Origin: an uncultured Eubacteriales bacterium | Lineage (GTDB): Bacteria; Acidobacteriota; Aminicenantia; Aminicenantales; UBA8522 | NCBI GenBank assembly: GCA_964445305.1 | Contig: CAYUKK010000005.1 | Location: forward strand, 6,614 to 70,613 | DNA: 64,000 nucleotides | Reading direction: 5' to 3' | In this document: positions 1-64,000 of the stretch, in pieces | How positions within the stretch are numbered: position 1 is the stretch's first letter | Layout of the letters: every line of letters starts with the position of its first letter | Position numbers and translations under genes: made by a program | Notes under the pieces: model-generated | What the model saw: only the letters and a program-made list of their open reading frames with translations | Told to the model about the DNA's origin: nothing | Databases searched by the model: none

Positions 1-1379
1 TCGATTTCGACGAGGGCCTTTTCCTCCAGCCGGTCGAGGAGGTCATCGGCCTTGACGCCAAGGCCCTTCCTGCCTGAAACCTCGAGGAAATTCTTCTCTC
101 TTTCTTCAGCCGAGGCATCATAATCGAGCTCCTTGAGGCTCTTGGGTGAGAGGCCGACCATCTCGTAGGAAAAATGGATGGATTTTAACGCCTGTTCCAG
201 ATAGCCCAGAGACTTCAGCCCTTGGACGACGATCCGCTGGAGATAAGCCTGGCGTGAATCGATGACATTATAGACCCGGCTGGCCCGGCCGAAGGAGGTG
301 CGATTCTCGTTGGGTTCTGTCGTGGTGACCCAGATGGTTCGGCCATCCTCCTCCAAGAAAGGCTCGTAAAAGAAATCCCTGTCGAGGAGGCCGAATTTCC
401 AGAGTTGGTAGGCGATGTCCTTTCCGACATAAGTCACCGTCCCGTCCGAGCGGACGATGATTTTTTCTTTTTCCGTGTCTTCTTCGAGGCGCATAACCCA
501 GCAGCCAGCGTTCGGCCCGTCCTTGGCCAGCGTGATGGCGTTGCGGTCCTTGAGCAGGGTAAATGCTTTTTCCCAGAACTTGAGCCCGAGGATGCTGCTT
601 TCGCAAGGGAGCAGGTCGTAAGTGACACCGATTCGCCTCATCGTCCGAAGATGGGCCCGGAGAATGCGGCGGGAGACGGCATAGCCCATGGCTGCCTCCG
701 GGTCGAGGCCATGCTCGATTTTGCGGAGGATCTCAGCCTTTCGGGGTTGGGCTTCAGGGTGGCTCTCGAGGTACGCCGCCGTGCGCGCATAGAGGTCCCA
801 GCAGTAATAATCGAACTTGCCGTCCATTTTTTCCAAGTCCGCCAGGCTCTTTCCCTCGAGGTCCATAAGCCCGAAAACAACGTCGACCACCTGGACGCCC
901 GTGTCATCGATATAATTCTGAACTTCGACCTGTTCGCCCTTGTAGCGGAGACACCGGGCTAAGGTATCGCCGAGGCAAGCGTTGCGGAGATGACCAATGT
1001 GGGCGGCTTTGTTCGGGTTGATGTTGGTGTGCTCGATGATGATTTTCTTTTCTTGCGGCTCAAGTGAGGACAGGGAGACATCGGTGAGCTCACGCCGGAA
1101 AAAGGACTCTCGGTCGAGAAAGAGGTTGATATAGCCCGGACCAGCCACCTCCACCTTCTCCACGGCCTCGAGACCAGCGAAAAATGGCAGAAATTCCTGG
1201 GCCACCTGGCGGGGGTTAAGGGATTGCTGCTTGGCCAACTTGAAGGGGAAAGTAAGGCTCAAGTCTCCGAGCCTCTGGGTGGGAGTGTAGGTGATTTCTA
1301 TCTCACTGGGCGGCAGAGCTGAAGAATCTCCCATCCTTTCCAGAATCTGTTGCCTGAGTCGGCTCTTGAGTTTGATCAT
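1..1379 (-). CDS. argS: arginine--tRNA ligase (class I aaRS). N-terminal ~460 aa are present; the 3' end runs off the left window edge.
   Basis: Manual minus-strand translation from ATG at ~1379: MIKLKSRLRQQILERMG ... HTNINPNKAAHIGHLRNACLGDTLARCLRYKGEQVEVQNYIDDTGVQ. This shows the HIGH motif and the ArgRS-specific xGDxLARxL ... YIDDxGxQ block. Absent from the ORF track because the ORF is open at the window edge. Confidence 0.75.
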   Translation of the reverse strand, partial: MIKLKSRLRQQILERMGDSSALPPSEIEITYTPTQRLGDLSLTFPFKLAKQQSLNPRQVAQEFLPFFAGLEAVEKVEVAGPGYINLFLDRESFFRRELTDVSLSSLEPQEKKIIIEHTNINPNKAAHIGHLRNACLGDTLARCLRYKGEQVEVQNYIDDTGVQVVDVVFGLMDLEGKSLADLEKMDGKFDYYCWDLYARTAAYLESHPEAQPRKAEILRKIEHGLDPEAAMGYAVSRRILRAHLRTMRRIGVTYDLLPCESSILGLKFWEKAFTLLKDRNAITLAKDGPNAGCWVMRLEEDTEKEKIIVRSDGTVTYVGKDIAYQLWKFGLLDRDFFYEPFLEEDGRTIWVTTTEPNENRTSFGRASRVYNVIDSRQAYLQRIVVQGLKSLGYLEQALKSIHFSYEMVGLSPKSLKELDYDASAEEREKNFLEVSGRKGLGVKADDLLDRLEEKALVEI

Positions 1380-1391
1380 GGGTGGTTTCCT

Positions 1392-1419
1392 ATTATAGCA
1401 AAAGACTCGATTCGGACAA
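1392..1419 (-). promoter_or_regulatory. candidate sigma70-type promoter for argS (TTGTCC-N16-TATAAT). The -10 box lies ~14 nt upstream of the ATG, implying a very short or near-leaderless 5' UTR.
   Basis: Reverse complement of 1392-1419 reads TTGTCCgaatcgagtcttttgcTATAAT, followed by ggaaaccaccc and then ATG. Confidence 0.35.
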
Positions 1420-1641
1420 TAGCCGCCCAGCACCTCACTTGTATCCTCGAGGAGCATCATAGGATTGGACGCTCTCCTCGATTGCGGGGGAGTAGCGAAT
1501 CTTTAGGGCGGTTCGAATGATGTGTCTGAGTTCACCCGAGCTGACCCCCCTGATGTTTTGTTTCTTCGCAATTGCGGGAGTGGCTTGCATAGGGGGATGT
1601 TTCTGTGGTAGAAAAAGGTTTCTTCCCCAAAGAAGGCGATA

Positions 1642-2736
1642 ATGAAGAGAACGCGATTTTATGAGTGCCATGTCAGGCACAAAGCCCGGATGATCGAGTT
1701 TTTTGGCTGGGAGATGCCGCTCGAATTCAAGGGTATCGTCGATGAACACCTGGCCGTGCGCACCGCCGCCGGCCTGTTCGACGTCAGTCACATGGGCGAA
1801 ATCCTCATCGAGGGCAAAGATGCGCTGCCTTTTGTCCAGTACTTGACCCCCAATGACGCCAGCCGCCTGGCCGTGAACCAGGCCCAGTATACGGCCCTGA
1901 CAACCCCACAGGGAACATTTGTTGACGACCTTCTTGTCTATTGCCTCGCTCCGGACAGGTTTCTCCTGGTCGTCAATGCCGCTAATTCGGACAAGGACTA
2001 CGCCTGGATTCTAAGCCATCGGGGCTCCTTCGATGTCCGGGTGGAGAACGCCAGTGACCGTTTTTCCCAGCTGGCCTTGCAGGGACCGAGAGCGGCCGAG
2101 ATTCTTCAGTCGCTTACGGATATCAACCTTTCCGAGCTGAGGCCCTTCTGGGGTGGGTGGGGCAAAGTGGTCGGCGTCGAATCCTTTGTTTCGAGGACTG
2201 GCTACACGGGAGAGGATGGGTTTGAGATCTACACCCTTGCGCCTGACCCCGGTATCATATGGGAGGAAACCTTGAAGAAAGGCGAGAGCGCAGGGCTTTT
2301 GCCCGTTGGCCTGGGAGCGCGCGATACCCTGCGGCTTGAGGCCAAGCTCATGCTCTACGGCAACGACATCGACGAAACCACGACCGTGCTGGAGGCAGAC
2401 CTCAAGTGGATCATCAAGTTCAATAAGGGAGACTTCCTGGGCCGGGAGGCTCTGGCCAGTCAGCTTGAGCAGGGAATCAGGAGGAAAATCGTCGGTTTCG
2501 AACTCGTCGAGCGAGGCATCCCCAGGCGGCATTATCCTGTCTTTATCGGCGGTGAGAAAGTGGGCGAAGTAACATCAGGGACTTTCTCCCCTTACCTGAA
2601 AAAGAGCATTGGGCTGGTTTATCTTCCCGTCGAACATACAGCGCCAGGGACAGAGCTTGAAGTGGCCGTCAGGGAGAAGAGGGTTAAGGGTGTGGTCGTC
2701 CCGACGCCGTTTTATAAGCGTCCAGCTAAACTCTGA
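1642..2736 (+). CDS. gcvT: glycine cleavage system T protein (aminomethyltransferase)
   Basis: 364 aa. N-terminus RTRFYECHVRHKARMIEFFGWEMP and the GLFDVSHMG hallmark. RBS AAGAAGG upstream. Confidence 0.9.
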   Translation: MKRTRFYECHVRHKARMIEFFGWEMPLEFKGIVDEHLAVRTAAGLFDVSHMGEILIEGKDALPFVQYLTPNDASRLAVNQAQYTALTTPQGTFVDDLLVYCLAPDRFLLVVNAANSDKDYAWILSHRGSFDVRVENASDRFSQLALQGPRAAEILQSLTDINLSELRPFWGGWGKVVGVESFVSRTGYTGEDGFEIYTLAPDPGIIWEETLKKGESAGLLPVGLGARDTLRLEAKLMLYGNDIDETTTVLEADLKWIIKFNKGDFLGREALASQLEQGIRRKIVGFELVERGIPRRHYPVFIGGEKVGEVTSGTFSPYLKKSIGLVYLPVEHTAPGTELEVAVREKRVKGVVVPTPFYKRPAKL

Positions 2737-2845
2737 TGAGGGTTATCTCGGACGGCGAGCGGAGAAGAGGAATGACCAGGACGGAGAAATGGAAGGCAAG
2801 AGCAGAGCTCATGCCTTTGCTTGAATAATCCTTCAGGAGGAGATC

Positions 2846-3232
2846 GTGTATCCAAAAGATTTCTTTTTTACCCAAGACCATGAATGGCTGAAAATCGAAG
2901 GCGATGAAGCCCTCGTCGGGATCACGGACTTCGCTCAGAAGCAGCTTGGCGATGTTGTTTATGTGGAGCTTCCGGCAGTCGGGACACAACTGGAAGCCCA
3001 TCAGACCATCGGCGTCGTCGAATCGGTCAAGGCAGTCTCGGATATCTATTCACCAGTCTCCGGTGAAGTCATCGCCGTCAACGAAGAACTCAACAATTCA
3101 CCGGAGCTTCTCAACCAAGATCCCCATGGACAGGGATGGATCATCCGTCTTAAACTGAAGGATAAAGGCGAAGTGGAAAGGCTGATGACCGCCGTCGATT
3201 ATGAGAAATTCCTGGAAGGTCTCATGACCTGA
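2846..3232 (+). CDS. gcvH: glycine cleavage system H protein (lipoyl carrier)
   Basis: 128 aa. DHEWLKIEGDEALVGITDFAQ and the lipoyl-lysine context ESVKAVSD. GTG start preceded by AGGAGGAG. Confidence 0.9.
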   Translation: MYPKDFFFTQDHEWLKIEGDEALVGITDFAQKQLGDVVYVELPAVGTQLEAHQTIGVVESVKAVSDIYSPVSGEVIAVNEELNNSPELLNQDPHGQGWIIRLKLKDKGEVERLMTAVDYEKFLEGLMT

Positions 3233-3256
3233 AAGGGAGGTGCGAGGAGATATTGG

Positions 3257-4603
3257 ATGCGCTACATAGCCCTAAGCGAGAAAGATAAAAAGGAGATGAT
3301 GGCCGCTCTGGGCATCCATTCGCTGGACGACCTCTTCTGCTGCATTCCCTCCCCGTTGCGTCTCCATCGTGAGCTTGAGATTCCGTCGGCCATGAGCGAG
3401 ATGGAGCTCATCAGGCATTTTGAGGCTCTCGGGCGGAAGAATTCAGCCGACCACTTTCTTTCCTTTCTTGGGGGAGGGGCCTATCCCCATGTGATCCCTT
3501 CTCTCGTCGACTCCCTGAGCTCGAGAGGGGAGTTCGTTACCCCCTACACTCCCTACCAGCCCGAAGTCAGTCAGGGGACACTCCAAGTGATCTTCGAGTT
3601 CCAGACGCTCGTCTGTCAGTTGACGGGCATGGAAATTGCCAACGCCTCCCTCTACGAAGGAGCCTCGGCCACGGCTGAGGCCGTCCTCATGGCTTACCGG
3701 CTTCGGGGAAAGCCGAAAGTTCTGATGGCGAGGACGCTTCATCCCCAGTATAGGGAGGTCGTCCAAACCTACGTCAAGAACCTGTTCGTCGAGACCGATG
3801 AGATTGGCTACACCGAGGAAGGGAGGATAAACGTCAAGGACCTGGCTTCGAAAATCGACAGGGAGACGAGTGCTGTTGTGTGCCAGACGCCCAACTTTTT
3901 TGGTGTTATCGAAGAGCTGGAAGAGATCGCGGCCATCGCTCACGAGCACCAGGCGCTTTTTATTGTCGTCGTTTCGGAAGCAGCTTCGCTCGGCCTTCTC
4001 AAGCCGCCCGGCGCCTGTGGCGCAGATATCGTCGCTGGAGAAGGCCAGTCTTTTGGCCTCCCCCTCAGTTTTGGCGGGCCCTATCTCGGTTTTATGGCTT
4101 GCCGGAAGGATTTCCTGCGTCAATTCCCCGGCCGCATCGCTGGCCAGACTCAAGACGCAGAGGGAAGAAGAGGCTTCGTGTTGACGTTGTCGACGCGCGA
4201 GCAGCACATCCGCCGCGAGAGGGCAACGTCGAACATCTGCACCAATCAGGCCTGGTGCGCCCTGCGGGCGACGATTTTTCTCGAGACGATGGGGCAAGCC
4301 GGGATGCGGGAGCTCGCTTACCAGAACATCCAGAAAGCGAACTACGCCCTGGGAAGACTTGCCGCTTGCCAGGGCGTCAAGCGAAAGTTCAGCGGTCCGA
4401 TATTCAACGAGTTCGTGTGCGAGTTTGAGGCTGGCTGGGAAAAGATAGACGGCCATCTCCGGCGGAAGGGTATCTTGGGTGGGCTCAACCTTGAGACCTC
4501 TTACCCGGAGTTAAAAGGGTGTGGACTCCTTTGCGTGACCGAAGTCCATACCAGGGAGGAAATTGGCCGTCTGGTGGGCGCTGTCGAGGAGGTGCTCCAG
4601 TGA
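3257..4603 (+). CDS. gcvPA: glycine dehydrogenase (decarboxylating) subunit 1
   Basis: 448 aa. MRYIALSEKDKKEMMAALGIHSLDDLF is a typical GcvPA N-terminus; split P-protein architecture. Confidence 0.9.
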   Translation: MRYIALSEKDKKEMMAALGIHSLDDLFCCIPSPLRLHRELEIPSAMSEMELIRHFEALGRKNSADHFLSFLGGGAYPHVIPSLVDSLSSRGEFVTPYTPYQPEVSQGTLQVIFEFQTLVCQLTGMEIANASLYEGASATAEAVLMAYRLRGKPKVLMARTLHPQYREVVQTYVKNLFVETDEIGYTEEGRINVKDLASKIDRETSAVVCQTPNFFGVIEELEEIAAIAHEHQALFIVVVSEAASLGLLKPPGACGADIVAGEGQSFGLPLSFGGPYLGFMACRKDFLRQFPGRIAGQTQDAEGRRGFVLTLSTREQHIRRERATSNICTNQAWCALRATIFLETMGQAGMRELAYQNIQKANYALGRLAACQGVKRKFSGPIFNEFVCEFEAGWEKIDGHLRRKGILGGLNLETSYPELKGCGLLCVTEVHTREEIGRLVGAVEEVLQ

Positions 4604-6054
4604 TTCGAGAACCCTTGATTTTCGAGCTCAGCGCTAAGGGCAAACGCGCTTTCTTTTTCCCGACGCTTGACGTCCCGGAGAGGAAAGATTGCCTGGCTGG
4701 AATTTCTCTTCGTCATGAGATCCAGGGTTTCCCCGAAGTCTCGGAAATCGAGATCGTTCGCCACTTTACGCGGCTTTCACAGACGAATTTCTGCGTCGAC
4801 ACAAGCTTTTATCCGCTCGGCTCATGCACTATGAAATACAACCCCAGGGTCAACGAGAGGGTGGCCGCTCGGGAGGCCTGGCTCTCCTGTCATCCGAGCG
4901 CACCTGCCGAGCTTGTCCAGGGAAACCTGGAAGTCCTCAAGACGCTGGAAGACTTGCTGAGTGAAATTACGGGCATGGATGCCTTTACGCTTCAGCCAAG
5001 CGCCGGCGCTCAAGGAGAGCTCACCGGAATGTTGATGATTCGGGCCTGCCTCCAGGAAAGGGGAGATCCGCGCGAGGTCGTCCTCATCCCGGATTCAGCT
5101 CACGGCACCAATCCTTCGAGCGCTCATATCTGCGGCTACCGGGTCGTCGAAATCAAGTCGAATGAAAAAGGGACCATTGACCTGACCAGCCTCGATCAGG
5201 CTATGAACGACAGGGTAGCGGCTTTGATGATCACCAACCCCAATACCCTGGGAATTTTTGAGTCCGAGATAGATAGGATTGCGGGCATCGTTCACGAGCG
5301 GGGAGGTTTGCTCTACATGGACGGTGCGAATATGAACGCCCTCGTCGGGAAATTCAGGCCCGGCGATATGGGTGTCGATGTCCTCCACCTCAATCTCCAC
5401 AAGACCTTCTCCACGCCTCATGGTGGAGGGGGGCCCGGCTCGGGTCCGGTTGGGGTAAAAAAAGAGTTGGCTTGTTATCTTCCTGTCCCGGTCATCGAGA
5501 AAACTTCTGCTGGTTATACCTTGAATTTTGACCTTCCCAAGTCGATCGGCCGGGTGCGGAGTTTTTACGCAAACTTCTTAGTTCTTATCAAGGCCCTGGC
5601 TTACATCCTGAGCCTGGGTGGAGAAGGCTTGAAGGAAGTAGCTGAGGTTTCGGTGCTCAATTCTAATTATATCCGAAAAAGCCTGGAAGGCCTCTATCAC
5701 CTCAAGTACGATGCGCCAACGCTGCACGAATGTGTTTTTTCCGACAAATTCCAGAAAGAGCGCGGTGTGGCCAATATCGATATTGCTAAACGCCTCATCG
5801 ATTATGGGGTTCACCCGCCGACCATGTCCTTCCCTCTCATCGTTCCAGGAGCGTTGATGATCGAGCCGACAGAGACCGAGAGCAAGAGGGACCTCGACAC
5901 GTTCATCGAGGCGATGAAGGCCATCGCCAAGGAGGCTATCGAGAAGCCAGAACTCGTCAGGACTGCGCCTCATACTTCCTACGTCAAGAGACTGGACGAA
6001 ACGAAAGCCGCCCGCTATCCCGTGCTTCGCTGGGAGGGAGAAAAGGAGGAGTAG
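4600..6054 (+). CDS. gcvPB: glycine dehydrogenase (decarboxylating) subunit 2, PLP-binding
   Basis: The ORF track starts at 4519, but the GcvPB-like N-terminus VIREPLIFELS begins at GTG 4600, overlapping the gcvPA TGA stop (GTGA). The PLP-lysine region HLNLHKTFSTPHGGGGPG is present. Confidence 0.88.
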   Translation: MIREPLIFELSAKGKRAFFFPTLDVPERKDCLAGISLRHEIQGFPEVSEIEIVRHFTRLSQTNFCVDTSFYPLGSCTMKYNPRVNERVAAREAWLSCHPSAPAELVQGNLEVLKTLEDLLSEITGMDAFTLQPSAGAQGELTGMLMIRACLQERGDPREVVLIPDSAHGTNPSSAHICGYRVVEIKSNEKGTIDLTSLDQAMNDRVAALMITNPNTLGIFESEIDRIAGIVHERGGLLYMDGANMNALVGKFRPGDMGVDVLHLNLHKTFSTPHGGGGPGSGPVGVKKELACYLPVPVIEKTSAGYTLNFDLPKSIGRVRSFYANFLVLIKALAYILSLGGEGLKEVAEVSVLNSNYIRKSLEGLYHLKYDAPTLHECVFSDKFQKERGVANIDIAKRLIDYGVHPPTMSFPLIVPGALMIEPTETESKRDLDTFIEAMKAIAKEAIEKPELVRTAPHTSYVKRLDETKAARYPVLRWEGEKEE

Positions 6055-6062
6055 GCGAATAC

Positions 6063-6911
6063 ATGTCGCTCCAGAATCTCATCCTGAACCTCCACAAGTT
6101 TTGGGCTGGCCAGGGTTGCTACCTCGCCCCGTCCTACGACGTCGAGGTTGGCGCCGGGACGATGACACCCGACACTTTCTTCCGTGTTCTCGACAGGCGT
6201 CCGTGGCGGGTGGCCTATGTCCAGCCCTCGCGGCGCCCCACCGACGGTCGGTATGGCGAGAACCCCCACCGCGTTCAGAAGCATTTTCAGTACCAGGTCA
6301 TCATCAAGCCCTCGCCGCCAGACATCCAGGATATCTACATCCGGAGCCTCGTCTCTCTCGGCATTGACCTGGCCGAGCATGACCTCCGATTCGACGAGGA
6401 TGACTGGGAATCACCGACCATCGGCGCCTGGGGGGTGGGCTGGCAGGTCGTCCTGGATGGCCTGGAGATTACCCAGTTTACCTATTTCCAGCAAGCGGGC
6501 GGAATCGAACTTTTCCCTGTTCCGGCTGAAATCACATACGGCCTGGAGCGTTTGGAGATGTTTCTCGAGGGAAAGGACAACCTCTACGAGCTCGACTGGT
6601 CGGGCAAAGTCACCTACCGGGATTTGAGGCTGCGAGAAGAAAGAGAGTTTTCCGAATACAATTTCAACCAGGCGGATATTCGCCGGTTGCAGACGTTTTA
6701 CAGCTTAGCCCGAGAGGAAGCGGCTTCGCTTATCGAAAGGAACCTCCTTTTGCCTGCTTATGATATGTGTCTCAAGTGTTCCCATTTTTTTAACCTTCTT
6801 GACGCCAGGGGGGCCATCGGCGTGACGGAAAGGGTTAAGATGATTGGCGAAGTCCGAGCCCTCGTCAACTCCTTAGCTCAACGGTATATCCGGGCGGAGG
6901 AAAGCCGCTGA
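6063..6911 (+). CDS. glyQ: glycine--tRNA ligase alpha subunit
   Basis: 282 aa. LQNLILNLHKFWAGQGC ... YGENPHRVQKHFQYQVIIKPSP is the classic GlyQ sequence. Confidence 0.92.
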   Translation: MSLQNLILNLHKFWAGQGCYLAPSYDVEVGAGTMTPDTFFRVLDRRPWRVAYVQPSRRPTDGRYGENPHRVQKHFQYQVIIKPSPPDIQDIYIRSLVSLGIDLAEHDLRFDEDDWESPTIGAWGVGWQVVLDGLEITQFTYFQQAGGIELFPVPAEITYGLERLEMFLEGKDNLYELDWSGKVTYRDLRLREEREFSEYNFNQADIRRLQTFYSLAREEAASLIERNLLLPAYDMCLKCSHFFNLLDARGAIGVTERVKMIGEVRALVNSLAQRYIRAEESR

Positions 6912-8980
6912 TGGAGTTCTTGCTCGAAATCATCACCGAAGAGATGCCCGCTTCCCACATCAAAGCTGGATTGGCCCAGCTCGAAGAGAAGCTCAAAGCT
7001 GAGCTTATCGCGGCTCGCTTGCCCGTCCAGGGCCTCCGCACTTTCGGCACCTGCCGGCGGCTCGTGGTCGTTGCCGACATCCCGCCCCGGCAGGAGAGCA
7101 AGGAAGAAGTGGTCGTTGGCCCTCCCAAAGCCGTGGCTTATGGTGCTGATGGCTCGCCCACCGAGGCAGCCCGAGGGTTTGCCCGGGCTCAGGGAGTGGC
7201 CGTGGACAGGCTGGAGGTTATCCCGACGCCCCGGGGCGAGTATGTTGGAGTGAAGAAGGCCATCTCTGGCCGAGGGGCTGAAGAAATTTTGGCCGAGCTT
7301 CTCCCGTCCATCCTCTCTTCCCTCTCCTTCCCCAAAATGATGAGGTGGGGGGAGGGGACATTGCGGTTTTCGAGGCCGATCAGAAACATCCTCTGTCTCT
7401 TGGGAGGAGAGCCTGTCACCTTTTCACTGGCCGGCCTCGTTTCGACAGGTTTCACCACCGGCCATAAGCTCCACTCCCCCCACAAGCTTCCGGTCAAATC
7501 TTTTGCTGAATTCAAGAGCTTGCTCCGCCAAAACAAAGTCATTCTCGACCCCGCCGAAAGAAAGGAGATCATTTGTCGTAATATTGACAAGAGGCTGCGG
7601 CGATGGCGCGCCTCCCTCCATCCTGATGATGAACTCCTGGACAGGCTCGTCTATGATGTGGAAAATCCCTATGTGTTCATGGGCACATTTCCGTCCCCTT
7701 ATCTCAAGCTGCCGCTCGAAGTGCTGAGCGCGGCGATGCGCGAGGGCCAAAAGCTCTTTTCCGTGGTCAGAAGCGGTCGCCAGTTGCCTCATTTTATCGG
7801 CGTGGCCGACGCGCCCGGGGACCCGCGGTCGCTCATTCGCCAGGGAAATGAGAGGGTTCTCCTGGCCAGACTCGAGGACGCAAAGTTTTTTTGGGAACAG
7901 GACAGGAAAGTTCCCCTGGCCAAAAGAGGACCAGGGTTGGCCCGGATAATTTTCCAGGAGAAGCTTGGCACTTACAAGGACAAAGTTGGGCGATTGAAAG
8001 CACTGACCAGCTACATCTGTGAGAAGATTGATGAGCCCAAGTTGAAGAAAGATGCTCTCACGGCGGCTGAACTGTGCAAGGCCGACTTGCTTACGGAAAT
8101 GGTCAAGGAATTCCCGGCTCTCCAGGGCGTCGTGGGCGGCCTTTACGCCAGGGCGGAAGGATATCCGGAGGCCGTGGCTCAGGCCATCTATGAACACTAT
8201 AAACCTATTGGCCTGGAGGACAGCTTGCCCGCTTCCTTGGGAGGCGCGGTGCTTTCCCTGGCGGACAAGCTGGATTCTCTCGTCGGCGTCGTTGGTCTGG
8301 GCATCCTTCCCTCTGGCTCCAGCGACCCCTTCGGCATCCGCCGGAATGCCAACGGCGTTTGCCGAATCATCCTGGAAAAGAAATTTGTCCTTTCTTTAAA
8401 TCAGCTTCTAAGAAAGGCTCTTTCCCATTACGGCGAGCTTCCGCTCAGGCCGCCGGCCGAGGTCCTCGATGACTGTCTTAACCTCTTTAACCAGCGGCTG
8501 CGCTCCATTTTTGAAACGCAAGGTTACCGTTATGACCTTATCAACGCGGCCTTGGGCGCGGGCATCGATAACGTTTACTTTGCTGGTCGGAGGCTTAAGG
8601 CTCTGGAGACCCTCCGCCAGAGCCCTTCTTTTGTTCCCTACGTCCTCATGGCCAAACGGGTCAACAACATCATCCGGGACGCCCCTCGTTCCATGGTGAT
8701 TCCTGAGCTGTTCGAGGCCAGGGAGGAGAAGGAGCTCCATGCGATGTTTTCCATCATCGAAAAGAATGTCGGGCCTCTCCTCGAAGCAGGCGATTTTGGA
8801 AAAGCCCAGAGCATGATCCTCAAGCTCCATGGCCCCCTGACCACCTTCTTCAACCGGGTTCTCGTGATGGCTGAGGATAAGAAAACGCGGCGCAACCGCC
8901 TGGCCCTGCTTCAAGCTATCAGCCAGCTCTTGCTCCGCGTCGCGGACTATTCCCAGATCGTCGTTGAAGGCGAGAAGTAA
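6911..8980 (+). CDS. glyS: glycine--tRNA ligase beta subunit
   Basis: 689 aa. Overlaps the glyQ stop (TGATG). N-terminus MEFLLEIITEEMPASHIKAG is typical of GlyS. Confidence 0.9.
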   Translation: MEFLLEIITEEMPASHIKAGLAQLEEKLKAELIAARLPVQGLRTFGTCRRLVVVADIPPRQESKEEVVVGPPKAVAYGADGSPTEAARGFARAQGVAVDRLEVIPTPRGEYVGVKKAISGRGAEEILAELLPSILSSLSFPKMMRWGEGTLRFSRPIRNILCLLGGEPVTFSLAGLVSTGFTTGHKLHSPHKLPVKSFAEFKSLLRQNKVILDPAERKEIICRNIDKRLRRWRASLHPDDELLDRLVYDVENPYVFMGTFPSPYLKLPLEVLSAAMREGQKLFSVVRSGRQLPHFIGVADAPGDPRSLIRQGNERVLLARLEDAKFFWEQDRKVPLAKRGPGLARIIFQEKLGTYKDKVGRLKALTSYICEKIDEPKLKKDALTAAELCKADLLTEMVKEFPALQGVVGGLYARAEGYPEAVAQAIYEHYKPIGLEDSLPASLGGAVLSLADKLDSLVGVVGLGILPSGSSDPFGIRRNANGVCRIILEKKFVLSLNQLLRKALSHYGELPLRPPAEVLDDCLNLFNQRLRSIFETQGYRYDLINAALGAGIDNVYFAGRRLKALETLRQSPSFVPYVLMAKRVNNIIRDAPRSMVIPELFEAREEKELHAMFSIIEKNVGPLLEAGDFGKAQSMILKLHGPLTTFFNRVLVMAEDKKTRRNRLALLQAISQLLLRVADYSQIVVEGEK

Positions 8981-9007
8981 GGGGGGCGGCAGGAGAGAGG
9001 CTCCGCC

Positions 9008-9448
9008 TCAAATCTGGAATTCGTCCTTGTTCGAATCGGGCGGCTCTCCGCCCTCTTCTTTGTCGATGAATTTTTGCTCGAGGGCAATGATTTTGACCAG
9101 GTTAGCGGGGAGGTTCTGGCCCTTTGCTTCCCCGTAAGGATGGAATTGAACTCCAACTTGATACTTATAGGTTTTTCCTTCTGCCGGGGAAGCCCACTTG
9201 ACAGCTCCTTTCATGGTAAAAGGAATCCGCTCCCCGGGAATGGATATCTTGAGCTGGACTTCGGTATTCGGCTTGAGCGAGTTCTGAGCTAAGAAGCGCA
9301 CTCCACCGCGGCTGATATCGAGGAGAGGGCAGAATTCCTCGATGAAGCCAGGTTTGGTGAAGAACAGGCTCTTTTTCTGGTAGCTCACCGTTGCCCCGGG
9401 TATCTTGAACCGGACGCAGGCTCGTCTTTCGATTTTGCTTTCATCCAT
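9008..9448 (-). CDS. PilZ domain protein (c-di-GMP binding)
   Basis: RxxxR (RRACVRF) and DISRGGVRF (DxSxxG) PilZ motifs. The ORF-track start at 9628 is rejected: an internal ATG (MDESKIERR) has a strong SD (GAGGAGGGGGAGC) immediately upstream. Confidence 0.6.
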   Translation of the reverse strand: MDESKIERRACVRFKIPGATVSYQKKSLFFTKPGFIEEFCPLLDISRGGVRFLAQNSLKPNTEVQLKISIPGERIPFTMKGAVKWASPAEGKTYKYQVGVQFHPYGEAKGQNLPANLVKIIALEQKFIDKEEGGEPPDSNKDEFQI

Positions 9449-9852
9449 GCTCCCCCTCCTCGGGAAAAAGCTTCTCCCCAGCCAAGCATGCTCGAAAGAG
9501 AAGAGAAGGTCTCCGCCGACAACACGTCCTTTCGGCGATTGCCCTTCCCATGCTAAAAATCCAAGCTCAATGCATTGCTTATTTATATACACCAGGTGAG
9601 AGAGGATGTCAAAAATTTTCTTGTTCAAGCATCCGCTCTTGACATTAGGGGTGACGTCACGAAAGCAGCCCCTTATCTCTCCATCTCATCTTATCATCGA
9701 GGATGCGGGAACCCTTTCCTTCTCGGTCAGCTCCTGGACGGTAAAGTCAAGATAATCTCTATTATTCCCATTAAATCTATAGGAATAATATAATTAACCC
9801 AGAACCCATGAATCTCTATCTTGCTAAAGCTTGACGGACGACCGGCAATCGA

Positions 9853-11520
9853 TCAGCGCAGCGTGCCCTCGTAGTGGGCCGTAAGCTGGCGTTTGCGAAC
9901 CTCTTCGGGCGTGTAGGAAGGAAGGAGCACGGGGGCGATCCTGTCTGTCCTTATTCTGGCCTTCTTGAGCTCCTGTTCATAAGCTGCGACATGGTCGAGG
10001 GTCAGTTGGCCCAGAGTTACGGATTTCGCGTACTCGGCCGCAAAACGCCCGGCTCGCCGACCAAAGACGTTGTAATCAAGGACCGAGTTGCCCATCAGCC
10101 TGTTCCGGCCGTGGACACCGCCCGAGGCCTCGCCAGCGACAAAAAGGCCGGGGATATTCGTTTCGCACCGGTCGTTGATTTCGATGCCGCCGTTCTGGTA
10201 GTGAAGCGAAGGATAGACGAGCATCGGCTCCTTGGTAATGTCGATGTTGTAGCGGATAAACTGCCGGACCATAGCCGGGAAATTCTTGGCCAGGTAACCC
10301 GAGCCTCGGATGATTTCGATCAGGGGAGAGTCGAGCCAGACTCCCCATCGGCCGCTCGGTGTCTGGATGCCGTTCTTTCTTTCCAGGCATTCCCGGATAA
10401 AGGCCGCACTCTCAACATCGCGGGGCTCCCGAGGGAAAACAAAGAGCTCGCCAAACTTGTTAACCGGCTGGCCTCCGGCGCCACGGATTTTTTCCGTAAT
10501 GAGGAAGCCGGCAATTTGCTCCGGGAAAACCGCTCCCGTGGGATGGTACTGAACGGAATCCATGTAGAGCAGCTTGGCCCCTGCTCGGTAGGCGATGACC
10601 AGGCCATCGCCGGTGGCTCCGTAATGGTTGGTCGTGTCGAAGCCGCGAATATGGAGACGACCATAGCCGCCGGTGGCAATGATGGTCGCTTTCGCCTTGA
10701 CCGTAAAGTATTCCTCTGTTTCCATGTTGTAAAGTATGCCGCCGGCGCAGCGGCCGCGGGTGTCGAGAAGGAGCTCGACCGTGGGCATGAACTCGAGAAT
10801 GGTGATTTTGTCCGGATGGTTGCGGACCTCGTCCATCAGGGTGCGCATGATCATGGCCCCGGTATAATCGCGGCAGGAGTGCATCCTCTTGCGGGACGTA
10901 TCGCCTCCGTGGAGAACCTGCAAGGAGCCATCGGGGTTTTTATCCCAGACGACGCCGAGATCCTCGAGCCATTTCACGACTTCGGGTCCATCCTCAGTCA
11001 GAGCCCGAACGAGTTCAGGCTTGTTGTCAAAGTGGCCGCCGCCTATGGCGTCGAGGAAATGGCGGGTCGGCGAGTCCTGGGGTTTGACCGCGGCTTGCAT
11101 CCCGCCCTGGGACATCATCGAGTTCGCATCTCCGAGCCGTAGCTTGGTCGAGATGATGCTCCGGGCTCCGTTCTGCATGGCCAGGATGGCCGCTGCGCAA
11201 CCGGCGCCTCCGCCGCCAATGATGAGGATATCGGTCTCGAAATCAGGACGGGAGAGGTCGAAAAGCTCTGGCTTGATACGGCTGTGGGATTCGAGCATGT
11301 CGGCCACTTCGGTCGTGAGGAATTCACCCTTGTTGGGTCCGATCCGGACGACGCGCCTGGCCTCCGGCCTGTAATCGGGGTGAAACCTGTTGAGAACCTC
11401 CTCTCTTTCCTCGGCTGTCATGGGCGGGAAAACTGGCTTTCCCGATTTCTCGAGCTCCAGCCGATGCGGTCTCGTCTTTTCAACGAGGTTCAGGGATTCT
11501 CTCATATATTCGGGATACAT
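9853..11520 (-). CDS. fumarate reductase / succinate dehydrogenase-family flavoprotein (FAD_binding_2), probably non-covalent FAD, with a ~95-aa N-terminal extension
   Basis: 555 aa. Dinucleotide motif DILIIGGGGAGCAAAILA. The FAD region TKLRLGDANSMMSQGGMQAA lacks the covalent-FAD His seen in Sdh/Frd RSHTVAAQGG. Last gene of the hdr-like operon. Confidence 0.7.
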   Translation of the reverse strand: MYPEYMRESLNLVEKTRPHRLELEKSGKPVFPPMTAEEREEVLNRFHPDYRPEARRVVRIGPNKGEFLTTEVADMLESHSRIKPELFDLSRPDFETDILIIGGGGAGCAAAILAMQNGARSIISTKLRLGDANSMMSQGGMQAAVKPQDSPTRHFLDAIGGGHFDNKPELVRALTEDGPEVVKWLEDLGVVWDKNPDGSLQVLHGGDTSRKRMHSCRDYTGAMIMRTLMDEVRNHPDKITILEFMPTVELLLDTRGRCAGGILYNMETEEYFTVKAKATIIATGGYGRLHIRGFDTTNHYGATGDGLVIAYRAGAKLLYMDSVQYHPTGAVFPEQIAGFLITEKIRGAGGQPVNKFGELFVFPREPRDVESAAFIRECLERKNGIQTPSGRWGVWLDSPLIEIIRGSGYLAKNFPAMVRQFIRYNIDITKEPMLVYPSLHYQNGGIEINDRCETNIPGLFVAGEASGGVHGRNRLMGNSVLDYNVFGRRAGRFAAEYAKSVTLGQLTLDHVAAYEQELKKARIRTDRIAPVLLPSYTPEEVRKRQLTAHYEGTLR

Positions 11521-11532
11521 CGCACACTCCTT

Positions 11533-12285
11533 TTATTCGATGTCTCGAGCGTAGTATCTCTTCTTGAGCTCGTCTTTTTTCAAGGCCATCAGCTCCTTGT
11601 ATTCCCTGTCGAATTTCTTCTGGCGGATTTCCTTAATTCTCTGCTCGAGCTCAGGGCTTTTCTTGGCCAGATACCGGCCATAGAGCCTCTTGGCCAGCAG
11701 GCCGACGTTGTAATGGACAATCTCCGCTGGGCAGCGGATAGCACACAGCCCGCAGCAGAGGCAGTCGAAGGAAAGGTCCATGACCTTTTCGATGTCGCCT
11801 CGAATGGCGGCCTGGATGTAATCCATCACCTCCAACCCCTGGGGGCAGGCCTTAGTGCAGGTGTTGCAGGCGACGCAGCGAAAGATCTCCGGGTAGAGCT
11901 TCTGGAAAGCCGTGACGTTCGGCTCCAGCTTCTCGATGTCGTAGACAGGCTTCTGGGCCGGGATGACGGGAAGCTGGGAAAGCCACATGCCTTCCTGGAC
12001 GAGGGTGGTGCAGGCGAGGCCGGTATAGATTTTGTAATCCCCGGGGAGGCGATAGACGGTCGCGCAAGCCCCGCAAAAGCCTTCCCGGCAGCCAGCGCCC
12101 CGCTTGATCTGATAGCCGGCGTATTCGATGGCCCCCATGATGGTGGCCTCAGCCGGAACCTTATGGGCCTTGCCCATGATGTAGACGGTGACCATTTTCT
12201 TGGGGGGTTCAGCTGGCTCGGCCTTCTTTTTCATCGGCCGTACCGGCTTGGCATCTCTTCTCGGTGTCGCTTTCTTTTTAGCCAT
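11533..12285 (-). CDS. SdhB/FrdB-type iron-sulfur subunit (2Fe-2S plus two Cys-cluster motifs) with a Lys-rich N-terminal tail
   Basis: 250 aa. GCREGFCGACAT...LAC (2Fe-2S), then CVACNTCTKACP and CLCCGLCAIRCP. Strong SD (GGGAAGGAGA) before ATG 12285. Basic tail MAKKKATPRRDAKPVRPMKKKAEPAEPPKK. Confidence 0.7.
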   Translation of the reverse strand: MAKKKATPRRDAKPVRPMKKKAEPAEPPKKMVTVYIMGKAHKVPAEATIMGAIEYAGYQIKRGAGCREGFCGACATVYRLPGDYKIYTGLACTTLVQEGMWLSQLPVIPAQKPVYDIEKLEPNVTAFQKLYPEIFRCVACNTCTKACPQGLEVMDYIQAAIRGDIEKVMDLSFDCLCCGLCAIRCPAEIVHYNVGLLAKRLYGRYLAKKSPELEQRIKEIRQKKFDREYKELMALKKDELKKRYYARDIE

Positions 12286-12321
12286 CGTTTGATCTCCTTC
12301 CCGTTACTAAAGTCTTCGGTG

Positions 12322-13146
12322 TCAGTATTCTTGCGGCAACTTCTTGAGCTCCGCCCAGGAATAGACGGGACCGTCCTTGCAGACATAGTGCTGGCCGATG
12401 TTGCAACGGCCGCACTTGCCGATACCGCATTTCATTTTGTTTTCCACGGTCGTGTAAATTTGGTTATCGGCGAACTTGAGGTCCTGAAGCGCTTTGATGA
12501 CGAACTTGATCATAATGGGAGGGCCGCAGGTGATGGCGATGGTGTTGGAAGGATCGGGCTTCTTGTCCAAGACGTTCTGGGGAACGAACCCGACGAACTC
12601 TGTCCATTCTGGCTCGGCCACGTCGATAGACAAATGGACAGTCATCTGCTTCTTCAAGTCCGCCAGCTCCTCCTTAAAAACAATATCCTTCGACGTCCTG
12701 GCGCCGTAGATAAGGGTGAGCTCGCCGTATTCTTCCTTCTTGGCCAGGGCAGTCTGGAGCACAGACCAAATGGGAGCCAGGCCGATACCGCCGCCAATAA
12801 AGACCAGGTTTTTCCCCGTCCATGCTTCAACGGGAAAGCCGTTGCCATAGGGGCCGCGAATGCCGACCAAGTCGCCGACTTCCATCTCGTGGAGGGCCGT
12901 AGTTACCCTCCCCATCTTCAAGATGCTGAACTGGAGGTAGTCCTTAACAAGGGGGGAAGAGGAGATGGAGATCATGCTCTCACCCTTGCCAAAGACGGAA
13001 AGCATGGCGCACTGGCCACAGCGGTGGCTGAAGCCGTCGCCGTTGACGAAGACAGTCCGGAATGTCTTGATCGCCCTCGCCCCTCCCACTTCTTCCTTGA
13101 TATGGATGATCTTGGCCAGCTTGGGGATGTAGACGTTAGGCTCCAT
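12322..13146 (-). CDS. FAD/NAD(P)H-binding oxidoreductase with C-terminal 2Fe-2S (sulfhydrogenase gamma HydG / AsrB / PyrK-like; FlxA-like)
   Basis: 274 aa. GIRGPYGNGFP and LVFIGGGIGLAPIWS (NAD(P)-binding). C-terminal CGIGKCGRCNIG. Confidence 0.7.
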   Translation of the reverse strand: MEPNVYIPKLAKIIHIKEEVGGARAIKTFRTVFVNGDGFSHRCGQCAMLSVFGKGESMISISSSPLVKDYLQFSILKMGRVTTALHEMEVGDLVGIRGPYGNGFPVEAWTGKNLVFIGGGIGLAPIWSVLQTALAKKEEYGELTLIYGARTSKDIVFKEELADLKKQMTVHLSIDVAEPEWTEFVGFVPQNVLDKKPDPSNTIAITCGPPIMIKFVIKALQDLKFADNQIYTTVENKMKCGIGKCGRCNIGQHYVCKDGPVYSWAELKKLPQEY

Positions 13147-14191
13147 GGTTGCTTACCTTGTCCAGGACTTTGATGATGTCGATCCCAACCGGGCAGAGGC
13201 TGATGCAACGGCCGCAGCCCGTGCACATAACCTGGTCAAAATTCTCGACAAAATAGCGAAATTTATGGAGAACCCTCTGGCGAAGACGCGACGCCTTGTC
13301 CGGTCGGGGGTTGTGGCCGGAAGAATGCATGGTGAAATCGGGGAATTGGCAGTTGTCCCATGTCCGAACCCTCTTGCCGCGCAAGGGGGATATGGAGTCG
13401 ACTTCGTCGTTGATGTCAAAGCAATGGCAGGAAGGACAGAGATAGGTGCAGATGCCGCACTGGATGCAGCTCATCGATTCCTCATCCCAGAGAGACGAAT
13501 CGAACAGGCCCTGGAGAGCTGCGGCCCTCTCCTTTTTCGTCCCCTTGACCCCGCGGACGAGCTTTTTCCTCGCTTCGGCGTGCCTGGCCTGGACTTTCTT
13601 CTTGTCGTCCGGTTGGGGCTCTTTGAAGAGTTCTCTCGCCGCCTGGACGAGCTTTTCTCCGTTGGTCGAAAGGGTTTTTACATAATAGCTATCCCCTAAG
13701 TCGGTGAGCAAGATGTCAAGCCCTTCTTCGCCGTGGGGTGAACCCTCGACGGAAAGGCAAAAGCAATTCTCCCAGGGCGGCGTGTGGCAGGCCAAACCGA
13801 TGAGCGAAGCTTGGCTCCGACGCTTCCAGTAGTAAGGGTCGGTAAAGTCGCCGCCAAAAACTCTATCCAGGAGCCAGATAGCCCGGGCATCGCAGGGCCG
13901 GACGCCGAAAATAACGAATGGCTTGCCGTTGGGCAAGACTTCTCTGACCTCAAGGGTCTCGCGATTCCCCTCGATTGTTTTCGAGAATTCGAGGAAGACT
14001 TCGCGCTGAGGAAAGATAAGCGCTTTGGCCGGAAGTGTGGTTACGGCAAGCTCGAGGCTGGCGGGGGCATGGTCGATGATTTCGTAATTCCAGCGTTCGT
14101 TTTCATCTTTTCTCGGCGCATAAACCGTCCAAGCATTGAGCTTTTCCATCCACAGAGGCAAGGACTTTTTTTCAAGTATCTTGTCCATCAT
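13136..14191 (-). CDS. iron-sulfur oxidoreductase, sulfhydrogenase beta (HydB) / AsrA-like (FlxB-like)
   Basis: Start placed at MMDKILEKK (RBS GGAG...AGGT). CIQCGICTYLCPSC and CTGCGRCISLCP motifs. Overlaps the neighbouring hydG-like gene. Confidence 0.62.
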   Translation of the reverse strand: MMDKILEKKSLPLWMEKLNAWTVYAPRKDENERWNYEIIDHAPASLELAVTTLPAKALIFPQREVFLEFSKTIEGNRETLEVREVLPNGKPFVIFGVRPCDARAIWLLDRVFGGDFTDPYYWKRRSQASLIGLACHTPPWENCFCLSVEGSPHGEEGLDILLTDLGDSYYVKTLSTNGEKLVQAARELFKEPQPDDKKKVQARHAEARKKLVRGVKGTKKERAAALQGLFDSSLWDEESMSCIQCGICTYLCPSCHCFDINDEVDSISPLRGKRVRTWDNCQFPDFTMHSSGHNPRPDKASRLRQRVLHKFRYFVENFDQVMCTGCGRCISLCPVGIDIIKVLDKVSNHGA

Positions 14192-14192
14192 C

Positions 14193-15221
14193 TTACCTGA
14201 TGAAATCTCCAGGGTCATCGTCTTTGAAGGAGGATATGAGCGGCGGCTGGGCGGGGTCGAAGCCAACCTCGTAGCCGAAGAGCTCCTTGGCCTCCTTTTC
14301 CAGCTTCTTGTTGAGAAAGCGAAGGGGAATATCCAGCGGACAGGCCCTTTCGCATTCACCGCAGTCGATGCATCGGCCAGCCAGATGAATGGCCCGAACG
14401 AGGTGGTAGACGAAATTCTCGGATGACTCGGCTGACCTCTGGATCCACTTCACCTTGTGGGCTTTTTCCTCAGCCGTCGTGTCGGCTGTGACAGCCAGGT
14501 TGATGCTGTCGACGACGCATTCATCGCAGTAACACATCGGACAAACCGACCGACAGGCATAGCAACGGATGCACTTGTCGAGTTGCTCTTTCCAGAAACG
14601 CCACCTTTCTTCCTGGCCGAGCGCTTCTATTTTCTCGACGGACCCGAAGGGCTTGTCCACCGCCTTCCTGGTTTTTTCGCCCGCCAGGATGTCGTAGAGG
14701 ACTGGAAAGTTGGCCTGGCATTCCAGGCAACGCTCGGCCAGGAGCTCCTCGACCGGGAATTCGACCTTTCCGTCCGCCGTCGTGATGAGGAACCGGTCGG
14801 CGGCCAGCTCGATTTTCTTGGGTTTTTTCCCTCCCAGCTTTCGGGCAAGCTTGTGGTCATCGATGACGCCGGCTTTCTCGCAAGAAACGCCGAGGACGTA
14901 GATATCCTGACGGTCGATGAATTTTTCTTGGAGGAGAACGACGATGGCCCGGCTGTCGCAGCCCTTGACTACTACCCCCACCGGCCTTTTGTCGGGTTGC
15001 TTCTGCCTGGCTTTTCTTCTCTTCTCGTCAACGAGGAAGCGCGCCAGGTTGTGAACGCACGTCGGGTCCCAGACGAGCTTCTCGACATCCTCTGGAGTCT
15101 TGATGAACACGGGAATGGCCTGCCAGCCGTTGCCGCCCGTCCCATAGCCGATGAGGTATTTGATTTTCCCTTCACGCAGGAGCTTCCTCGCCTCCTCCTT
15201 GAGGTCCTCGAAATTAGCCAT
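14193..15221 (-). CDS. FrhB/FdhB-family-like iron-sulfur protein (FlxC-like) with two C-terminal 4Fe-4S ferredoxin motifs
   Basis: Start at MANFEDLKEEARK; its ATG shares one base with the mvhD stop (TGATG). CIRCYACRSVCP and CIDCGECERACP. Confidence 0.5.
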   Translation of the reverse strand: MANFEDLKEEARKLLREGKIKYLIGYGTGGNGWQAIPVFIKTPEDVEKLVWDPTCVHNLARFLVDEKRRKARQKQPDKRPVGVVVKGCDSRAIVVLLQEKFIDRQDIYVLGVSCEKAGVIDDHKLARKLGGKKPKKIELAADRFLITTADGKVEFPVEELLAERCLECQANFPVLYDILAGEKTRKAVDKPFGSVEKIEALGQEERWRFWKEQLDKCIRCYACRSVCPMCYCDECVVDSINLAVTADTTAEEKAHKVKWIQRSAESSENFVYHLVRAIHLAGRCIDCGECERACPLDIPLRFLNKKLEKEAKELFGYEVGFDPAQPPLISSFKDDDPGDFIR

Positions 15222-15643
15222 CAGGGGTTTCTCCTCAATTTTGCCTGGGGACCCAGCGGTTTGAGCTCTTTGACGAAATCCTTGATCACCTGGGTATATT
15301 TGGTGCCCTCGGCAGCCGAGACCCAGGACATCTGGAACCTCTCTGGCTCCAGCCCGATGAACTCCAGGAGTTTCTTGACAAAATAGATGCGCCGCCGGGC
15401 GTAGTAGTTTCCTTTGATGTAATGGCAATCGCCAGGATGGCAGCCCGAGACGAGCACACCGTCAGCGCCCTTATTGAAGGCGGTAAAGATGTAGAGAGGG
15501 GAGACGCTCCCGGAGCACATGACCTGGATGGGGATGACGTTGGGCGGATATTCCATCCGTGATACACCGGCCATGTCGCTCCCGGCCGAGGAACACCACT
15601 TGCACAGAAAAGCAACAATTTTCGGTTCGAATTCCTCCGCCAT
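15221..15643 (-). CDS. mvhD: MvhD / FlxD-like protein (methyl-viologen-reducing hydrogenase delta-subunit family; 2Fe-2S electron-transfer partner of HdrA)
   Basis: Start at MAEEFEPKIVAFLCKWC (ATGA overlap with the hdrA stop). Conserved CKWCSSAG ... VMCSG ... SGCHPGDCHY cysteines. Confidence 0.75.
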   Translation of the reverse strand: MAEEFEPKIVAFLCKWCSSAGSDMAGVSRMEYPPNVIPIQVMCSGSVSPLYIFTAFNKGADGVLVSGCHPGDCHYIKGNYYARRRIYFVKKLLEFIGLEPERFQMSWVSAAEGTKYTQVIKDFVKELKPLGPQAKLRRNP

Positions 15644-15645
15644 CC

Positions 15646-17592
15646 TCAGCCTCCCAGACACGCGCTGATCATATCGTGAACCTGGCTCAAAGTCAGGTTC
15701 TTCACCTGGATGGCCGCCCGCAAGCAGGTGGCCGAGCAGGTTCCGCATCCCTCGCAGAGGACTTCGTTGACCTCTGCTTTATCATCCTTCAAGGCGATCG
15801 CATCATAGGGACAGACTTGGACGCACATCCCGCAGCCTGTGCAGAGGGTGGGGATGACTTTGGCCACGGTTGGGGAGTGGTAGAGTCTCTCCTGGGAGAG
15901 AACAGCCACCGCCTTGGCGGCAGCACCGCTGGCCTGGGCCACGGCCTCAGGGATGTCCTTGGGAGCTTGCGCGGCTCCCGCCAGGAAAACGCCCGAGGTG
16001 ACGCTTTCGACTGGCCGCAGCTTGGGATGCGCTTCCGCCAAGAAGCCGTCCTTGTCCAGGGCCAGTTTGAGCTTCTTGGCCAGTTCTTGGGCTCCTTTGG
16101 CCGGACGCATCGCCTGGGCGAGAACAACCATGTCGGCGGCAATTTCGATGTGTTTGCCCGTCAGCGTATCGACTCCCCAGACTTTGAGCTTGCCCTTATC
16201 TTCGAAAACCTTCGACACTTTGCCCCGCAGGTAGACGACGCCATCCTCTTCGATGGCTCTCTGGACAAATTCCTCGTAGCCTTTGCCGCCAGAGCGGATG
16301 TCAATGTAAAAGACGTACGCTTGTCCGTCATGGACATGATGCTTGTAGAGCATGGCGTGCTTGGCTGTATACATGCAGCAGATTTTGGAGCAGTAAGCGC
16401 AGTGGTTTTCAGGGTCACGCGAGCCCGAGCACTGGATGAAGACGACTTCTTTGGGTTCCTTGTGGTCAGAGGGACGGAGAATCTGGCCTCTCGTGGGGCC
16501 TGACGCAGAGCAAAGTCGCTCGAACTGAAGCCCGTCGAGAACATCAGGGTACTTCCCGTATCCATATTCGGCCATGTTCTCTTTATCATAAAGGTCATAG
16601 CCAGTGGCCACGATAATCGCCCCCACTTCTTCTTCGATGATTTGTGGCTTCATATCATAGTCAATGGCCTTGGCCTCACAGACGTCGGCGCACTTGCCGC
16701 AGGCGATGGGCAAAAGGCCGGGGCACGCGTTGATGTCGAGGGTGTAGGAAGCCGGAATGGCTTGAGGAAAGGGGATATAAATGGCTCTTCTTCCCGTCAG
16801 CCCGAGTTCAAACTCGCTGGGGACAACGATGGGGCAGACCTTCGTGCACTCATCGCAGAGGTTGCACTTATCGGGGTCGACGTAAGTCGGCTTCTTCAGG
16901 ATCTTGACTTTGAAATTGCCCACATACCCGGAGACATCCTGGACTTCGCAGTAGGTCATCAGCCTGATTTTTGGATGCTTGGAAGCCTCGACCATTTTGG
17001 GAGTAAGGATGCACTGGGAGCAATCCAGGGTGGGGAAAGTCTCGGAAAGCTGGATCATATGGCCGCCGATGGAGGGGCTTTTCTCCACGAGAATGACGTC
17101 AAACCCGCTATTGGCCAAATCAAGAGAAGCCTGGATGCCGGCAATCCCCCCGCCGATGACAAGGGCCTTGCGCGTCACGGGGACGCTGACGGCCTCGAGG
17201 GATTCATTCCGATGGACTTTTTCTACAGCGCTCTTGGTGATTTTGATGGCTTTCTGGGTGGCTTTGTCTTTTTCCTTGTGGACCCAGCTACATTGCTCCC
17301 GGATGTTGGCAATTTCGCAACGATAGGCATTCAGTCCAGCCAACCCCGAAGCCTTGCGAAAGGTTGTCTCGTGGAGAGTCGGCGAGCAGCAGGCGACGAC
17401 GACGTTGCTTAATTTTTTCTCTTTGATAGCCTGGACAATGAGGTTTTGCCCCGGGTCCGAGCACATGTAGACATAATCCTCGGCATGAACAACACCGGGA
17501 TGTTTGATGAGCTCCTGAGCGACTTTCTTGACATCCACTGTACCGGCGATATTGATGCCGCAGTGGCAGACAAAAACTCCTGTGCGTTTCAT
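15646..17592 (-). CDS. hdrA: heterodisulfide reductase subunit A (FAD, multiple Fe-S clusters)
   Basis: 648 aa. Near-colinear with methanogen HdrA: GVFVCHCGINIAGTVD, VIGGGIAGIQASLDLANSGF, CNLCDECTKVCP, FIQCSGSRD, and C-terminal CTGCGMCVQVCP / CEGCGTCSATC. Confidence 0.88.
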   Translation of the reverse strand: MKRTGVFVCHCGINIAGTVDVKKVAQELIKHPGVVHAEDYVYMCSDPGQNLIVQAIKEKKLSNVVVACCSPTLHETTFRKASGLAGLNAYRCEIANIREQCSWVHKEKDKATQKAIKITKSAVEKVHRNESLEAVSVPVTRKALVIGGGIAGIQASLDLANSGFDVILVEKSPSIGGHMIQLSETFPTLDCSQCILTPKMVEASKHPKIRLMTYCEVQDVSGYVGNFKVKILKKPTYVDPDKCNLCDECTKVCPIVVPSEFELGLTGRRAIYIPFPQAIPASYTLDINACPGLLPIACGKCADVCEAKAIDYDMKPQIIEEEVGAIIVATGYDLYDKENMAEYGYGKYPDVLDGLQFERLCSASGPTRGQILRPSDHKEPKEVVFIQCSGSRDPENHCAYCSKICCMYTAKHAMLYKHHVHDGQAYVFYIDIRSGGKGYEEFVQRAIEEDGVVYLRGKVSKVFEDKGKLKVWGVDTLTGKHIEIAADMVVLAQAMRPAKGAQELAKKLKLALDKDGFLAEAHPKLRPVESVTSGVFLAGAAQAPKDIPEAVAQASGAAAKAVAVLSQERLYHSPTVAKVIPTLCTGCGMCVQVCPYDAIALKDDKAEVNEVLCEGCGTCSATCLRAAIQVKNLTLSQVHDMISACLGG

Positions 17593-18212
17593 GGCTTACC
17601 CTTCTTGGCTTTAGCTGGAGCGAGCTTGGCCGTCGGGGTTTCTGCCTTTTCTTCAACCTGCGGTTGACCCGTCTGGCGCAGCTGTTCCAGGCCATAATCG
17701 TAACCTCTCTCGAAGGCTCGGATATTTAATTCTAAGAATCTCTTGGGGACAAGGCCAGGTAACGCCTTTTTCATCGCCTCGGGTGTGACGGCCTTCGTTA
17801 TCGCCGTGAAGAACCCGAGCATCACCAAATTGGCAAAAATCCGGTTGCCCATTTCTTCGGCGAAGCGGGTCGCGGGAATGCTGAAGACTTTGATCTTGGC
17901 CCGAGGAGGACGGATTTTGACGAGGTCCGTGTCGATGATGAGGATGCCGTCTTCCCTCAATTCGGGCTCGTATTTTTCATAGGCATCCTGGGACATAGCC
18001 ACCAAGATTTCTGGCCGAGTGATGTAGGGATAAAGAACGCGGTCATCAGAAATGACGAGCTGGGAGCTGCAGGCGCTTCCCCTTGCCTCGGGTCCGAAGC
18101 TCTGAGTCATCGTGCCGTATTTATTATCAAACAGGGAAACCGCTTTGCCGGTGATGAGGCCGCAGCGGATGATTCCCTGCCCGCCGTATCCAGAGAAACG
18201 AATTTCTTTCAT
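17589..18212 (-). CDS. 2-oxoacid:ferredoxin oxidoreductase gamma subunit
   Basis: 207 aa. MKEIRFSGYGGQGIIRCGLITGKA is the POR/KOR gamma hallmark. 4-nt overlap with the hdrA start. Confidence 0.8.
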   Translation of the reverse strand: MKEIRFSGYGGQGIIRCGLITGKAVSLFDNKYGTMTQSFGPEARGSACSSQLVISDDRVLYPYITRPEILVAMSQDAYEKYEPELREDGILIIDTDLVKIRPPRAKIKVFSIPATRFAEEMGNRIFANLVMLGFFTAITKAVTPEAMKKALPGLVPKRFLELNIRAFERGYDYGLEQLRQTGQPQVEEKAETPTAKLAPAKAKKGKP

Positions 18213-18215
18213 GGC

Positions 18216-19079
18216 TCACTCTCCATAGGGCTGATATTTATCGCCCAGGACTTTCTTCAAATGGGTATTCATGCATTCCAGGAAAGTCGGTTTTTCTCGG
18301 TCGATGAACTTACCGACAATAATCTTGCCCTGGTAGCTGATGTCCAGAGTGCGCGTATCCGCGCCGTGCTGGATGTCCGAATTCTCGTAGTAATACTTGA
18401 GGAGGTTGAGGCCGTCGCCGAGACGGTTACGGCGGGCGTAGAGGGTGACGCAGGGGGTGATGACCTCGATGAAGGAGAAACCCTTCTTGGCCAGGGCTTC
18501 CTGAATGGATTTAGTTACCCGCCGCAAGTGGAGTGCCGTCCAGCGAGCGACATAAGTAGCGCCACAAGCATCGGCTAAGTAAGGAAGATTGAAGGGATAT
18601 TCATAGTTCCCGTAGGGAGCGGTGGAAAGGTTAGCCTGGATGGGGGTGGTCGCGGCCACCTGGCCGCCGGTCATCGCGTAATTGAAATTATTGACGCAAA
18701 TGACCAGTATGTCCATGTTCCGCCGGGCGGCATGGATGAAGTGATTGCCGCCAATGCCAACAATGTCTCCATCACCGCTGAAGACAACGACCTTGAGCTC
18801 AGGGTTGCCCAGCTTCAAACCTGTGGCGAAGGGAATAGGCCGGCCATGGGTGGTGTGGAAAGAATCGAGTCGGACATAGCCGGCCACTCTCCCCGTGCAG
18901 CCGATGCCCGAAACGATAGCCACCTTATCCAGGTTAATGTTGCTCTTGCGCAGGGCGCTAGCAAAGGAGCTAACGACCGTTCCGATGCCGCATCCCGGAC
19001 ACCAGATGTGAGGAATCCGGTCCATGCGCAAGAATTCTTCCATCGGGTTTCTTTCTTCGAGCCGATCCTCTTCCCTCAT
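18216..19079 (-). CDS. 2-oxoacid:ferredoxin oxidoreductase beta subunit (TPP-binding)
   Basis: 287 aa. WCPGCGIG...GIGCTGRV...FSGDGD TPP motif. ATGA overlap with the alpha-subunit stop. Confidence 0.85.
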   Translation of the reverse strand: MREEDRLEERNPMEEFLRMDRIPHIWCPGCGIGTVVSSFASALRKSNINLDKVAIVSGIGCTGRVAGYVRLDSFHTTHGRPIPFATGLKLGNPELKVVVFSGDGDIVGIGGNHFIHAARRNMDILVICVNNFNYAMTGGQVAATTPIQANLSTAPYGNYEYPFNLPYLADACGATYVARWTALHLRRVTKSIQEALAKKGFSFIEVITPCVTLYARRNRLGDGLNLLKYYYENSDIQHGADTRTLDISYQGKIIVGKFIDREKPTFLECMNTHLKKVLGDKYQPYGE

Positions 19080-20242
19080 CGAGCTGCCTCCTTGATTGCT
19101 TTTAAAATATCATTAGGGTCATGGACCCAGCCGCCGCAGTGGGGAACACCGATGGCCGGCGCTTGGCCGAAAGCGCAGCGTTCAACCTCACGACGAATTT
19201 GGCCGAGGTTGATTTCCGGAACGACAAAAGCCTTGATTTTTTTTGCCAGTTCCCTTATCCGTTCCTCGGGGAAGGGCCAGACGGTGATCAACCGGAGTGT
19301 GCCAACTTTGATGCCCGCCTTTCTCGCTTCCTGGATCGCCTTAACAGCCACTCGCGAGGTGATCCCGTAGGAGACGACCACTACTTCAGCGCCATCTGTC
19401 TCTTCTTCCCTGTATTCAATGATTTTGTGGGCGTTTTTTCGGATTTTATCGTTGATGTGTCGGACGCACCAATCCTGGCATTCGGCGTTGATGATGGGGT
19501 AGCCTCTTTCATCGTGGGTTAAGCCGGTCGTGTGGAAACGGTAGCCATCGCCGGCTTTAACCATAAACGGCACGAGGTCTTTGTCCGGCTTGTAGGGTCG
19601 GTACTTATCCTTGGGGCCCTCATACCATTTTCTCTCTACGACCTCAATTTCGTCAGCGGGGGGAATGACAACTTTCTCGTGCATATGGCCGACGCACTCG
19701 TCGGTCATGAGGAATGTCGGCACTCGATACATTTCCGAGAGGTTGAAAGCCTTGATGGTCAGGTCGAAACACTCCTGCGGCGAATCAGGGGAGAGGGCGA
19801 TGATTTCGTAGTCGCCGTGAGAGCCCCATCTGACCTGCATCATGTCCGCTTGGCCTGTCAGAGTCGGCAGCCCCGTCGATGGGCCTCCTCGCTGGACGTT
19901 GGCGATGACGATGGGGACTTCCATCATGGCGGCGAGGCCGATGTTTTCCATCATTAAGGAAAAACCGGGTCCAGAAGTGACGGTCATGGATTTTACGCCA
20001 GCCCATGAGGCTCCGATGAGGGCGGCGACAGAGGCAATTTCGTCCTCCATCTGGATGAAAACTCCACCCACGTAGGGGATTCTTTCGGCGAATCTTTCCG
20101 CCGTTTCGGTCGAGGGGGTAATGGGATAGCCGGCGAAAAAGCGGCAACCGGCAGCTAAGGCTCCCTCGGCGATGGCAAAATCGCCGTCGAGGTAATGGGC
20201 GCCGGTGAGAACACCCTTAGGATCGGCTTTCACTTTTTTCAC
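19076..20242 (-). CDS. 2-oxoacid:ferredoxin oxidoreductase alpha subunit
   Basis: 388 aa. VLTG...AIAEGALAAGCRFFAGYPITPSTE and FLMTDECVGHMHEKV. Confidence 0.85.
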   Translation of the reverse strand: MKKVKADPKGVLTGAHYLDGDFAIAEGALAAGCRFFAGYPITPSTETAERFAERIPYVGGVFIQMEDEIASVAALIGASWAGVKSMTVTSGPGFSLMMENIGLAAMMEVPIVIANVQRGGPSTGLPTLTGQADMMQVRWGSHGDYEIIALSPDSPQECFDLTIKAFNLSEMYRVPTFLMTDECVGHMHEKVVIPPADEIEVVERKWYEGPKDKYRPYKPDKDLVPFMVKAGDGYRFHTTGLTHDERGYPIINAECQDWCVRHINDKIRKNAHKIIEYREEETDGAEVVVVSYGITSRVAVKAIQEARKAGIKVGTLRLITVWPFPEERIRELAKKIKAFVVPEINLGQIRREVERCAFGQAPAIGVPHCGGWVHDPNDILKAIKEAAR

Positions 20243-20492
20243 CTTCTTCCTCCTCTTTCATGAGAGTCACGTAGAGGGCAAATTCTGGGCAGATGGCCTC
20301 GCAAAGCTGGCAATAGCAGCAGTTTTCTTCGTGGACAATGCGGGGCGGGTGATAGCCTTTTCGGTTGAATTCCTCAGAAAGCTCAAGGACATCGCGGGGA
20401 CAATACTCAACGCAAAATCCGCATCCCTTGCAGCGTTCTCTATCGATGTGGATCTTGCCCTTTTTCGGTTTGAGGTCACCAAAATAAACCAT
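20217..20492 (-). CDS. 4Fe-4S dicluster ferredoxin, delta subunit of the four-subunit oxidoreductase
   Basis: Start at MVYFGDLKPKK (SD GAGAGGAAAC). CKGCGFCVEYCP and CCYCQLCEAICP. Confidence 0.7.
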   Translation of the reverse strand: MVYFGDLKPKKGKIHIDRERCKGCGFCVEYCPRDVLELSEEFNRKGYHPPRIVHEENCCYCQLCEAICPEFALYVTLMKEEEEGEKSESRS

Positions 20493-20500
20493 GTTTCCTC

Positions 20501-21382
20501 TCACATCAAGCTTTTTTCGACGAGCAAAGGCTTGGGGTCAATATAATGGAGGTCGAGACGCAAATCTTTCTCCGCGCAGCCGAGCGCCATAGCCAGGAGT
20601 TGAGTGAAATAGAGAACGGGCATCGTCTTGAATTCGGGATACAAGCGAGCTGTCTCTTTCTGCCGGTGGTCAAGGTTAAAAGCGCAAAGAGGGCAACTGA
20701 CAGCCACGACTTCGGCACCCTGCTCGCGAGCCGAGTTGAGGATCCTGTAAGTCCGCTCGGCCACCACCTCCGGCTTGTCGACTGTCTGGTAAGAAGCGCA
20801 GCATTCGGTCTTGTAAGGGAAGTCGACGGGCTGAGCGCCCAGAGCGGCCATCAGGTGTTCTAAAATCATCGGGTTCTCGGGATCATCGAGGCCAATTTCT
20901 TTGGGGCGGACGAGGAGGCAACCGTAGTAGCTGGCGACCTTCAGGCCCCTTAGGGGCCGCCGGACCTTCTGGGCGATCGTGTCCAGCTTGATGTCGTCGC
21001 GGAGAAGCTCGAGAAGATGGCGGATGCGGATATCCCCAGCATAGGCGATTTTCTCCTCATCCATGAACTTGTGGATTTTCGTCAAACTCTCCGGGTCGGC
21101 CTTGATTCTTTCATTGACTCTTTTGAGGGTGTTGTAGCACATCGCACAGAGGGTGAGGACGGAATCCGAGCCGCTTTCTTTAACCCGGATGAGGTTACGG
21201 ATAGAAGCAAGATGATGGATCAGGTCATCAGCAGCTAAGGAGTAAACCGTGCCGCAGCAGTTCCAGCGCTTGAGCTCTTCGACCTCAAGGCCGAGCTCTT
21301 TTAGGGAGCATAATGTCGAATCTTCAAAATTCTTAGCATTGCTCTTCAGAGTGCAGCCCGGATAATAACTTATTTTCATCAT
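20501..21382 (-). CDS. hdrB: HdrB-like CCG-domain protein (two cysteine-rich CCG domains; the second reads CCAS)
   Basis: 293 aa. YYPGCTLKS...RWNCCGTVYS...LCAMC and YYGCLLVRP...ECCASYQ...CPLCAF. Confidence 0.78.
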   Translation of the reverse strand: MMKISYYPGCTLKSNAKNFEDSTLCSLKELGLEVEELKRWNCCGTVYSLAADDLIHHLASIRNLIRVKESGSDSVLTLCAMCYNTLKRVNERIKADPESLTKIHKFMDEEKIAYAGDIRIRHLLELLRDDIKLDTIAQKVRRPLRGLKVASYYGCLLVRPKEIGLDDPENPMILEHLMAALGAQPVDFPYKTECCASYQTVDKPEVVAERTYRILNSAREQGAEVVAVSCPLCAFNLDHRQKETARLYPEFKTMPVLYFTQLLAMALGCAEKDLRLDLHYIDPKPLLVEKSLM

Positions 21383-21423
21383 AATTTCCTAAAAATATGA
21401 ATTGAACTGTTATGATGGCCATT

Positions 21424-21831
21424 TTACGAAGTGAACTTACGGAAATTGCTGATGAGGGCAATCGGTGGAACGCTCGCTTTTTCCTCATCGGAGAGCTCAC
21501 GCACCTCAACATGATCGCATCGCTTGCGGAGCAGAATCTGACGAACGGCTTCCATGACCTCAGCGATCTTGATGCCCTTTGGGCAACGCACATTGCATGT
21601 ATAGCAGGAAGCGCAGACCCAAACGGATCGAGATTGAAGGAGCTCATCTTTTAGGCCAAGCTGAGCGAACCGGATAATTTGGTTGGGCAAAATGTCCATC
21701 TGGGAAACAGCCGGACAGCCGGCCGAACACTTGCCGCACTGGTAGCAGGCCAGAAGTTTTTGGCCGCTCAATTCCTCCACTTTTTCAACAAAACTATCCC
21801 TAATCTTTTTCTTGGATAGGGTAACTCTCAT
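21424..21831 (-). CDS. hdrC: HdrC-like 2x[4Fe-4S] subunit
   Basis: CYQCGKCSAGCP and CASCYTCNVRCP. ATG at 21831 (MRVTLSKKK) is preferred over the GTG at 21849. Confidence 0.75.
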   Translation of the reverse strand: MRVTLSKKKIRDSFVEKVEELSGQKLLACYQCGKCSAGCPAVSQMDILPNQIIRFAQLGLKDELLQSRSVWVCASCYTCNVRCPKGIKIAEVMEAVRQILLRKRCDHVEVRELSDEEKASVPPIALISNFRKFTS

Positions 21832-21956
21832 TGTTATTTCTCTTTCCACCCCAAAAATTCAAGTTGGCTTGGTTTTGATGCATTTTCCTGGCCAAAAATG
21901 ACCCTTCAGTAAACCACAATTTGAATTTGCTGTCAAGAAAATCAGGAGGTGAAGTG

Positions 21957-24128
21957 CTAATGCCCCCCAAAAAACAGAAGAAGAAAGAGACACATGAGGT
22001 TGAGCAAGAAGATGCTTATCAAAACGAAAGGCAAGCCCGTCAGAGGGATGAGCAAGGTGCTCGTGAGCAAAGCCCCTCCAAAAGAACCGAGAAGGTCCAG
22101 CCCGTAGCCGAGACCGTAATCGGCTTTGGATTTAAGATAGAGCTGGTTCGAGACAATGAAGAGGTCGCCTCCCAGATAACCCAGGGCGAAGAGGATGAGA
22201 AAAGCCAGAACCTCGGGCGGTCTTGCCCGCATCATTATTAGGAAAACGAGAAGAAGGAAAAGAAATCCAGCCTGGATAAGAGCCAACTGGCGGAAGGAGA
22301 AACTCCGTTTTTTCGACCTGACCCAGCTTCCTATATAAAGCCCGAGCATAAAAATGGAGAGGAGGAGGGCAATAGCGCCATAAAGGTATCCATAAAGAGC
22401 TTGAAACCAGACGAGGAGGATGATTTCTGTGATGATCGTCGTAAAACCCATGACGGCCAAGGGGACAAGCGGCAATGGACTTTTCTTCTTCCGGATGAGC
22501 AGCCAAACGGAAACAAGGCAAAAAAAGGCCAGGGGGAGAGTAAGAAGCCAGAGGGGAGAGAGTTGGGAGAAATACTTGAGGCCCTTGACTTCGAGACCGC
22601 GGAAATGCGCGCTCCAGAGCATGATCTGGAAATAGAAACTGATGGGGGCCAAGTCCGTGTTGACCCGGCTCTGTCTCGATTTCATCGCTGTCTCCAGTCG
22701 GTCGCGGCGCAGAGGATGGAGCCGGGATAAAAGAGAAGAGCGAGTGAAATACAGGGTCTCGAGGCCAAGGGCTTCCACCCTTTGGGCGAGCACTTCAGGC
22801 TCCACCTGAATCGACTCCGAGGAGCCAAGGAAAACATTCCTGGCGCCAGGAATGACTTCGACATGGGGAAAGACTTCTTTCAGGGTGTGGTAAAGAGAAG
22901 CTAAGAATAGCTCCAGCTCGCCTCCGATGTAGTCTTCCGCCGAGGCGACAATGAAGGAGAGAACCCCAGCTGAAGTGAGCTTTCTCTTGGCCAGGCGGAA
23001 GAATTCAAGGGTATAAAATCGATTGAGTTGGGCCGTGCTGGGATCGGGCAAGGAAATGAGAATGCCATCGTAGGAATTGTCGGCCTTTTGGAGGAAAGCG
23101 CGTCCATCCTCAAAGAAAAGATGAACCCGGGCGTCGCTCAAGGCCCTTTTTTCTTCTTCAGGGAGGAAGAGCCTGGAGAGTTGGATTACTTCCGGGTCGA
23201 GTTCGACATAATCGACCCGGGCTATGGGGTATTTGAGGATCTCCATCAACGTTCCTCCAGCCCCGCCGCCAATGAGGAGGATTCTTTCAGCTTCCGGTTT
23301 CTGAAGGAGGGCGAAATGGACAGATTCTTCAGCCGAAGCCCGATCAGGATGGGAATAAACAGGCGCGCTATTGCTATAAAGAGAGGTCTGTTCCTCGGTC
23401 TTGATGACCTGAAGCTTTCCGTACCGGGTGTCCCGGCTGGCCAGAAGATGGTAGGGCCGCCAGTAAAGCCTTTGTGTGGGCATATCGAGAAAGATGAACA
23501 CGGTGAGAACAAGTGTCAGAAGAGCCGGGATAACCAGCCTTTTCTTTTTGTCGACGAGCGAAAAGAGAAGCCACGTCCCCGCTCCTCCAATTAAGGCGGC
23601 TGCCTGCCAGGCACTGAAATGGGGCAGGAAGAGAAAATAGACCGTTAGCCCGGCGATGGTGGCTCCCAGTGATTCGAGCCTGTAAACGTCGTTGATTCGT
23701 CCGGAAGCTTTCCCAACGTTGAGGACAAAGAGCATTCCGAGAGGGAAACTGACGAGAAGACAGAGGCCGAAAGAAAGCCCGAGGACGGGCAGGAGGCCTA
23801 TGAGTTCACCTGGGAGGACCCGCATGATGAAACGGAAAACCCGCACCCCGGCCAGAGAAAGGACGATAAAAAAGATGACCCCATAATAGATTTGGGAGAG
23901 GTTTTTTTGAAGGAAAGACCAGCGGGAAGCAAGAATGCTTCCCAAGCCCCCCCAGAGGAGCCAGGATGCCAAGACGACCCCGAAGGTCAGCTCATTGCCG
24001 TAGAAATGGGCACTGAACTCCCGAAGGAGGAGAATCTGGGAGGAGGTTGCCAAAAATCCCAGGAGAAAAGGGGGGAAGGAATCCTTTAAGCCCAGATTCC
24101 AGGGATGGGGTTTTGGCAGAAGCGGCAT
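21957..24128 (-). CDS. polytopic membrane protein with a central spermidine-synthase-like (SpeE / class I MTase-fold aminopropyltransferase) domain
   Basis: 723 aa with many predicted TM helices at both ends. Central ILLIGGGAGGTLMEILKYP...VDYVELDPEVI...LISLPDP matches the SpeE-fold dinucleotide motif. Confidence 0.6.
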   Translation of the reverse strand: MPLLPKPHPWNLGLKDSFPPFLLGFLATSSQILLLREFSAHFYGNELTFGVVLASWLLWGGLGSILASRWSFLQKNLSQIYYGVIFFIVLSLAGVRVFRFIMRVLPGELIGLLPVLGLSFGLCLLVSFPLGMLFVLNVGKASGRINDVYRLESLGATIAGLTVYFLFLPHFSAWQAAALIGGAGTWLLFSLVDKKKRLVIPALLTLVLTVFIFLDMPTQRLYWRPYHLLASRDTRYGKLQVIKTEEQTSLYSNSAPVYSHPDRASAEESVHFALLQKPEAERILLIGGGAGGTLMEILKYPIARVDYVELDPEVIQLSRLFLPEEEKRALSDARVHLFFEDGRAFLQKADNSYDGILISLPDPSTAQLNRFYTLEFFRLAKRKLTSAGVLSFIVASAEDYIGGELELFLASLYHTLKEVFPHVEVIPGARNVFLGSSESIQVEPEVLAQRVEALGLETLYFTRSSLLSRLHPLRRDRLETAMKSRQSRVNTDLAPISFYFQIMLWSAHFRGLEVKGLKYFSQLSPLWLLTLPLAFFCLVSVWLLIRKKKSPLPLVPLAVMGFTTIITEIILLVWFQALYGYLYGAIALLLSIFMLGLYIGSWVRSKKRSFSFRQLALIQAGFLFLLLVFLIMMRARPPEVLAFLILFALGYLGGDLFIVSNQLYLKSKADYGLGYGLDLLGSFGGALLTSTLLIPLTGLPFVLISIFLLNLMCLFLLLFFGGH

Positions 24129-25207
24129 TTACCGTTTTCCAGCTCGATTTTTTCGACGTCGAAACCAAGACGCCGGATGATGAGGTTCTGGCAGCGCGGG
24201 CAGTACGTGTGCTCACCCATGTGGCCGGGGACATTCCCAATGTAAACATAATTGAGGCCTTCTTCCCTGGCCACATTCCGGGCTTTCTCCAGAGTCGACA
24301 CCGGAGTGGGAGGGAGGTTCTTGATGAGATACATGGGGTGAAAACGGGAGAAGTGGAGGGGAATATCGGGTCCAACCTCCTTCCTGATCCACCGACACAT
24401 GGCCCGAATTTGTTCCATGTCGTCGTTGAGCTGGGGAATGACCAGGTAGACAAGCTCCAGCCAGACTTGGCTCTGGCGGACGATCTTGATCGCCTCGAGG
24501 ACGGGCTTGAGCTCTCCCCGGACATAGGTCTTATAGAATTCCTCCGAGTAAGCCTTGAGGTCAATCTTAATAGCTTCCACGACTTTGGTCAGGTCGAGGA
24601 GGGGCTCAGGGCTGATGTGCCCACCGGTGACGACACAGTTTTTAATTTTATGACGACGGGCCTCGATGGATGTGTCGTACATGTACTCAAAGAAAACGAT
24701 GGGTTCTGTGTAGGTATAAGAAATGGATGGACAATCGAACTTGAGGGCGGCGTTGACGACAGCGGTGGGGGGTAAATCGAAATGGCGGACTTGCTCAGGC
24801 CGGACCTGGGAGATTTGCCAGTTCTGGCAGAACTTGCAGTTGACATTGCAGCCAGCCGTAGCGATGGATAGGGATTTCGTTCGCGGCAAAAAATGGAAGA
24901 AAGGCTTTTTCTCGATGGGGTCGACGTTCATCGTGCAGGCTTTCCCATAAACGAGCGTGTAATAAATGCCCCCATCGTTTTCCCGGACACCGCAATAGCC
25001 CCGCTCCTTGTCACCGAGGCGGCAGAGTCGGGGGCAGAGTAAGCATTCGATTTCCCTGTCCGGGAGTTTCTTATAGTATCGGGCCTCGACTCGAGAGAGG
25101 TTGGGCTCGGCTTGGAAAGCGAAAAGGTTCCACAACGATTCTCCTGTTCCTGAACCCAAAAGCAAGCTCGAACCGGCCAGAGTCTTGACGAAATTCCTCC
25201 TCTTCAT
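24086..25207 (-). CDS. AmmeMemoRadiSam-system-type radical SAM enzyme (AmrS-like) with an N-terminal twin-arginine (Tat)-like signal
   Basis: 373 aa. ECLLCPRLCRLGDKERGYCGVRENDGGIYYTLVYGK...VDPIEKKPFFHF...AGCNVNCKFCQNWQISQ (CX3CX2C). N-terminus MKRRNFVKTLAGSSLLLGSGTG...AFQA. Confidence 0.72.
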   Translation of the reverse strand: MKRRNFVKTLAGSSLLLGSGTGESLWNLFAFQAEPNLSRVEARYYKKLPDREIECLLCPRLCRLGDKERGYCGVRENDGGIYYTLVYGKACTMNVDPIEKKPFFHFLPRTKSLSIATAGCNVNCKFCQNWQISQVRPEQVRHFDLPPTAVVNAALKFDCPSISYTYTEPIVFFEYMYDTSIEARRHKIKNCVVTGGHISPEPLLDLTKVVEAIKIDLKAYSEEFYKTYVRGELKPVLEAIKIVRQSQVWLELVYLVIPQLNDDMEQIRAMCRWIRKEVGPDIPLHFSRFHPMYLIKNLPPTPVSTLEKARNVAREEGLNYVYIGNVPGHMGEHTYCPRCQNLIIRRLGFDVEKIELENGKCRFCQNPIPGIWA

Positions 25208-25230
25208 GAGTAGCCTACCGTTTAATATTA

Positions 25231-26127
25231 TTATACCTCATCCTCAAGAATTTGTATTTCCTTGAGGCTGGCCACTCCGAGCCCCATTTTTTCAGCTGTC
25301 GATAGGTATTCGGGCTTTCGCCTTTCTTCCTCGAGGGAGGGAAGCCCTTTGCGGGCGCGAAGATCTTCGATCACCCGCCAGCCGACCGAATCGGCCGCTA
25401 CCGGGTCGACAGCAAAAATGAGCATCCCGCACGGTTCGGCCCACTGAGCATGGAAGCTCGGACCCCGGTGATACTGGACACGGAGAGCATCGAGGATGGA
25501 AAGTCGGTGCTTGTTCTTTATGGGCGGGGTGTCGAACAGTTCCGCCACATAAGGATTGCAGTGGGCATCGTGGTATTTGTTTGGATTATGGATGGCGCCG
25601 AAGTAATTCTTCAGGCTGGCCGTGATACCCGCCAAACCATGGTCTTTGAGGATAGCCAGGCTGATCGAAGCCGTGACAAAGTTAGTCTGGATGGTCGAGA
25701 AAAGGCTGCCGATATTGGCGTGGGAAATGAGCTCTGTTTCGTAGCCAGCTCCTTCTGTGTCGGTGGCGAAAACCTTAAGCCGTTGACTGTCCAGGCTTAG
25801 CCGGAAGCCAGCTTCACGAAGTTCCCGATTGCTCCTGTCCCAGATGATGATATTTTTTTCCTGCAGACCCGACCTCGTCAGCAGGGTTACGAGGGCGAGG
25901 CAGACTTCGGGCCGAGTCGAAAGAAGCCGGCCAGCAATCGTGTTGATCTTGATGCCGACTCTATCCGAAGGCTTAAAGACCAGGCGCAGCGCTTCCTTGG
26001 CCTCATGGGAGCCAAAGAGTCGCGACAGGCCGCGCTCGACCATCAAAGCCACCTGGGAAGGGTTGAGCTCACCAGCGGCGCTGAGCACCCCGGGGCTGCG
26101 GATAACGGCGACTCGAGTTGGCTTCAT
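25231..26127 (-). CDS. DUF362-family protein
   Basis: 298 aa. RVAVIR...FKPSDRVGIKINT...TRPEV...IIIWDRS is the DUF362 pattern. Confidence 0.55.
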   Translation of the reverse strand: MKPTRVAVIRSPGVLSAAGELNPSQVALMVERGLSRLFGSHEAKEALRLVFKPSDRVGIKINTIAGRLLSTRPEVCLALVTLLTRSGLQEKNIIIWDRSNRELREAGFRLSLDSQRLKVFATDTEGAGYETELISHANIGSLFSTIQTNFVTASISLAILKDHGLAGITASLKNYFGAIHNPNKYHDAHCNPYVAELFDTPPIKNKHRLSILDALRVQYHRGPSFHAQWAEPCGMLIFAVDPVAADSVGWRVIEDLRARKGLPSLEEERRKPEYLSTAEKMGLGVASLKEIQILEDEV

Positions 26128-26238
26128 TTTCCAATTCCATAATTACTCCACATCAGAGACTCTGTCAATCGCCGTGCCCGGTGCTGAATTGAAAATAGAT
26201 TCTTTCTATTGTAAATTGTATAAGCTCAAATAAGGAGA

Positions 26239-27189
26239 ATGAAGATAATGAACAGAAGAGGCGCGTTCAACCTCGGCTGGTTTCTTGCGTTCTTCCTCTT
26301 TCTTGTTTCTCCGCTTGACTCACGGCCTTCCTCTTCTCTTCTCGCCCTCCTCCCCGAAGTTCCCGGTTGGGAGCTGGCGGAAGAGCCCCGGCTCTATCAG
26401 CCTGATAACTTGTTCGAATACATCGATGGCGCGGCTGAATCCTATTTGAGCTACGGATTCAAAGAGCTTGTTGTTGCCCAGTATAAAAGGCCTGATGGGC
26501 CAGGCACTTTGACCCTGGAAATTTATCGCCTGGATTCGACCAAGGCTGCCTTCGGCATTTATAGTGCGGAAAGATACCCGGAAAGTCGATTCCTCGATGT
26601 CGGGGTTCAGGGATACATAGAAGACGGAAGCTTGAACTTCGTCCTAACCGATAAATATGTCAAGCTCCTCAGCTTCGAGATGGGGGAGGCCGCAGAGAGA
26701 GTGCTCATGCTTTTTTCCCAAAAGGTAGAGAAATTGGCCGGCGAAAAAGGAGCGTGGCCAGAGGCACTTCAGTTGTTCCCACGCGCGGGGCTTATTGCCA
26801 ACAGCGAGAAATTTATCCTTCGTAACTTCCTGGGATACGGTTTTCTTCACGACGGCTACTTGGCCAGCTACCGGGTGAACGGACAGGAATTCGAGCTTTT
26901 CCTCGTTGAAGGGAATAGCGACGAGGAAGCTAACGTCATGCTTGAGGAGTTCTTGACTCAGTCCGCCCGACGGGGGAGCTTGACCGAAAGGGTGGAAGCC
27001 GGCTATCATATCCAGGATCGATATATCCAGCACATATACTTGGCAAAAATGAGGAATTTCTTAGCCGGAGTTATACGCGTCCGCGACGAAGCAAGAGAGA
27101 CAGGATATCGCTATCTTAATTTACTCCTTGAATCCTTGAAGAAAAAGGCGGCAGCTTCCCACGAGTTGCCGCGTCCCGGCCTTTTTTGA
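26239..27189 (+). CDS. secreted hypothetical protein (N-terminal signal peptide)
   Basis: 316 aa. MKIMNRRGAFNLGWFLAFFLFLVSPL hydrophobic leader. No recognisable catalytic motif. Confidence 0.5.
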   Translation: MKIMNRRGAFNLGWFLAFFLFLVSPLDSRPSSSLLALLPEVPGWELAEEPRLYQPDNLFEYIDGAAESYLSYGFKELVVAQYKRPDGPGTLTLEIYRLDSTKAAFGIYSAERYPESRFLDVGVQGYIEDGSLNFVLTDKYVKLLSFEMGEAAERVLMLFSQKVEKLAGEKGAWPEALQLFPRAGLIANSEKFILRNFLGYGFLHDGYLASYRVNGQEFELFLVEGNSDEEANVMLEEFLTQSARRGSLTERVEAGYHIQDRYIQHIYLAKMRNFLAGVIRVRDEARETGYRYLNLLLESLKKKAAASHELPRPGLF

Positions 27190-27202
27190 TTGGCCAGACG
27201 AA

Positions 27203-27580
27203 TCAGTCCTCCTCAGGTCGGGGAGGGTTCTGCTGAAGGTAGTCCTTGAGCTTGGCGAATTCTGTTTCCAGGCAAGCGAGCGCTTTCTGGGCTTGGACCA
27301 GGTTCTCGTCCCGGCCGGCCAGTTCGAGAGCCAAAGAAGCCTTCTGAAGAGAGGCCAAGCTCAAATTAGCCGAAGAACCTTTCAAGCTGTGGCCCAACTT
27401 CTGGACGGCAACGAAATCCTGGCGATGGATGGCGTCCTTGATAAGTCGGGATTTTTCATTGTAGTCGTCGATATACATCTTGAGGAGCTCTTCGAGAAAG
27501 CTGGCGTCGCCCCCGACTCTTTCGAGCACCTCCTGGTAGTTGATAGTAAGATTCCAATCTGGATGAGCATGGTTAGGCAT
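27203..27580 (-). CDS. Hpt (histidine phosphotransfer) domain protein
   Basis: QKLGHSLKGSSANLSL is the Hpt active-site His motif. Downstream of and overlapping the REC-GGDEF gene. Confidence 0.55.
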   Translation of the reverse strand: MPNHAHPDWNLTINYQEVLERVGGDASFLEELLKMYIDDYNEKSRLIKDAIHRQDFVAVQKLGHSLKGSSANLSLASLQKASLALELAGRDENLVQAQKALACLETEFAKLKDYLQQNPPRPEED

Positions 27581-28514
27581 TCTTGACCTCCCCAAAGGTT
27601 TCTACGGCCAAATCGTGGACGACAGTGCAGTTCCGTCCCTGATTTTTTGCCTGGAGAAGAGCGGCGTCAGCCGAACGAATGAGCTTTTCGGCGGATGGCG
27701 GCGAAAGGCTGTCGCTCGACGCGCAGCCTGCTGAAATAGTTACGGGCAGGAGCTCTGTTCCAGCTTTGATTCCACGCCGAGCTACGGAAGTGCGCAAGCG
27801 TTCAGCAATTTTACGGACCTCGAGGACATTGCAATTTGGAAGAACGATGAGAATTTCATCGCCCCCGTATCGACCTATTTTGTCCGATTTGCGGACTTTT
27901 TTGGCGATTCGGGAAATGATTTGCAGGAGGGCCTCGTCGCCGAGGTCATGGCCGTAAAAATCGTTAATCTTTTTGAAATAGTCGATGTCCAGCATGATGA
28001 CCCCCACCGGCTTCTTCTCCCGGTGACTGCGCTCTAGCTCTTCCCGCAGAAACCTGGCAATCTCGACGCGATTCCAGAGTCTGGTTAGGCTATCGCGACT
28101 GGCCAGGTCTTTAAGTTGCCGCTGGACAAAGAGAAGCTTGTCTTCGAGGTCAATGATGCGCCGGCCTGTCTGGAGGCGGGCACGGAGCTCAAGGAAATTG
28201 ACGGGCTTGGTCATATAGTCGTCGGCACCAGAGGAGAGACCGGCGATGATATCCTGTTTCCGGTCTTTGGCCGAAAGGAGGATGATGTAGGTGTACCTGT
28301 AATTTTTCCGCCGGCGGATTTTTTTGCAGATTTCCGTCCCATCCATACCTGGCATCATCCAATCGAGAATGGCCAGCCGGAGAGTCTCATCCTGGAGGCA
28401 TTCCCAAGCTGCCTCACCGCTTCGGGCGATGACAACCTCATAGCCCCAGTTCTTCAAATTTTTTTCGAGAATTCTCGAGTTAATCAGGTCGTCTTCAGCG
28501 ACAAGGATTTTCAT
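27573..28514 (-). CDS. response regulator with receiver and GGDEF (diguanylate cyclase) domains
   Basis: 313 aa. MKILVAEDD...[13 protein letters not shown] receiver with phospho-Asp. GGDEF-domain motif RYGGDEIL. Confidence 0.8.
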
Positions 28515-31500
28515 GTCATGTTTCCTTTTGCGGCATCCGTGTGCTTGCTCTTGGCGCTCATGGATTGTCTCTCGCTCATGACCTGAGCAATCGTTTCAGC
28601 CAGTTGCTGGGAATTGAGCGGCTTGGAGATATAACCGTCCATGCCCATGGCCAAGCATTTTTCCTTATCGCCCTTCATGGCGTGGGCGGTCATGGCGATG
28701 ATCGGCGTGTAATTTCCCGTCTGCCTATCTTTCTCGCGAATGGCTTTGGTCGCTTGGAATCCATCCATGACGGGCATCTGGACGTCCATCAAGACGAGCT
28801 CGAAATTTCCCTTTTCCAGGGCCGCCAATGCCTCCTGGCCATTCATCACGCCTGTTACTTGATGACCCTGCTTCTCGAGCATGTAGATGGCCACCTTCTG
28901 GTTAACCAGGTTGTCCTCGGCGATGAGAATCCGAAACGTCTGGCGGGGAAGCGACGTCTGGGGAGGGCGCTCAGCCGGCGGAGATGGTTGCTCGGGCTGG
29001 ACAGTGGGCACGCTTGGCCAAGGGAGGCCGAGTACTTCGAGGAGGCTTCTCTTCAGTTCAGATGGCTTGATGGGCTTAGTTAAGCACGCTCGAATCCCGA
29101 GCTTGAGCCAGGGAGTGGTTTCGATGCGACTGTTGTTCGAATTCATCATCACCAGCGTCGATTTGGCGATAGAGGGGTTGTTCTTGATGTAGTCGAGAAT
29201 GAGGAAGCTATCATGGCCGGGCAAGTTGGCGTCGAGGAGAATGAGAGGAGTAGCCTTTTCCTTGTCCCGGATTTCGTCGAGGAGGACAGTAACTTCGTCA
29301 GCGCTCTCGGCGCAGGTGACATCGAATCCCCAGAAGGAGGCCATTCTGTTTAAGAAATGGAGAGAAGCTCTGTTGTCTTCAACCAGGAGAAGGCGGTTTT
29401 TCTCTCCTTGCCAATGGAGAGGCGAGGAGAGTTTCTCGGCTGATTCCTTGACCCGCCGAAAGCGAGTCGTGAAATAGAATTTGCTTCCTTTTCCGACCTG
29501 GCTCTCTACCCAGATCTTCCCTCCTAAGAGCTCAACCAGTTGGGAGGAGATGGATAGGCCTAGACCGGTGCCGCCAAACTTGCGTGTCATCGAGCTATCG
29601 GCCTGGGCGAAAACATCAAAGATGATTTTTTGCTTATCTTCGGGAATCCCTATGCCTGTGTCGGCAATGGTGAAAAGAAGCATCGTTTCTTCGGAGGAAC
29701 TGCTGACTTCCTCGACCCGGACGACAATCTCGCCTTTTTGTGTGAACTTGATGGCGTTTCCAACGAGGTTGATGAGAATCTGGCGGAGCCGGCCAGGGTC
29801 GCCAATGAGTTGGGCATCCAGCTCGGGGTGGATATCGACAATGAGGTCGAGCTTATTTCGATGTGCCTGGATAGCTAACGGGGTGAGCGTTTCAAAGATG
29901 AAATCCTCCAGGCGGAAGTTTGTCCATTCGAGCTCGACCTTTCTTGCTTCAATCTTGGTAAAATCGAGGAGGTCGTTGATCAAGTTCAGCAGGCTCTCGG
30001 CAGAGGACTTGATGCCCCGGATGTATTCTTTTTGCTCGGGCGTGAGTGAGGTGTCCAGAGCCAGTTCCGTCATCCCGAGGATCCCGTTCATCGGCGTTCG
30101 GATCTCGTGACTGATGTTGGCCAGGAACTCGCTTTTGGCCTTGTTCGCTTCCTGGGCTTGCCGCCTCGTCCGGACGAGCTCGGTCACGTCGATCAAGTTA
30201 AGCAGAAGTCCGTTGTAATGGCCGTTCGAATAGATAGGCTTGACTCGAAAAATTAGTTCTTTTTGGCCGATGGCTTTCTGTATCTCAAAGGGGGCTGAGG
30301 ATACGTTTTTCTTGAAAGTGTCGATACACGCTCTCAGGTTGTCAGCTGTCTGCTTACCGTGGAATTCCCAGATCGGGCGGCCAATGACTTCCTCGCGTTT
30401 CTTGTTGAAGAGGTTCAAGAAATAATCATTGACCTCAAGGATAATGTCCTGGCTGTTGGCAAAAGCAATGCCCTCCTCAATTCCCGAGATAATGGCCATG
30501 AGCTTTTCCGATTCGTTCTGGATGGCCTTTTCTGTTCGCCTCCGGCTGAGGGCTTCGATAAAGATGGCGGCCAGCGATTCGACGGCCGCTTGGTCATCTT
30601 CGTCATAACCACCTTCTTTATTGGCTAAGACGAGAACGCCAGCCACCCTGTCGACCTGTTTCATTGGAACGCAGAGGAGAGAGGTAAGAACAGGATGGCC
30701 AGGAGGCGTTCCCACGCGTAAGGGATGGGTGGAGGGAGTATTGATGATATGGGAATGCCCATCCTTGAGGGGAAGGCTCCATAAGCCACGGATTCTCATA
30801 TTCTTGAGAAGAGAAGAGGCCTCATCCTGGGGGATGCGGCAACCCTCGTAACCCGCCGTGTTCATAGTAATGACGTCCAGGTGTCCGCGGCTGTTAATTT
30901 CTCCAATGAACCCAAGGGGACTCTCTGTTAGCTCTTCGGCGATGTCGAGGCAGGCAAGAGCGATGTCGGCGTCTGATTCGGCAAAAAGCACTTTCTGAAG
31001 GAGTTTATTGATTCCCTCGAGAAGCTTTTTCTGCTTCAGGATTTGGCTTTCGGCTCTTTTTCTTTCCGTGATGTCCTTGTCCATGCCCCGGTAGCCGAGG
31101 AGTTCGCCCTTCGCATCGAGGATGGGCAGGGCATTGGTCAACAAACATACGAGTCGTCCATCTTTGGTGAGGTTCCAGTTTTCGAAATCAAGGATGGGCT
31201 TTTTTTCTGCTCGAGCTTGAGCGAAAAAGGCCGACGCTCGCTCCGCCTCACTTTCCGGCATCAGGTCAAAAGGCCTTTTCCCCAGGATCTCTTCAGGTTC
31301 GTATCCAAGAATTTGTTTAACCCTGCCGGAAGCAAACGTGTAGACCGCGTCGGCGTCGACTTCCCAGACCCAATCGGCCGAGCTGAGGACGATGTCTTCA
31401 AAGCGCTTCTGGGATAAACGAAGGTCTTCGTGGATTCTCTTTTGCCCAGAGATGTCGCGATAGATGCCGAAAATCGCCTTGAGCTGGCCATCGACGATGA

Positions 31501-31804
31501 TGGGCGAGACGATGACGGAAACCTGGACAGCCGGCCCATCATTGGCCTGGCGGGTTGTTTCAAAAGAAACCCGCTCGCCGTTGGCCACTCTCTGAGTGAT
31601 AGATACGGCTGAGTCGAACTCCTCGGGTGGAACAATGAGGGTATCGATCTTTTGGCCGAGAATTTCCCCGGGCTCAAACCCGAACATCCTTCTGAACTCT
31701 TGGTTAAACCTGAGGATATGGCCCTCCCGGTCGGCGATGACCATTCCTTCCCGAGCGTCTTCAAAAACCTTTTCAAAACAGAATTCTTCTTCCGGCCGGC
31801 TCAT
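28511..31804 (-). CDS. hybrid sensor histidine kinase (multiple PAS and GAF domains, HisKA, HATPase_c, two C-terminal receiver domains)
   Basis: 1097 aa. His[16 protein letters not shown]. ATPase G-boxes DTGIGI and [10 protein letters not shown]. Receivers LLVEDN...DANLPGHDS and ILIAEDN...[11 protein letters not shown]. Confidence 0.85.
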
Positions 31805-32133
31805 ATTTTACTCACAACGAGTATACAAAACGGGGTTTTTCCTTTGAAAAAACATCTCACTCCAGCGCTCTTCAGGAGCTAGCTCCGATTTTATTCGGGC
31901 CCTGTGACCGGTCAATCGCCTTTGCGGGTGAAAGGAAGGGTGATTTTCCCTTCCTTCCCGTCATCGCTGGAGGTGAAAAGCGCCACGGCCATTAACGAGC
32001 CTATAGAGAAGTTCCCCCGATGGGGATTTGTGAAGCCTCGGGTTGTGCCGCCTCGAGGCTCCCTTATCCCATACGCTTAAAAATTCATCCTCTCGATTTC
32101 CCCATCGGGAAGCCAATTCTTGCAAGGGCGTCG

Positions 32134-32162
32134 CCTGCAGCATTATCAATTGGGATGAAAAA
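32134..32162 (+). promoter_or_regulatory. candidate promoter (TTATCA-N17-TATAAT) for the AI-2E transporter gene
   Basis: ttatcaattgggatgaaaaaatgTATAAT, about 20 nt upstream of ATG 32182. Confidence 0.3.
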
Positions 32163-32181
32163 ATGTATAATAAGGGCCTCC

Positions 32182-33201
32182 ATGGAGGGTAATAAACTTT
32201 TCGCCGTCTCATCTACGCTCATCCTCCTCTTCTTGACCGGTCTCATTCTCAAGCTGGCCAAGCCAGTCATTTTCCCCTTCTTCCTGGCTATCTTTTTCTA
32301 TTTTATCCTTTCCCCTGTCTTTGAATTGATGACGCGAGCAAGGATTCCCCGCTCCCTGGCCGTGTTTTTGATTATCATCATTACCTTTTTTGTTATCTAT
32401 CTTTTGGGCGTCGTCATCTATTCAAGCGGAAAGATGTTGGCCGCTTCTTTTCCTCAGTATGGGCAGAAGTTAAATGCTTTTCTCTCTGCCCTCAGGGCTA
32501 AGCTTATGGAAGCGAACGTAAGCTGGGACCCCCTCACTTGGACCAAGAGTCTTGACCTAAACCGACTGGCCTCGCTTCTTCTATCCTCCCTGGACAGGTT
32601 TATTTCTTTTCTTTCCAACCTTGCCCTTGTCCTGGTTTTTCTGATTTTCATGCTGGCCGGTCGGGGCAAACTCAAGGGTAAGATCAACAAGTCTTTCAGC
32701 CCGGAGAAATCATCCCAGATCAACCGGGTTTTGGACAACATCGACCGCCAGGTCCAGCGCTATCTGGCCATCAAGACACTGACGAGCCTGCTTGCGGGCC
32801 TCGTCACCATGGCCGTTTTGTTCCTTTTCCGGGTTGATTTTGCCTTCGTCTTTGGGTTTCTGATCTTTCTTCTCAATTTTATTCCCAGCCTGGGGTCCAT
32901 TCTCGGCTTTCTCATTATTTTTCTCGCTGCCGCTTTTCAATTTGGTAGCTTCTGGCCGGCTCTTTGGATGTTACTCATCCTCATCGGCCTAGACCTTTTG
33001 ATCGCCAATTTTCTTGAGCCGAAACTCATGGGTTATGGGCTCGGGTTGAGCCCGCTGGCCGTCCTGTTTTCCCTTTTTTTCTGGGGCTGGCTGTGGGGAG
33101 TGCCAGGAATGTTCTTGGCTGTTCCTCTGCTCGCCGTCATCAAAATCTCCTGCGCTAATATCCCTTCCCTCCAGTTCGTTTCAGAAATCCTGAGCAAATG
33201 A
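32182..33201 (+). CDS. AI-2E family transporter (UPF0118/PerM-like membrane protein)
   Basis: ~8 predicted TM helices. C-terminal FFWGWLWGVPGMFLAVPLLAVIK. Start set at MEGNKLFAV, downstream of the candidate -10 box, rather than the ORF-track start at 32020. Confidence 0.62.
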   Translation: MEGNKLFAVSSTLILLFLTGLILKLAKPVIFPFFLAIFFYFILSPVFELMTRARIPRSLAVFLIIIITFFVIYLLGVVIYSSGKMLAASFPQYGQKLNAFLSALRAKLMEANVSWDPLTWTKSLDLNRLASLLLSSLDRFISFLSNLALVLVFLIFMLAGRGKLKGKINKSFSPEKSSQINRVLDNIDRQVQRYLAIKTLTSLLAGLVTMAVLFLFRVDFAFVFGFLIFLLNFIPSLGSILGFLIIFLAAAFQFGSFWPALWMLLILIGLDLLIANFLEPKLMGYGLGLSPLAVLFSLFFWGWLWGVPGMFLAVPLLAVIKISCANIPSLQFVSEILSK

Positions 33202-33223
33202 GGAGGGAAAACAGAGCGAAGAC

Positions 33224-33853
33224 CTAAGAAGAGCGGATGATTTTTCTGTTCTGGCTCAGGGCCTTGAGCTTAGAGAAACGGCGGCTCAATTCCCGGATAT
33301 AATTTCGGCCTTCCCAATCTTTAGCTGCCAGGTGCTTCAAGTCGAGGATAACTTTGTCCAAGCATTTGAGCTTTTCTTCTTTCTTATAGTCAGCCACGTG
33401 GCTGGGAAGGACTATTTTCCTTTGGTATCGGCATGCCTCGATGCTCTCGAAAATCGCCTCTCCCGTTTCATTGCCGAGGGAAGCCTTTTCGCGGGGGAGG
33501 AGGAGCCGGCTTTTTTCTTTTTCGATTTTTCCCCGGGCATATTCGAGGGCGAGGAGGGCTTCCTTGTCAGTAAAAGATGGGTCTTTCTCGGCCCGGTCAG
33601 CGATTGGCGCTTCGATGTGGAGGAGCAGCCAGGTTAGCCTTTCGTCGGCCAGCATATCCTCCGCCGAAGTCTGTTTCCTGTCGATGATTCTCTTTTCCTG
33701 GTATGGCTTATGCTGGACGAGGTGAGGGCACGTTGCCGGACAGTGGATTTTTTTCTCGCGCACCAAGCCGCAACAGAGAGGGCAGAGCTCAATCCCCAGG
33801 GCGGGGCAGGCCCTTTTGGCTTTCCTGACGTGGCATCGGGCACATTTGTCCAT
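33224..33853 (-). CDS. hypothetical protein with an N-terminal Cys-rich (zinc-ribbon-like) region
   Basis: 209 aa. MDKCARCHVRKAKRACPALGIELCPLCCGLVREKKIHCPATCPH carries 10 Cys in 45 aa. The rest is charged/helical. Confidence 0.45.
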   Translation of the reverse strand: MDKCARCHVRKAKRACPALGIELCPLCCGLVREKKIHCPATCPHLVQHKPYQEKRIIDRKQTSAEDMLADERLTWLLLHIEAPIADRAEKDPSFTDKEALLALEYARGKIEKEKSRLLLPREKASLGNETGEAIFESIEACRYQRKIVLPSHVADYKKEEKLKCLDKVILDLKHLAAKDWEGRNYIRELSRRFSKLKALSQNRKIIRSS

Positions 33854-33869
33854 GGGATGGCTTCCCGCT

Positions 33870-34208
33870 CTAACAGGTTAAATGAAAAGCGCCCGCCGTC
33901 CTCTTCTGGAGAGCAAGTTTGTTAAAAGTCTCGACGGCCTGGCTTGTTTTTTCGGCGAGGAGAACAGTTCCTTTGGCCTGAAAGGCTGCCCTGACCTCTG
34001 GATGGACTTTCATCAACCCCATAAAACCTGTTCCGATAACAAGGACTTCGATCTTCTCGTTGAGGAGGTCGGCGAGGTCCTCCGCACACACGCTGTGTCC
34101 TTCCTTTCGCCACCAGGATGGTATGACCCTTTCGGGGAGGATGATGAGGTCGGCTGTGTATTTCTTCCCGTCAACGACCATCATCCCGAACTTGTAGTTC
34201 TCGATCAT
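33870..34208 (-). CDS. Mth938-like domain protein (DUF498 family)
   Basis: 112 aa. MIENYKFGMMVVDGKKYTADLIILPERVIPSWW pattern. Confidence 0.5.
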   Translation of the reverse strand: MIENYKFGMMVVDGKKYTADLIILPERVIPSWWRKEGHSVCAEDLADLLNEKIEVLVIGTGFMGLMKVHPEVRAAFQAKGTVLLAEKTSQAVETFNKLALQKRTAGAFHLTC

Positions 34209-34948
34209 TTCTTCATCAGGAAAGTTTCCCGGGTCAGGCCTTTCATTTTTCGCCCGACAAGGCTGAGAAGTGCTTTCTTGGCCGCGTTCTGTTCGGCCGC
34301 CTTTTTTGAATTCCCTCGCGCCTTGGCCAAAGGAACCGAGCCGGCGTAGACTTCGACGGTAAAAACTTTCTCATGGTCAGGCCCGGCTGAGGTTACGACC
34401 TTGTACGTGGGCGGAGCCAAGTTTTCTCGCTGGAAGTACTCCTGGAGGGCCGATTTATAGTTATCGATCAAGAATTTCCGGCTGTCGACTTTCTTGAAAA
34501 ATTCTCCAAGGAGGGGAGACAGAAATTTCTTGGCGGCATCATATCCTTGGTCGAGATAGATAGCTCCGAGCAAGGCTTCGAAAGCTCCGGCCAGGATAGT
34601 TCTCTTTTTCCGTCCACCGCTTTTTTCTTCGCCCTTGCCGAGAAGAATTTTTTTGTCCAACCTGATTTTCCTGGCCAGGCGGGAAAGTGAGTCAGCGCTG
34701 GCGGCGGCCGATTTTAGCTTCGATAATTCCCCCTCGCTCAGGTCGGGCCAGCAAGAATAGAGAAAGTCGGCCATCGCCAGCCCAACGACAGAATCCCCGA
34801 TGAATTCGAGGACTTCATTATCCCGCGGGTTATCGGGGTGTTTCTCGAAGGCATAAGAACTGTGTGTCAAGGCCTGCCGGAGTAATTCCTTATTCTGGAA
34901 ATGAAAGCCGAGCTTTTTCTCCAGGTTATCGGGTTTGAATTCGGCCAT
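34205..34948 (-). CDS. rnc: ribonuclease III
   Basis: 247 aa. LGFHFQNKELLRQALTHSSYA and ERLEFLGDS-type signature NEVLEFIGDSVVGL. C-terminal dsRBD. Confidence 0.88.
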   Translation of the reverse strand: MAEFKPDNLEKKLGFHFQNKELLRQALTHSSYAFEKHPDNPRDNEVLEFIGDSVVGLAMADFLYSCWPDLSEGELSKLKSAAASADSLSRLARKIRLDKKILLGKGEEKSGGRKKRTILAGAFEALLGAIYLDQGYDAAKKFLSPLLGEFFKKVDSRKFLIDNYKSALQEYFQRENLAPPTYKVVTSAGPDHEKVFTVEVYAGSVPLAKARGNSKKAAEQNAAKKALLSLVGRKMKGLTRETFLMKK

Positions 34949-34955
34949 GTCTGTT

Positions 34956-36239
34956 TCAGGAGAAAGGGTAGACGACTTTCCCGGCGACGATGGTCATCAC
35001 GGGGGCACCTTTGAGTTTCCAGCCATGGAAGGGATTGTTGCGGCTCTTCGATGCGAATTTGAAAATGTCGACAACGATTTCTTTATGGAGATTGAGGATC
35101 GTTATGTCGGCGTCCTTACCCACGGCCAGACTTCCTTTGTCCTTCAGACCGAGAATCCGCGCCGGGTTGGTCGACATGAGCTCGATGAAACGGGCAAGGG
35201 AAATAGCGTTCTTGTTGACTAACCTATCCAGCATCAGAGAAACGGCTGTCTCCAAGCCGTTGATGCCAAAAAGAGCGCGATCGAACTCAACGTCCTTCTC
35301 CTCGGTCGTATGGGGAGCGTGGTCCGTAGCCAGAGCATCGATCACTCCTGATTTGAGAGCGGACAGAAGAGCCTGCACATCCTCCTGACTTCTCAGGGGC
35401 GGGTTGACCTTGAGTCGAGTATCATAATTGGTCAGGGCTGAGTCGGTGAGCGTCAGATGGTGGGGAGTCACTTCAGCCGTTACCCTGACTCCTCGTTTCT
35501 TGGCCTCCTCAACGAGCCGGACAGCCCCCCGCGTGCTCAGGTGGGCGATGTGAACCCGAGCTCGGGATTCCTCGGCTAAGATGAGGTCTCTGGCCACCAT
35601 CACCTCCTCGGCTGAGGCGGGGATTCCCTTGAGTCCGAAAAGGTAGGAATAAAACCCTTCGTGCATGAGTCCGTCTTGGCTGAGGCTAAAATCCTCGCAA
35701 TGGTCGATGAGGACGACCCCGAGGAAGTTGGTATATTCCAGAGCTCGACGCATGAGCTGGTTGTTCTGGATGCAGCGGCCATCGTCAGAGAAAGCCACAA
35801 CCCCAGCGCTGCGCAGGTCCGCCATATCGGTGAGCTCTTCGCCGCGCAAACCCATGGAAATGGCGGCGATGGGGAAAAGGTTGACGATGGCCCTTTTTTT
35901 TGCCTCAGCGAAAAGATATTCGGTGACGCCTCGATTGTCGTTGACCGGGTTGGTGTTGGGCATAGCGCAGATAGAAGTAAAGCCCCCCTTGGCTGCGGCC
36001 CGGGAGGCAGTTTCGATATCCTCCTTTTCTTCCTGACCGGGTTCGCGAACATGGGTGTGCATATCGATGAAGCCAGGTGCGACGACGAGTCGGGATGCAT
36101 CAATAACCTTCCAGTCCTTGCTCGCTTCGACCCTGGGCTTGATATCGATGATTTTGCCGCGGTCAACCAGGATATCCATGGTCTCATCCATGGCAGAAGC
36201 AGGGTCCACCACCCGTCCGTTTTTAATCAGCAGTTTCAC
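34956..36239 (-). CDS. pyrC: dihydroorotase
   Basis: 427 aa. [14 protein letters not shown] ... metal-binding His/Asp pattern. Confidence 0.85.
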
Positions 36240-37161
36240 GCTCTTTTCCTCCCAAGAGAAGGTAGAGGACAGCCATGCGGATGGCGATGCCGTTTTCGAC
36301 TTGCTTGAGGATGACCGACTTAACGGAATCAGCCATCTCCGAGGAAATTTCGACTCCTCTGTTTATCGGGCCTGGATGCATGATGATAGCGTCTTTCTTG
36401 GCCAAGCGGAACCGCTCTCGGGTTAGACAATAGAGGTTTCGGTATTCCCGGAGGGAGGGGAAATAGTTCGCCTTCTGTCTTTCTCTCTGGATGCGGAGCA
36501 TCATGATCACGTCCGCACCCTCCAGGGCTTTGTCCAGGTTATGTTCGATTTGCACGCCGAGTTGGCCGAACTCTGGGGGAAGGAGCGATGGAGGCCCAAC
36601 GAGAGTGACACTCGCCCCAACCTTTTGGAGGAGAAAAATATTTGAGCGGGCAACGCGACTGTGGAGGATGTCCCCGACGATAACGACCTTGAGGTTGGGA
36701 AAATTCTTCTTATGTTGACGGATTGTCAAGGCATCCAACAACGCTTGGGTCGGGTGTTCGTGGCTTCCGTCGCCGGCGTTGATGACATGGGAGCGACAGA
36801 AGGTAGAAACGAAATGCGGCGCACCGGAGCACGAATGGCGGATGACGAGAGCATCTGGATTCATGGCCTCCAAGTTCAAGACGGTGTCCTTCAAACTTTC
36901 TCCTTTGACGACGCTGCTTGTCTGTTGACTGAAGTTGACGATGTCCGCGCTCAGCCTCTTGGCCGCCAGCTCGAAGGAACTCCGGGTCCGCGTGCTGGGT
37001 TCAAAAAAAAGGTTGATGATCGTCTTGCCGCGAAGGGTCGGGACTTTCTTGACCTCTCGGGTGGAAATCTCGGACAGGGATTCAGCCGTGTCCAGGATAG
37101 TCATGATCTCGGAAACCTCGAGCTCTTGGATGCCGAGCAGGTGCCGTCGTTTGAATTCCAA
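36223..37161 (-). CDS. pyrB: aspartate carbamoyltransferase catalytic subunit
   Basis: 312 aa. [13 protein letters not shown] and HPTQALLD motifs. Confidence 0.9.
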
Positions 37162-37170
37162 GGGGCTCTC

Positions 37171-37725
37171 CTATTTTAGCTCGGCCGGTTCGGTGATGAG
37201 GACTTCATCCACGTCGTCGACTTCGGTGAGACGGACCTGGACTACTTCTCGCTTCGAAGTTGGAAGAACTTTGCCCACATAGTCGGGCCGGATGGGGAGT
37301 TCGCGGTGGCCGCGGTCGATGAGGACGAGAAGCTGGACAGTCTGAGGCCGGCCGAGGTCGAACAAGCTGTCCATAGCCGCGCGGATGGTCCGACCGGTGA
37401 AGAGGACATCGTCTACGAGAAGGACATCCTTTTTGGAGATGGGAAAGTCGATTTCCGTTTTCTGGACCATATGCTGGGTTTCGAGCTCTGCGAAGTCGTC
37501 CCGGTAGAGGGTGATGTCCAGAACGCCAACGGGGATTTCCACATTCTCCAGGTCCTTGATCAGTTTGGCAATCCGCTTGCCCAGATAAATGCCGCGAGTT
37601 CTTATGCCGATGATGACCAGGTTCTTCAGGTTACGATTGCGCTCCAGAATCTCCGTCGTCATCCTGTCCAGAGACCTCTTGATCTTGGCGGCATCCATCA
37701 CTCGAGCTTTGATTTTTTCAGCCAT
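37171..37725 (-). CDS. pyrR: bifunctional pyrimidine operon regulator / uracil phosphoribosyltransferase PyrR
   Basis: 184 aa. LLVDDVLFTGRTIRAAMD PRPP-binding motif. Typical PyrR length. Confidence 0.85.
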   Translation of the reverse strand: MAEKIKARVMDAAKIKRSLDRMTTEILERNRNLKNLVIIGIRTRGIYLGKRIAKLIKDLENVEIPVGVLDITLYRDDFAELETQHMVQKTEIDFPISKKDVLLVDDVLFTGRTIRAAMDSLFDLGRPQTVQLLVLIDRGHRELPIRPDYVGKVLPTSKREVVQVRLTEVDDVDEVLITEPAELK

Positions 37726-37749
37726 GTTCAGTCTCCTCCGCTGCCGGGT

Positions 37750-37810
37750 TCTCCGTAAGAATGAGTGGGAAACAGGTTTTCCTATTGAACATGCCCTAAC
37801 TTACGGAAAA
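37750..37810 (-). promoter_or_regulatory. inverted repeat / stem-loop in the pyrR 5' leader (candidate PyrR-responsive attenuator element)
   Basis: TTCTCCGTAAG (37750-37760) pairs with CTTACGGAAAA (37799-37810), 10 of 11 bp, with a ~38-nt loop. Located 25-85 nt upstream of the pyrR start. Confidence 0.3.
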
Positions 37811-37812
37811 AG

Positions 37813-38751
37813 TCAACTTCTCATTCTTTGGCCTTGGTTTTCGAAATACTCGCGCGCCACCTCCACATCCTGGCGAATTTGGTTGACCAGGAGCTCGGGA
37901 GTGGCAAATTTCTTTTCGTCCCTGATTTTGCGGAGAAAGCGGAGGCGAATCCTCTGACCGTAAATGGACCGCTGGAAATCAAAGAGGAATGCCTCCACCT
38001 GGAGGAAATCCTGGTTGAAGGTGGGGCGGAAGCCGATGTTGGTAACCGAGGGGAAAATTTCCTTGCCCAGCACGGCTTCGGTTACAAAAACCCCCGGGGG
38101 AGTGATTTCGTTCTTGGTCAGGATGTTGGCCGTGGGAAAGCCAAGCGATTTGCCTCGCGCCGAGCCGGGTCCCACCTTGCCCTCGATTTCATAAGGCCGG
38201 CCGAGCAGGCGGCGAGCTTCCTCGACATCGCCGCCTTCGAGCAGGGAACGAATAAGGCTGCTGCTCACGGTCTTGCCGCCAACTTGGACTGGCGGCACTG
38301 GATGGACACCAACATCTCTGTCGGCGCCCAACCGGCGCAGCTCTTCCACATTGCCTTGGCGGTTGCGCCCGAACCGGAAATCCTGGCCGATGATAATTTC
38401 TTTGGCCCGGAGTCGGGAAAGGAGAATATCCTCGAAGAACTCTCGGCTGGTCATCCGAGAGAGTGCCCGGTCAAAAGACGCGACGAGGACAGCTTCAATG
38501 CCCAATCTCCGCAGCCCGGCCAGCCTCTGAGCCAACGTCTGGATCATGAGGACCTTTTCTCCGCCGAGGATTTTTTCTGGATGGGGGGAGAAGGTCAGCA
38601 CAAGGGAGAGGAGGTGAGAGGCGGCGGCCCGCTCAACCAGGAGGCGGAGTATGGCCTGATGTCCCAAATGGAGCCCGTCGAAATTCCCGATGGCCACCGC
38701 TGTCGGCCCTGGAAAGCCATGGAGCTGGTTAAGGCCCTTCAAGATGATCAT
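37813..38751 (-). CDS. ribF: bifunctional riboflavin kinase / FMN adenylyltransferase
   Basis: 312 aa. AVAIGNFDGLHLGHQAIL (FAD synthetase) and C-terminal flavokinase PTANI-type region GFPTANIL. Confidence 0.85.
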   Translation of the reverse strand: MIILKGLNQLHGFPGPTAVAIGNFDGLHLGHQAILRLLVERAAASHLLSLVLTFSPHPEKILGGEKVLMIQTLAQRLAGLRRLGIEAVLVASFDRALSRMTSREFFEDILLSRLRAKEIIIGQDFRFGRNRQGNVEELRRLGADRDVGVHPVPPVQVGGKTVSSSLIRSLLEGGDVEEARRLLGRPYEIEGKVGPGSARGKSLGFPTANILTKNEITPPGVFVTEAVLGKEIFPSVTNIGFRPTFNQDFLQVEAFLFDFQRSIYGQRIRLRFLRKIRDEKKFATPELLVNQIRQDVEVAREYFENQGQRMRS

Positions 38752-38755
38752 CGTT

Positions 38756-39052
38756 TCAGAGCTTGATCACTTTGGCTTTTTCAAGGTAGTGGACCTTCAG
38801 TTGCTGGAGGCAACCCTCAAGGAATTTCTCCTCGTCGGGTTGAAGGTTCCCTTTGGTTCGGTCTTTGAGAAGGTCGAGGATATCGATCAGACGTCGAGCC
38901 AGCTCCAAATTTTCTTCTTGGGGCTGAGAGGGGTCTTGGAGGACGCCGAGTTTCATCAAAGCTTGCGTGTAGAAAGGGAAGACGATGGAGCTAAAATCGA
39001 GAGGGGGGAGGAATTCTTTCAAATTCTCATCCTTGGTATCGTCATTTTTCAT
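38756..39052 (-). CDS. small acidic hypothetical protein (DUF1844-like)
   Basis: 98 aa. LDFSSIVFPFYTQALMKLG pattern resembles DUF1844. Confidence 0.4.
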   Translation of the reverse strand: MKNDDTKDENLKEFLPPLDFSSIVFPFYTQALMKLGVLQDPSQPQEENLELARRLIDILDLLKDRTKGNLQPDEEKFLEGCLQQLKVHYLEKAKVIKL

Positions 39053-39178
39053 TTTTTAACCTCATGCGGGAATATCGTCTCTTCTGGTGAAGTAAAGATT
39101 GCTATTTCACTTTGTCTGAGCTATTTTTTTAGGAAAAAAGTTTAGCCTTTTCGTGGCCAGATTGCAAGGGAGCGAACG

Positions 39179-39583
39179 ATGGAATATGCGGGGTCTATCG
39201 GGAAAAAGTTTGAGCAGCTCATCGAGATCATTGCTCTTCTTCGAAGTGACAGGGGCTGCCCTTGGGATAGGGAGCAGGATGAAGAATCGATCCTCCACTA
39301 TTTCCTGGAGGAAGTCTATGAGGTGGTCGAGGCTGTTGACAAGGGAGATGTTCAGGCGCTGGCCGAAGAGCTGGGCGACGTCTTTTTTGCCCTGGCTAAC
39401 TTGAGCCGTCACCTCGGCTTAAACCCGGAGCTGGTTTTAAGGCAGGCCAATAAGAAATTCCGGGTTCGTTTTTCTGCTTTGGTGACAGAGCTCAAGAGGA
39501 AGAAGAAAAAGCTCGGTCAAGCCAGCCCCGGGGAAATGGAGGTCATCTGGCAGAAACTGAAAAAAGAGCACCGGTCTGCCTGA
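39179..39583 (+). CDS. mazG: MazG-family nucleoside triphosphate pyrophosphohydrolase
   Basis: 134 aa. LRSDRGCPWDREQDEESILHYFLEEVYEVVEA MazG core. Confidence 0.65.
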   Translation: MEYAGSIGKKFEQLIEIIALLRSDRGCPWDREQDEESILHYFLEEVYEVVEAVDKGDVQALAEELGDVFFALANLSRHLGLNPELVLRQANKKFRVRFSALVTELKRKKKKLGQASPGEMEVIWQKLKKEHRSA

Positions 39584-39591
39584 GGTGGAGG

Positions 39592-40744
39592 CTAAGGGGT
39601 TGGCGCTGAGGAACTGACCAGCGACCTTGCCCGCTGGACAAGACTGGCCCGGATAAACTCATCCAGTTCACCGTCCAGGACTTTGTCCACTTCGCCCGTT
39701 TCGATTTTGGTCCGGAGGTCTTTAACCAGTCGGTAGGGATGGAGGACATAGGAGCGAATCTGGTTTCCCCACGCAATCTCCGTTTTTCCCTCTTCCATCC
39801 TCTCGTATTTTTCACGCTGTTTCCGCTTCTCGAGCTCATAGAGGCGCGCTCTCAGCACCTTCATCGCCGAAGCTTTGTTCTTGTGCTGGGATCTCTCGCT
39901 CTGGCATTGGACGACAATGCCAGTGGGAAGATGGGTGATCCGAACGGCCGAATCCGTAACATTCACATGCTGGCCGCCCCGACCAGAAGAACGATAGGTG
40001 TCGATGCGAAGGTCTTCCGGGTTGATTTCGACTTCGATGTCCTCCTCTATTTCAGGAAAGACAAAGACAGCAGCGAAGGAGGTGTGCCGCCTTTTGTTGG
40101 CGTCGAAAGGGGAAATGCGGACAAGGCGGTGGACGCCAGATTCTTGGCTGAGGATGCCGTAAGCATAATCTCCTTCGACGCGGATAGTGACGCTTTTCAG
40201 GCCCGCTTCCTCGCCGGGCAAGTAATCGAGGATTTCAGTCCGAAACCCCTTCCGCTCCGCGTATCGGAGGTACATGCGGAGGAGCATCTGCGCCCAATCC
40301 TGGGATTCCGTTCCTCCGGCTCCTGGATGGATGGTCAGAAGAGCGTTTCGACTATCGTCTTCCCCGATGAAGAGCGCCTGGAGCTCGGCTTCTTCGAGCT
40401 TGACCCGGAAGGACTCTACGGCTCTTGCTAACTCGTCAGTAACTTCTTCCCCTTCATTGGCCAGCTCGCAGAGGACCTCGACTTCTTCTTTCTTTTCTTT
40501 CAGGGTGCTAAAAAATTCAAGGTCACGGTCAAGCTTTTTCTTCTTTCGCTGGAGGGTCTGGAACTTCTTCTTGTTTTCCCACGTTTCGGGGAGGGAAAGC
40601 TGTCGGTTGAGGGATTCGACTTCCGCCGTTTTGTGGTCGAGGTCAAAGAAAGCCTCTGAGCTCTTCAAATTTGGCCAGCTCTTCTTTGGCTCTTGTCTGG
40701 AGCTCAGACAATCGTTCGACGGAAGCGGGTTTTTTTTCTCTCAT
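39592..40744 (-). CDS. prfB: peptide chain release factor 2, expressed via a programmed +1 ribosomal frameshift (frame 0 from ATG 40744 to CTT-TGA at ~40645; the +1 frame then continues to 39592)
   Basis: Frame 0 reads MREKKPASVERLSELQTRAKEELAKFEELRGFL, then CTT TGA C preceded by an SD-like AGAGG. The +1 frame continues DLDHKTAEV... The SPF tripeptide and GGQHVNVTDSAVRITHLPTG (GGQ motif) are present. Confidence 0.85.
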
Positions 40745-42263
40745 GGGCTCTTTTCACTCTTGCCAGCATAAGGGAGATGCCGGTCAATGTCAAGCTCCCG
40801 TAGGGAAGAAAATCGCCGTAGCGAGCATAAACCGAGAGGTCACGGCGTGGGCTTACCTTGGCCGTGAGGACAGTTTTAGTCATCAACGAAGAACGAGCCA
40901 CGACGCGGCCGTAAGGGTCGACGATACCGCTGATTCCGGTCGTGGCCGCCCGAAGAAGATATCGGCGATTTTCGACAGCCCGGAAGATGGCGATCTGGAA
41001 ATGCTGATACGGGGCTGAACTCCGGCCATACCAGCCATCGTTGGTGATCGTCACAAGAAAGCGGGCCCCTCGGGCGGTGAATTTTCGGACGAGAGACGGA
41101 AAAATAATCTCGTAGCAAACGGGAGAACCAAAGGGTTTCCCCTCGAATCGGTGCAAGGTGTACTCGCGGCCTGGAGTGACATCCCCGATGGCGTGGGTAA
41201 CCTTTTCGATGAAGGAGAAAATCTTCTTGTAGGGTGTGTATTCCCCGAAGGGCACAAGGTGCATTTTGTAGTATTGAGTAATGGTCAGGTCGGGTGAGAG
41301 GCAGAGGGCGGTGTTGTAATAGAGGTTTTCTCCGTCCCGGCGACTCGTCTCGTTGGTTCCCAGAAGAAGCGTGCATTGCGTTTCCTGGACGAACTGATAG
41401 AGCTTTGTCTTGAATTCCTGATAGAGGGGTTGGGGGCAGCTGAAGCACAGGGGCACAGAGAATTCAGGCCAGATAACCAAGCGCGCGCCCCCGCTCTGAG
41501 CCTGGCGGCTGAGTTCGAGATGTTCCTGGAAAAGGGCTTCGACCTCCTCCCGGGAAATCCGGTCCCAGTAAATGTCCGAGGACACGTTACCTTGAATCAC
41601 CCCGGCCGTAAACGCTTCGACGGAGGCGGGTTCGTTTTTCAAGATCAACCCTCCCCACAGATGGAGGAAAAGGACGATGGCCAAAGCCAGGAAAAAAGGA
41701 CTCTTTTTCCGGCTGACGAGGGAAAGGAGGAAGCATCCCTGAAGGAAGACAAGAAAGAAGGACAATCCATAGACGCCCGTTGTAGCGGCGAGTTGAAGGA
41801 AGGGAAGATTCTTTGCCTGACTGTGACCCATGAGTCCCCAGGGAAAACCAGTCAGGACATGGGTAGCTGCATATTCCATGGCCACCCAGATGAAGGGAGC
41901 CAGGAGAAAGCAAAGCCGAGGGAAAAAGGGGCTGATCTCGGCATGAAGGAGGGCAAAAAAGGCCCAGAAAAGAGACATCAAGGCGACGAGAAGAAGAAAA
42001 ACGAAGAAACTTAAGGCAGGGGATAGATTTCCATAATGGGCCGGAACAGCAGGGATCCAGTAGAGGAGGATGGCATAAAAAACGAACCCGGCCACGAATC
42101 CGAGGCCAAACGCCTGACCCGGTCTTTGACCGAGGAGGGCAAAGAGTAAAGGGATGAGGAAGACCCAGCCAAGAAAAAAAAGGCCAAACTTGGGAAACGT
42201 GAGAGCCGCCAGGAGTCCGCTCAAAACGGACAACCCAAGAGCCTCTTTTCGCCTAGAATTCAT
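40704..42263 (-). CDS. lnt: apolipoprotein N-acyltransferase
   Basis: 519 aa. N-terminal polytopic region plus CN-hydrolase domain (LVIWPEFSVP ... catalytic Cys context LCLSPD). Confidence 0.78.
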   Translation of the reverse strand: MNSRRKEALGLSVLSGLLAALTFPKFGLFFLGWVFLIPLLFALLGQRPGQAFGLGFVAGFVFYAILLYWIPAVPAHYGNLSPALSFFVFLLLVALMSLFWAFFALLHAEISPFFPRLCFLLAPFIWVAMEYAATHVLTGFPWGLMGHSQAKNLPFLQLAATTGVYGLSFFLVFLQGCFLLSLVSRKKSPFFLALAIVLFLHLWGGLILKNEPASVEAFTAGVIQGNVSSDIYWDRISREEVEALFQEHLELSRQAQSGGARLVIWPEFSVPLCFSCPQPLYQEFKTKLYQFVQETQCTLLLGTNETSRRDGENLYYNTALCLSPDLTITQYYKMHLVPFGEYTPYKKIFSFIEKVTHAIGDVTPGREYTLHRFEGKPFGSPVCYEIIFPSLVRKFTARGARFLVTITNDGWYGRSSAPYQHFQIAIFRAVENRRYLLRAATTGISGIVDPYGRVVARSSLMTKTVLTAKVSPRRDLSVYARYGDFLPYGSLTLTGISLMLARVKRAHERKKTRFRRTIV

Positions 42264-42317
42264 CCTTTTTTATCTTTTTCCTATCCGGGGTCAACCCAAT
42301 GCCAGGAGGTCGAAGCT

Positions 42318-42923
42318 TCAGTCTCGAACGATGAAATAATCCTTTCGCCCCGAACCGGCTCCCAGCTTGTTCTTGGTCGCTTCTGCTTCTGCTTTCGTCG
42401 CGAACCCGCCGATGCGGACCCGATAGTAAGGAGTCCTGTCTGTCGGCAACGGGTCAAGCACAACGACGGGATAACCCTGATTCTTGAATTGCTCGGCTAA
42501 AGCCAGCGCGGCAGGCTTTTCAATGAGAGCACCAACCTGGACATAGTACAAGTCTTTTTGAGGAGGGGGAGAAGCGATTGGAGCGGAGGTCTTCTCTTGA
42601 GCTTTGAGCTTCTGAGTATCCAAGAGCGGTTGTTTAGCTTCGGGGACGGCTTCTTTCTTCGCTTGGAGCTTCTCTTGCGGAGCGATTTTGGGGGTTGGTT
42701 GCCCGGTCGGAGGAATAACTTCTGGCGTCACGACCTTGTCCTTCAGCGCCTCAGGCTCTTTCGTTACGGCCAGCGTCGCTTTCTCTGCCTCCTGAGCGTG
42801 CCTCTTTCCCACCGATACACCGAGCAAGAAAATGACGACTCCCAGGACGAGGATGCCGAGGAAAATGATGGCTAATTGGGCACTCGAGACCTGAAGCTCT
42901 CTAAACTCTCTCTCTTTCATCAT
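42318..42923 (-). CDS. SPOR-domain membrane protein (peptidoglycan-binding)
   Basis: 201 aa. One TM helix, Pro/Lys/Glu-rich linker, C-terminal [28 protein letters not shown]...[21 protein letters not shown] fold. Confidence 0.6.
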
Positions 42924-43684
42924 GCTTTTTCGGCTTTAGGTCTTTCGTAGGTGAAGGCCTTGAGGAGCTCGAGCGGCAGGGGGAAGATGATGGTCGAGTT
43001 CTTTTCGCTCGCGATCTCGGTCAGAGTGCCAAGGAAGCGAAGCTGTAAAGCTTGAGGGTTGGTGGAAATGATCTCGGCTGCCTGGGTCAACTTGGCAGCG
43101 GCCTGGAATTCGCCGTCAGCATGGATAACCTTGGCCCGTCTTTCCCTCTCCGCCTCTGCCTGTCTGGCAATGGCCCGGATCATCGTTTCCGGCAGGTCGA
43201 CGTGTTTGACTTCGACGAGCTGAACTTTGATTCCCCAGGGGTCGGTGTGTTTGTCCAGAATTTCCTGAAGCTGAACGTTGAGTTTTTCCCTCTGGGAGAG
43301 AAGCTCGTCGAGTTCCACTTCGCCCAGAACGCTCCGTAGGGTTGTTTGGGAGAGGAGGGAGGTGGCATAGAGATAGTCCTGGACTTCGATGACCGCCTTG
43401 AGTGGGTCCATGACGCGGAAGTAGACGACAGCGTTGACCTTCACGGATACGTTATCCCGGGTGATGATATCCTGAGGGGGGACATCCAGGGTGACAAGCC
43501 TCAGGCTTATGCGCACCATGCGGTCGATGGGGGCGAAGACAAAAATGAGGCCTGGACCCTTGGGCCGGGAGAGGACGCGGCCAAGACGAAAAATAACGCC
43601 GCGCTCGTATTCCCTCAAGATCTTGATCGAGTTCAAGAGATAGAGAACGATCAGCCCGATAATGATCACCGGGAAAGTAAGCAT
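42920..43684 (-). CDS. SPFH / band-7 (stomatin-like) protein
   Basis: 254 aa. [12 protein letters not shown]...[17 protein letters not shown] stomatin signature. Confidence 0.75.
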
Positions 43685-43764
43685 TTTTTCCTCCTTATTT
43701 TTTTATCCTTTATTTTTTATCTTAATCCCTTATCGGCCAAGAGATATGGGATTCGGAAGGAAAT

Positions 43765-45129
43765 TCAAAGTTTCTCGACGCGAACTTTCAGTCCCTCCAG
43801 AACGGCGACGACCTTCACTCGACTGCCCCGAGGGATCATGGTCGTCGCTTCGGCGTTCCAGATCTCCCCATGGACAAAGACTTTCCCCTCCGGGTTCAAA
43901 TCTGTTCGGGCCACCCCAACTTCGCCGATGAGTCCCTCCCGGCCGGTGTGAACTTTGCGTGTATGGGCCCGGATGACGAGGAAAACCAGGAAGAGGAAAA
44001 TGAGCGAGAGAGCTACGGCCATGGGGACGATGAACCTTAGGCTTGGCCGAAGCTCTGGGACCGGGGCGTTGATGAGCATGATCGAGCCGAGGACCATGGC
44101 GATAATCCCTCCTACGGATAGGATTCCATAACTTTGAACTTTCACTTCGAGGATAAAAAGGCCGATGGCCAGAAGAATTAAAATAAGGCCGACATAGTTG
44201 ATGGGCAGGATCTGGAAGGAAAAGAAAGCGAGCAAGAGGGAGATCCCGCCCAGGACGCCGGGAAGGATAGCGCCCGGGTTAGCAAACTCAAAATAAAGGC
44301 CGAGGAGCCCGAGCATGAGAAGGATATAAGCCAAGTTAGGGTTGGAGATGGTGAGAAGGAATTTTTGGCGGGTGGACATCGGGATGTTGAGGACAGGCTC
44401 TTCCTTGAGGCGAAGGGTAAGCTCTTGTCCGTCAAAGCGCCGGATGGTCTTCTGGTCAAAGTGGGTGAAGATTTCCTGTTCGCTGCTGGCGATAAAGTCG
44501 ATGAGGCCCTTATCCAGCGCTTCTTTTTCCGTGTAGGACAAGCTCTGGCGGACAGCATCTTCGGCCATGCGGACGTTCCGCCCTCTTTTCTCGGCCAAAG
44601 TCTTGATGTAGGCTGCGGCGTCGTGGGTGATTTTCTCCTCCATCGTCTTATCCATGGTCTGTCCGGTGATGGAGATCCCGACAGGATGAGCTGCCCCCGT
44701 GCTTGTTCCTGGAGCCATGATGAACAGGTCGCTGGCGATAGCAATGAAAAAGCCAGCCGAGGCAGCCCGGGCACCGCTCGGGCTGACGTAAACGGCCACC
44801 GGCGTTCGCGCAGCCAGGATGCGGGTGATGATCTCGCGCATCGAACTATCGAGGCCGCCGGGGGTGTTCAAGACGATGAGCACCAGGCGGGCGTTCTCTT
44901 TTTCTGCTCTGTCGATGGTCATGGTGATGTATTCTGAAGTAATCGGGTGGATCGGCGCGTCGACCGTGATTTTCAGGATCGAGGCGAGGCTGGGAAAAGA
45001 ACAGAAAAACAGAAGAAAAAGGAAACACAGCAGCCAGGAATTCTTTCTCACTCTATTTCCATTATAGGAGGTGCAACAGGTCAAGTCAACAACAATCGCT
45101 GATAAGAGTATTCGGATGATTTCATACAT
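43765..45129 (-). CDS. NfeD-family membrane protein (ClpP-class serine protease domain plus C-terminal OB-fold), stomatin partner
   Basis: 454 aa. LNTPGGLDSSMREI (ClpP-like) and C-terminal GSRVKVVAVEGLKVRVE OB domain. Adjacent to the SPFH gene as in nfeD-stomatin operons. Confidence 0.7.
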   Translation of the reverse strand: MYEIIRILLSAIVVDLTCCTSYNGNRVRKNSWLLCFLFLLFFCSFPSLASILKITVDAPIHPITSEYITMTIDRAEKENARLVLIVLNTPGGLDSSMREIITRILAARTPVAVYVSPSGARAASAGFFIAIASDLFIMAPGTSTGAAHPVGISITGQTMDKTMEEKITHDAAAYIKTLAEKRGRNVRMAEDAVRQSLSYTEKEALDKGLIDFIASSEQEIFTHFDQKTIRRFDGQELTLRLKEEPVLNIPMSTRQKFLLTISNPNLAYILLMLGLLGLYFEFANPGAILPGVLGGISLLLAFFSFQILPINYVGLILILLAIGLFILEVKVQSYGILSVGGIIAMVLGSIMLINAPVPELRPSLRFIVPMAVALSLIFLFLVFLVIRAHTRKVHTGREGLIGEVGVARTDLNPEGKVFVHGEIWNAEATTMIPRGSRVKVVAVLEGLKVRVEKL

Positions 45130-45462
45130 ACAGTCCTAGAAGTGCCCCACAAAAAAGGGCGATCTTTCGCTGACTCATTGGATATCTGCCAGAGACATCG
45201 ATTTTCATCTGGATAGGCTAAATTTGGGCTGATTTTTTGGTTACAATGGGGTCTACTCACTAAATGAGAGGAGAATCTCACTCGGAGAGTTTCCAGAGGA
45301 AAGCCCATGGATTGTGCCAGAATCGCCGCAAAATTGCGAGAGCAAATCGTCCAATTCTCGGGGGAACTTTCTTCTGGACTTCCGAAGGGCGGGCCTGGAA
45401 CCCGCGGACAAGCAAAAAGCGCCGGAAATCACCCTGACTTCTCCATTCGGTTAAAGAGAGAA

Positions 45463-45783
45463 TCACAAAAAATATTCAGCGGGGGCCTCGGTGGCCATCA
45501 GAAGCTCCTGATAGACGATGCGGTGGGGGATATAGAGAAGAAGTGTCTCCTGCATCCACTCACTTGACACTCCTCCAGCCTCTCGGCGTGGCAAGAAAGA
45601 CAGAACCCCCGGGTGCGGTAGGAGAAAATCATGAGGCGCTCCACATGGCATTAGGGACAGCGAATGCGGGAAACCCACGACTCGGGTGGCCGCAGTCAGG
45701 CGTCGTTGCGAGGGGCGAAGCGACGCGGGAATCTTGTTTCCCGGGCGAGGCACGACGGGATTACGATGGCTCTGTGGCCTCAT
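45463..45783 (-). pseudogene. remnant of an IS200/IS605-TnpA- or RAYT-like Y1 transposase gene (copy A; C-terminal end only)
   Basis: Ends ...LLLYIPHRIVYQELLMATEAPAEYFL*. This shares the (I/V)VYQE(L/F)L...AEY C-terminus with the copy at 53485-53889 and with fragments at ~51095 and ~60050. No intact HUH motif. Confidence 0.3.
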
Positions 45784-46178
45784 GATGACCTGCGGTCAGT
45801 TCTATAATGGCCGGCCGAAGGAACTCATAATCCTTCTCGAAGCGCGACTTATACCCAGCAAGAAATTTATCCAAGTAATGAAACAACACTCGGTAGAGGA
45901 TCGTCTGTTTGGGGTGCCGAAGGCGATAGTTTCCAACTATGACAGGAGAATGGCCTCAAGAAAGGGGCCATTGTTATGGGGCCAGCCGCTCTTCCTGAAA
46001 AGAGGGAAGGAGTCCCCCTCAGGAAAACAGATTCCAAGCCATAAACTATCCACCTAAATTGACGCCCAGCCTAGAGAATAGACACGCTAGCAGACTAGCG
46101 GAATCGTCATCGGCGTCGAGGCCATAGACGCTAAGGCTGAACGAGGATGAATGCATCGTCATTGAAATCAGGTACAGC

Positions 46179-46739
46179 TTACATGTTTAGCAATAACCTC
46201 CGGAGTTCGTTGCCCAAATCTTGAACCCTAGTCACTTTAAGGGCTTTGCAAAGGGCCTTGATAAAAGGATCGCTCATAACATCTTCTAAAGCCTCAGGTG
46301 AAAAAAGGCTGGGCTCCATAACCACTCCTCGGCTTTGTTCCCCGCACGAATTAATGGGACATGACTTCAGCCCCCTGCAATCCTGTTGGCCGCAACCGTT
46401 TTTATCACAAGATTTTAGAGGGATGGAAAGAGTCGTGCCACTACGCAGCTCGATGAAGAGACCACATTTCTCACCACCACCAGGATCGGGAATAAAGCCG
46501 GTCGGGAGGCCACCGAATTCGCTCAAGAAAATCTCATCCCTCGGGAAAAGTAGCGCTTTGATCATTTTTGCTTTAGTCGATAGAGCGCCGATGCGGACCG
46601 TAGCTTCCAATTCGGCTTTTGAGACTCGGGTTTGAGCTGAGATCAGACCAGCTTTTGTGGCACCCACGCCTGCTAGCCCAGCCGAAAGCTGCGCCAACTT
46701 GCTGAGAACTTCTCTTCTCGTCAATCGATTGTTTTTCAT
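46179..46739 (-). CDS. Tat-signal Cys-pentad-repeat protein, paralog 1 (putative substrate of the adjacent radical SAM/SPASM enzyme)
   Basis: 186 aa. N-terminal RREVLSKLAQLSAGLAGVGA (twin-Arg plus hydrophobic region). Repeats CDKNG/CGQQD/CRGLKS/CPINS/CGEQS. Conserved C-terminal SDPFIKALCKALKVTRVQDLGNELRRLL. Confidence 0.6.
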   Translation of the reverse strand: MKNNRLTRREVLSKLAQLSAGLAGVGATKAGLISAQTRVSKAELEATVRIGALSTKAKMIKALLFPRDEIFLSEFGGLPTGFIPDPGGGEKCGLFIELRSGTTLSIPLKSCDKNGCGQQDCRGLKSCPINSCGEQSRGVVMEPSLFSPEALEDVMSDPFIKALCKALKVTRVQDLGNELRRLLLNM

Positions 46740-46778
46740 TGTTTTCGCCTTTAAAGATTTTTGTCTTATTAGATTCGA

Positions 46779-47336
46779 TTAACGGACCAAAAGCCTTCGG
46801 AGCTCGTAGCTCAGACCTTGCGCTGTTGTCACCTTAAGTTGCCTGCAAAGGGCAAGAATGAACGGGTCGTTCATGATCTGTGATAATTCTCTTTCGGAAA
46901 AAATGTTTGATTCACCCGTGAGCATCCCTTGCTTCGGGCAGTAATTTTCCTCACACCCTGACAACTTCGAGCATTTCTGATCTTCGCACCAGTTATAATC
47001 ACAGTCGGCCAGATTGCCACATTTCTGTTTAGAACACGTCTGGCCCTCGAAAAAAAAGTCACATTTTTCTCCTCCCGGGAATGCAGAGAACATGCCCAGA
47101 GGAACACGGCCGAATTCCGCCTGGAAGACATCACGTTGGGGAAAGAGCAGCACTTTGATCGCCTTAGCCATCGCCGCTTCGGCTTTGACGCCAGTGAGGC
47201 TTTCCAAGTCCTTTATTCCGATTCGCGTCTGAGCCCATGAGCTTGCAGGCTTGAGACTGCTGACGCCGCCAAGCAGAGCCAGAAGCTCCATCAATCGCTT
47301 AAAAGCTTGACGCCTGGTAACCTTTTGATTTCTCAT
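46779..47336 (-). CDS. Tat-signal Cys-pentad-repeat protein, paralog 2
   Basis: 185 aa. TRRQAFKRLMELLALLGGVS. Repeats CSKQK/CGNLAD/CDYNW/CEDQK/CSKLSG/CEENY/CPKQG. C-terminal NDPFILALCRQLKVTTAQGLSYELRRLL. Confidence 0.6.
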   Translation of the reverse strand: MRNQKVTRRQAFKRLMELLALLGGVSSLKPASSWAQTRIGIKDLESLTGVKAEAAMAKAIKVLLFPQRDVFQAEFGRVPLGMFSAFPGGEKCDFFFEGQTCSKQKCGNLADCDYNWCEDQKCSKLSGCEENYCPKQGMLTGESNIFSERELSQIMNDPFILALCRQLKVTTAQGLSYELRRLLVR

Positions 47337-47339
47337 TAT

Positions 47340-48734
47340 TTACCCTCCTTTGAAATTTAGTTTTTTTAGGTTGCGGTCCTTATCGGCTGCCTGATATAGC
47401 TCGACAAGGGCCCAAAACTTTTGCGATATCTCCAATTCTCTGCTCATTCTTTTCAAGCAGTAATAAAAGAAAATATTTTCATCAAGATAATATTTCCAGG
47501 TGTGGCAGCTCACTTTCCCCGTCTTTCCGTAGACATAAGGACATCCTCCCATGCAGATTGGCAGGAGCTTGCAGGAGGCGCATTCGAGGTCAAATGGGTT
47601 TCGCTGCCGCCACCTTTCGAGATTCTTCTGCCAGTCTGCCGAGGCCGACTCGAGGAGGTGTCCGACCTCTGCGTGCGATTCAGCTACCTCGTTCCAGCAT
47701 TTAACAATGCCGCCGCGCGGGGTGATGGCGTAGGCGCATTCATGATCCGCCATACAGAAAATATTTCGGCTTTTCGGCACACCAAAAGAGCGGAAGCCCC
47801 GCCTCGCCATTTCGATAGAGGTTTCGAGCTCGAGCAGGGAAAAGTCGTCCTCGCTTAGGCACCATCCGGAGATATCCTGGCAGACCGATGTATAAGCGTA
47901 CGTACGACCTATGTAGAAGCCAACACGCTCTTTTAATGCCTCGCTCTCCAGGATCTCCATTAGATCTAGAATATGATCCTTGTTTGTTTCATCGACGTTC
48001 ATCCGGATGTGGATTTTGAGCTTCGAAGTCGCCTCATGAATATTTTTTAAAATTCTATGGAATGTTCCTCTGCCGTCGGCGAGCGGCCGCCTCCGGTTAT
48101 GAACCGCGGGGGGCCCATCGAGCGTGACTTGGATATGGCTGATCTTGAGTTGGGCCAGCTTTTCAGCGGTCTTGAGGTCAAGCAGGTATCCATTAGTCAC
48201 CATGTCAGCGCTGTAATCAGCTCCGCAGTTCTGGCAGATTTCGATAAACTTTTCCGAAAGGCGTTCGATTAACGACCGGAAGAGCAACGGCTCGCCCCCA
48301 AACCAGGTGACATTGAGCGATTTATGGCTGAACATCCTTTCTTGGACAAATCGGATAACCGCGTCTTCAACGTTTCCGGCCATCGAGGCCGGGTTCCTCT
48401 CTTGGTAACAATAGACGCACCTGAAATTACAGGCCAGGGTGGGGATGATGGTCATGCTCAGGACGCTCTGATCGGTGCACCCCATCTTGTAGTTCTCCTT
48501 CAAAGAGGCGATTTCATCGGCGTCGTCAGGGATCAGGAATCCGTGGTTGATCAGAGCATTCAGAATTTGCGTTGAATTCTTTGCTTTCCAATCTCGGTTG
48601 GGGTTATATAGAATCCGTTTAGCCAGACCAGCTTCGTAGCCTCTTAAAGCAAGGAGCGAAAGAGTATAGAAATTTAGGAAGAGCGTTGTTCCATTGGGAA
48701 GTCTAAGACAATAGTTATACAAAGAAGCTTTCAA
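47340..48734 (-). CDS. radical SAM / SPASM-domain peptide- or protein-modifying enzyme with a ~95-aa N-terminal RRE-like extension
   Basis: 464 aa. CNFRCVYCYQ (CX3CX2C). C-terminal SPASM cysteines CASCKLLPICMGGCPYV. 3-nt and 7-nt gaps to the flanking paralog genes. Confidence 0.8.
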   Translation of the reverse strand: MKASLYNYCLRLPNGTTLFLNFYTLSLLALRGYEAGLAKRILYNPNRDWKAKNSTQILNALINHGFLIPDDADEIASLKENYKMGCTDQSVLSMTIIPTLACNFRCVYCYQERNPASMAGNVEDAVIRFVQERMFSHKSLNVTWFGGEPLLFRSLIERLSEKFIEICQNCGADYSADMVTNGYLLDLKTAEKLAQLKISHIQVTLDGPPAVHNRRRPLADGRGTFHRILKNIHEATSKLKIHIRMNVDETNKDHILDLMEILESEALKERVGFYIGRTYAYTSVCQDISGWCLSEDDFSLLELETSIEMARRGFRSFGVPKSRNIFCMADHECAYAITPRGGIVKCWNEVAESHAEVGHLLESASADWQKNLERWRQRNPFDLECASCKLLPICMGGCPYVYGKTGKVSCHTWKYYLDENIFFYYCLKRMSRELEISQKFWALVELYQAADKDRNLKKLNFKGG

Positions 48735-48741
48735 AGTCCGG

Positions 48742-49299
48742 CTACCTCCGAGCGCTCATCATGTTGAGGAGCTCCTGCGAAAGCTGTTCAGCCGTAGTGA
48801 CATTGAATTCCTTGAAGAGGGCTTTGACAAACGGGTCGGATTTGTGCATGTTCAAAAAATCCTTTGAGCTTGAATCGATATACATCGTGCAGGTCAGGCC
48901 AGTGCAGTTCTGTTTTGAACAATCATTCTCATCGCAGGACTTCAGACCGCAGGTCTGGTTCACACATCCATTTTTCCCACAGGAAGAAGACTGCATGGAG
49001 GATGGTGTCGGCGAGAAAAAGTCGTCACATTTTTGAATCACCCCAAGATCTCCCGATCCCGCCATCAAGGGTGCTCGTCCGAACTCATTGATATAGATTT
49101 CCCGCGTCCCTATAACCAAGATCTTGAGAGATTTTGTCTCTCTGGATAGGGCCTGTGCTTTGGCCAGAGCATCGAAATTGATGCGTCTCGTCTGAGCGAG
49201 AAAGGCCCGAACCTGGGTAGCACTCAGGCCAGCGGCCAGACCGATGATCTTGATCAGACGAGAGATGGCTTCTCTTCTTGAAAGGTGGTTAACTCTCAT
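48742..49299 (-). CDS. Tat-signal Cys-pentad-repeat protein, paralog 3
   Basis: Start set at MRVNHLSRREAISRLIKIIGLAAGLSA (SD AAGGAG 9 nt upstream), giving 185 aa. Repeats CGKNG/CVNQT/CGLKS/CDEND/CSKQN/CTGLT/C. C-terminal SDPFVKALFKEFNVTTAEQLSQELLNMM. Confidence 0.6.
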   Translation of the reverse strand: MRVNHLSRREAISRLIKIIGLAAGLSATQVRAFLAQTRRINFDALAKAQALSRETKSLKILVIGTREIYINEFGRAPLMAGSGDLGVIQKCDDFFSPTPSSMQSSSCGKNGCVNQTCGLKSCDENDCSKQNCTGLTCTMYIDSSSKDFLNMHKSDPFVKALFKEFNVTTAEQLSQELLNMMSARR

Positions 49300-49789
49300 C
49301 AGAATGCTCCTTGGTGAATCATAATGAATCCTATTAATAAGAGACAGAAAACCGCTTTCCCATCTCACTCGAAGGAGAAAATTTTGTTGATTAGGACTTC
49401 ACAACTATCCACCGTTTGGCTCTGAATTTGCTGCTCGGCCCAGAAGATTAGATATTGGGAAAATGATGATTTGATGCCTCTCCTCGGCAAATATAGGAGA
49501 TTTCTTTTCGGCTGTGGTAACTGGGAGGCATCTTAATTATCATTTTCCTGTTTAGCCATCGCCAAGAGATATGAATCACGAAAAAAATGGATGTCAAAGA
49601 CAATTAAAAGCAGTACCTAGTGGGCGAAAATGCATCATAAGCCGCCTCGGCGCCGGGAAAATGCTGAAAATCAGGGGGACATTTCCTTCTGGTCAAAGGA
49701 AAGATTATGAAAAATAATAGGCCGAAGCCTTGGAGTCCAAGAAGAATCCCGGGAGACCCTATGAGGCGGTGGGGGCTTCGAGGCGATAA

Positions 49790-50150
49790 AGGTCAGGTTG
49801 AGGTGGTTGATGTTCCTGTTCACGACCGCAGTGTCTGTCAAGAAGGCGATGATCTTCATCATGGCGCCCCACTTGGGGCAGGTCGAGGGGTCGATTTCAA
49901 AAACCTTGAGGATCATCTCGGCCCAGCCTCGGCGGGGACGGGCTGGAGCTCCTCTTCGACAATACAAAGAGGAAAGAGTGCGAGGCTTGACTTGCGGACC
50001 TTGCCCTGATGGGCGTTGGCATACAACCCGTAATAACGCACCGCGACCTGACCCTTGTCGGGAATGTGGGAGGCGACCCGGGCGATGAACTCTGGGTAGT
50101 CTATCTGCTTCGCCTCTTGGTTGCTTTCCCCACATCCGTGGCAGGAGCAT
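49790..50150 (-). pseudogene. IS91-family (Y2 HUH) transposase C-terminal fragment, frameshifted and N-terminally truncated
   Basis: Two overlapping frames give ...DYPEFIARVASHIPDKGQVAVRYYGLYANAHQGKVRKS and then ...WAEMILKVFEIDPSTCPKWGAMMKIIAFLTDTAVVNRNINHLNL. This matches the IS91-type C-terminus (RYYGxYxN ... CPxCGxxMxIIAxI ... HLGL). No HUH/Y2 catalytic part remains. Confidence 0.5.
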
Positions 50151-50436
50151 CTGTTGGCGGCTCTTCTTGATGAACCCGGCATCGCTCGCGACGTCCCCGT
50201 CTGGAAGTTCATGTTTCCTGCGACTGGAGGGGAAATCAGATTTTTCGACCCCCTCGGTGTCATTCCCAGGCGTGAGTGAGGGTCCGCCCACCAGGATTTT
50301 TTTCGAGATCTTCTCCCGTTTTTCCAAAGATTTGGAGATTGTTAAGGCGTGACCCTAAAATTTGACAAATTAAATAATTTTAATATGAAATAATTGTATA
50401 ATAAAATTAATATTTCCTTAGTTGCGAGGTTATCAG

Positions 50437-50931
50437 ATGGAAATAGAAAAAATCCGATTTCTCAGAGAGAAGCTCCGTTATATGGAACGGCAGATGAGCG
50501 ACGCCTTCGGCCGCGATTCAGGTTGCTGCGGCCTGACCCTGGCCCAATGCCACAGCCTTCTCGAAGTCGGCTACAAAGGCAAGGTTTCGCTCGTCGAACT
50601 GGCCTCGAGCTTAAGTCTTGACACAAGCACGCTCAGCCGGATGATCCAGGGTCTCGTCCTCCTCGGCTTGGTCAATCGGGAGACAAGCGAGAAGGACCGC
50701 CGTTATGTCGTCATCTCCCTCACGAACCAGGGTCGCACAGCATTCGACGAAATCGAAGCGAGATTCAATTCCTACTTCACCCAGGTCATGGAGTTTATCC
50801 CTGCGGAAAAGCGGGAGGCCGTGATCGAGTCGATTGGGCTCTTCTCCGATGCGGTCAGAAAGCAGAGCGAGTTTTCCAGCTGTTGTCAGGCCGACGACGA
50901 TTTGAGCGAAAACGGAAACGCCACAGGATAA
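50437..50931 (+). CDS. MarR-family transcriptional regulator
   Basis: Start at MEIEKIRFL (SD GAGGT). Winged HTH LVELASSLSLDTSTLSRMIQGLVLLGLVNRETSEKDRRYVVISLTNQGR. Preceded by an ~80-nt AT-rich promoter region (50340-50420). Confidence 0.7.
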   Translation: MEIEKIRFLREKLRYMERQMSDAFGRDSGCCGLTLAQCHSLLEVGYKGKVSLVELASSLSLDTSTLSRMIQGLVLLGLVNRETSEKDRRYVVISLTNQGRTAFDEIEARFNSYFTQVMEFIPAEKREAVIESIGLFSDAVRKQSEFSSCCQADDDLSENGNATG

Positions 50932-51530
50932 AGGCGACCATCATGGAGGATTCAGAGATGGACCAAGAAAAAAGTCCCACCCTGGGTGAAAAAGGGGATA
51001 AGAAATTCGTTTTTCTGCTGTGCTGGCTAACTGAGTATCCGGGCATCAATTTCGCCTCATCCCATCGGAGGTGATGATAAATAGGGGCATCTTCGGATTC
51101 TACCAAGAACTGGTCGAAGTAATAGAACAACACCCGGTAGAGGAGGGGGCGCTCTTGACGCCGAGGTCTGGAGACTCCTGCCACAATAGAAGCCATAAAT
51201 CAAAAAACGGGCCAAGCCCAGGGACAGGACCTTCTCTGCCTGAGAGAGCGGCAAGAGCCCCAACCCGGAAGGACAAACCAGGTCTATGAAATGTCAAAAA
51301 AGCTCTTATATTGCAATCAAACGACTGGATCCCGCTTTCCCAATCAAATGTGAGAATCGTTCTTTGAGCGGCCGGTCTCTCTTTGCGGAGATGGTCGGAC
51401 GGTGATTGTCGACGGCAGGCCGAAGAGAGTCGTCTTCACGGTGACTGAACAATTTGCTCTCAAGTGATTTCCCTCCCAACGGATAGCATGAGCCCGAAAG
51501 GAGGGACGGCCAATTAGAGTGTATCCCGCG

Positions 51531-52787
51531 CTAAAAGATGCGGAAGATGTTGAAACCGACCCGGAAATCGCCGTCTCTCAGACTCAAATCGCCCCCGGGG
51601 AGGTATTGAGCAGCGGTCAGGCCGATCGAATTGGTGACAAAAAACTGGAATACATGCCCGCCAATATTCTTTTCAACGCCCAGTCCCCAGCCAGGATAAC
51701 GATCGTTGTAGCCGGCCAGATGTGGAACCCATTCTGCGATGACGGAGACTTCGTCGAAGACCACGAAGCGCCCTCCGATCCCCAGGGCGAAGGTGCCTTC
51801 CGAATCCGGTTCCCAGAAATTGGTATTGGAGGAAAACGCCGGAACGAGCAGGAGTGAGACCCGGTCGTTGAGCTGGCAGGACAGGCTCACCAGCGCACTG
51901 AGCCGGAACCGGCCTGACCATTCTGCCCCGGGGGGCTCATCCTGGCTAACCAGGCTTCCCCCGGTGTGGAGAGAGGCTGAAAAGGGGAGGGAGCCGTTTC
52001 CTCCCTGTTCAAGGAAGGCCCAATCGACGTTGAATTCCCATTCCTGATAGAGCCTGCTTCGTCCGATCGTCATCATCAGGTCATCTGTTATGCCGTAGCC
52101 GAAGCTGAAGAGGATGTAGGCCGTTCCGTCGAGACCGAAGAAAGAATTCCAACCGCTGGAGACAGCCGGTTGAAAACGGTGCGATATGCGAAACAGGAAA
52201 TCCCCTTTGCCTGGGGTTACGGTTGTCGGTAGGTTGACCAGCCTGGTTCCCCAGAAGACGGGTCTGGAATATCGTCTGGGATTGGAGCTTTGGGCTGGGC
52301 TCTTGCTTTTTAGATTCGGCTGTCTGAACTCGGGGCCGCGGCTAATGAAACCGGGATTGAGAATACCGTTTGCGTCGGTGGAGCTTGCGGCCAGGCTCTT
52401 TATCCACTCCTCGATTTGGCGGATTTGCTCCTCAGTCAAGGGATCATGGTTTAGGGGCATGCGCTTGCCGACAATCCCGGCCGCTCCTTTGACCTTTGCG
52501 ATTAGGTCGCTTTTTTCGGGCGCACCTGGTTCGACAATCTTGAGTTCAGCCTTCTTCAGGCTTGATATCCCGAGAACCGAAGCGAGGAGCGTTTCTTGTT
52601 CCAGGCTTAGGTTGGCCGAAGGGTTTTTGCCCGAATGACAACCTGCGACACTGCAACTTTGCTTCATTATGCTCTTGACTGTGGCCAGAAGATTTGTCGG
52701 AGAATCTCCAGGCCCCTGGCTGTAAAGAGGCGAGCTCAGTGCGAAAAGCACCGTGACCTTGATAATCAACAGGACCTTGGTTTTCAT
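51531..52787 (-). CDS. exported protein with an N-terminal PSCyt1-like cytochrome-c-type domain (CX4CH) fused to a C-terminal beta-barrel (terminal Phe)
   Basis: 418 aa. Signal peptide MKTKVLLIIKVTVLFALSS. MKQSCSVAGCHSG ... GKRMPL ... EEQIRQIEEWIKSLA. Glycine/aromatic-rich C-terminal half ending GFNIFRIF. Confidence 0.5.
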   Translation of the reverse strand: MKTKVLLIIKVTVLFALSSPLYSQGPGDSPTNLLATVKSIMKQSCSVAGCHSGKNPSANLSLEQETLLASVLGISSLKKAELKIVEPGAPEKSDLIAKVKGAAGIVGKRMPLNHDPLTEEQIRQIEEWIKSLAASSTDANGILNPGFISRGPEFRQPNLKSKSPAQSSNPRRYSRPVFWGTRLVNLPTTVTPGKGDFLFRISHRFQPAVSSGWNSFFGLDGTAYILFSFGYGITDDLMMTIGRSRLYQEWEFNVDWAFLEQGGNGSLPFSASLHTGGSLVSQDEPPGAEWSGRFRLSALVSLSCQLNDRVSLLLVPAFSSNTNFWEPDSEGTFALGIGGRFVVFDEVSVIAEWVPHLAGYNDRYPGWGLGVEKNIGGHVFQFFVTNSIGLTAAQYLPGGDLSLRDGDFRVGFNIFRIF

Positions 52788-52859
52788 CCGGCTACTCCTG
52801 TCATGGGGACTTTATTTTGCCAAGTAATCATTCCGGAAATTCGAGCCTTCCCCAAGGGT

Positions 52860-53294
52860 TCAATTATTCTTGGCCCCTTTGTTGATCCAGTTCTTAATGT
52901 TCTGGACGGAATTGGCGTTGAGAGCTGATCCGCCAAGGGGCATCCGGCCGCCGTTTGTCTGCCGGCCTTCGAGTTTGATGACGAGATAACTATTCGTAGC
53001 GTCGTTGGGGATAACCCGCCTTTTCCCCGGTTCTTGGGTTGAGGGCACGTCGACGAGGTTGGCATAAGACTGCCCCTGGAGAAGAATCAATCCCGCCGCA
53101 GCGCTGTTACCGTGGCAGCTTGATGAAATGCAGCTCTGGCTGAAGATCGGCTGAATATCTGAGGCGAATGAGGGATCCTCTTTGACTATGGAGGGGGGCT
53201 GGGGACTGGTGGGGGAATAGCTGCCACAGTGATAGAGAATGACCGCTGCAAGGATAGCTAGGATTGCTATAACGGGCCACGATTTTATGTTCAT
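52860..53294 (-). CDS. exported PSCyt1-like cytochrome-c-type domain protein (CX4CH), paralogous to the N-terminal domain of the upstream gene
   Basis: Start at MNIKSWPVIAILAILAAV (SD AAGGAG), 144 aa. FSQSCISSSCHGN ... GGRMPL ... VQNIKNWINKGA. Confidence 0.5.
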   Translation of the reverse strand: MNIKSWPVIAILAILAAVILYHCGSYSPTSPQPPSIVKEDPSFASDIQPIFSQSCISSSCHGNSAAAGLILLQGQSYANLVDVPSTQEPGKRRVIPNDATNSYLVIKLEGRQTNGGRMPLGGSALNANSVQNIKNWINKGAKNN

Positions 53295-53484
53295 CAGGAG
53301 ACTCCTTATAAAATCTACAAATATTATAGGAATACTAGGAAAAAAAATCAAGTAGCCCTGGCAGAATAGTGGAGGACGGGTCAGGAAGCCGCAGATAGGT
53401 CTAAGAGCCCGGTAATCAGCCAGACCTTTCCTTTCGGGCGAACTGAAGATCATGAACAGTATTCAGCTAAGGTCTCAGCAGCCG

Positions 53485-53889
53485 TCAGAAATTCCTGATA
53501 GACGATATGCGGCACATGGGGCCTCTTGGCGATGAAGGCCAGCTTGAGGCAATGATTGATTTTGACCACCATGGATAATCAGTGGGGAAGGAGATGACCC
53601 ACATGATGCCTCTGCACTGGGCACAAATCAAGAGATTATCGTCGTCCACTTTTCGGACCATTTCGGCCCGGCTTTTGGTGGGGAGACCCAGGAGTATGAC
53701 CTCGAAGACCAGGAAAAGGATTCTTCGTTTCGGCAAAAAAGCCATGTAGTGAAGACCAACTCTCTTGAAAAGGATGGAAGCGATTCGATAAAGTTTGATG
53801 TATTCATCAGAAAAGTCTGCCGCATGGAAGACGGAAGCCCCATCACTACTGGATCCTGTTGGAATCCTATAGGACGGCAGGTGGGCCAC
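53485..53889 (-). pseudogene. degenerate IS200/IS605-TnpA- or RAYT-like Y1 transposase gene (copy B): HUH degraded to HYM, 1-nt indel before the catalytic-Tyr region
   Basis: 134-aa ORF. GLHYMAFLPKRR (cf. HVHLLVSIPPK). YPWWSKSIIASS (cf. LWSRSYFAGS). After a 1-nt frame correction the C-terminus reads ...PHIVYQEFLTAAETLAEYCS*, matching copy A. Confidence 0.35.
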
Positions 53890-54149
53890 TTCAGCGCTTT
53901 GTTGACAATAAAGGATATAGACCTAAAGAATCTTCAAATTTGTCGAACTTTGGTTAAGCCAAGGGCCCCGAATTTTCGATTACCAAGGGCTGCCCGTTTC
54001 GACTGCTGTGATTCGGTTACTGTTTGGGAAAGTGGCCGCCGCTTTGAGTCTTCGACAGAAGAATTAAGGTAAAAACACAAAAAACAAAAGGATAAAGGCG
54101 GCAAGAAATTTATACAGCCGAAGTCTGTGTCTCGCAAGTCTTCAGGAAA

Positions 54150-54332
54150 TCAGCGTGATAAATAGGCTAAGACTGCATGAATAATGGCCGTAACGAGCAG
54201 GAGAAGTCCCAGGCGGCGGTGCAAGATGAAATTCACTTTCAGATACCTTTTCCCGCTGCCGATTTGAAAAAAAATCAGCAGCAGGTTGATAATACCCAGA
54301 ATCAGGACAAAAGAAACTCCCCCGATGGTCAT
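54150..54332 (-). CDS. small two-TM membrane protein (hypothetical)
   Basis: 60 aa, two hydrophobic helices. Immediately downstream of the SOR-like gene. Confidence 0.3.
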   Translation of the reverse strand: MTIGGVSFVLILGIINLLLIFFQIGSGKRYLKVNFILHRRLGLLLLVTAIIHAVLAYLSR

Positions 54333-54350
54333 TTTATTTTCCTCGTTTTT

Positions 54351-54722
54351 TTATTCCTCAATTTTTATTTTTACTCTGGCCGGGCCGGCGCTGCCGTGCA
54401 GGTTGCAGTTAGCTTCAGCCTCTATTTCCGTTTCTTCTTTAACAATCAGTTTGACTTCTCGGGTAAAGTTCTCCGCCTCCGGCCGGCTGTTTGAAGAAAA
54501 ATTCCAGCGGGCGATTTCCTTCTTGTTGGACATGACTACAAGCCGGTTGGTGTGATGGAGGCTACTGTTTCCCCGGTGGGTGACGTGGATGATGATGGTC
54601 ACTTCCTCACCGGCTTTAACTGAGGCCGGCGCCTTGATGGAGACCGCTGACTTATTGGCCAGGACCGGCGTTATCAGCAGACTTAAAATAAGCAAGGAAC
54701 CGAATAAGAATCTCTCTTTCAT
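54351..54722 (-). CDS. signal-peptide protein with a superoxide-reductase (desulfoferrodoxin Fe-domain)-like fold
   Basis: 123 aa. Leader MKERFLFGSLLILSLLITPVLA. GEEVTIIIHVTHRGNSSLHH aligns with SOR GELVKVKVQVGKEIPHPNTTEHH. C-terminal CNLHG matches the SOR CN(I/L)HG Cys/His ligand motif. Confidence 0.45.
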   Translation of the reverse strand: MKERFLFGSLLILSLLITPVLANKSAVSIKAPASVKAGEEVTIIIHVTHRGNSSLHHTNRLVVMSNKKEIARWNFSSNSRPEAENFTREVKLIVKEETEIEAEANCNLHGSAGPARVKIKIEE

Positions 54723-54986
54723 GCCATCTCCTTTGTAATTGCTAAAAATTGTCGTTGAAGTGATATTATACCCGACTTTCGCTTATGACGAATAGATCGC
54801 ATTCAATCAGGTAAAATGTTACCGAAAGACGCGCCGCCCCGCCACTGCTCTTAGCTTCATCCACTCTGCCTTCAGTCACCGAGAAAATCTCCATCTTCTC
54901 TAATAAACTTGGGATTTCGGTTCAGCCGTTTGCCGAAGAAATCCGCTGGCCAGGGCCAAAGATTGGACTGATATTTTTTAGAGTTG

Positions 54987-56069
54987 CTATCTCTTAGGGA
55001 CCGGCGGGTAGTAGATCAAAAGATAAGAGACGCGCTCGGATTCGCCGATGTAGATTTCGCCGTTCGGTCCGACGGCCAGAGCGCTGATGTCATAGCAGAC
55101 CCAGTTTTTGGGGAAATGGACCATCGGGATACCCAGGTCCTTGACTTCTCCGGTCCGGGGATTCCAGCGAAAAAGATGAGAGTTCTTTCCCGGGCTTCCG
55201 GCGGCACCGTAGAGGACTCCCTCTTTCCCAAAAGCCAGGGCTCTGATCCGGTGGTCGGAAATTGGCCGGCCGTAGCCGATGATTTTAAGAGTCTTGGTGT
55301 TCAGGCTGAAGATTGTTCCCAGGAGCGTACCGCCGTAAATCGTTTTCTGGCCATCGAACACGGTAGAGTCAAGAGCATTGAGGAACTCCATTCCCTTCGG
55401 CGACGGAAGCTGGAGGTCAAGCGTCTCCACCCTTTCGTTGGCGATCGAATAGCGGAAGATATGACCGTTTTTCGCCGAGCCGAAGATATGGCCGCGGCTG
55501 TCGAGGGCCATAGCATTGGATTTTTCAGCGCCCTCGATGGCCTGAATCTTCCGGCTCGTCCTTTTTTCTATATCGATTTCGACGAGAGCGGATGTCTTCC
55601 GGGTCAGAGCGAAAATCTTTCCAACCCCTGGCTCCAAGACAGCACAGGCCGCATCTTCATCCAGCGCAAAATCAAGGAATTCGATAGGATTGACTTGGTA
55701 TTTCCAAAGGACGGAGAACTCACCTTCAGGAGAATAACGAAAGAGTCGTCCGGAAGGGTTGACGATTCCCCAGATGACTCCGCTCCCGTCTTTCATCAGC
55801 AGCCGGCATTCCGCATCTTCTCCCAGAACGCCGATGTCGACAACGTGTTCGGCTGCCGGGCTCGGATCATAATAAAACAAATGGGATTTTTTTCCTGAAG
55901 TTGCGCCGTAGATTTTTTTCTGCTTCTCCCCGGGGACAAGCGCCGTGATCGCCGATTCGCCGTTCGGGATGGGTGGCGTAACTCCATAATGGCCGAGTTC
56001 TCGGAGGGCCAGCGTTCCTTCGGTGATGAAAGCGAAGGCCCCATCGCGAAAATCGGCTGTGCCGGTCAT
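54987..56069 (-). CDS. beta-propeller-fold hypothetical protein (paralog 1)
   Basis: Start at MTGTADFRDGAF (SD AAGGAG). Repeated ~45-aa blades with G-x-hydrophobic patterns (IYGGTLLGTIF, VLYGAAGSPGK). Confidence 0.4.
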   Translation of the reverse strand: MTGTADFRDGAFAFITEGTLALRELGHYGVTPPIPNGESAITALVPGEKQKKIYGATSGKKSHLFYYDPSPAAEHVVDIGVLGEDAECRLLMKDGSGVIWGIVNPSGRLFRYSPEGEFSVLWKYQVNPIEFLDFALDEDAACAVLEPGVGKIFALTRKTSALVEIDIEKRTSRKIQAIEGAEKSNAMALDSRGHIFGSAKNGHIFRYSIANERVETLDLQLPSPKGMEFLNALDSTVFDGQKTIYGGTLLGTIFSLNTKTLKIIGYGRPISDHRIRALAFGKEGVLYGAAGSPGKNSHLFRWNPRTGEVKDLGIPMVHFPKNWVCYDISALAVGPNGEIYIGESERVSYLLIYYPPVPKR

Positions 56070-56153
56070 GATTTCCGACTCCTTAAGGTGGTAGCTCGGC
56101 TCGGCCCCACGTTCGTTTTCGCGCTGGGGATGATTTTTTTCTTTATTCGTCAT

Positions 56154-57329
56154 TCATCTCCTCCAGTCGAGAGAGTCAAGATCGACCATGAGAAGTCGGG
56201 GAACGGCCTTCATGTTGACCTCGGCAAAATAAAGGGTCCGGCCGTCTGGTCCCAGGGCTCCCTCAGAAAGCCAGGCAGTCGCATTATCTCCGAAATCGAG
56301 ACGCGCAACGACCCTGCGCTGACCACTCTCGATATCCAAGACCACAAGGTTCGTCGGTTCCCAGATGGTGTTGCACCCGTAAAAAAGCCAGCGGTTTTCA
56401 TAAAGGACCGGAGCCTGGACATAAGGGGGCGTCCAGTCGCGGCCGTTCCATCCCCCCGGCCAGCCGAAGCCGTAGTCCTCAATAGCCGGCACGGGTCCCG
56501 CATCCGGGTTAATCCGGAAAATATGGCCGTCGTAATATCCCGTAGCACAGATGAAATCGTCCCGAAATCTTTTGGCGTTGAAAAAGAAATTGTAGAGGCG
56601 CTCGCGGCCCGGAATGCCAGGGACGCGAAGCGGGAGGTCCTCGAACTCATCTTTTTCGGGCGAATAGCGGAAGAAGCGGCCTTCGTCGTAGGATCCGTAG
56701 ATGAGGCCTCGCGCATCGGCGAAAATTTCGAACCCGCCCCAGGTTCCAATTCGGCCCACAAGCCGTGACTGACAGGAGGCAAGGTCGTATTCATAGAGAC
56801 AGTGCCGCGGGTAGCTAACGAGATAGGCCCTGTTCAGGCGTTCGTTGATCTCCATTGATCGGCAGCCCTCATGAGGGATGGCGAGGCCAACGTATTCGGC
56901 TTCACCCGTGGCCAGTTTGACCCGGAACATCTGCGCTCCGCGAAACCCGTAAATCGGGTCGCCAAAAGTCCCGTTCACCTCGAAAAGCTTTTCCCCTAAG
57001 CAAGGGGCCGTACAGTGGCTGACTCCGTAGAGAAAGCCGTCTTCTGTTTCCCGAAGGCAGGTGTGGATCTTGCTCTGAGGGACCCGGCCAGAGTCATAAG
57101 GATCGTCGGCCAGCTCGCCGATATCGAAAAGGTCCCAGAGGCGTTTCTCCTCCGGGTCGAAGCGGAGAAGATGAGCGCTCGAAGCCCGGCCCTCGCTACA
57201 GCTTGAAAAGTAGATCCGACCGTCGCTGGCCGAATGGACGGCCCAAAGGCTGTCGTGGTTCGGGTCGACACTCCAGGTCGAAATTTTGAAAGCGCCGAAT
57301 TCAGAAAGATGAAATTCAACCCTTTTCAT
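56154..57329 (-). CDS. beta-propeller-fold hypothetical protein (paralog 2)
   Basis: 391 aa. Colinear with paralog 1 (FHLSEFGAFKIST vs DFRDGAFAFITEG). Confidence 0.4.
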   Translation of the reverse strand: MKRVEFHLSEFGAFKISTWSVDPNHDSLWAVHSASDGRIYFSSCSEGRASSAHLLRFDPEEKRLWDLFDIGELADDPYDSGRVPQSKIHTCLRETEDGFLYGVSHCTAPCLGEKLFEVNGTFGDPIYGFRGAQMFRVKLATGEAEYVGLAIPHEGCRSMEINERLNRAYLVSYPRHCLYEYDLASCQSRLVGRIGTWGGFEIFADARGLIYGSYDEGRFFRYSPEKDEFEDLPLRVPGIPGRERLYNFFFNAKRFRDDFICATGYYDGHIFRINPDAGPVPAIEDYGFGWPGGWNGRDWTPPYVQAPVLYENRWLFYGCNTIWEPTNLVVLDIESGQRRVVARLDFGDNATAWLSEGALGPDGRTLYFAEVNMKAVPRLLMVDLDSLDWRR

Positions 57330-57342
57330 GGCTCGGCGAGTC

Positions 57343-58200
57343 TTATTTTAGCATCAGGAGGACGATGCCTGCCAGGCCGATGACAATTCCGAGATAGCCT
57401 GTCGGTCTGATTTTCTCTCTAAAAAAAAGAAGAGAGAGGAGCACAGCGGCGACGACCGGAGCCGAAAGGACGACGGGAAAGACAATAGTCTCCGGAAGCT
57501 TCGTCAGGGCTTTGAGGGTAAAAAAGTTACCGGCCACGCTTCCGGCTGCCGCCAGCGCTCCGAAAGAGAAGACGTTTCCGTCCAGCCGGATCTTCTTCGC
57601 GGCGAAAAAAATCATGAATGCGAGCGCTCCGAAAAGAAAGGTCAGGAAAAGGTAGAACCATAAATTGAGGGCGCTCAGCCGCACAGCCGCGGCCTGAGAT
57701 AATTGAGGAATTCCGGCCAGCAAGAACGCCGCCGCCAGGAAGAGCAGCCACCTTAGCCAAAGCCCTGTCCTTTTATTTTCAGCCGTCGAGCCGGAGGTTG
57801 AAATAAGGGCGATGCCGATGACGATAAAGATGATCCCGAGAGCCAGGATTGTCCCGAATGATCTCTTCCAGAAAATGACAGAAAAGACGACGGGGATGAG
57901 GAACGTCATCGTGTAAATCGAAATGGTCAGAGCATAATTTCCGATTTTGAGAGCACTGAGGAAAAAGAAATAGGCTACCGCGCCGCCGACGCCTCCTCCG
58001 GCGGCGAGGAGGACGACCGGAAGCGAGATGTGGAGCGGTTGGCGCAGGAAAAGGAGAAAAAGACAGCAGAAAAAAGAGGCCATCGCGAACAATGAGCCTG
58101 TCAGCGTGGCTGAGGAGTGTCCTTTGAGGCTTCCCATTTTCATGACGAAATTCGTAACGACAAACCCGGCGACAACCAGCGCGAGAAAGACCCAGCCCAT
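57343..58200 (-). CDS. DMT-superfamily (EamA-like) transporter
   Basis: 285 aa, ~10 TM helices, two EamA-like halves. Confidence 0.65.
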   Translation of the reverse strand: MGWVFLALVVAGFVVTNFVMKMGSLKGHSSATLTGSLFAMASFFCCLFLLFLRQPLHISLPVVLLAAGGGVGGAVAYFFFLSALKIGNYALTISIYTMTFLIPVVFSVIFWKRSFGTILALGIIFIVIGIALISTSGSTAENKRTGLWLRWLLFLAAAFLLAGIPQLSQAAAVRLSALNLWFYLFLTFLFGALAFMIFFAAKKIRLDGNVFSFGALAAAGSVAGNFFTLKALTKLPETIVFPVVLSAPVVAAVLLSLLFFREKIRPTGYLGIVIGLAGIVLLMLK

Positions 58201-58313
58201 GTTCTCTCTCTCCTTTTCAAGCCGAGATCGACCAGGATTTCGTTTTCAATTCGTGCCTCCCGCCAAATTTTCCCGGAGGCAAGAAAATGGGCCACCGCTC
58301 TTCGCCCCGGATC

Positions 58314-59057
58314 TCAGTCATCGAAGTTCACCAAAGTCATGATGTTTTCCGAAAAGACCATCCGACGTTCTTTTTCCGTTAGCGGCAGGAGACGGATCTT
58401 TTCGATTTCGAGCAAAACCTCCTCCTTCTGGGAAAAGCCGAGGTCAGTGCCAAATAAAAGTTTTCCGATAGGAATAGTAGATATCATCTCTTTGACCGCG
58501 GAAAAGGGAGAAGCAGCCGGGCAGAGATAGATATTCTGATACTTCTTGGCCACGGCCAGGGCATCGAGCCAGAGGTCCTTAAGCCCCGCCTCGCCGAGAA
58601 TGAGTTTGGCTTCGGGAAATTTTCGGGCCAGGTTGCCGATCTGAGTCGGGCAAGCATAGGGAGGGCTACCGCTGTGGAAAATAATTGGAATGTTGAGGCG
58701 AATCGCCTCCTCGACGACCTTGAGGAAATAGGCATTGGTCAATGAAAACGCCTGCAGCCAGGGATGGACCTTGAGTCCCCTCATCCCTAACTTGAGGACC
58801 GCTCGCCGCAGGTCTCTTACCGCCTGATCCCCCATGTGAGGATCCACCGTAGCGAAAGGATAAAGACGGCCTTCGAATCCCCTGGTTAGAGAAAGAAGAC
58901 GATCGTTTGCGCCCCGGGCGTCAAAGAACCCCTCCAGAGTGAAGACGCAGGCCTTCTCGATTCCGGTCTCGTCCATGATGCGCACGAAATCGCGCGGTCG
59001 GATCCCCCGGAGATTCAGCCAGCGGCCGAAAAGATGGGTGTGGCAGTCGATGATCAT
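58314..59057 (-). CDS. amidohydrolase-2 family metal-dependent hydrolase (TIM barrel)
   Basis: 247 aa. MIIDCHTHLF... metal-binding His-x-His start, with downstream His/Asp. Confidence 0.65.
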   Translation of the reverse strand: MIIDCHTHLFGRWLNLRGIRPRDFVRIMDETGIEKACVFTLEGFFDARGANDRLLSLTRGFEGRLYPFATVDPHMGDQAVRDLRRAVLKLGMRGLKVHPWLQAFSLTNAYFLKVVEEAIRLNIPIIFHSGSPPYACPTQIGNLARKFPEAKLILGEAGLKDLWLDALAVAKKYQNIYLCPAASPFSAVKEMISTIPIGKLLFGTDLGFSQKEEVLLEIEKIRLLPLTEKERRMVFSENIMTLVNFDD

Positions 59058-59770
59058 CGGCTTTTCCCCAGAGCGCGGAGGATGTTGCGCCGAAAAATCC
59101 GTTGCTTGTCGACCGCCTCCCCGAGGAGGTTGATCTTTTTGATCTCCAGGTCGAGCGAGGAAAAGGGAAAGTCGCTACCGAAGACGAATTTCATGATTCC
59201 CGCCTCCTTGATCCAGGCGGAGATCTGCGAGGGCAAAACATAAGAAGTTTCGATGAAAAGGTTCGGGCAGCGGCTGAGCGCATCGGGGATGTCGTTCCAG
59301 AAATCGCAAAATCCGCCGTGGCCCATGATAAAATTGACCCCTGGATACCGTTCCGCCAGTTCCGCAAGCTGAAGAGGCATGGCACAGATCGGGGTTCCGG
59401 TAACGCAATAGACGGGCCAGCCGACTTTCTCGGCAAATTCGATAAGCGGGAAAATCTGGGGGTCGGCTAAAATGAAACCCTGAACAGCCGGGAAAATCTT
59501 CAGGCCGGAGAGGCCAAGCTCAAAGGCTCTTTCGAGCTCCGCCACAGCTTTGCGGCCATACCATGGAGAGGCGACGGCGAAACCGATCAGCCGGTCCGGG
59601 TGGTGGCTGACGGCGGCGGCAACATAGGAATTTCCGGACTTGTTCTCAACGGCGATAAAATTCCTCTCGGGTGCGATGATTGCCCGTTCAATCCCGTGAC
59701 GATCCATCTCGACAAGCAGCTCCCGAACGCGGCCTTTCAATAGAGTGCAAGCGCAATCTATAATGTCCAT
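59054..59770 (-). CDS. amidohydrolase-2 family protein (paralog; N-terminal HxH replaced by CAC)
   Basis: 238 aa. MDIIDCACTLL... Colinear with the downstream paralog. ATGA overlap. Confidence 0.6.
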   Translation of the reverse strand: MDIIDCACTLLKGRVRELLVEMDRHGIERAIIAPERNFIAVENKSGNSYVAAAVSHHPDRLIGFAVASPWYGRKAVAELERAFELGLSGLKIFPAVQGFILADPQIFPLIEFAEKVGWPVYCVTGTPICAMPLQLAELAERYPGVNFIMGHGGFCDFWNDIPDALSRCPNLFIETSYVLPSQISAWIKEAGIMKFVFGSDFPFSSLDLEIKKINLLGEAVDKQRIFRRNILRALGKSR

Positions 59771-60220
59771 GTCCTATCTCTTCCTTCAGCCTGATGTTCG
59801 GGTTCCGAAAGTCCGAATCACAGGCCGCTCATACTGATTTTTCCTCCAGCAAACAGAGAGGCCGGATATCCTTCGCCGCATAGCCCAGATGACTGGGCTG
59901 ACGCCATCCCTCAGCGTACTCAAACCGTTCCGACATGTCACCGACTTTGCGACTCATTTCTTTCATCGTCATGGGATAGGAACCCAGGCCATGGCTTCGA
60001 TCCAGCCAATCCTTTTGAAATGACAGCGGCCACCCGGCTGATTAGCTCCTGATGATAAAAGACGGCCAGGTCATCGACGAGGCTTTCGTGATAAACAGCT
60101 CCGATGGCGAAAATAACCATCTTTCCTCTTCACTCAAACCATCCTGCTTCTTCGTCGCCGGCATGGCTTCTTTCCTGATCCCACCTCATTCTCCTTTCCT
60201 GTCTGTCGAGAAAAGAGGAA

Positions 60221-61483
60221 TCATTTGGCGTAGGCCGCGGCCACTTTTTCAAAAGCAGCAACCATGAGCTCCACGTGCTTCTCCGTATAAACCGGGTGAG
60301 TGAAAAAGGAAAAGGTCCGGTCAGTCAGCCAGCGGGCGGTTGGACAACTCACGGTCGAATAATCAATCCGGCGGGCCAAAGGGTCATCGAACGGGTAATT
60401 AGCTTTTCCAAACCCTCGTCTCGCCACATAGGCTTCTTCTTTGTACATTTCAGGCCACAGCACCGTGTAGGCGGGGACGCCCTCAGCGTTGATGGCGGCA
60501 ACAAGTTCCTTGGCCGAACAGGAGAGCTTTTCGATGTCGATAACAAAAGGGCACCACCAGAAGGCATTCTTTCTCTCCGCCGTGTCGGGGGGAACATGGA
60601 GGATGAGTGGATGGTCTTTGAGTGCCTCGATCAGCATCCTTCCGTTCCGGCGACGGGCAGGCAGATTCCAGGTTTCAAACCTTTCCAGCTCGGCCAGCCC
60701 GATAGCGGACTGGACTTCAGTCATCCGGTAATTGAACCCCACACGCGTATGGATGTACATCAGCCTGGACTCGAGCTCCAGGAGGTTGAGTCTCTTCTGA
60801 ACATCGTAACCGTGGTCCCTGAACGACCTACACCGCCAAGCGAGTTCCTCATCATCGGTGACGACGGCGCCACCTTCACCGGCCGTCGTGAAATGCTTGC
60901 TCTGGCAAAAGCTGAAGCAACCGACATGACCGATCGTTCCAGCCTTTTTCTCTTTGTATTCGCCACCGTGGGACTGGGCGCAATCTTCGATCACGAAAAG
61001 CCCATGTTTGCGGGCAATCTCCATGATCGGGTCCATGTCGGCGATGATTCCGTAGAGGTGGACGACGCTGATGGCTTTCGTTCGCTCGGTAATTTTCTTT
61101 TCCACATCTTCCGGCGAGATGACATGATCATAGCCGGTGTCGGCAAAAACAGGCAGGGCGCCGGCCTGAAGAATACAGAAGCTCGAAGCGATGAAGGAGT
61201 AGGATGGACAGATGACTTCGTCGCCCGGGCCGATGCCCAGTGAGGCGATGGCCGTGTGGAGAGCCGACGTTCCGTTCGACGTCGAGATGGCGAAACGAAC
61301 GCCATTATACTCGGCCCATTTTTTCTCGAATTGCATCCCCAACGGCCCAGTCCAGTAATTGACTCGGCCCGAACGCAAGACCTCAGATGCCATCTGAATC
61401 CCCTTTTCAGACAGGCTTGGCCACATGGGAAACGGCTCTTGGACCAATTTCTGGCCACCGTGAATCGCTAATTTCTCCGGCAT
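60221..61483 (-). CDS. DegT/DnrJ/EryC1/StrS-family PLP-dependent aminotransferase (sugar aminotransferase)
   Basis: 420 aa. GDEVICPSYSFIASS...FSFCQSKHFTTAGEGGAVVT (PLP-Lys region). Confidence 0.8.
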   Translation of the reverse strand: MPEKLAIHGGQKLVQEPFPMWPSLSEKGIQMASEVLRSGRVNYWTGPLGMQFEKKWAEYNGVRFAISTSNGTSALHTAIASLGIGPGDEVICPSYSFIASSFCILQAGALPVFADTGYDHVISPEDVEKKITERTKAISVVHLYGIIADMDPIMEIARKHGLFVIEDCAQSHGGEYKEKKAGTIGHVGCFSFCQSKHFTTAGEGGAVVTDDEELAWRCRSFRDHGYDVQKRLNLLELESRLMYIHTRVGFNYRMTEVQSAIGLAELERFETWNLPARRRNGRMLIEALKDHPLILHVPPDTAERKNAFWWCPFVIDIEKLSCSAKELVAAINAEGVPAYTVLWPEMYKEEAYVARRGFGKANYPFDDPLARRIDYSTVSCPTARWLTDRTFSFFTHPVYTEKHVELMVAAFEKVAAAYAK

Positions 61484-62562
61484 AAGCTCCTCCCTCCGGT
61501 GATTCTGATTTCCTGACCACCCGCGGCAGCGGATTGATAGGCCGCTAAGACGAGTCGCAAATTGTGAACCCCTTCCTCTCCGGTCTGCCTTTTTCTCTTG
61601 CGGATAGAAGCGGCGTGGTCAAGGATTACTCTCTGGTAGATGTTTTCAACCCGTTCTGGATAGATCATCTCTACATTTCCGGATCCCTCGAGTTCGACCC
61701 TGATTTTTACCGGCTCATCGGCATGCCCGGACAGCTGGAACATCGTGCCATAGCTACGGAGGACCTTATTTGTTCCGTAAATCTCATAACCCAAGTTGAG
61801 AAGAGTGCTTTCCAGCGAACCGCGGGCGTCGTTGAAAGAGACGCGGGCGCTTCCTGTCAGACCGCTCTGGAGGCGAAAACGGATAAAGGCCCCGTTCTCC
61901 GCCCTGATGGGAAGCGTCCGCGGAGTGAAAGTGGCGGCGATGGCGACAATCCGGGAGCCGGTCAGAAATTCCGCCATGTAGAGGCAGTGGCTTCCTACAT
62001 CACCAATCGGACCGCCCAGCTCAGCTGGATCGGCACAGCGCCAGGACGACGCTTCTTCAGGCGTTGAGCCATAAGAGAATTCCATGTGCAGGCAGATGTC
62101 CTTCACCTCACCCAGAACCCCCTTTGCTACCAGCTTTCTGGCCATCTGGTTGAGGCCATTGTGAGTCATCATGTGATCGACGGCCAAGGACAGTCCTCTC
62201 TGGGCTGCAAGGGCTACCAAATGTCTGGCCTGGACGAGGCTCGTCGCCATCGGCTTCTCGACGATGACATGTTTGCCGGCGACGAGAGCGTTCTTGCTCA
62301 AGATAAAGTGGGTGGCATTATCGGAGGCGATAAAAACGGCGTCGATGGTCGAGTCGGCAAAAACAGCCTCTGCCGATTCGTACCATTTTAGCCCCAGGCT
62401 CTCCGCGGCGCTCCGCCTTAACTCCCGGATATCTGTCGCCCCTACCAGTTCTACGCCTGGAATGGGCGCAAACCTTTTCTGATCACGAGCAAAACCCTCT
62501 CTGGCCAGACGATTTTCCGCAATTCCTCCGAATCCGATGATCGCGTAACGGATCGCCTTCAT
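61468..62562 (-). CDS. Gfo/Idh/MocA-family NAD(P)-dependent oxidoreductase
   Basis: 364 aa. IRYAIIGFGGIAEN Rossmann start. EKPMATSL family motif. Confidence 0.8.
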   Translation of the reverse strand: MKAIRYAIIGFGGIAENRLAREGFARDQKRFAPIPGVELVGATDIRELRRSAAESLGLKWYESAEAVFADSTIDAVFIASDNATHFILSKNALVAGKHVIVEKPMATSLVQARHLVALAAQRGLSLAVDHMMTHNGLNQMARKLVAKGVLGEVKDICLHMEFSYGSTPEEASSWRCADPAELGGPIGDVGSHCLYMAEFLTGSRIVAIAATFTPRTLPIRAENGAFIRFRLQSGLTGSARVSFNDARGSLESTLLNLGYEIYGTNKVLRSYGTMFQLSGHADEPVKIRVELEGSGNVEMIYPERVENIYQRVILDHAASIRKRKRQTGEEGVHNLRLVLAAYQSAAAGGQEIRITGGRSLCRRN

Positions 62563-62699
62563 GCCGCGGTCTCCTTTTGTCGGACGCGCCAGGACGCATC
62601 CGGATTCTTAAGTCTATTCAAGGGTAAGGGAGGATGTCAAACTCTTCGACACCACAGCTGCGCTTGCAAACCAAGCCGATTCTGATATTTTGGCGGAGA

Positions 62700-63142
62700 C
62701 AGGGTGAAGGATACACAAAGATTCAGCCGCTCGCATCCTGGACACAGAGAGATGGGGGGATTATTGCCTCCACTGTCTCGAGTTGTCCAAAATCGCCAGT
62801 GAGGCCTGGCCGGGGCAATTCTTGATGGTCCCGGTGAGCAACCAGCCCTTTCCTCTTCTCCGCCGCCCCTTCAGCATTCATACCATCGATGAAGAAAAGG
62901 GCGTGGTAGAAATCTTTTTTGCCCGGACTTGAATCGGCACGACAATTCGAGCCGAAAGAAAAACGGGTGAGATGATTGACCTCATCGGACCGCTGGGAAA
63001 GGGCTTCCTCGAAAGGGGAAGAGGCGAGGATTCAGACTCTGATAAAGAGGGCGGGAAAGCGAGGAGCTTCGCAAACTCAAGGCGATTCCGATTATTTTTT
63101 ATGGGGGAAAGAAAGATCGTGACCTTCCGCTTCCGGCTTTAG
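62700..63142 (+). pseudogene. degraded dihydroorotate-dehydrogenase electron-transfer-subunit (PyrK)-like gene with an in-frame TGA and a truncated C-terminus
   Basis: Frame reads ...EAWPGQFLMVPVSNQPFPLLRRPFSIHTIDEEKGVVEIFFART*IGTTIRAERKTGEMIDLIGPLGKGF... This is colinear with PyrK PGQFLHLKV...PLLRRPISI...GELVDVLGPLGNGF. The TGA (~62930) sits where a Gly codon is expected. No FAD/NAD or 2Fe-2S C-terminal part. Confidence 0.45.
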
Positions 63143-63396
63143 CCAGCAGCGCGGTTCTTAATCCTCTGCCCGGGCTTCCTATTATCTATCGACTTGGTCA
63201 GTTGATGACGCACATGACTCTCTCTGTTCATGGATCCTACCCATCCATCTATTCATGCAGGAGATAGAAATTATCCCGCTTCCCTGGCGGAAGAGGATAG
63301 ATAGGAGCGGGCCCAAACTTTATGGCGTTTGCTTCCGGGAAGCGTAAGGTGCTATATACAGGTGAGAGTTGTTTCATCCATGAAGGAGAAAATCCC

Positions 63397-64000
63397 ATGA
63401 AGAAACTCTCACCCGGTCAGATCGAACAGATCCAAATGGCAACGGAGCAAATTCTCGAAAGGGTCGGCGTCCAGGTTTGGCATGAGCCGATACTGAATAA
63501 AGCCCGGCGGGCGGGGGCCGCGGTCGATGAGACGAGCGGAACCGTCCGTTTTCCCGCGCCCTTGCTCCGCGAGCTCCTCTCCTCGGTCCCCAGGCAGTAT
63601 TCTGTCTGTGGTGTGAACGGAAAGAAGTTGTTGATCGGTGGCGGTGAGCAGTCCTGTCTGGCTATCGTCACCGATCCCTGGATTGTCGATTATGCAACGC
63701 AGCTTCCGCGGCGCCCAGTTCTCGAGGATGTCCGGCGCCATTCTATCATCGCCCAGGAGCTCGAGCCGGTCGTCATGGTCAGTCGGATGGATTATCCCGT
63801 GGCCGATGTTCCCGGGCCGGCGTCGAGCCTCCGTGCCCTGGAAATCCACCTCCTCCATCATGCCAAACATAACTATGTCCTGCCGGCGACGCTGGAGAGC
63901 TATAGGGAGTGGCTGGAAATCCTCGGAAATCTCGAACAGAGCACTGGATTGGCTCAGAACCTGCTGATGACGGTGGGAATTCCGGTCCTTTCACCTCTGC
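63397..64000 (+). CDS. MttB-superfamily (trimethylamine methyltransferase-like, COG5598) corrinoid-dependent methyltransferase; N-terminal 201 aa, 3' end off window
   Basis: Manual translation from ATG 63397 (SD GAAGGAGA): MKKLSPGQIEQIQMATEQILERVGVQVWHEPILNKARRAGAAVDETSGTVRFP...VCGVNGKKLLIGGG... Open to the window end, so not in the ORF track. Confidence 0.55.
   Translation, partial: MKKLSPGQIEQIQMATEQILERVGVQVWHEPILNKARRAGAAVDETSGTVRFPAPLLRELLSSVPRQYSVCGVNGKKLLIGGGEQSCLAIVTDPWIVDYATQLPRRPVLEDVRRHSIIAQELEPVVMVSRMDYPVADVPGPASSLRALEIHLLHHAKHNYVLPATLESYREWLEILGNLEQSTGLAQNLLMTVGIPVLSPL

Follow-up and report, generated by a model that had tools for sequence, protein, structure and literature searches.

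Clusters in which a four-subunit 2-oxoglutarate:ferredoxin oxidoreductase (OGOR) lies between hdrBC and hdrA and adjoins tfrAB have been described in tubeworm symbionts and in Thioflavicoccus, and bifurcation of NADH electrons to OGOR and to fumarate reductase was proposed for them (Rubin-Blum et al. 2019; Mitchell et al. 2024). A hypothesis equal to the one favoured below is already in print (PMC6315080). A combination of Flx–Hdr with fumarate reductase has also been proposed for Pseudoclostridium thermosuccinogenes, in which the Flx–Hdr–Frd ‘succinate operon’ is up-regulated (Koendjbiharie et al. 2020; PMC7282089). In Endoriftia the cluster genes are co-expressed as an operon; the expression pattern of tfrAB is unlike that of the rest of the cluster (PMC11636981), which counts against the favoured reading. 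A 2026 survey still terms the complex a suggestion (PMC13147460), and the literature searchable up to April 2026 reports neither purification nor assay of an enzyme of this type.

An orthologous cluster in Aminicenantes

The window, meaning the whole 64-kb stretch of DNA analysed, contains 13 packed genes at positions 9853–21849 of the minus strand, on which all features described below lie, in the order hdrC, hdrB, korD, korA, korB, korG, hdrA, flxD (mvhD), flxC, flxB, flxA, frdB and frdA. This gene set and order had been predicted from the DNA, and every open reading frame was found at its predicted coordinates with matching Pfam and NCBIfam families; the required cofactor motifs are present in all 13 proteins, as judged from Pfam, NCBIfam and Cys positions. 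The locus is probably, with a modest balance of confidence, the Aminicenantes orthologue of an NADH-bifurcating module consisting of Flx–Hdr with embedded KorABCD and a TfrAB-like fumarate reductase.

The FrdA of a gammaproteobacterial cluster linked to ATP-citrate lyase (idh, acn, aclAB, frdBA, rubrerythrin, hdrCB, korDABG, hdrA, flxDCBA) is 73% identical to that of the window, and the internal gene order is alike; by these two measures the window cluster is an orthologue of the published clusters of the tubeworm-symbiont type. The original prediction had held that known HdrA systems carry neither a 2-oxoacid:ferredoxin oxidoreductase inside the hdr genes nor a Tfr/Frd-like pair, which is contradicted by Rubin-Blum et al. 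2019 and Mitchell et al. 2024. Both the arrangement and the idea have been known since 2019, and the present cluster is a further example rather than a new kind. Neither ATP-citrate lyase nor other TCA genes were found within the 64-kb window, and Aminicenantes have been described as fermentative heterotrophs, a lifestyle that speaks against the favoured reading.

The Flx donor module, HdrA and Kor

FlxA (12322–13146, 274 residues), the presumed electron entry point, is an AsrB/HydG/PyrK-like protein with NAD(P)H- and FAD-binding regions and a [2Fe–2S] site (NAD_binding_1, 2.6e-19; DHODB_Fe-S_bind, 5.7e-9; PRK08345, 245 bits, under the cut-off). FlxB (13136–14191, 351 residues) is an AsrA/HydB-like Fe–S protein (Fer4_22, 1.4e-33) that matches the sulfhydrogenase HydB and AsrA models with 191 and 139 bits, both under their cut-offs. 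FlxC (14193–15221, 342 residues) carries two [4Fe–4S] clusters and has Fer4-type Pfam matches only; its likeness to FrhB is weakly supported (FrhB_FdhB_N, E = 0.025, under the Pfam cut-off); its orthologues occupy the equivalent position in proteobacterial clusters.

FlxD (MvhD; 15221–15643, 140 residues; FlpD, 5.6e-53) is by family assignment the [2Fe–2S] protein that links HdrA to the donor module, and matches the C-terminal MvhD part (positions 644–775) of the NCBIfam HdrA2 model, positions 1–640 of which are matched by HdrA itself (15646–17592, 648 residues; 835 bits). HdrA is the FAD-containing subunit and the presumed site of bifurcation. It has an Fe–S domain at its N terminus and two ferredoxin domains, one inserted and one C-terminal, and matches Methanothermococcus HdrA (PDB 5odc) over its full length (residues 3–638, 705 bits).

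The four Kor subunits are encoded between hdrB and hdrA. The ferredoxin-like delta subunit KorD (20217–20504, starting at GTG 20504 or ATG 20492; Fer4, 3.4e-12) has two [4Fe–4S] clusters, and its top NCBIfam match is OGOR_delta (76 bits against a cut-off of 125). The alpha subunit KorA (19076–20242, 388 residues; POR_N, 1.9e-72, and PFOR_II) exceeds the cut-off of 411 bits for 2-oxoacid:acceptor oxidoreductase alpha (NF006412, 569 bits) and matches the structures 1yd7 (393 bits), 8ys5 (2-oxoglutarate synthase, 291 bits) and 6n2n (MmOGOR, 218 bits). The thiamine-diphosphate-binding beta subunit KorB (18216–19079, 287 residues; TPP_enzyme_C, 4.8e-32) has 2-oxoglutarate ferredoxin oxidoreductase beta as its top NCBIfam match (229 bits against a cut-off of 364), and the gamma subunit KorG (17589–18212, 207 residues; POR, 1.2e-33; NF006323, 198 bits against a cut-off of 235) ends in a tail rich in Lys, Ala and Pro. 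The presumed substrate is 2-oxoglutarate; that the subunits score under the 2-oxoglutarate-specific NCBIfam cut-offs counts against the favoured reading.

A fumarate-reductase-type flavoprotein

FrdB (11533–12285, 250 residues) is an SdhB-like Fe–S subunit (Fer4_9/Fer4_8, weak Fer2) with a [2Fe–2S] motif CX4CX2C...C (C66/71/74/92), two CxxCxxCxxxCP motifs and a Lys-rich N-terminal tail of about 30 residues. FrdA (9853–11520, 555 residues; FAD_binding_2, 3.8e-77) retains, when aligned with E. coli FrdA, all of the residues for dicarboxylate binding and catalysis, with H326, T342, E343, R367, H440 and R474 corresponding to H232, T244, E245, R287, H355 and R390, and has Asn133 at the site of the His that binds FAD covalently. 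In alignment A1 all of these residues are invariant except T342, which is variable. Variants of E. coli FrdA His44 show that loss of covalent FAD favours fumarate reduction over succinate oxidation. Fumarate is the substrate suggested by these residues.

The scores of FrdA leave some room for a different activity, such as L-aspartate oxidation or the reduction of another enoate or dicarboxylate. FrdA fails every NCBIfam equivalog cut-off, its top match being TfrA (337 bits against 718) with the NadB models moderately lower (263 bits); it bears an unusual additional N-terminal segment of about 95 residues and is devoid of the SdhA C-terminal domain, and its catalytic residues are common to NadB and Frd. 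Such an activity is nevertheless highly improbable: an SdhB-like 2Fe–2S/4Fe–4S partner adjoins frdA in 79 of 80 related loci and is fused to FrdA in P0122, whereas we know of no such partner for NadB; genes for class-I fumarase (18 loci), succinyl-CoA synthetase (18) and malic enzyme (11) recur as neighbours; and the closest HMMs and outgroup clusters belong to the TfrA or actinobacterial Frd/Sdh types and not to NadB. The L-aspartate oxidase grouping that had been named as speaking against the prediction was thus not found.

Conservation of the frd–hdr–kor association

Among the 80 loci related to frdBA that were surveyed, frdA is accompanied by hdrB/C in 60, hdrA in 49, mvhD in 39 and kor in 29, and 26 of the 29 kor-bearing loci also have hdrA. 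At least five gene orders occur over at least seven phyla of Bacteria and Archaea, one example being the Thermodesulfobacteriota order fumAB-hdrCB-hdrA-flxDCBA-frdBA-sucCD-korDABG. The persistence of the association in shuffled orders over so many phyla indicates functional linkage rather than inherited synteny. The donor module, found in most long loci, is exchangeable, being FlxAB in 22 loci and a Pfam-confirmed MvhAG-type [NiFe] hydrogenase in 14.

Some loci, including the Aminicenantes locus L007, have neither FlxCBA nor a hydrogenase within 10 kb; L007 and L056 combine kor, hdrA–mvhD, hdrCB and frdBA with no such module within reach. Kor might then itself be the electron donor, as part of a 2-oxoglutarate:fumarate oxidoreductase, or the three enzyme sets might be co-regulated and coupled only through common cofactor pools. 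Genes of one pathway frequently cluster although their products form no complex, and a search for fusions of Kor to Hdr or Frd as a sign of physical contact found none, so Kor may merely use the common ferredoxin pool. Both versions are nonetheless very unlikely for the window, which contains FlxABC: a direct transfer of −500 mV electrons to fumarate would dissipate about 100 kJ per pair and leave HdrA unneeded, kor is kept between hdrB and hdrA in Aminicenantes and Proteobacteria alike, and hdrA comes immediately after korG in 16 of the 80 loci, an adjacency that the original prediction had proposed seeking across genomes.

Proposed electron flow

In the favoured NADH-bifurcating module, NAD(P)H would be oxidised by FlxA and electrons would pass through FlxB/FlxC and the [2Fe–2S] cluster of FlxD to the FAD of HdrA, where the pair would be split. 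The high-potential electron would travel through HdrC, HdrB and FrdB to the non-covalent FAD of FrdA, reducing fumarate to succinate (about +30 mV), and the low-potential electron would pass by way of HdrA's ferredoxin domains to ferredoxin, or straight to KorD, for the conversion of succinyl-CoA and CO2 to 2-oxoglutarate (about −500 mV). The net reaction, 2 NADH + fumarate + succinyl-CoA + CO2 → 2 NAD+ + succinate + 2-oxoglutarate + CoA, would release roughly 30 kJ. Reduction of one fumarate would supply precisely the pair of low-potential electrons that the reductive TCA branch consumes two steps later. The predicted NAD(P)H bifurcation is thermodynamically sound and agrees with the association of Frd with Hdr, Kor and reductive-TCA-branch genes; the mechanism itself is plausible.

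HdrC (21424–21831, 135 residues from ATG 21831, with an alternative GTG at 21849) has two [4Fe–4S] motifs (Cys 29/32/35/39 and 73/76/79/83; Fer4_8, 3.3e-11; CoB_CoM_SS_C, 84 bits, under the cut-off). HdrB (20501–21382, 293 residues; CCG, 1.4e-20, two stretches) contains two complete CCG domains (C10/C42/C43/C79/C82 and C155/C194/C195/C230/C233) and matches the NCBIfam models HdrB (178 bits) and SdhE, the MFR anchor (162 bits), both under their cut-offs. Because HdrC, HdrB and FrdB jointly cover the NCBIfam TfrB model and hdrCB–frdBA occurs without hdrA in several loci, HdrBC probably serves, in the manner of a split TfrB, as a wire to FrdAB and not as a reductase of free heterodisulfide.

In methanogen HdrB (5odc), CCG motifs hold disulfide-reducing non-cubane clusters. 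The retention of both in HdrB would suit separate enzymes, in which FlxABCD–HdrABC splits the electrons of NADH between free ferredoxin and a soluble disulfide, either a DsrC-like protein or a low-molecular-weight heterodisulfide, the Tfr-like FrdAB reoxidises the thiol while reducing fumarate, and Kor draws on the free pool of reduced ferredoxin. It is one of two variants put forward in PMC6315080 and PMC11636981, and DsrC is the presumed target of D. vulgaris Flx–Hdr (Ramos et al. 2015, cited by PMC6315080). Such a shuttle is decidedly unlikely here: HdrB is the only CCG protein of the cluster, FrdB having no CCG domain, so the same site would have to serve disulfide reduction and thiol oxidation; no DsrC-like or thiol-carrier gene was found in or beside the cluster; and hdrCB stays with frdBA where hdrA is absent, which fits the split TfrB.

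Flavin-based bifurcating enzymes are generally reversible, and the stoichiometry and energetics of the forward model could be mirrored in an anaerobic TCA segment that runs oxidatively. Kor would then oxidise 2-oxoglutarate and reduce ferredoxin, HdrA would join these low-potential electrons with the high-potential ones that FrdAB takes from succinate, and Flx would reduce two NAD+; for a fermenter or syntroph, succinate oxidation would then no longer be thermodynamically blocked. In the literature, Aminicenantes and Cloacimonadota are seen as fermenters of amino acids or organic acids and possible syntrophs, and the hydrogenase-linked variants could in that case yield H2. Set against this, Asn occupies the covalent-FAD His site in every aligned family member; non-covalent FAD has a lower flavin potential, and succinate oxidation is abolished in the E. 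coli FrdA variants. The orthologous clusters of autotrophs adjoin ATP-citrate lyase, that is, the reductive cycle (PMC6315080), and P. thermosuccinogenes excretes succinate (PMC7282089). Confurcation is accordingly an unlikely alternative to NADH bifurcation.

Proposed transcription unit and its boundaries

Computed with the best start codons, the junctions from hdrC to frdA measure +41, −4, −26, −4, +3, −4, +2, −1, +1, −11, +36 and +12 nt (gaps positive, overlaps negative). No gap exceeds the predicted 45 nt, the longest being 41 nt, but two overlaps (11 and 26 nt) exceed the 1–4 nt expected. Judged by this spacing, the 13 genes would form one transcription unit, as had been proposed; a scan inside the cluster for terminators and promoters, which the original prediction had named as evidence to the contrary, gave matches at chance level only. 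The unit is bounded, since the flanking genes are unrelated to it: upstream lies a gene for a membrane spermidine-synthase-like protein, and downstream lie PilZ and glyQS. A putative promoter-like site (21908–21936) could be read directly from the sequence in the 107-nt gap that precedes hdrC, with TTGACA (21936–21931), a 17-nt spacer and TGg-TTTACT (−10 hexamer, 21913–21908); it was missed by the consensus scan owing to the T at position 2 of its −10 hexamer.

Operon layout and flanking genes

Thirteen consecutive open reading frames on the minus strand, from 21849 to 9853, bear the family identities first proposed for them, as shown by Pfam and NCBIfam scans. The four kor genes, one for each subunit of a 2-oxoacid:ferredoxin oxidoreductase, are positioned between hdrCB and hdrA, which is followed by flxDCBA, all in the same direction in the window, and the unit ends with frdB and frdA. 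When the likeliest start codons are assumed, neighbouring genes either overlap by 1–26 nt or are separated by 1–41 nt at the 12 junctions. Promoter-like and terminator-like matches inside the operon were no more frequent in a consensus scan than in shuffled sequence, a result that speaks neither for nor against internal signals. A single transcription unit is suggested by the spacing, in which 41 nt is the widest gap, and by internal signals that do not exceed chance. A promoter-like sequence, TTGACA-17 nt-TGgTTTACT, can be read on the minus strand in the 107-nt gap before hdrC. No convincing terminator was found in the approximately 400 AT-rich nt 3′ of frdA, where a hairpin without a U-run is no better than shuffles (z = −1.09), and an Rfam scan of the window returned no RNA families.

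The flanking genes are unrelated to the operon. On its 5′ side, three genes in the same direction (21957–26127, minus strand) encode a spermidine-synthase-domain protein of 723 residues that spans the membrane several times and is the immediate neighbour, a radical SAM protein and a DUF362 protein; none has an evident tie to the operon. On the 3′ side, beyond the AT-rich non-coding DNA, a PilZ-domain gene (9008–9448, minus strand) is followed by glyQS and glycine-cleavage genes, including gcvP. The PilZ open reading frame is listed with 206 residues, and its true start is probably later, at MDESKIERRACVRF; its position is kept in other Aminicenantes loci (L003, L005–L008 and L022). No enzymes of the TCA cycle were found among open reading frames of at least 390 residues in the 64-kb window, in which the cluster stands alone between unrelated genes, with no aclAB, acn or idh surroundings.

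The Flx–Hdr subunits

All seven subunit types of a FlxABCD–HdrABC complex are present, each encoded on the minus strand. HdrA (gene 7 of the operon; FAD and Fe–S clusters) scores 835 bits with the NCBIfam HdrA2 model and, together with the MvhD-like FlxD (gene 8; FlpD, 5.6e-53), corresponds to the HdrA2 architecture in the NCBIfam matches. HdrC (gene 1) has two four-cysteine ferredoxin motifs, and HdrB (gene 2; Pfam CCG, 1.4e-20) has two complete CCG motifs (C10/C42/C43/C79/C82 and C155/C194/C195/C230/C233). FlxB (gene 10; Fer4_22, 1.4e-33) is an AsrA/HydB-like Fe–S protein, and Pfam and NCBIfam matches assign FlxA (gene 11) to the AsrB/HydG/PyrK-like NAD(P)H–FAD–[2Fe–2S] proteins. FlxC (gene 9) is an Fe–S protein with Fer4 motifs only; the 'FrhB-like' label given to it in the original prediction, the one weak label of the operon, rested on a family whose match (FrhB_FdhB_N, E = 0.025) lies outside Pfam thresholds.

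This part of the operon is predicted to be capable of electron bifurcation. The seven subunit types and their cofactor motifs are common to the FlxABCD–HdrABC system reported for Desulfovibrio vulgaris Hildenborough (Ramos et al. 2015), whereas the window operon has no adh or dsrC and has Kor and Frd built in; no DsrC or alcohol dehydrogenase genes were found in or beside it. The likeness to MvhAGD–HdrABC and to HdrA2B2C2 of Methanosarcina lies in the HdrA2 architecture, in HdrA, which aligns over its full length with HdrA of the solved MvhAGD–HdrABC complex (5odc, 705 bits), and in the MvhAG-like hydrogenase that relatives of the cluster use as donor. The presumed high-potential acceptor in the window is fumarate, reached through FrdAB, in place of CoM-S-S-CoB, and the donor would be NAD(P)H, entering through FlxABC.

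The Kor subunits

The oxidoreductase comprises KorD (delta, gene 3; Fer4, two [4Fe–4S] clusters), KorA (alpha, gene 4; POR_N, 1.9e-72, and PFOR_II), KorB (beta, gene 5; TPP_enzyme_C, 4.8e-32) and KorG (gamma, gene 6; POR, 1.2e-33), all encoded on the minus strand. KorA passes the general model for 2-oxoacid:acceptor oxidoreductase alpha subunits (NF006412; 569 bits against a cut-off of 411). Models specific for 2-oxoglutarate are the best or near-best of the specific NCBIfam models for Kor, with scores below their equivalog cut-offs (alpha, 386 against 579; beta, 229 against 364; delta, 76 against 125). Among solved structures, 2-oxoglutarate synthase (8ys5) matches with 291 bits and the 2-oxoglutarate:ferredoxin oxidoreductase (OGOR) of Magnetococcus (6n2n) with 218 bits, far above PFOR and oxalate oxidoreductase, which remain below 60 bits. 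The substrate pair is likely to be 2-oxoglutarate and succinyl-CoA, judging from context, with sucCD adjoining kor in related loci. The C terminus of KorG (17589–17690) is a Lys/Pro/Ala-rich tail, ...EEKAETPTAKLAPAKAKKGKP, similar to the N-terminal tail of FrdB, and related KorG proteins are approximately 20 residues shorter (median 187 residues).

The FrdBA pair

FrdB (gene 12, minus strand) is an SdhB-like Fe–S protein with a CX4CX2C...C [2Fe–2S] motif and two CxxCxxCxxxCP motifs; its N terminus (12196–12285) is a Lys/Pro/Ala-rich tail of approximately 30 residues (MAKKKATPRRDAKPVRPMKKKAEPAEPPKK). FrdA (gene 13, minus strand) is a flavoprotein of the fumarate-reductase type (FAD_binding_2, 3.8e-77), in which H326, T342, E343, R367, H440 and R474 align with H232, T244, E245, R287, H355 and R390 of Escherichia coli FrdA. 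Asn133 takes the place of His44, the residue of covalent FAD attachment in the E. coli protein, and both Asn133 and the listed active-site residues, except T342, are invariant among aligned representatives of the family. FrdA has a conserved N-terminal extension of approximately 95 residues and is without the SdhA C-terminal domain, Pfam giving no Succ_DH_flav_C match. Residues and context indicate that the substrate is probably fumarate, and a site predicted to bind FAD non-covalently makes reduction the favoured direction.

Two other identities were weighed. A classical quinone-linked complex II is rejected, as the covalent-FAD histidine and the SdhA C-terminal domain are missing and no membrane anchor subunit is encoded in the operon. 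L-Aspartate oxidase is rejected on three grounds: FrdA scores 263 bits with the NadB model TIGR00551, below the cut-off of 452.75; frdB is adjacent in 79 of 80 related loci and is fused to frdA in the family member P0122; and the nearest outgroup clusters, at 36–41% identity, are TfrA-like or actinobacterial Frd/Sdh-like, with a partial exception in the short protein P0144 (257 bits with NadB, 252 with TfrA).

The best curated model for the fumarate-reductase-type FrdA is TfrA (NF004900; 336.6 bits against a cut-off of 718, over model positions 6–427 of 546). The TfrB model is covered piecewise, by FrdB (27 bits, positions 21–177), HdrC (33 bits, 114–241) and HdrB (44 bits, 262–486). Methanogens use Tfr and Kor to form 2-oxoglutarate through the reductive branch. 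In Methanothermobacter, TfrB reportedly (Heim et al. 1998) holds SdhB-like, HdrC-like and HdrB-like CCG parts in one polypeptide, whereas the window encodes separate FrdB, HdrC and HdrB proteins. The window proteins also differ in scoring far below the equivalog cut-offs, in the N-terminal extension of FrdA and in its missing C-terminal domain; this bacterium is not expected to have CoM or CoB thiols, and its FrdA has the Frd/Sdh flavoprotein superfamily's residues for fumarate binding and catalysis.

Proposed electron flow

The likeliest explanation of the operon, one that we hold to be rather probable, is a fumarate reductase that depends on NAD(P)H and bifurcates electrons at a flavin. Electrons would enter at FlxA and be carried by FlxB, FlxC and FlxD to the flavin of HdrA, the putative site of electron splitting. 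The high-potential branch would lead via HdrC and HdrB into FrdB and FrdA, for the reduction of fumarate, and the low-potential branch to ferredoxin, or straight to KorD, to carboxylate succinyl-CoA reductively. One fumarate reduced would yield two low-potential electrons, enough to carboxylate the succinyl-CoA made from that same fumarate. The textbook potentials of NADH (−320 mV), fumarate/succinate (approximately +30 mV) and succinyl-CoA + CO2/2-oxoglutarate (approximately −500 mV) would make the overall reaction with two NADH exergonic by roughly 30 kJ. A free thiol/disulfide seems unnecessary, since the operon encodes a single CCG protein, FrdB is without a CCG domain and a gene for a thiol carrier is missing.

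A soluble, five-subunit, NADH-linked fumarate reductase with an Hdr-like subunit reportedly serves the reductive TCA cycle of Hydrogenobacter thermophilus (an enzyme credited to Miura et al. in 2008); likened by description, its subunit set differs from that of the window in having no HdrA, MvhD, FlxABC or embedded OGOR.

The proposed coupling touches on two questions: how energy is conserved in NADH-driven fumarate reduction without a membrane, and where the very low-potential electrons by which succinyl-CoA is reductively carboxylated originate. If real, it would answer both with matched stoichiometry and would make a reductive TCA cycle cheaper in energy. The operon could work in carbon fixation, in 2-oxoglutarate biosynthesis or in succinate fermentation with a gain of ferredoxin, or it could run in reverse as a confurcating system; Aminicenantes are regarded in the literature as fermenters.

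Conservation and rearrangement of the module

An alignment of the FrdA family, scanned against one genome per species, gave at least 597 loci, of which the best 80, all full length and at least 54% identical, were examined. These span Aminicenantes, Gallionellaceae and other Nitrosomonadales, Alphaproteobacteria, Cloacimonadota, Neomarinimicrobiota, WOR-3, Chloroflexota, Thermodesulfobacteriota, Spirochaetota, Bacillota, Thermoplasmatota, Theionarchaea, Bathyarchaeia and others. Neighbours were counted by tblastn and their families confirmed with Pfam; the counts are lower bounds, as contig ends interrupt many loci. The gene frdB is near frdA in at least 79 of the 80 loci, hdrB or hdrC in at least 60, hdrA in at least 49, mvhD/flxD in at least 39, flxA or flxB in at least 22 and an MvhA/G-like [NiFe] hydrogenase in at least 14. 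At least 29 loci have korA or korB nearby, 26 of them together with hdrA, and the korG–hdrA adjacency, for which the original prediction had suggested a search across genomes, recurs, korG being directly followed by hdrA in at least 16 of the 80. Succinyl-CoA synthetase and class-I fumarase are each found near frdA in at least 18 loci, and malic enzyme in at least 11.

The gene order varies between lineages. The Aminicenantes arrangement, hdrCB-korDABG-hdrA-flxDCBA-frdBA, is replaced by frdBA-hdrCB-korDABG-hdrA-flxDCB in Gallionella, korDABG-hdrCB-hdrA-mvhD-frdBA-mvhGA in Cloacimonadota, korDABG-hdrA-mvhD-(mvhGA)-hdrCB-frdBA in Thermoplasmata and Fraserbacteria, fumAB-hdrCB-hdrA-flxDCBA-frdBA-sucCD-korDABG in Thermodesulfobacteriota, and hdrBC-hdrA-flxDCBA-frdBA-malic enzyme in a Clostridium. 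Linkage that is kept across Bacteria and Archaea despite such reshuffling argues for a functional connection. By their predicted functions, the neighbouring genes trace the reductive branch through malate, fumarate, succinate, succinyl-CoA and 2-oxoglutarate, and four loci of Thermodesulfobacteriota (L043, L048, L053 and L073) hold nearly the whole of it in one string of genes. In these four, another, distantly related FrdA-like gene (approximately 32% identity) comes after the string, with an additional HdrB-like gene (approximately 31%) in L043, L048 and L053.

The four-gene core hdrCB-frdBA also occurs among the 80 loci without hdrA. Since HdrC, HdrB and FrdB together cover the TfrB model and this core exists by itself, HdrBC looks like a split TfrB that partners FrdAB, with HdrA and a donor module as additions to it. 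The donor module is exchanged in loci in which FlxABC gives way to a [NiFe] hydrogenase of the MvhA/MvhG-like kind, often beside a HycI-type protease gene (L021, L023–L026, L036, L042, L059, L070, L072, L074, L079 and L080); these belong to Cloacimonadota, Neomarinimicrobiota, Thermoplasmata, Anaerolineae and MAGs labelled Thermotogae, and their gene content implies an H2-driven version of the fumarate reductase–Kor module. A 2025 paper on Cloacimonadota annotated MvhADG–HdrABC and left the adjacent Frd and Kor genes unmentioned (PMC12590816). At some loci no Flx or hydrogenase module was found within reach. One is that of the Aminicenantes MAG Zod_Metabat.480 (L007), which reads hdrC-hdrB-korDABG-hdrA-flxD-frdB-frdA, without flxC, flxB and flxA; even among Aminicenantes, the NADH module either can be dispensed with or has its genes at another site.

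Natural fusions join FrdB to FrdA (P0122, 727 residues), HdrA to MvhD (approximately 790 residues, HdrA2-like), FlxD to FlxC and KorB to KorG, those other than P0122 being located at L027, L050, L056 and L054; no Kor–Hdr or Kor–Frd gene fusion was found in the 80 loci. In three loci of Alphaproteobacteria/Rhodomicrobiaceae (L014, L017 and L019) and one of Ignavibacteria (L018), frdBA is approximately 70% identical to that of the window and is accompanied by sucCD, with hdrC present in the first three and no hdrA or kor near any of the four. Large open reading frames (approximately 740–1,140 residues) precede frdBA in these loci.

A more far-reaching reading would make the 13 proteins one soluble machine, in which HdrA passes electrons directly to KorD without free ferredoxin and HdrBC is purely a wire to FrdAB without a thiol, the whole being a widespread module of uncultured anaerobic Bacteria and Archaea with a swappable donor (NADH or H2) and the Aminicenantes operon its most compact self-contained form. 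Taken together, these propositions are unlikely all to hold. If they did, NADH oxidation would drive two reductive TCA steps at once, and the module would reach far past the few sulfur-oxidising Gammaproteobacteria in which it was first noticed.

Relation to published clusters

The combination of an oxidoreductase inside the hdr genes with a Tfr/Frd-like pair, initially thought to be without precedent, had been published together with the bifurcation hypothesis in 2019 and 2024 (PMC6315080, PMC11636981). In rTCA clusters of tubeworm symbionts, Thioflavicoccus mobilis and the aquifer MAG RIFOXYD12_FULL_61_37, korABCD and tfrAB are co-localized and interspersed with flxABCD–hdrABC (Rubin-Blum, Dubilier, Kleiner 2019, PMC6315080). 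The symbionts are Ca. Endoriftia persephone and related bacteria (PMC6315080; Mitchell et al. 2024, PMC11636981), and in Endoriftia the cluster shows operon-like co-expression, from which the expression of tfrAB departs somewhat (Mitchell et al. 2024, PMC11636981). A 2026 genome survey of the rTCA cycle still treats the complex as a suggestion and reports other autotrophs examined there to be without it (PMC13147460). The 'succinate operon' of Pseudoclostridium thermosuccinogenes, for which the same bifurcation from NADH to fumarate and ferredoxin was proposed, likewise has seven Flx–Hdr genes with the two genes of a fumarate reductase immediately after them (Koendjbiharie et al. 2020, PMC7282089); it contains a fumarase gene and no kor, whereas the window operon contains kor and no fumarase. 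The Clostridium locus ending in malic enzyme (L075) belongs to the same FrdA family, at 54% identity. A literature search found no biochemical characterization of a bifurcating fumarate reductase beyond PMC7282089, and no mention of this cluster in the Aminicenantes literature.

The arrangement and the bifurcation hypothesis are thus already known, and what is new is a member in a new phylum without rTCA gene context. The survey adds wide distribution, swappable NADH and H2 donors and the hdrCB-frdBA core, rather than a new category: the module is not peculiar to tubeworm symbionts and is common, in NADH- and H2-driven variants, in many uncultured anaerobic phyla. As a 12-kb, 13-gene unit without extra genes, the Aminicenantes version is a handy template for heterologous expression.

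The window FrdA is 86–97% identical to many proteins of Candidatus Aminicenantes MAGs, and several JGI metagenome contigs carry the identical protein in the same gene neighbourhood. A Gallionella-type FrdA query retrieved beta- and gammaproteobacterial proteins (Thiodictyon, Sulfuricellaceae and Rhodocyclaceae) at 77–94% identity and then Aminicenantes proteins at 73–76%, which are the closest non-proteobacterial relatives of the beta- and gammaproteobacterial FrdA, the rTCA-cluster type included. The gammaproteobacterial cluster around the FrdA-family protein P0292 reads idh, acn, aclA, aclB, frdB, frdA, rubrerythrin, hdrC, hdrB, korD, korA, korB, korG, hdrA, flxD, flxC, flxB, flxA, which is the published arrangement. 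Across its full 555 residues, window FrdA shares 73% identity with P0292, and the other twelve operon proteins are 50–69% identical to their Gallionella counterparts, values that argue for movement of the block between phyla as a unit. A rough neighbour-joining tree, which has no bootstrap support and is no more than indicative, places the Aminicenantes and proteobacterial FrdA clades as sisters, and the 'distant bacterial clade' that donated the proteobacterial module may have been an Aminicenantes-like lineage.

The window operon and the rTCA-type clusters (Rubin-Blum/Mitchell) share the 13 gene families, the proposed function and the internal order hdrC-hdrB-korDABG-hdrA-flxD-flxC-flxB-flxA. 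They differ in the position of frdBA, which is at the 3′ end in the window and 5′ of hdrC in Proteobacteria, and in their surroundings, the window operon not lying among aclAB, acn, idh, pntAB or rnf. The hosts differ as well: those of the rTCA type are sulfur-oxidising autotrophs, whereas the window comes from an uncultured member of Aminicenantes that is thought to be a fermentative heterotroph. The window is also without the rubrerythrin gene between frdA and hdrC. In the proteobacterial versions (the P0292 context, L011 and L012), a gene of approximately 175 residues occupies this place, assigned by Pfam to rubrerythrin in the P0292 cluster; it may provide oxygen or peroxide defence for Fe–S enzymes in microaerobic hosts.

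Follow-up and report, generated by a model that had tools for sequence, protein, structure and literature searches.

How is a fumarate reductase-like enzyme supplied with electrons when no membrane anchor is encoded beside it? This question is raised by two genes, frdB and frdA, in a 64-kb stretch of DNA from an Aminicenantes-type anaerobe (the window). The open reading frames of frdA (9853..11520) and frdB (11533..12285) lie on the minus strand, and a check of the sequence gave the same coordinates as a preliminary description of this DNA. The frdA gene encodes a 555-aa flavoprotein, predicted to be the catalytic subunit of a fumarate reductase, and frdB encodes a 250-aa iron-sulfur subunit.

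Gene order of the operon and its relatives

The frdB-frdA pair forms the terminal genes of a closely packed operon with the order hdrC-hdrB-korDABC-hdrA-flxDCBA-frdB-frdA, all on the minus strand. At the far end from frdBA (20501-21849) lie the first gene of the operon, hdrC-like (21424..21849), which encodes a 2x[4Fe-4S] protein (Pfam Fer4_8/17/9), and an hdrB-like gene (20501..21382), the product of which contains two CCG domains (Pfam CCG, two stretches, E 1.4e-20). Between hdrB and hdrA, korD-korA-korB-korC (17589..20504) encodes a four-subunit 2-oxoacid:ferredoxin oxidoreductase (Pfam POR_N, PFOR_II, TPP_enzyme_C, POR and Fer4; NCBIfam 2-oxoacid/2-oxoglutarate oxidoreductase subunits). 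The C-terminus of KorC, like the start of FrdB described below, is Lys-rich in Aminicenantes. The hdrA product (15646..17592) matched NCBIfam HdrA2 over residues 3-645 with 834.6 bits; HdrA is the Fe-S flavoprotein that acts as the bifurcating subunit of characterized Hdr complexes.

The four flx genes follow. The start of flxD/mvhD (15221..15643; Pfam FlpD, E 5.6e-53) was set at Met36 of the open reading frame, and the orthologue in the related loci L004 and L005 is 140 aa long. The flxC-like gene (14193..15221), for which the start codon is our choice, encodes an Fe-S protein with 4Fe-4S dicluster matches, and its place between mvhD and flxB is kept in related loci. The flxB-like gene (13136..14218), called as 360 aa on an identical public contig, encodes an Fe-S subunit similar to HydB/AsrA (Pfam Fer4_22; NCBIfam sulfhydrogenase beta-like). 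The flxA-like gene (12322..13146) encodes a subunit that binds FAD and NAD(P) and carries a [2Fe-2S] domain at its C-terminus (Pfam NAD_binding_1 and DHODB_Fe-S_bind; NCBIfam HydG/AsrB-like), the predicted entry point of NADH. Judged by Pfam and NCBIfam content, the gene set of the FlxABCD-HdrABC NADH dehydrogenase/heterodisulfide reductase (Ramos et al., 2015) was complete, with seven of seven genes in one operon.

No protein of the operon contained a transmembrane-like segment: the highest mean Kyte-Doolittle score over 19 residues was at most 1.76, compared with 2.89 for the adjoining membrane protein. An SdhC/D-like anchor gene was not present either, in agreement with the preliminary description. 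Promoter and terminator scans over the operon gave counts not above those of shuffled sequence, and a search across the 64-kb window for fumarase, malate dehydrogenase and succinyl-CoA synthetase genes found none of the three.

The FrdA family, including its N-terminal region, was found at 52-87% identity in 80 bacterial and archaeal species-representative genomes, which span sediment Aminicenantes, several archaeal phyla and gut-derived Clostridia, Treponema and Phascolarctobacterium. These relatives adjoin HdrB/HdrC, HdrA, Flx or NiFe-hydrogenase genes. In the 56 species-representative loci for which 8 kb or more of upstream sequence was available, FrdB was present in 56, HdrB-like in 46, HdrA in 44, MvhD in 37, FlxA and FlxC in 34 each, FlxB in 31 and the Kor subunits in 12-14. 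Orthologues of hdrB occurred in 56 of all 80 loci, and hdrC-like orthologues adjoined hdrB in 53. In 14 loci hdrC-hdrB-frdB-frdA were contiguous, with hdrB ending approximately 700-1,280 bp upstream of frdA, directly before frdB, and the order in the Clostridia loci of this set was hdrB-hdrC-hdrA-flxDCBA-frdBA. The commonest Pfam assignments among 104 flanking genes were malate/lactate dehydrogenase (8), class I fumarase (6) and class II fumarase (6), followed by NiFe hydrogenase (6), Asp-Al_Ex permease (5) and malic enzyme (5).

The earlier proposal that the pair belongs to a larger soluble redox complex is thus borne out by the operon context and by the synteny with HdrCB, HdrA and Flx throughout the family. 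From sequence and gene context, we consider it probable that frdBA encodes the high-potential arm, reducing fumarate, of an electron-bifurcating Hdr-Flx complex that depends on NADH and reduces ferredoxin. Further, HdrA was absent within 10 kb in approximately one-fifth of the related loci and a fused form of FrdB-FrdA stands alone, so the FrdBA module can probably take electrons from other donors too.

The flavoprotein FrdA

Pfam FAD_binding_2 (PF00890) matched residues 97-480 of FrdA (E 3.8e-77), starting at DILIIGGGGAG, with approximately 95 residues ahead of it, as had been described. Within DANSMMSQGGMQAA (residues 131-144), the DANSMMSQGG segment (11101..11130, minus strand) places Asn133 at the position of the covalent-FAD histidine in an alignment with E. 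coli FrdA, which we take to be His44 (8-alpha-N3-histidyl FAD). This asparagine was invariant in alignments of 38 and 46 sequences of the family. The equivalent position is His in Sdh/Frd-like relatives that possess the C-terminal domain, and Asn in many NadB-like proteins. The earlier observation that the histidine is missing was therefore correct, and FrdA is predicted to bind FAD non-covalently. Further, Succ_DH_flav_C (PF02910) gave no Pfam match in FrdA, in which approximately 55 residues follow residue 500, compared with 150-210 in the His-containing relatives.

The closest sequence matches of FrdA in the PDB were SdhA/FrdA, and the top Foldseek match of its AF2 model (pTM 0.85) was E. 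coli FrdA (1kf6_A, E 4e-31, 32% identity). FrdA has the FAD and capping-domain fold and the catalytic residues of the E. coli FrdAB/SdhAB flavoproteins. Its HPTG, TE..R, PRD, HY and NRL motifs line up with the catalytic motifs of E. coli FrdA, and H326, T342, E343, R346, R367, H440 and R474, which are invariant family-wide, correspond to FrdA catalytic positions. The Frd/Sdh set of residues for dicarboxylate binding and proton donation is complete. Thus, the Frd/Sdh-like character noted previously was upheld by domain and catalytic-residue matches. In contrast, the suggestion that the enzyme is of the TfrA or NadB type was not. The best NCBIfam match was TfrA (NF004900), at 336.6 bits against a cut-off of 718 and over residues 94-521 only, and the NadB model TIGR00551 gave 263.1 bits against 452.75; the complex II SdhA/FrdA model TIGR01812 gave 279.6 bits against 567.3. 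The TfrA model begins to align at residue 94 and so lacks an equivalent of the N-terminal region; at its C-terminal end it runs approximately 120 positions past the match. Assignment as an AprAB-like protein, a flavocytochrome c or a urocanate reductase was also considered and rejected, given lower scores and the absence of the cytochrome or other partner contexts.

The asparagine shared with many NadB-like proteins and the scores of approximately 263 bits with NadB models could mean that FrdA oxidizes L-aspartate, as NadB does, or reduces some other unsaturated acid, with a mere resemblance to fumarate reductase. We regard this as very doubtful. FrdA fell under every NadB cut-off, and its signature HTERRHR, containing Thr342, is that of the His-containing Sdh/Frd group, whereas the NadB-like group has HSERRHR with Ser. 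An Fe-S partner is obligate in all 56 loci and is sometimes fused to the flavoprotein, a nadA/nadC context is absent, and fumarase and malate dehydrogenase genes are common nearby in relatives. Both Arg and both His residues for the two carboxylates are invariant. From these conserved residues and the gene neighborhood, we infer that fumarate is the substrate of FrdA.

The N-terminal region of FrdA (residues 1-95; 11236..11520, minus strand) had been described as an unusual extension. This calls for revision, since the region was covered in 80 of the 80 related loci, is confidently folded in the AF2 model (mean pLDDT of 75-94 in 10-residue blocks) and contains an invariant HPD motif (H47-P48-D49) together with invariant R17, G61 and G65 in the alignments of 38 and 46 sequences. 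Helices at 4-26, 36-46 and 70-76 and two short strands are predicted. The Foldseek alignments of FrdA to PDB entries comprised approximately 430-570 columns (approximately 450 for FrdA/SdhA matches) and no Pfam domain covers residues 1-96; no structural counterpart of this part was thus found. The region is conserved and confidently folded rather than an add-on. Compared with E. coli complex II, FrdA lacks the covalent-FAD His and the C-terminal helical domain and has the N-terminal region in addition. The N-terminal region and the short C-terminal tail probably replace the SdhA C-terminal domain and/or form the interface with FrdB. The N-terminal region, a hallmark of the family, Asn133 and the loss of the C-terminal SdhA domain together mark FrdA as a separate, widespread family.

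The iron-sulfur subunit FrdB and its basic tail

FrdB gave 4Fe-4S dicluster matches in Pfam and no CCG domain, with weak matches to SdhB and to the N-terminal half of TfrB (FrdB residues 41-216; TfrB positions 21-177 of 488). Twelve cysteines (C66/71/74/92, C137/140/143/147 and C175/178/181/185) were invariant in 79 of 79 family members, and C-terminal Y244, R247 and E250 were each kept in at least 72 of the 79. The [2Fe-2S] motif followed by ferredoxin-type motifs is also the arrangement in the partner subunit of E. coli FrdAB/SdhAB. The third motif has four Cys here, and thus a [4Fe-4S] cluster is predicted instead of the [3Fe-4S] cluster of complex II. Altogether, the motifs of FrdB predict one [2Fe-2S] cluster and two [4Fe-4S] clusters. 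Five natural FrdB-FrdA fusions were found; in a predicted structure of one of these (P0122), the pLDDT of the FrdB part, which is covered by five fusion sequences only, was 28-50.

The first 30 residues of FrdB (12196..12285, minus strand; MAKKKATPRRDAKPVRPMKKKAEPAEPPKK) form a Lys/Pro/Ala-rich, low-complexity, lineage-specific tail with 12 K+R, 6 P and 3 D+E, as the preliminary description had noted. It had also judged the tail real from a strong Shine-Dalgarno sequence. In an alternative reading, initiation occurs at Met31 and the Lys-rich tail is an artefact of gene calling: FrdB in most other members starts at the equivalent of window residue ~29-31, where the window has an in-frame ATG. 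No ribosome-binding site precedes Met31 (CCCCCCAAGAAAATG), whereas GGGAAGGAGA (12293..12302, minus strand), as read from the sequence, places a strong GGAGA 7 nt ahead of the Met1 ATG, and an equivalent Shine-Dalgarno sequence, GAAGGAGA, precedes the frdB ATG in the Aminicenantes relatives L004-L006. Behind this conserved site, all three have an open, in-frame, K-rich tail of 27-43 codons, the sequences of which cannot be aligned to one another. In L005, no in-frame start codon exists where the conserved core begins and the next Met lies inside it, so initiation there would shorten the core. Public gene calls also give a FrdB of 250 aa. Initiation at Met31 is thus very unlikely, and neither the N-terminal region of FrdA nor the tail of FrdB is a chance open reading frame.

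The further proposal that the basic tail serves as a docking element fared less well. Outside Aminicenantes the tail is confined to a few scattered lineages, its sequence is not conserved, and most members of the family have a tail-less FrdB of 224 aa, yet the same Hdr/Flx partners. A general or essential docking role is therefore unlikely, and the tail is a disordered, lineage-specific appendage outside the core mechanism.

Predicted electron path and comparison with known systems

In the predicted bifurcating complex, the frdB and frdA products would form a cytoplasmic fumarate reductase module. NADH would be oxidized at FlxA, and FlxB, FlxC and FlxD (MvhD) would relay the electrons to the flavin of HdrA, where they would be bifurcated. 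One electron would run downhill through HdrC and the CCG clusters of HdrB to FrdB and the FAD of FrdA, at which fumarate would be reduced to succinate (about +30 mV); this reduction would pay for the transfer of the second electron to ferredoxin. Reduced ferredoxin could then supply the co-encoded 2-oxoglutarate:ferredoxin oxidoreductase. The net reaction would be 2 NADH + fumarate + 2 Fd(ox) -> 2 NAD+ + succinate + 2 Fd(red). HdrB and HdrC may act either as a direct wire or by thiol/disulfide chemistry.

TfrAB of Methanothermobacter is likewise a soluble flavoprotein and Fe-S protein pair with no membrane anchor. TfrB has its CCG domains in the same chain as the Fe-S part, whereas here they are encoded by the separate hdrB-like gene; FrdB and HdrB jointly possess the domain content of TfrB. 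Given this HdrB-like CCG protein in the system, the two appear to resemble a split TfrB. Two enzymes linked by a thiol carrier have to be weighed against the single bifurcating complex. Flx-HdrABC would reduce a disulfide, either that of a DsrC-like protein or a small heterodisulfide, and HdrB, FrdB and FrdA would re-oxidize the thiol as a split TfrAB-like thiol:fumarate reductase; HdrA and FrdA would then not be joined by an unbroken Fe-S wire. FrdA has TfrA as its best NCBIfam match, FrdB matches TfrB in its N-terminal half, and in some archaeal and bacterial loci (for example L010, L033 and L034) hdrC-hdrB-frdB-frdA occur without HdrA or Flx; such a carrier is also one option in published models (PMC6315080, PMC11636981). 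We nevertheless hold this arrangement to be rather unlikely. With no CCG domain in FrdB, the single CCG protein of the operon must serve both reactions, no DsrC-like gene is present in the operon, and the TfrA equivalog cut-off was missed widely. The donors of TfrAB are CoM-SH and CoB-SH, and to our knowledge their synthesis is not expected in bacteria such as the host here, which is bacterial by the source names of close homologues.

In principle, Frd/Sdh flavoproteins can work in both directions, Kor can also operate oxidatively, and Aminicenantes are regarded as fermenters. FrdBA might therefore act as a succinate dehydrogenase, in which case electrons from succinate and from ferredoxin reduced by Kor on 2-oxoglutarate would confurcate to NAD+. 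By our own calculation from standard potentials, the mean of about +30 mV (succinate/fumarate) and about -450 mV (ferredoxin) is about -210 mV, well above that of NAD+/NADH (-320 mV), so this direction is uphill. Further, non-covalent FAD is typical of fumarate reducers, and the malate dehydrogenase, fumarase, malic enzyme and exporter-type permease genes of relatives fit a reductive branch to succinate. Confurcation from succinate is thus highly improbable, and NADH-driven reduction of fumarate is the direction that we favor.

If this activity is real, fumarate would join the few high-potential acceptors that drive flavin-based electron bifurcation, and anaerobes would obtain reduced ferredoxin from NADH while making succinate, with neither membrane nor quinone. 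Given the wide spread of the family, this could matter for redox balance and the formation of succinate across many anoxic environments, as well as for the energetics of the reductive TCA branch. A more speculative and improbable extension is that the 13 gene products form one soluble supercomplex, in which the HdrA flavin would pass the low-potential electron directly to the 2-oxoglutarate synthase KorDABC, with no free ferredoxin, and the high-potential electron would go to fumarate; the Lys-rich tails at the FrdB N-terminus and KorC C-terminus of Aminicenantes would then be electrostatic tethers for the modules or for an acidic ferredoxin. NADH alone would in that case power two successive redox reactions in a reductive TCA branch.

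NADH-driven bifurcation to fumarate has already been published as an idea, as a prediction only: the literature searched contained no biochemical proof for any member, and no Aminicenantes paper with fumarate reductase in its title or abstract was found. The window adds a lineage, family signatures of FrdA and FrdB, and neighborhood evidence for fumarate as the substrate. A characterized cytoplasmic NADH:fumarate reductase, FrdABCDE of Hydrogenobacter thermophilus (Miura et al., 2008), functions in a reductive TCA context and, as described in PMC13147460, has five subunits, SdhA/B-like ones plus extra soluble ones, unlike HdrABC and FlxABCD; ferredoxin reduction is not known to have been reported for it. 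The "succinate operon" of Pseudoclostridium thermosuccinogenes (Koendjbiharie and van Kranenburg preprint, 2019, as cited in PMC7282089) resembles the window operon in gene content, with HdrABC-FlxABCD and a two-gene fumarate reductase. It was upregulated approximately 4-fold as a unit, and succinate formation coupled to ferredoxin reduction was proposed. It includes fumarase and no kor genes, and its FrdB has no basic tail.

A close likeness exists to the rTCA locus of tubeworm symbionts (those of Escarpia and Ca. Endoriftia), which contains an Hdr-Flx-Kor-Tfr/Frd cluster (Rubin-Blum et al., 2019, PMC6315080). This cluster is expressed, and bifurcation has been suggested for it (PMC6315080; Mitchell et al., 2024, PMC11636981); Thioflavicoccus mobilis has a cluster of the same kind (PMC6315080; PMC11636981). 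According to the supplementary gene list of PMC6315080, from which the likeness is drawn, the symbiont cluster contains frdB-frdA and an identical 11-gene core, hdrC-hdrB-korD-korA-korB-korC-hdrA-flxD-flxC-flxB-flxA. The same role, NADH-driven bifurcation to fumarate and to ferredoxin/OGOR, was proposed for it. The symbiont is a sulfur-oxidizing gammaproteobacterium, in contrast to the anaerobic host here, and neither ATP-citrate lyase nor other rTCA genes lie near the window operon. Further, frdBA follows flxA in the window, whereas it is located ahead of hdrC in the symbiont cluster.

Gene content of the frdBA operon

Both ORFs lie on the minus strand where the preliminary description had placed them: frdA at 9853-11520 (555 aa, with Pfam FAD_binding_2 over residues 97-480) and frdB at 11533-12285 (250 aa). 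Public metagenome contigs carry identical copies of the region, and their gene calls are likewise 250 aa and 555 aa. Judged by the source names of close public homologues, the contig belongs to Candidatus Aminicenantes. The two genes form the 3' end of a tightly spaced 13-gene operon on the minus strand, running from 21849 to 9853. The operon begins with hdrC (2x[4Fe-4S]) and hdrB (two CCG domains), followed by korD, korA, korB and korC (2-oxoacid:ferredoxin oxidoreductase), hdrA, flxD (MvhD), flxC and flxB (HydB/AsrA-like), flxA (NAD/FAD-binding and [2Fe-2S] domains), frdB and frdA. Note that a CCG-type HdrB and HdrC are encoded together with frdBA. Hydropathy analysis detected no transmembrane-like segment in any operon protein; the control was the 723-aa product of the gene immediately upstream of hdrC (21957-24128, minus strand), a polytopic membrane protein that includes a spermidine-synthase-like domain. 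The claim that a membrane-anchor gene is missing was confirmed, and the view of the pair as a soluble, complex-associated fumarate-reductase-like module, with the Hdr and Flx genes in the same operon, was supported. No fumarase or malate dehydrogenase gene was found within the 64-kb window.

A PilZ-domain gene (9008-9628, minus strand) directly follows frdA, an arrangement shared by the identical public contigs (L001-L003) and the related loci L005, L006 and L044; it may reflect a link to c-di-GMP. The region some 6 kb upstream of the operon (27573-31804, minus strand) encodes, side by side, a GGDEF response-regulator diguanylate cyclase and a 1,097-aa PAS/GAF hybrid histidine kinase, a c-di-GMP signalling pair. 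Two plus-strand ORFs, 9874-11142 (422 aa) over frdA and 11284-13173 (629 aa) over frdB/flxA, were rejected as genes because their translations are low-complexity and Gly/Arg/Asp-rich and the real genes are on the opposite strand. We read them as shadow ORFs that arise where the coding region is GC-rich.

The FrdA family

About 95 residues precede the DILIIGGGGAG motif of FrdA, where FAD_binding_2 begins (residue 97), and no Pfam domain was found over residues 1-96. The preliminary description had called this extension unusual. When relatives of FrdA were sought among 1.84 billion cluster representatives, the N-terminal region recurred in relatives with as little as about 37% identity, and with it a conserved FHPDY...GxNxGE motif. 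Further, searching a single genome for each GTDB species yielded 80 loci (52-87% identity), in all of which the FrdA query was covered from residues 1-6 to at least 536, mostly to about 546-555. The bacterial loci belong to Aminicenantes, Ignavibacteria, Cloacimonadales, Thermodesulfobacteriota, Chloroflexota, Spirochaetota and many gut-derived Clostridia, Treponema, Phascolarctobacterium and Bacteroidaceae genomes; the archaeal loci belong to Theionarchaea, Thermoplasmata, Bathyarchaeota and Heimdallarchaeota. An AlphaFold2 model built from an alignment of 46 diverse homologues (pTM 0.85) predicted that the region is folded, with helices at 4-26, 36-46 and 70-76 and a mean pLDDT of 75-94 per 10-residue block. 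Among solved structures, Foldseek placed E. coli FrdA and a mycobacterial SdhA nearest, with alignments some 450 columns long. We concluded therefore that the extension is present as described and that it characterises the whole family instead of being peculiar to the window gene.

When FrdA was aligned with its E. coli counterpart by HMMER, Asn133, within DANSMMSQGGMQAA (residues 131-144), fell at the position of the covalent-FAD histidine, which we take to be His44 of the E. coli protein; the reported lack of this histidine was thus borne out. Residues invariant across the family include R17, H47-P48-D49, G61 and G65 in the N-terminal region, then K126, L127, R128, G130, D131 and N133, the catalytic residues H326, T342, E343, R346, R367, H440 and R474, and H510, P530, P534 and Y536 in the C-terminal tail. 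Among the nearest representative clusters, the N-terminal region, the short C-terminus and Asn133 travel together in 14 clusters. His-containing Sdh/Frd-like clusters are without the N-terminal region and have a C-terminal domain of 150-210 residues, and NadB-like clusters have Ser in place of Thr342. FrdA fell far below the cut-offs of all curated models: TfrA (336.6 against 718 bits), SdhA/FrdA subfamily (279.6 against 567.3 bits) and NadB (263.1 against 452.75 bits). The proposed assignment to a TfrA or NadB type was therefore not supported.

Cluster motifs, pairing and basic tail of FrdB

All 12 cysteines of FrdB are invariant in 79/79 family members. C66/71/74/92 have 2Fe-2S-type spacing, and C137/140/143/147 and C175/178/181/185 each form a CxxCxxCxxxCP motif. 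Similarity to SdhB is weak and spans the first two Cys motifs; the curated TfrB model matches FrdB only by its N-terminal, non-CCG half. The extreme C-terminus is also conserved (Y244, R247 and E250, each in at least 72/79 members). Natural fusions of 709-737 aa, in which FrdB is followed by the N-terminal region of FrdA, occur in five database clusters (P0122, P0388-P0391) and provide a Rosetta-stone argument that FrdB and FrdA interact. In the one fusion context examined (locus L084, 10001-12130), no Hdr, Flx or Kor genes were found within 10 kb; the fusion gene lies amid cell-envelope genes and is followed by a small 108-aa ORF.

FrdB begins with MAKKKATPRRDAKPVRPMKKKAEPAEPPKK, and its first 30 residues include 12 K+R, 6 P and 3 D+E. 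The frdB ATG is preceded, at a distance of 7 nt, by GGGAAGGAGA, and no ribosome-binding site precedes the internal Met31. The conserved core starts at about residue 29-31 (MVTVYIMGKAHKVP), where most family FrdB proteins begin; the gut Clostridia versions are 224 aa. The Aminicenantes relatives L004, L005 and L006 have Lys/Ala/Pro-rich tails of 27-43 residues that are not alignable with one another, each behind the same GAAGGAGA site just past the end of flxA. The L005 core has no in-frame start codon where it begins, and the first Met after that point is within the core, so translation there has to include the tail. Short K-rich N-termini also occur in scattered lineages (L012, L015, L023 and L053). 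The tail thus appears real, as had been claimed, yet fast-evolving, low-complexity and dispensable for the family, which argues against an essential docking function; the suggestion that it serves as a docking element was not upheld.

KorC carries a Lys/Ala/Pro-rich C-terminal tail (...EEKAETPTAKLAPAKAKKGKP; 17592-17672, minus strand). The KorC tails of L005 and L044 are more basic, and the tail is absent from L004 and non-Aminicenantes KorC proteins. FrdB and KorC are thus two subunits of one operon with K/A/P-rich tails; no other gene of the window (greedy ORF set) has a comparable one.

Genomic association and a candidate electron route

Neighbouring genes were counted in those 56 loci for which 8 kb or more of upstream sequence was present. 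FrdB was present in 56/56, an HdrB-like CCG protein in 46, HdrA in 44, MvhD in 37, FlxA and FlxC in 34 each, FlxB in 31 and Kor subunits in 12-14. Orthologues of the window HdrB and HdrC were found in 56/80 and 53/80 loci, respectively, and hdrC-hdrB-frdB-frdA are contiguous in 14. Thus, the evolutionary core is HdrC, HdrB, FrdB and FrdA, i.e. the domain content of TfrAB plus HdrC, to which differing electron-input modules are attached. In a Pfam scan of one batch of 104 genes flanking the clusters, the most frequent families included malate/lactate dehydrogenase (8), fumarases of class I and class II (6 each), Asp-Al_Ex permease (5), malic enzyme (5) and succinyl-CoA synthetase (2). These genes represent the reductive oxaloacetate-to-succinate branch and support fumarate as the substrate. 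The same batch contained NiFe hydrogenase large (6) and small (4) subunits, so that in some lineages H2 via an Mvh-type module, instead of NADH via Flx, may feed the Hdr-Frd core.

The analysis establishes which parts are present, that their catalytic and cluster residues are conserved, that they are soluble and that they are inherited together; the mechanism is proposed on the basis of earlier published models and of analogy to the HdrABC and Flx-Hdr systems that have been characterised. NADH would enter at FlxA, and FlxB, FlxC and FlxD would relay electrons to the HdrA flavin. One electron would pass through HdrC, HdrB, FrdB and the FAD of FrdA to fumarate, and the other would reduce ferredoxin, which the co-encoded Kor could use to carboxylate succinyl-CoA. 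By our own arithmetic with textbook standard potentials, the fumarate-reducing direction is feasible and succinate oxidation unfavourable. A direct wire from HdrB to FrdB is favoured over a thiol/disulfide carrier, because there is one CCG protein only and FrdB has no CCG domain.

The core gene order is shared with tubeworm symbionts and Thioflavicoccus mobilis, whose rTCA locus also has frdB-frdA in the cluster; a bifurcating complex that would supply both OGOR and fumarate reductase was proposed for it (PMC6315080). Co-expression data for the symbiont cluster came later (PMC11636981), and the idea was repeated in a 2026 survey (PMC13147460). A Pseudoclostridium thermosuccinogenes operon of fumarase, Flx-Hdr and fumarate reductase was likewise interpreted as bifurcating (PMC7282089, citing a 2019 preprint). 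Enzymological proof for any member was not found in the searchable literature. Therefore, the window adds a new phylum to a known, still hypothetical Hdr-Flx-Frd kind; the enzyme class, if it were demonstrated, would be important, but its hypothesis is already in print, and this locus contributes breadth and no new principle. The available portions of these papers do not mention the family signatures: in FrdA, the HPD-containing N-terminal region, Asn133 and the lack of the C-terminal domain; in FrdB, the all-[4Fe-4S]-type motifs; and, for both, how widely the family is distributed.

In L044 (CAYPGQ010000004.1, 125-11632), the proteins from HdrB to FlxA share 69-90% identity with their window counterparts and FrdB/FrdA only 52-55%. 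Here a distant orthologue seems to have taken the place of the frdBA pair within the operon, suggesting that the module is exchangeable. Further, several MAGs labelled Clostridiales/Eubacteriales bear the operon with 82-91% identity to Aminicenantes proteins (protein P0008; loci L005, L012 and L044), and the taxonomy assigned to these bins looks unreliable.

Follow-up and report, generated by a model that had tools for sequence, protein, structure and literature searches.

The 2-oxoacid:ferredoxin oxidoreductase (OFOR) genes korDABC of an Aminicenantes-like bacterium lie inside a run of 13 tightly packed minus-strand genes (21831-9853 of the 64,000-nt window, the whole stretch of DNA analysed; hdrC-hdrB-korDABC-hdrA-flxD-flxC-flxB-flxA-tfrB-tfrA). 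On balance, this packing suggests a single operon, in which the OFOR would be one module beside an NADH-linked electron-bifurcating Hdr module and a soluble fumarate reductase. The cluster type is already known and biochemically uncharacterised; here it is seen in an Aminicenantes-like bacterium, and many other phyla have it in rearranged form. Functional coupling of Kor with Hdr/Tfr is well supported by conserved, repeatedly reshuffled synteny and by published co-expression of the cluster as an operon in Endoriftia (Mitchell 2024, PMC11636981), while a physical Kor-Hdr complex is putative.

Gene content and packing

Gaps between the 13 same-strand genes are at most 41 nt, several neighbours overlap, and no intergenic terminator was found within the unit, and promoter-like matches in a consensus scan were at chance level (5 found, 6.0 expected). 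The leader upstream of hdrC contains a candidate promoter, read from the sequence (TTGACA at 21936-21931, a 17-nt spacer and TGg-TTTACT) and not flagged by the consensus scan. Each of the 13 subunits has its domain identity and cofactor motifs intact (Table 1). A sequence-only reading had described a complete OFOR in delta-alpha-beta-gamma order between hdrB and hdrA, which domains and coordinates bear out (hdrB, korD, korA, korB, korC, hdrA on the minus strand; all four OFOR subunits intact); it noted the OFOR and Hdr genes but missed flxDCBA and the fumarate-reductase-like pair of the same unit.

Table 1. Features of the 13-gene cluster and its leader, in window coordinates
Feature	Product	Coordinates	Strand	Basis or remarks
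hdrC leader		21832..21956	-	intergenic; no other sizeable non-coding sequence precedes the 13 genes
hdrC-like	135 aa, 2x[4Fe-4S]	21424..21831	-	Pfam Fer4_8/Fer4_17; CxxCxxCxxxCP motifs at residues 29, 73
hdrB-like	293 aa	20501..21382	-	Pfam CCG domain x2, both CCG motifs intact
korD	OFOR delta, 91 aa, 2x[4Fe-4S] ferredoxin	20217..20492	-	two CxxCxxCxxxCP motifs, residues 21 and 58
korA	OFOR alpha, 388 aa	19076..20242	-	Pfam POR_N and PFOR_II
korB	OFOR beta, 287 aa	18216..19079	-	TPP_enzyme_C; TPP- and proximal [4Fe-4S]-binding subunit
korC	OFOR gamma, 207 aa	17589..18212	-	Pfam POR domain, residues 10-172
hdrA	648 aa	15646..17592	-	canonical bifurcating-type flavoprotein: N-terminal, FAD, inserted-ferredoxin and C-terminal ferredoxin domains
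flxD/mvhD-like	140 aa	15221..15643	-	Pfam FlpD, 179 bits
flxC-like	Fe-S protein, 342 aa	14193..15221	-	4Fe-4S dicluster motifs
flxB-like	HydB/AsrA-like Fe-S subunit, 351 aa	13136..14191	-	Fer4_22
flxA-like	FAD/NAD(P)H-binding subunit, C-terminal [2Fe-2S], 274 aa	12322..13146	-	NCBIfam hydrogenase-gamma, AsrB and PyrK-like matches
tfrB/frdB-like	Fe-S subunit, 250 aa	11533..12285	-	[2Fe-2S] and 2x CxxCxxCxxxCP, without CCG domain
tfrA/frdA-like	flavoprotein, 555 aa	9853..11520	-	fumarate-reductase catalytic residues

HdrA matches the structurally characterised bifurcating HdrA 5odc_A end-to-end (705 bits, residues 3-638), and its top NCBIfam match is HdrA2 (834.6 bits, under the 1100 cutoff), whose C-terminal MvhD portion is matched by FlxD. 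The top matches of the hdrC-like gene (HdrC, 83.6 bits, cutoff 160) and korD (OGOR_delta, 75 bits, cutoff 125) likewise fall under their cutoffs, as do both matches of the hdrB-like gene (HdrB, 178 bits; SdhE of methylmenaquinol:fumarate reductase, 162 bits), whose CCG cysteines lie at 10/42/43/79/82 and 155/194/195/230/233. FlxB matches the NCBIfam sulfhydrogenase beta and AsrA-like models, and the FlxA orthologue of a close relative (L001) carries NAD_binding_1 and DHODB_Fe-S_bind. KorA has a YPITP motif at residue 39; KorB has GDGD (residue 102) and VNN (residue 129), and its C27, C30, C61 and C210 align with C19, C22, C53 and C202 of Helicobacter pylori OorB. The TfrB-like protein has a weak match limited to the N-terminal half of TfrB, and the top match of TfrA is TfrA (336.6 bits, under the 718 cutoff). 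Compared with E. coli FrdA, TfrA conserves HPTG, TE, PRD, H and R but has Asn at the position of the covalent-FAD residue His44. Variants of E. coli FrdA His44 are the basis for linking non-covalent FAD to reaction direction, and Asn here is as would be expected of an enzyme working towards fumarate reduction, not succinate oxidation.

Gene junctions and gene neighbourhood

The overlaps read earlier, ATGA at alpha/beta and at gamma/hdrA and about 26 nt at delta/alpha, hold at single-base resolution. The hdrB stop (TGA, 20503-20501) precedes the korD ATG (20492, ribosome-binding site GAGGAA upstream) by 8 nt; korA begins at GTG 20242, 6 nt after GGAGG, and overlaps korD by 26 nt (still 17 nt from the alternative start GTG 20233); korB starts at 19079 inside CGATGAGG, with AAGGAGG upstream; korC starts at 18212, 3 nt past the korB stop; and hdrA starts at 17592 inside CCATGAAA. 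Further along, flxD starts 2 nt past the hdrA stop, flxC and the flxD stop share 1 nt (in TGATG), flxB starts 1 nt past the flxC stop, flxA overlaps flxB by 11 nt, and tfrB starts 36 nt past flxA with the ribosome-binding site GGAAGGAG. Gene calls in L001, a 93%-identical relative, give identical starts and overlaps and thus independent support, and the hdrC ATG at 21831 agrees with 135-aa calls in L001 and two further Aminicenantes relatives, L082 and L083 (KorA 84-85% identical to the window KorA).

The step from these overlaps to stoichiometric co-translation, and from there to a physical complex, does not follow, because the same 4-nt start/stop geometry occurs at at least five further same-strand pairs in the window (starts 4600, 28514, 34208, 42923 and 59057) and because the gamma/hdrA overlap is replaced by gaps of 8 nt in L082 and 39 nt in L083, both of which keep the 13-gene order; judged by these gaps, the overlap is lineage-specific. 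Among long KorA representatives, fusions were intra-OFOR only, with no Kor-Hdr fusion proteins. The window's ATGA pairs include a sensor kinase with a response regulator and an SPFH with a SPOR protein, for which there is no reason to expect complexes. The Lys/Ala/Pro-rich C-terminal tail of KorC, which runs into the hdrA start, is missing from L082 (187 aa), L083 (183 aa), L002 and L005.

The non-random element is the gene neighbourhood rather than the overlaps. The full 13-gene order is kept in L001, L082 and L083 (KorA 84-93% identical), and synteny between L002 and the window extends along both flanks. In a KorA-seeded search, an Hdr, MvhD or Tfr gene directly adjoins korDABC in 13 of 80 species genomes, the linked genomes including Rhodocyclaceae, Planctomycetota, Verrucomicrobiota, Fraserbacteria, Woeseia, Bathyarchaeia and Thermoplasmata, in varying orders; in an HdrA-seeded search, kor genes were present in 18 of 80 metagenome loci. 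That an ordinary kor operon merely happens to sit, functionally unconnected, within an hdr/flx cluster is thus highly improbable and effectively refuted by synteny: 4-nt overlaps are common in the genome and prove nothing alone, but at least ten phylum-level lineages of Bacteria and Archaea share the association, in differing gene orders, and every sampled HdrA at least 62% identical to that of the window lies in a Kor and/or Tfr cluster. The earlier judgement that the adjacency is not due to chance therefore stands, on this reshuffled cross-phylum synteny. The cluster is also closer to that of a Rhodocyclaceae metagenome-assembled genome (MAG) (KorA 73%, HdrA 71% and FlxD 82% identity to Aminicenantes) than the window KorA is to KorAs of the same-phylum Acidobacteriaceae (64-68%). 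In a neighbour-joining tree, the window KorA groups with the Hdr-linked KorAs of L002 and the Rhodocyclaceae MAG, whose cluster runs on into aclB, and apart from the Acidobacteriaceae KorAs, which are without Hdr neighbours.

The core order is identical to that of the gammaproteobacterial rTCA cluster of tubeworm symbionts, hdrC-hdrB-korDABC-hdrA-flxDCBA with frdBA adjacent (Rubin-Blum 2019, PMC6315080; Mitchell 2024). A complex in which NADH electrons are bifurcated between 2-oxoglutarate synthase and fumarate reductase was proposed earlier (Rubin-Blum 2019, PMC6315080; Mitchell 2024, PMC11636981), and a 2026 review still terms it 'suggested'. Unlike the window cluster, the Flx-Hdr-fumarate-reductase 'succinate operon' of P. 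thermosuccinogenes, also proposed to bifurcate, lacks Kor (PMC7282089).

Substrate class and putative electron flow

Substrate specificity had been considered unreadable from the sequence, a view more pessimistic than the family scores warrant: they assign the enzyme to the Kor/OGOR branch, with strict specificity for 2-oxoglutarate putative. The alpha subunit scores 386 bits against OorA-type models, compared with 296 for VorB, 116 for PorA and 72 for IOR; the beta subunit scores 229 bits against OGOR-beta, compared with 66 for VOR and 63 for POR. H. pylori OorA and OorB match the window subunits at 291 and 202 bits, the Methanosarcina acetivorans PFOR alpha at 58 bits. POR, VOR and IOR identities were excluded by these scores. 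Action on another 2-oxoacid (pyruvate, branched-chain or aromatic), or on a broad range, with the cluster serving another pathway, is improbable. Only alpha passes a curated NCBIfam cutoff (PRK08659, 569 bits; cutoff 411), that model is named generically '2-oxoacid:acceptor oxidoreductase', and the closest solved alpha chain (1yd7, 393 bits; OorA, 8ys5, 291 bits) is likewise only generically named, but all four subunits score far higher on Kor/OGOR-type models than on those of POR, VOR or IOR, and the OFOR recurs beside a fumarate-reductase-like pair and, in Proteobacteria, beside ATP-citrate lyase.

We lean towards flavin-based bifurcation by Hdr-Flx, centred on HdrA, with Kor and Tfr as electron outlets; the electron path, its direction, the substrate, and docking of Kor on Hdr as opposed to a diffusible carrier are all what we infer. 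NADH electrons would be taken by FlxABC and passed through the MvhD-like FlxD to the HdrA flavin, which would split every pair. The high-potential electron would pass through HdrC and HdrB to TfrBA, a soluble fumarate reductase with non-covalent FAD, reducing fumarate to succinate; a thiol/disulfide carrier may act between Hdr and Tfr, as HdrB keeps both CCG motifs. The low-potential electron would pass through the HdrA ferredoxin domains and KorD to KorAB, which as 2-oxoglutarate synthase would convert succinyl-CoA and CO2 to 2-oxoglutarate. The predicted net reaction is 2 NADH + fumarate + succinyl-CoA + CO2 -> 2 NAD+ + succinate + 2-oxoglutarate + CoA, and a 1:1 electron split would fit the flux of the reductive branch that leads from fumarate to 2-oxoglutarate. 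The 64-kb window carries no further TCA or rTCA genes (ACL, succinyl-CoA synthetase, IDH), and Aminicenantes are reportedly fermentative (Kadnikov 2019); carbon fixation is therefore not an evident role, and we assume an anabolic or fermentative one. Variants without flxCBA (L002, L089, L090, L093, L049 and Thermoplasmata loci) mean that NADH does not serve as donor throughout, and their core may work in another way.

With parts and reaction unchanged, it is possible, if doubtful, that Kor and Hdr form no supercomplex and that Flx-Hdr instead reduces carriers that serve Kor and Tfr, one a diffusible ferredoxin and the other of thiol/disulfide type (DsrC- or TusA-like, or a small thiol), co-location reflecting co-regulation only. 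The two disulfide-reductase CCG motifs of HdrB, module orders freely reshuffled among lineages (easier with separable modules), the unconserved korC/hdrA overlap, the lack of Kor-Hdr fusions among long KorA representatives and the TusA and DsrE2-like genes adjoining tfrA in L001 all favour this arrangement, and both options are left open elsewhere (Mitchell 2024, PMC11636981). Against it, the window operon has no free ferredoxin or DsrC-like gene, KorD being the only small ferredoxin present, and in several distant lineages kor is inserted between hdrB and hdrA, not appended.

Oxidative running, in which Kor would oxidise 2-oxoglutarate (for example, that arising from glutamate or amino-acid fermentation) and feed low-potential electrons into HdrA, is unlikely. 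In its favour, OFORs and Flx-Hdr can in principle run either way, related clusters often belong to presumed heterotrophs (Thermoplasmata, Bathyarchaeia, Aminicenantes), the window is devoid of rTCA genes, and a mid-potential donor is not obvious in the variants without flxCBA. Against it, direct transfer from 2-oxoglutarate to fumarate (2-oxoglutarate:fumarate oxidoreduction) would waste roughly 100 kJ/mol and need no bifurcating flavoprotein, and confurcation with a second donor onto NAD+ via Flx would, for 2-oxoglutarate and succinate electrons, be endergonic at standard potentials by our own estimate (textbook midpoint potentials of about -500 mV, +30 mV and -320 mV). Efficient succinate oxidation also needs the covalent-FAD histidine, which TfrA does not have.

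Layout of the 13-gene block and the weight of its overlaps

The four genes of the 2-oxoacid:ferredoxin oxidoreductase (OFOR), korD, korA, korB and korC, lie in the middle of a 13-gene block that is wholly on the minus strand and in which no gap exceeds 41 nt. Reading the junctions base by base confirmed, at single-base resolution, the gene order and overlaps between hdrB and hdrA described in the sequence-only reading, and independent gene calls gave identical starts and overlaps in an Aminicenantes relative with 93% identity (L001, GCA_029907205.1); the remainder of the block around the OFOR had been missed. An alternative in-frame korA start (GTG at 20233) would still leave a 17-nt overlap with korD. 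A 125-nt leader 5' of hdrC carries a candidate promoter, TTGACA-17-TGgTTTACT. No intergenic terminator-like site was found inside the block on the coding strand, and a consensus scan of the block returned 5 promoter-like matches against 6.0 expected from shuffles; consensus promoter and terminator matches lie within genes, at or near shuffle expectation.

Genes of the block in 5' to 3' order, with window coordinates and junctions
Gene	Position	Strand	Junctions and upstream signals
hdrC	21831-21424	-	41-nt gap to hdrB
hdrB	stop TGA 20503-20501	-	8-nt gap before korD
korD	ATG 20492, end 20217	-	GAGGAA upstream of start; overlaps korA by 26 nt
korA	GTG 20242	-	GGAGG 6 nt upstream; 4-nt overlap with korB
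korB	start 19079 within CGATGAGG	-	ATGA overlap with korA stop; AAGGAGG upstream
korC	start 18212	-	3 nt past korB stop; 4-nt overlap with hdrA
hdrA	start 17592 within CCATGAAA	-	ATGA overlap with korC stop; 2-nt gap to flxD
flxD	15643-15221	-	1-nt overlap with flxC
flxC		-	1-nt gap before flxB
flxB	14191-13136	-	11-nt overlap with flxA
flxA	13146-12322	-	36-nt gap before tfrB-like
tfrB-like	12285-11533	-	12-nt gap before tfrA-like
tfrA-like	11520-9853	-	last gene of block

From these overlaps, stoichiometric co-translation of the OFOR with HdrA, and hence a physical complex, had been proposed. The functional coupling behind that proposal is probably correct, but the argument from overlaps is weak, and stoichiometry and a physical complex overreach it. 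As evidence for co-translation or a complex the overlaps are unsound because their geometry is common in the window and the korC/hdrA overlap is neither universal nor diagnostic. The same 4-nt start/stop geometry occurs at at least five further same-strand pairs in the window (starts at 4600, 28514, 34208, 42923 and 59057), among them the pairs for a sensor kinase and its cognate response regulator and for SPFH and SPOR proteins. In two other Aminicenantes relatives, L082 and L083, whose KorA is 84-85% identical, all 13 genes are ordered as in the window and both the 26-nt delta/alpha and the ATGA alpha/beta overlaps are kept, but the korC/hdrA junction is a gap, of 8 nt in L082 and 39 nt in L083. 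The korC/hdrA overlap arises in the window and L001 because KorC there carries an extra Lys/Ala/Pro-rich tail of 20-24 residues; a 4-nt overlap at this junction is also found in Rhodocyclaceae, Woeseia and Fraserbacteria metagenome-assembled genomes (MAGs).

The KorC tail (...EEKAETPTAKLAPAKAKKGKP, residues 175-207, window 17592-17690) is of low complexity and was ruled out as a general docking element, being absent from L082, L083, L002 and L005 despite the kept gene order. A second Lys/Ala/Pro-rich low-complexity extension in the cluster forms the N-terminus of the TfrB-like protein (MAKKKATPRRDAKPVRPMKKKAEPAEPPKK, residues 1-30, window 12196-12285). Rosetta-stone fusions between Kor and Hdr proteins were not found among the long KorA representatives (P0134, P0206, P0149, P0230 and P0263), which are alpha-gamma, delta-alpha(-beta) or gamma-alpha fusions only.

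Subunits of the encoded proteins

Pfam and NCBIfam searches confirmed all four subunit types of a complete OFOR flanked by hdrB and hdrA, and each subunit has the features expected of a delta-alpha-beta-gamma enzyme. KorA matches POR_N (244 bits) and PFOR_II (78 bits) and has YPITP at residue 39; KorB matches TPP_enzyme_C (111 bits), has GDGD at 102 and VNN at 129, and its C27, C30, C61 and C210 align with the proximal-cluster cysteines C19, C22, C53 and C202 of Helicobacter pylori OorB; KorC contains the POR domain PF01558 (117 bits); and KorD has two CxxCxxCxxxCP motifs, at residues 21 and 58. Substrate class was judged from contrasts between family-model and PDB scores. All four subunits score far higher with Kor/OGOR/Oor models, the 2-oxoglutarate-type branch, than with POR, VOR or IOR models in NCBIfam, and the best-scoring solved relatives are the alpha chain of the Pyrococcus furiosus 2-ketoacid:ferredoxin oxidoreductase (1YD7) and H. 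pylori OorDABC (8YS5). The sole cutoff passed by any subunit is that of a generic model, PRK08659, by KorA (569 bits against 411), and the 2-oxoglutarate-specific cutoffs are not reached (OorA-type PRK09627, 386 against 579 bits; OGOR beta PRK09628, 229 against 364; OGOR_delta, 75 against 125; OorC, 92 against 216). By these scores the enzyme probably belongs to the Kor branch, though they certify no equivalog; judged from context, 2-oxoglutarate is the likely substrate. The window enzyme shares with OorDABC (PMC12307629) and 1YD7 the delta-alpha-beta-gamma set, YPITP, the TPP motif, the four proximal-cluster cysteines and the two delta-subunit clusters; whereas those enzymes are encoded in stand-alone operons and use free ferredoxin or flavodoxin, the window OFOR lies inside an Hdr/Flx operon, and the assignment of its substrate is putative.

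Residues 3-638 of HdrA can be aligned with its bifurcating counterpart from Methanothermococcus thermolithotrophicus (5odc_A, 705 bits), and the protein has a thioredoxin-reductase-like FAD domain (GGGIAG at residue 147), N-terminal, inserted and C-terminal Fe-S domains, and four Cys-cluster motifs. Together with two CCG motifs for non-cubane clusters in HdrB and 2x[4Fe-4S] in HdrC, this is the composition of an HdrABC-type set, and all three proteins score below the equivalog cutoffs for the methanogen CoB-CoM enzyme (HdrA2, 834.6 against 1100; HdrB, 178 against 345; HdrC, 84 against 160). Compared with methanogen MvhAGD-HdrABC and related complexes (5ODC, 8RVU and 7BKB), the full-length HdrA alignment, HdrB, HdrC and an MvhD-like adaptor are alike, but the window has neither a hydrogenase or formate dehydrogenase donor nor a CoM/CoB context.

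The inserted ferredoxin domain of HdrA has a 5-residue insertion (C-x7-C) in its second Cys motif that bacterial HdrAs of the Flx-type clade typically have and that all five solved methanogen HdrAs lack. It was ruled out as a Kor-specific signature, since it occurs in 46 sampled HdrAs without Kor. In the loci L001-L163, HdrAs fall into two classes by the loop that separates cysteines one and two of the second cluster motif (residues 290-305, window 16678-16725): a Kor-linked one, C[LP]G..P..C or CLN(x8), with kor in the locus in 22 of 25 cases and the three exceptions on truncated contigs, and one of Flx-Hdr loci without Kor, C..[FY]..GKC, with kor in 0 of about 50. This correlation with Kor linkage is confounded by phylogeny and may simply reflect it.

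The FlxABCD module next to hdrABC was recognized on domain composition and adjacency only: FlxD is an MvhD/FlpD protein, FlxC an Fe-S protein, FlxB is HydB/AsrA-like, and FlxA is a FAD/NAD(P)H and [2Fe-2S] protein of the AsrB/HydG/PyrK type. The 555-aa flavoprotein at the end of the block has TfrA as its best NCBIfam match (336.6 against a cutoff of 718). Its QYHPTG (324), TE (342), EPRD (365), LHYQNGG (439) and GRNRL (471) motifs align with the catalytic positions of FrdA, so that the His/Arg/Thr set is kept; Asn occupies the position of the covalent-FAD His of FrdA, which fits a fumarate-reducing enzyme. The 250-aa TfrB-like protein has one [2Fe-2S] and two [4Fe-4S]-type motifs, and a motif check found no CCG (thiol-oxidising) domain in it. 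Methanogen TfrB carries a C-terminal CCG half. Relative to the Methanothermobacter thiol:fumarate reductase TfrAB, then, the window pair resembles TfrA by best model match and TfrB by motif set, with scores far below curated cutoffs, but the TfrB-like protein differs in lacking the CCG half, a function that would fall to the separate HdrB.

Recurrence of the gene set across lineages

Two alignment scans, one seeded with KorA over one genome per species and a reverse one seeded with HdrA over metagenome contigs, each yielded a sample of 80 loci (47-77% KorA identity and 48-88% identity, respectively); neighbours at the KorA-seeded loci were found by tblastn with the 13 window proteins. A Hdr, MvhD or Tfr-like gene directly adjoins korDABC on the same strand at 13 of the 80 sampled KorA-seeded loci, HdrA lies within 10 kb of korDABC at 15 of them, and kor genes are present at 18 of the 80 sampled HdrA-seeded loci; since both scans return samples, 13/80 and 18/80 are sample fractions and not a census. 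Every sampled HdrA at least 62% identical to that of the window lies in a Kor and/or Tfr cluster. Among the computational results, the strongest sign of a functional link is that these partners are repeatedly reshuffled yet remain associated in both Bacteria and Archaea.

Gene orders at sampled loci
Locus or lineage	Gene order	Scan
L002	hdrCB-korDABC-hdrA-flxD-tfrBA	KorA
L005, Rhodocyclaceae	hdrB-korDABC-hdrA-flxDCBA, then aclB	KorA
L049, Fraserbacteria	korDABC-hdrA-flxD-hdrCB-tfrBA	KorA
L057, L071, L072, Thermoplasmata	tfrBA-korDABC-hdrA-hdrA'-hdrCB	KorA
L041, Bathyarchaeia	korDABC-hdrCBA-flxD	KorA
Planctomycetota, Verrucomicrobiota, Woeseia	further order variants	KorA
L089, L090, L093	hdrCB-hdrA-flxD-tfrBA-korDABC	HdrA
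L116	hdrCB-hdrA-korDABC-tfrBA-flxD	HdrA
L149, L158, L160	hdrA-flxD-korDABC	HdrA
Nine sampled loci (L122, L132, L135, L137, L144, L152, L154, L157, L163)	hdrBC-hdrA-flxDCBA-tfrBA, without Kor	HdrA
About 40 sampled loci	plain hdrCBA-flxDCBA	HdrA

The best 120 protein matches of KorA are 83-97% identical to it, and those that are named are called Candidatus Aminicenantes or Aminicenantales, which makes an Aminicenantes bacterium the very probable source of the window. A neighbour-joining tree, computed without bootstrap, places the window KorA with that of L002 and next with the reductive TCA (rTCA)-type KorA of Rhodocyclaceae, apart from the KorAs of Acidobacteriaceae (64-68% identity), which have no Hdr neighbours; all Hdr-linked KorAs fall within one half of the tree. 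The Rhodocyclaceae locus L005 (betaproteobacterial MAG JBNKCS010000001.1, 8780-19249) encodes proteins 51-82% identical to those of the window (KorA 73%, HdrA 71%, FlxD 82%). This similarity exceeds that of KorA to the same-phylum Acidobacteriaceae, which suggests horizontal transfer of the cluster as a whole.

The genes flxC, flxB and flxA are absent from L002 and several other lineages, so the electron donor there may be exchangeable. L002 (CAYWDH010000016.1, 8374-17503; KorA 77%) is thus a naturally occurring form that lacks the module for NADH input; its flanks are syntenic with the window (DUF362, radical SAM and spermidine-synthase-like membrane protein genes upstream, PilZ and glyS downstream), and its label 'uncultured Eubacteriales' looks wrong.

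Among the closest described counterparts is the rTCA cluster of the Escarpia symbiont, frdB, frdA, hdrC, hdrB, korD, korA, korB, korC, hdrA, flxD, flxC, flxB, flxA, aclB, aclA, idh (PMC6315080), whose hdrCB-korDABC-hdrA-flxDCBA part is also described for Ca. Endoriftia and Thioflavicoccus mobilis (Rubin-Blum et al. 2019, PMC6315080; Mitchell et al. 2024, PMC11636981). The window has the identical core order from hdrC to flxA on one strand and an adjacent two-subunit fumarate-reductase-like pair, but this pair is downstream of flxA in the window and upstream of hdrC in the symbionts, the window cluster is without aclBA, idh, pntAB and rubrerythrin (no aclBA or idh surroundings being found in the 64-kb window), and its host is Aminicenantes-like, whereas the symbionts are autotrophic gammaproteobacteria. 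All seven component types of the Desulfovibrio vulgaris FlxABCD-HdrABC, as summarized from Ramos et al. 2015 in PMC6315080 and PMC7282089, have counterparts with the expected domains in the window; relative to that summary the window differs in having korDABC between hdrB and hdrA and a tfrBA extension, in the absence of an alcohol dehydrogenase or DsrC context, and in the proposed acceptors (succinyl-CoA/CO2 and fumarate, against ferredoxin and DsrC). The Pseudoclostridium thermosuccinogenes 'succinate operon' shares Flx-Hdr and a two-subunit soluble fumarate reductase and is proposed to bifurcate NADH electrons to fumarate and a low-potential acceptor (PMC7282089; also a Koendjbiharie and van Kranenburg preprint, as cited there), but it encodes no OFOR, and free ferredoxin is the proposed acceptor, whereas the window encodes its low-potential partner, Kor, inside the operon. 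Several of the nine Kor-less loci come from human gut assemblies, and their layout, the one proposed to act as a bifurcating fumarate reductase in P. thermosuccinogenes, therefore seems common in gut anaerobes.

A literature search of incomplete coverage, weak as evidence of absence, found no report of the cluster in Aminicenantes or archaeal lineages. The window cluster is a known, biochemically uncharacterised type in a new host lineage; what is new is how widely and in how many arrangements it occurs, and that forms without Flx exist in nature.

A possible bifurcating assembly

Reductive carboxylation of succinyl-CoA requires electrons near -500 mV, and how anaerobes supply such electrons economically bears both on anabolic formation of 2-oxoglutarate and on the reductive TCA cycle. 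With a bifurcating module, the cost of this carboxylation could be met by the exergonic step from fumarate to succinate in that pathway. We infer that the gene layout corresponds to the three arms of HdrA bifurcation. NADH would provide the mid-potential input through FlxABC and FlxD to the FAD of HdrA; the high-potential arm would run through HdrC, HdrB and TfrB to TfrA and fumarate; and the low-potential arm would run through the ferredoxin domains of HdrA to KorD and KorB/TPP, converting succinyl-CoA and CO2 to 2-oxoglutarate. Textbook potentials for input, high-potential and low-potential arms are about -320, +30 and -500 mV, from which we estimate the overall reaction to be exergonic by roughly 30 kJ per 2 NADH and its reverse to be correspondingly unfavourable. 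A 1:1 electron split would agree with a linear pathway in which each fumarate gives rise to one 2-oxoglutarate.

Tentatively, and with more doubt than confidence, we propose that Kor, Hdr, FlxD and Tfr are assembled into a single physical megacomplex, served by FlxABC as a donor module that can be exchanged, in which a single bifurcating flavin, with neither free ferredoxin nor thiol carriers, couples reduction of fumarate to succinate with conversion of succinyl-CoA and CO2 to 2-oxoglutarate; such an assembly would be ancient, horizontally mobile and spread beyond rTCA autotrophs to fermentative or heterotrophic Bacteria and Archaea (Aminicenantes, Planctomycetota, Fraserbacteria, Bathyarchaeia and Thermoplasmata). 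An alternative is that diffusible carriers link the parts: the disulfide-reductase motifs of HdrB are kept, so a thiol carrier may intervene, and in Endoriftia, in which the genes show operon-like co-expression, direct transfer and ferredoxin plus a DsrC-like carrier were both left possible (Mitchell et al. 2024, PMC11636981). A functional proposal matching that for the window had already been made for tubeworm symbionts (PMC6315080), and a 2026 survey still terms the complex 'suggested'. A module that pays for the carboxylation by bifurcation would represent a new class among flavin-based bifurcating enzymes and would assign a physiological function to some of the numerous orphan HdrABC homologues of bacteria. 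The conservation of the 13-gene unit in Aminicenantes and the rearranged recurrence of the Kor-Hdr-Tfr link in many uncultivated bacterial and archaeal lineages, added here, widen the choice of source organisms for biochemistry, with variants without the NADH module as natural comparison cases.

A gene search found no ACL, succinyl-CoA synthetase, IDH or other TCA gene in the 64-kb window, the rest of which holds glycine cleavage, glyQS, pyrimidine and housekeeping genes. With no rTCA genes in view, the role of the cluster might, speculatively, be anabolic 2-oxoglutarate/glutamate synthesis through the reductive branch or a succinate-forming electron sink. In L001, tfrA is directly followed by oppositely oriented TusA and DsrE2-like genes (20500-21167), at the place that a PilZ-like gene takes in the window; their products are candidate carriers of sulfur or thiols that could serve the CCG site of HdrB, and the genes are not conserved in the window. 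Three minus-strand genes immediately 5' of the cluster (window 21957-26127) are kept in L001, L002, L082 and L083: they encode a DUF362 protein, an AmmeMemoRadiSam-system radical SAM enzyme (369 bits) and a polytopic membrane protein of 723 aa that includes a spermidine-synthase domain. Unusually for a radical SAM enzyme, the first ~40 residues of the second of these proteins resemble a twin-arginine signal (MKRRNFVKTLAGSSLLLGSG).
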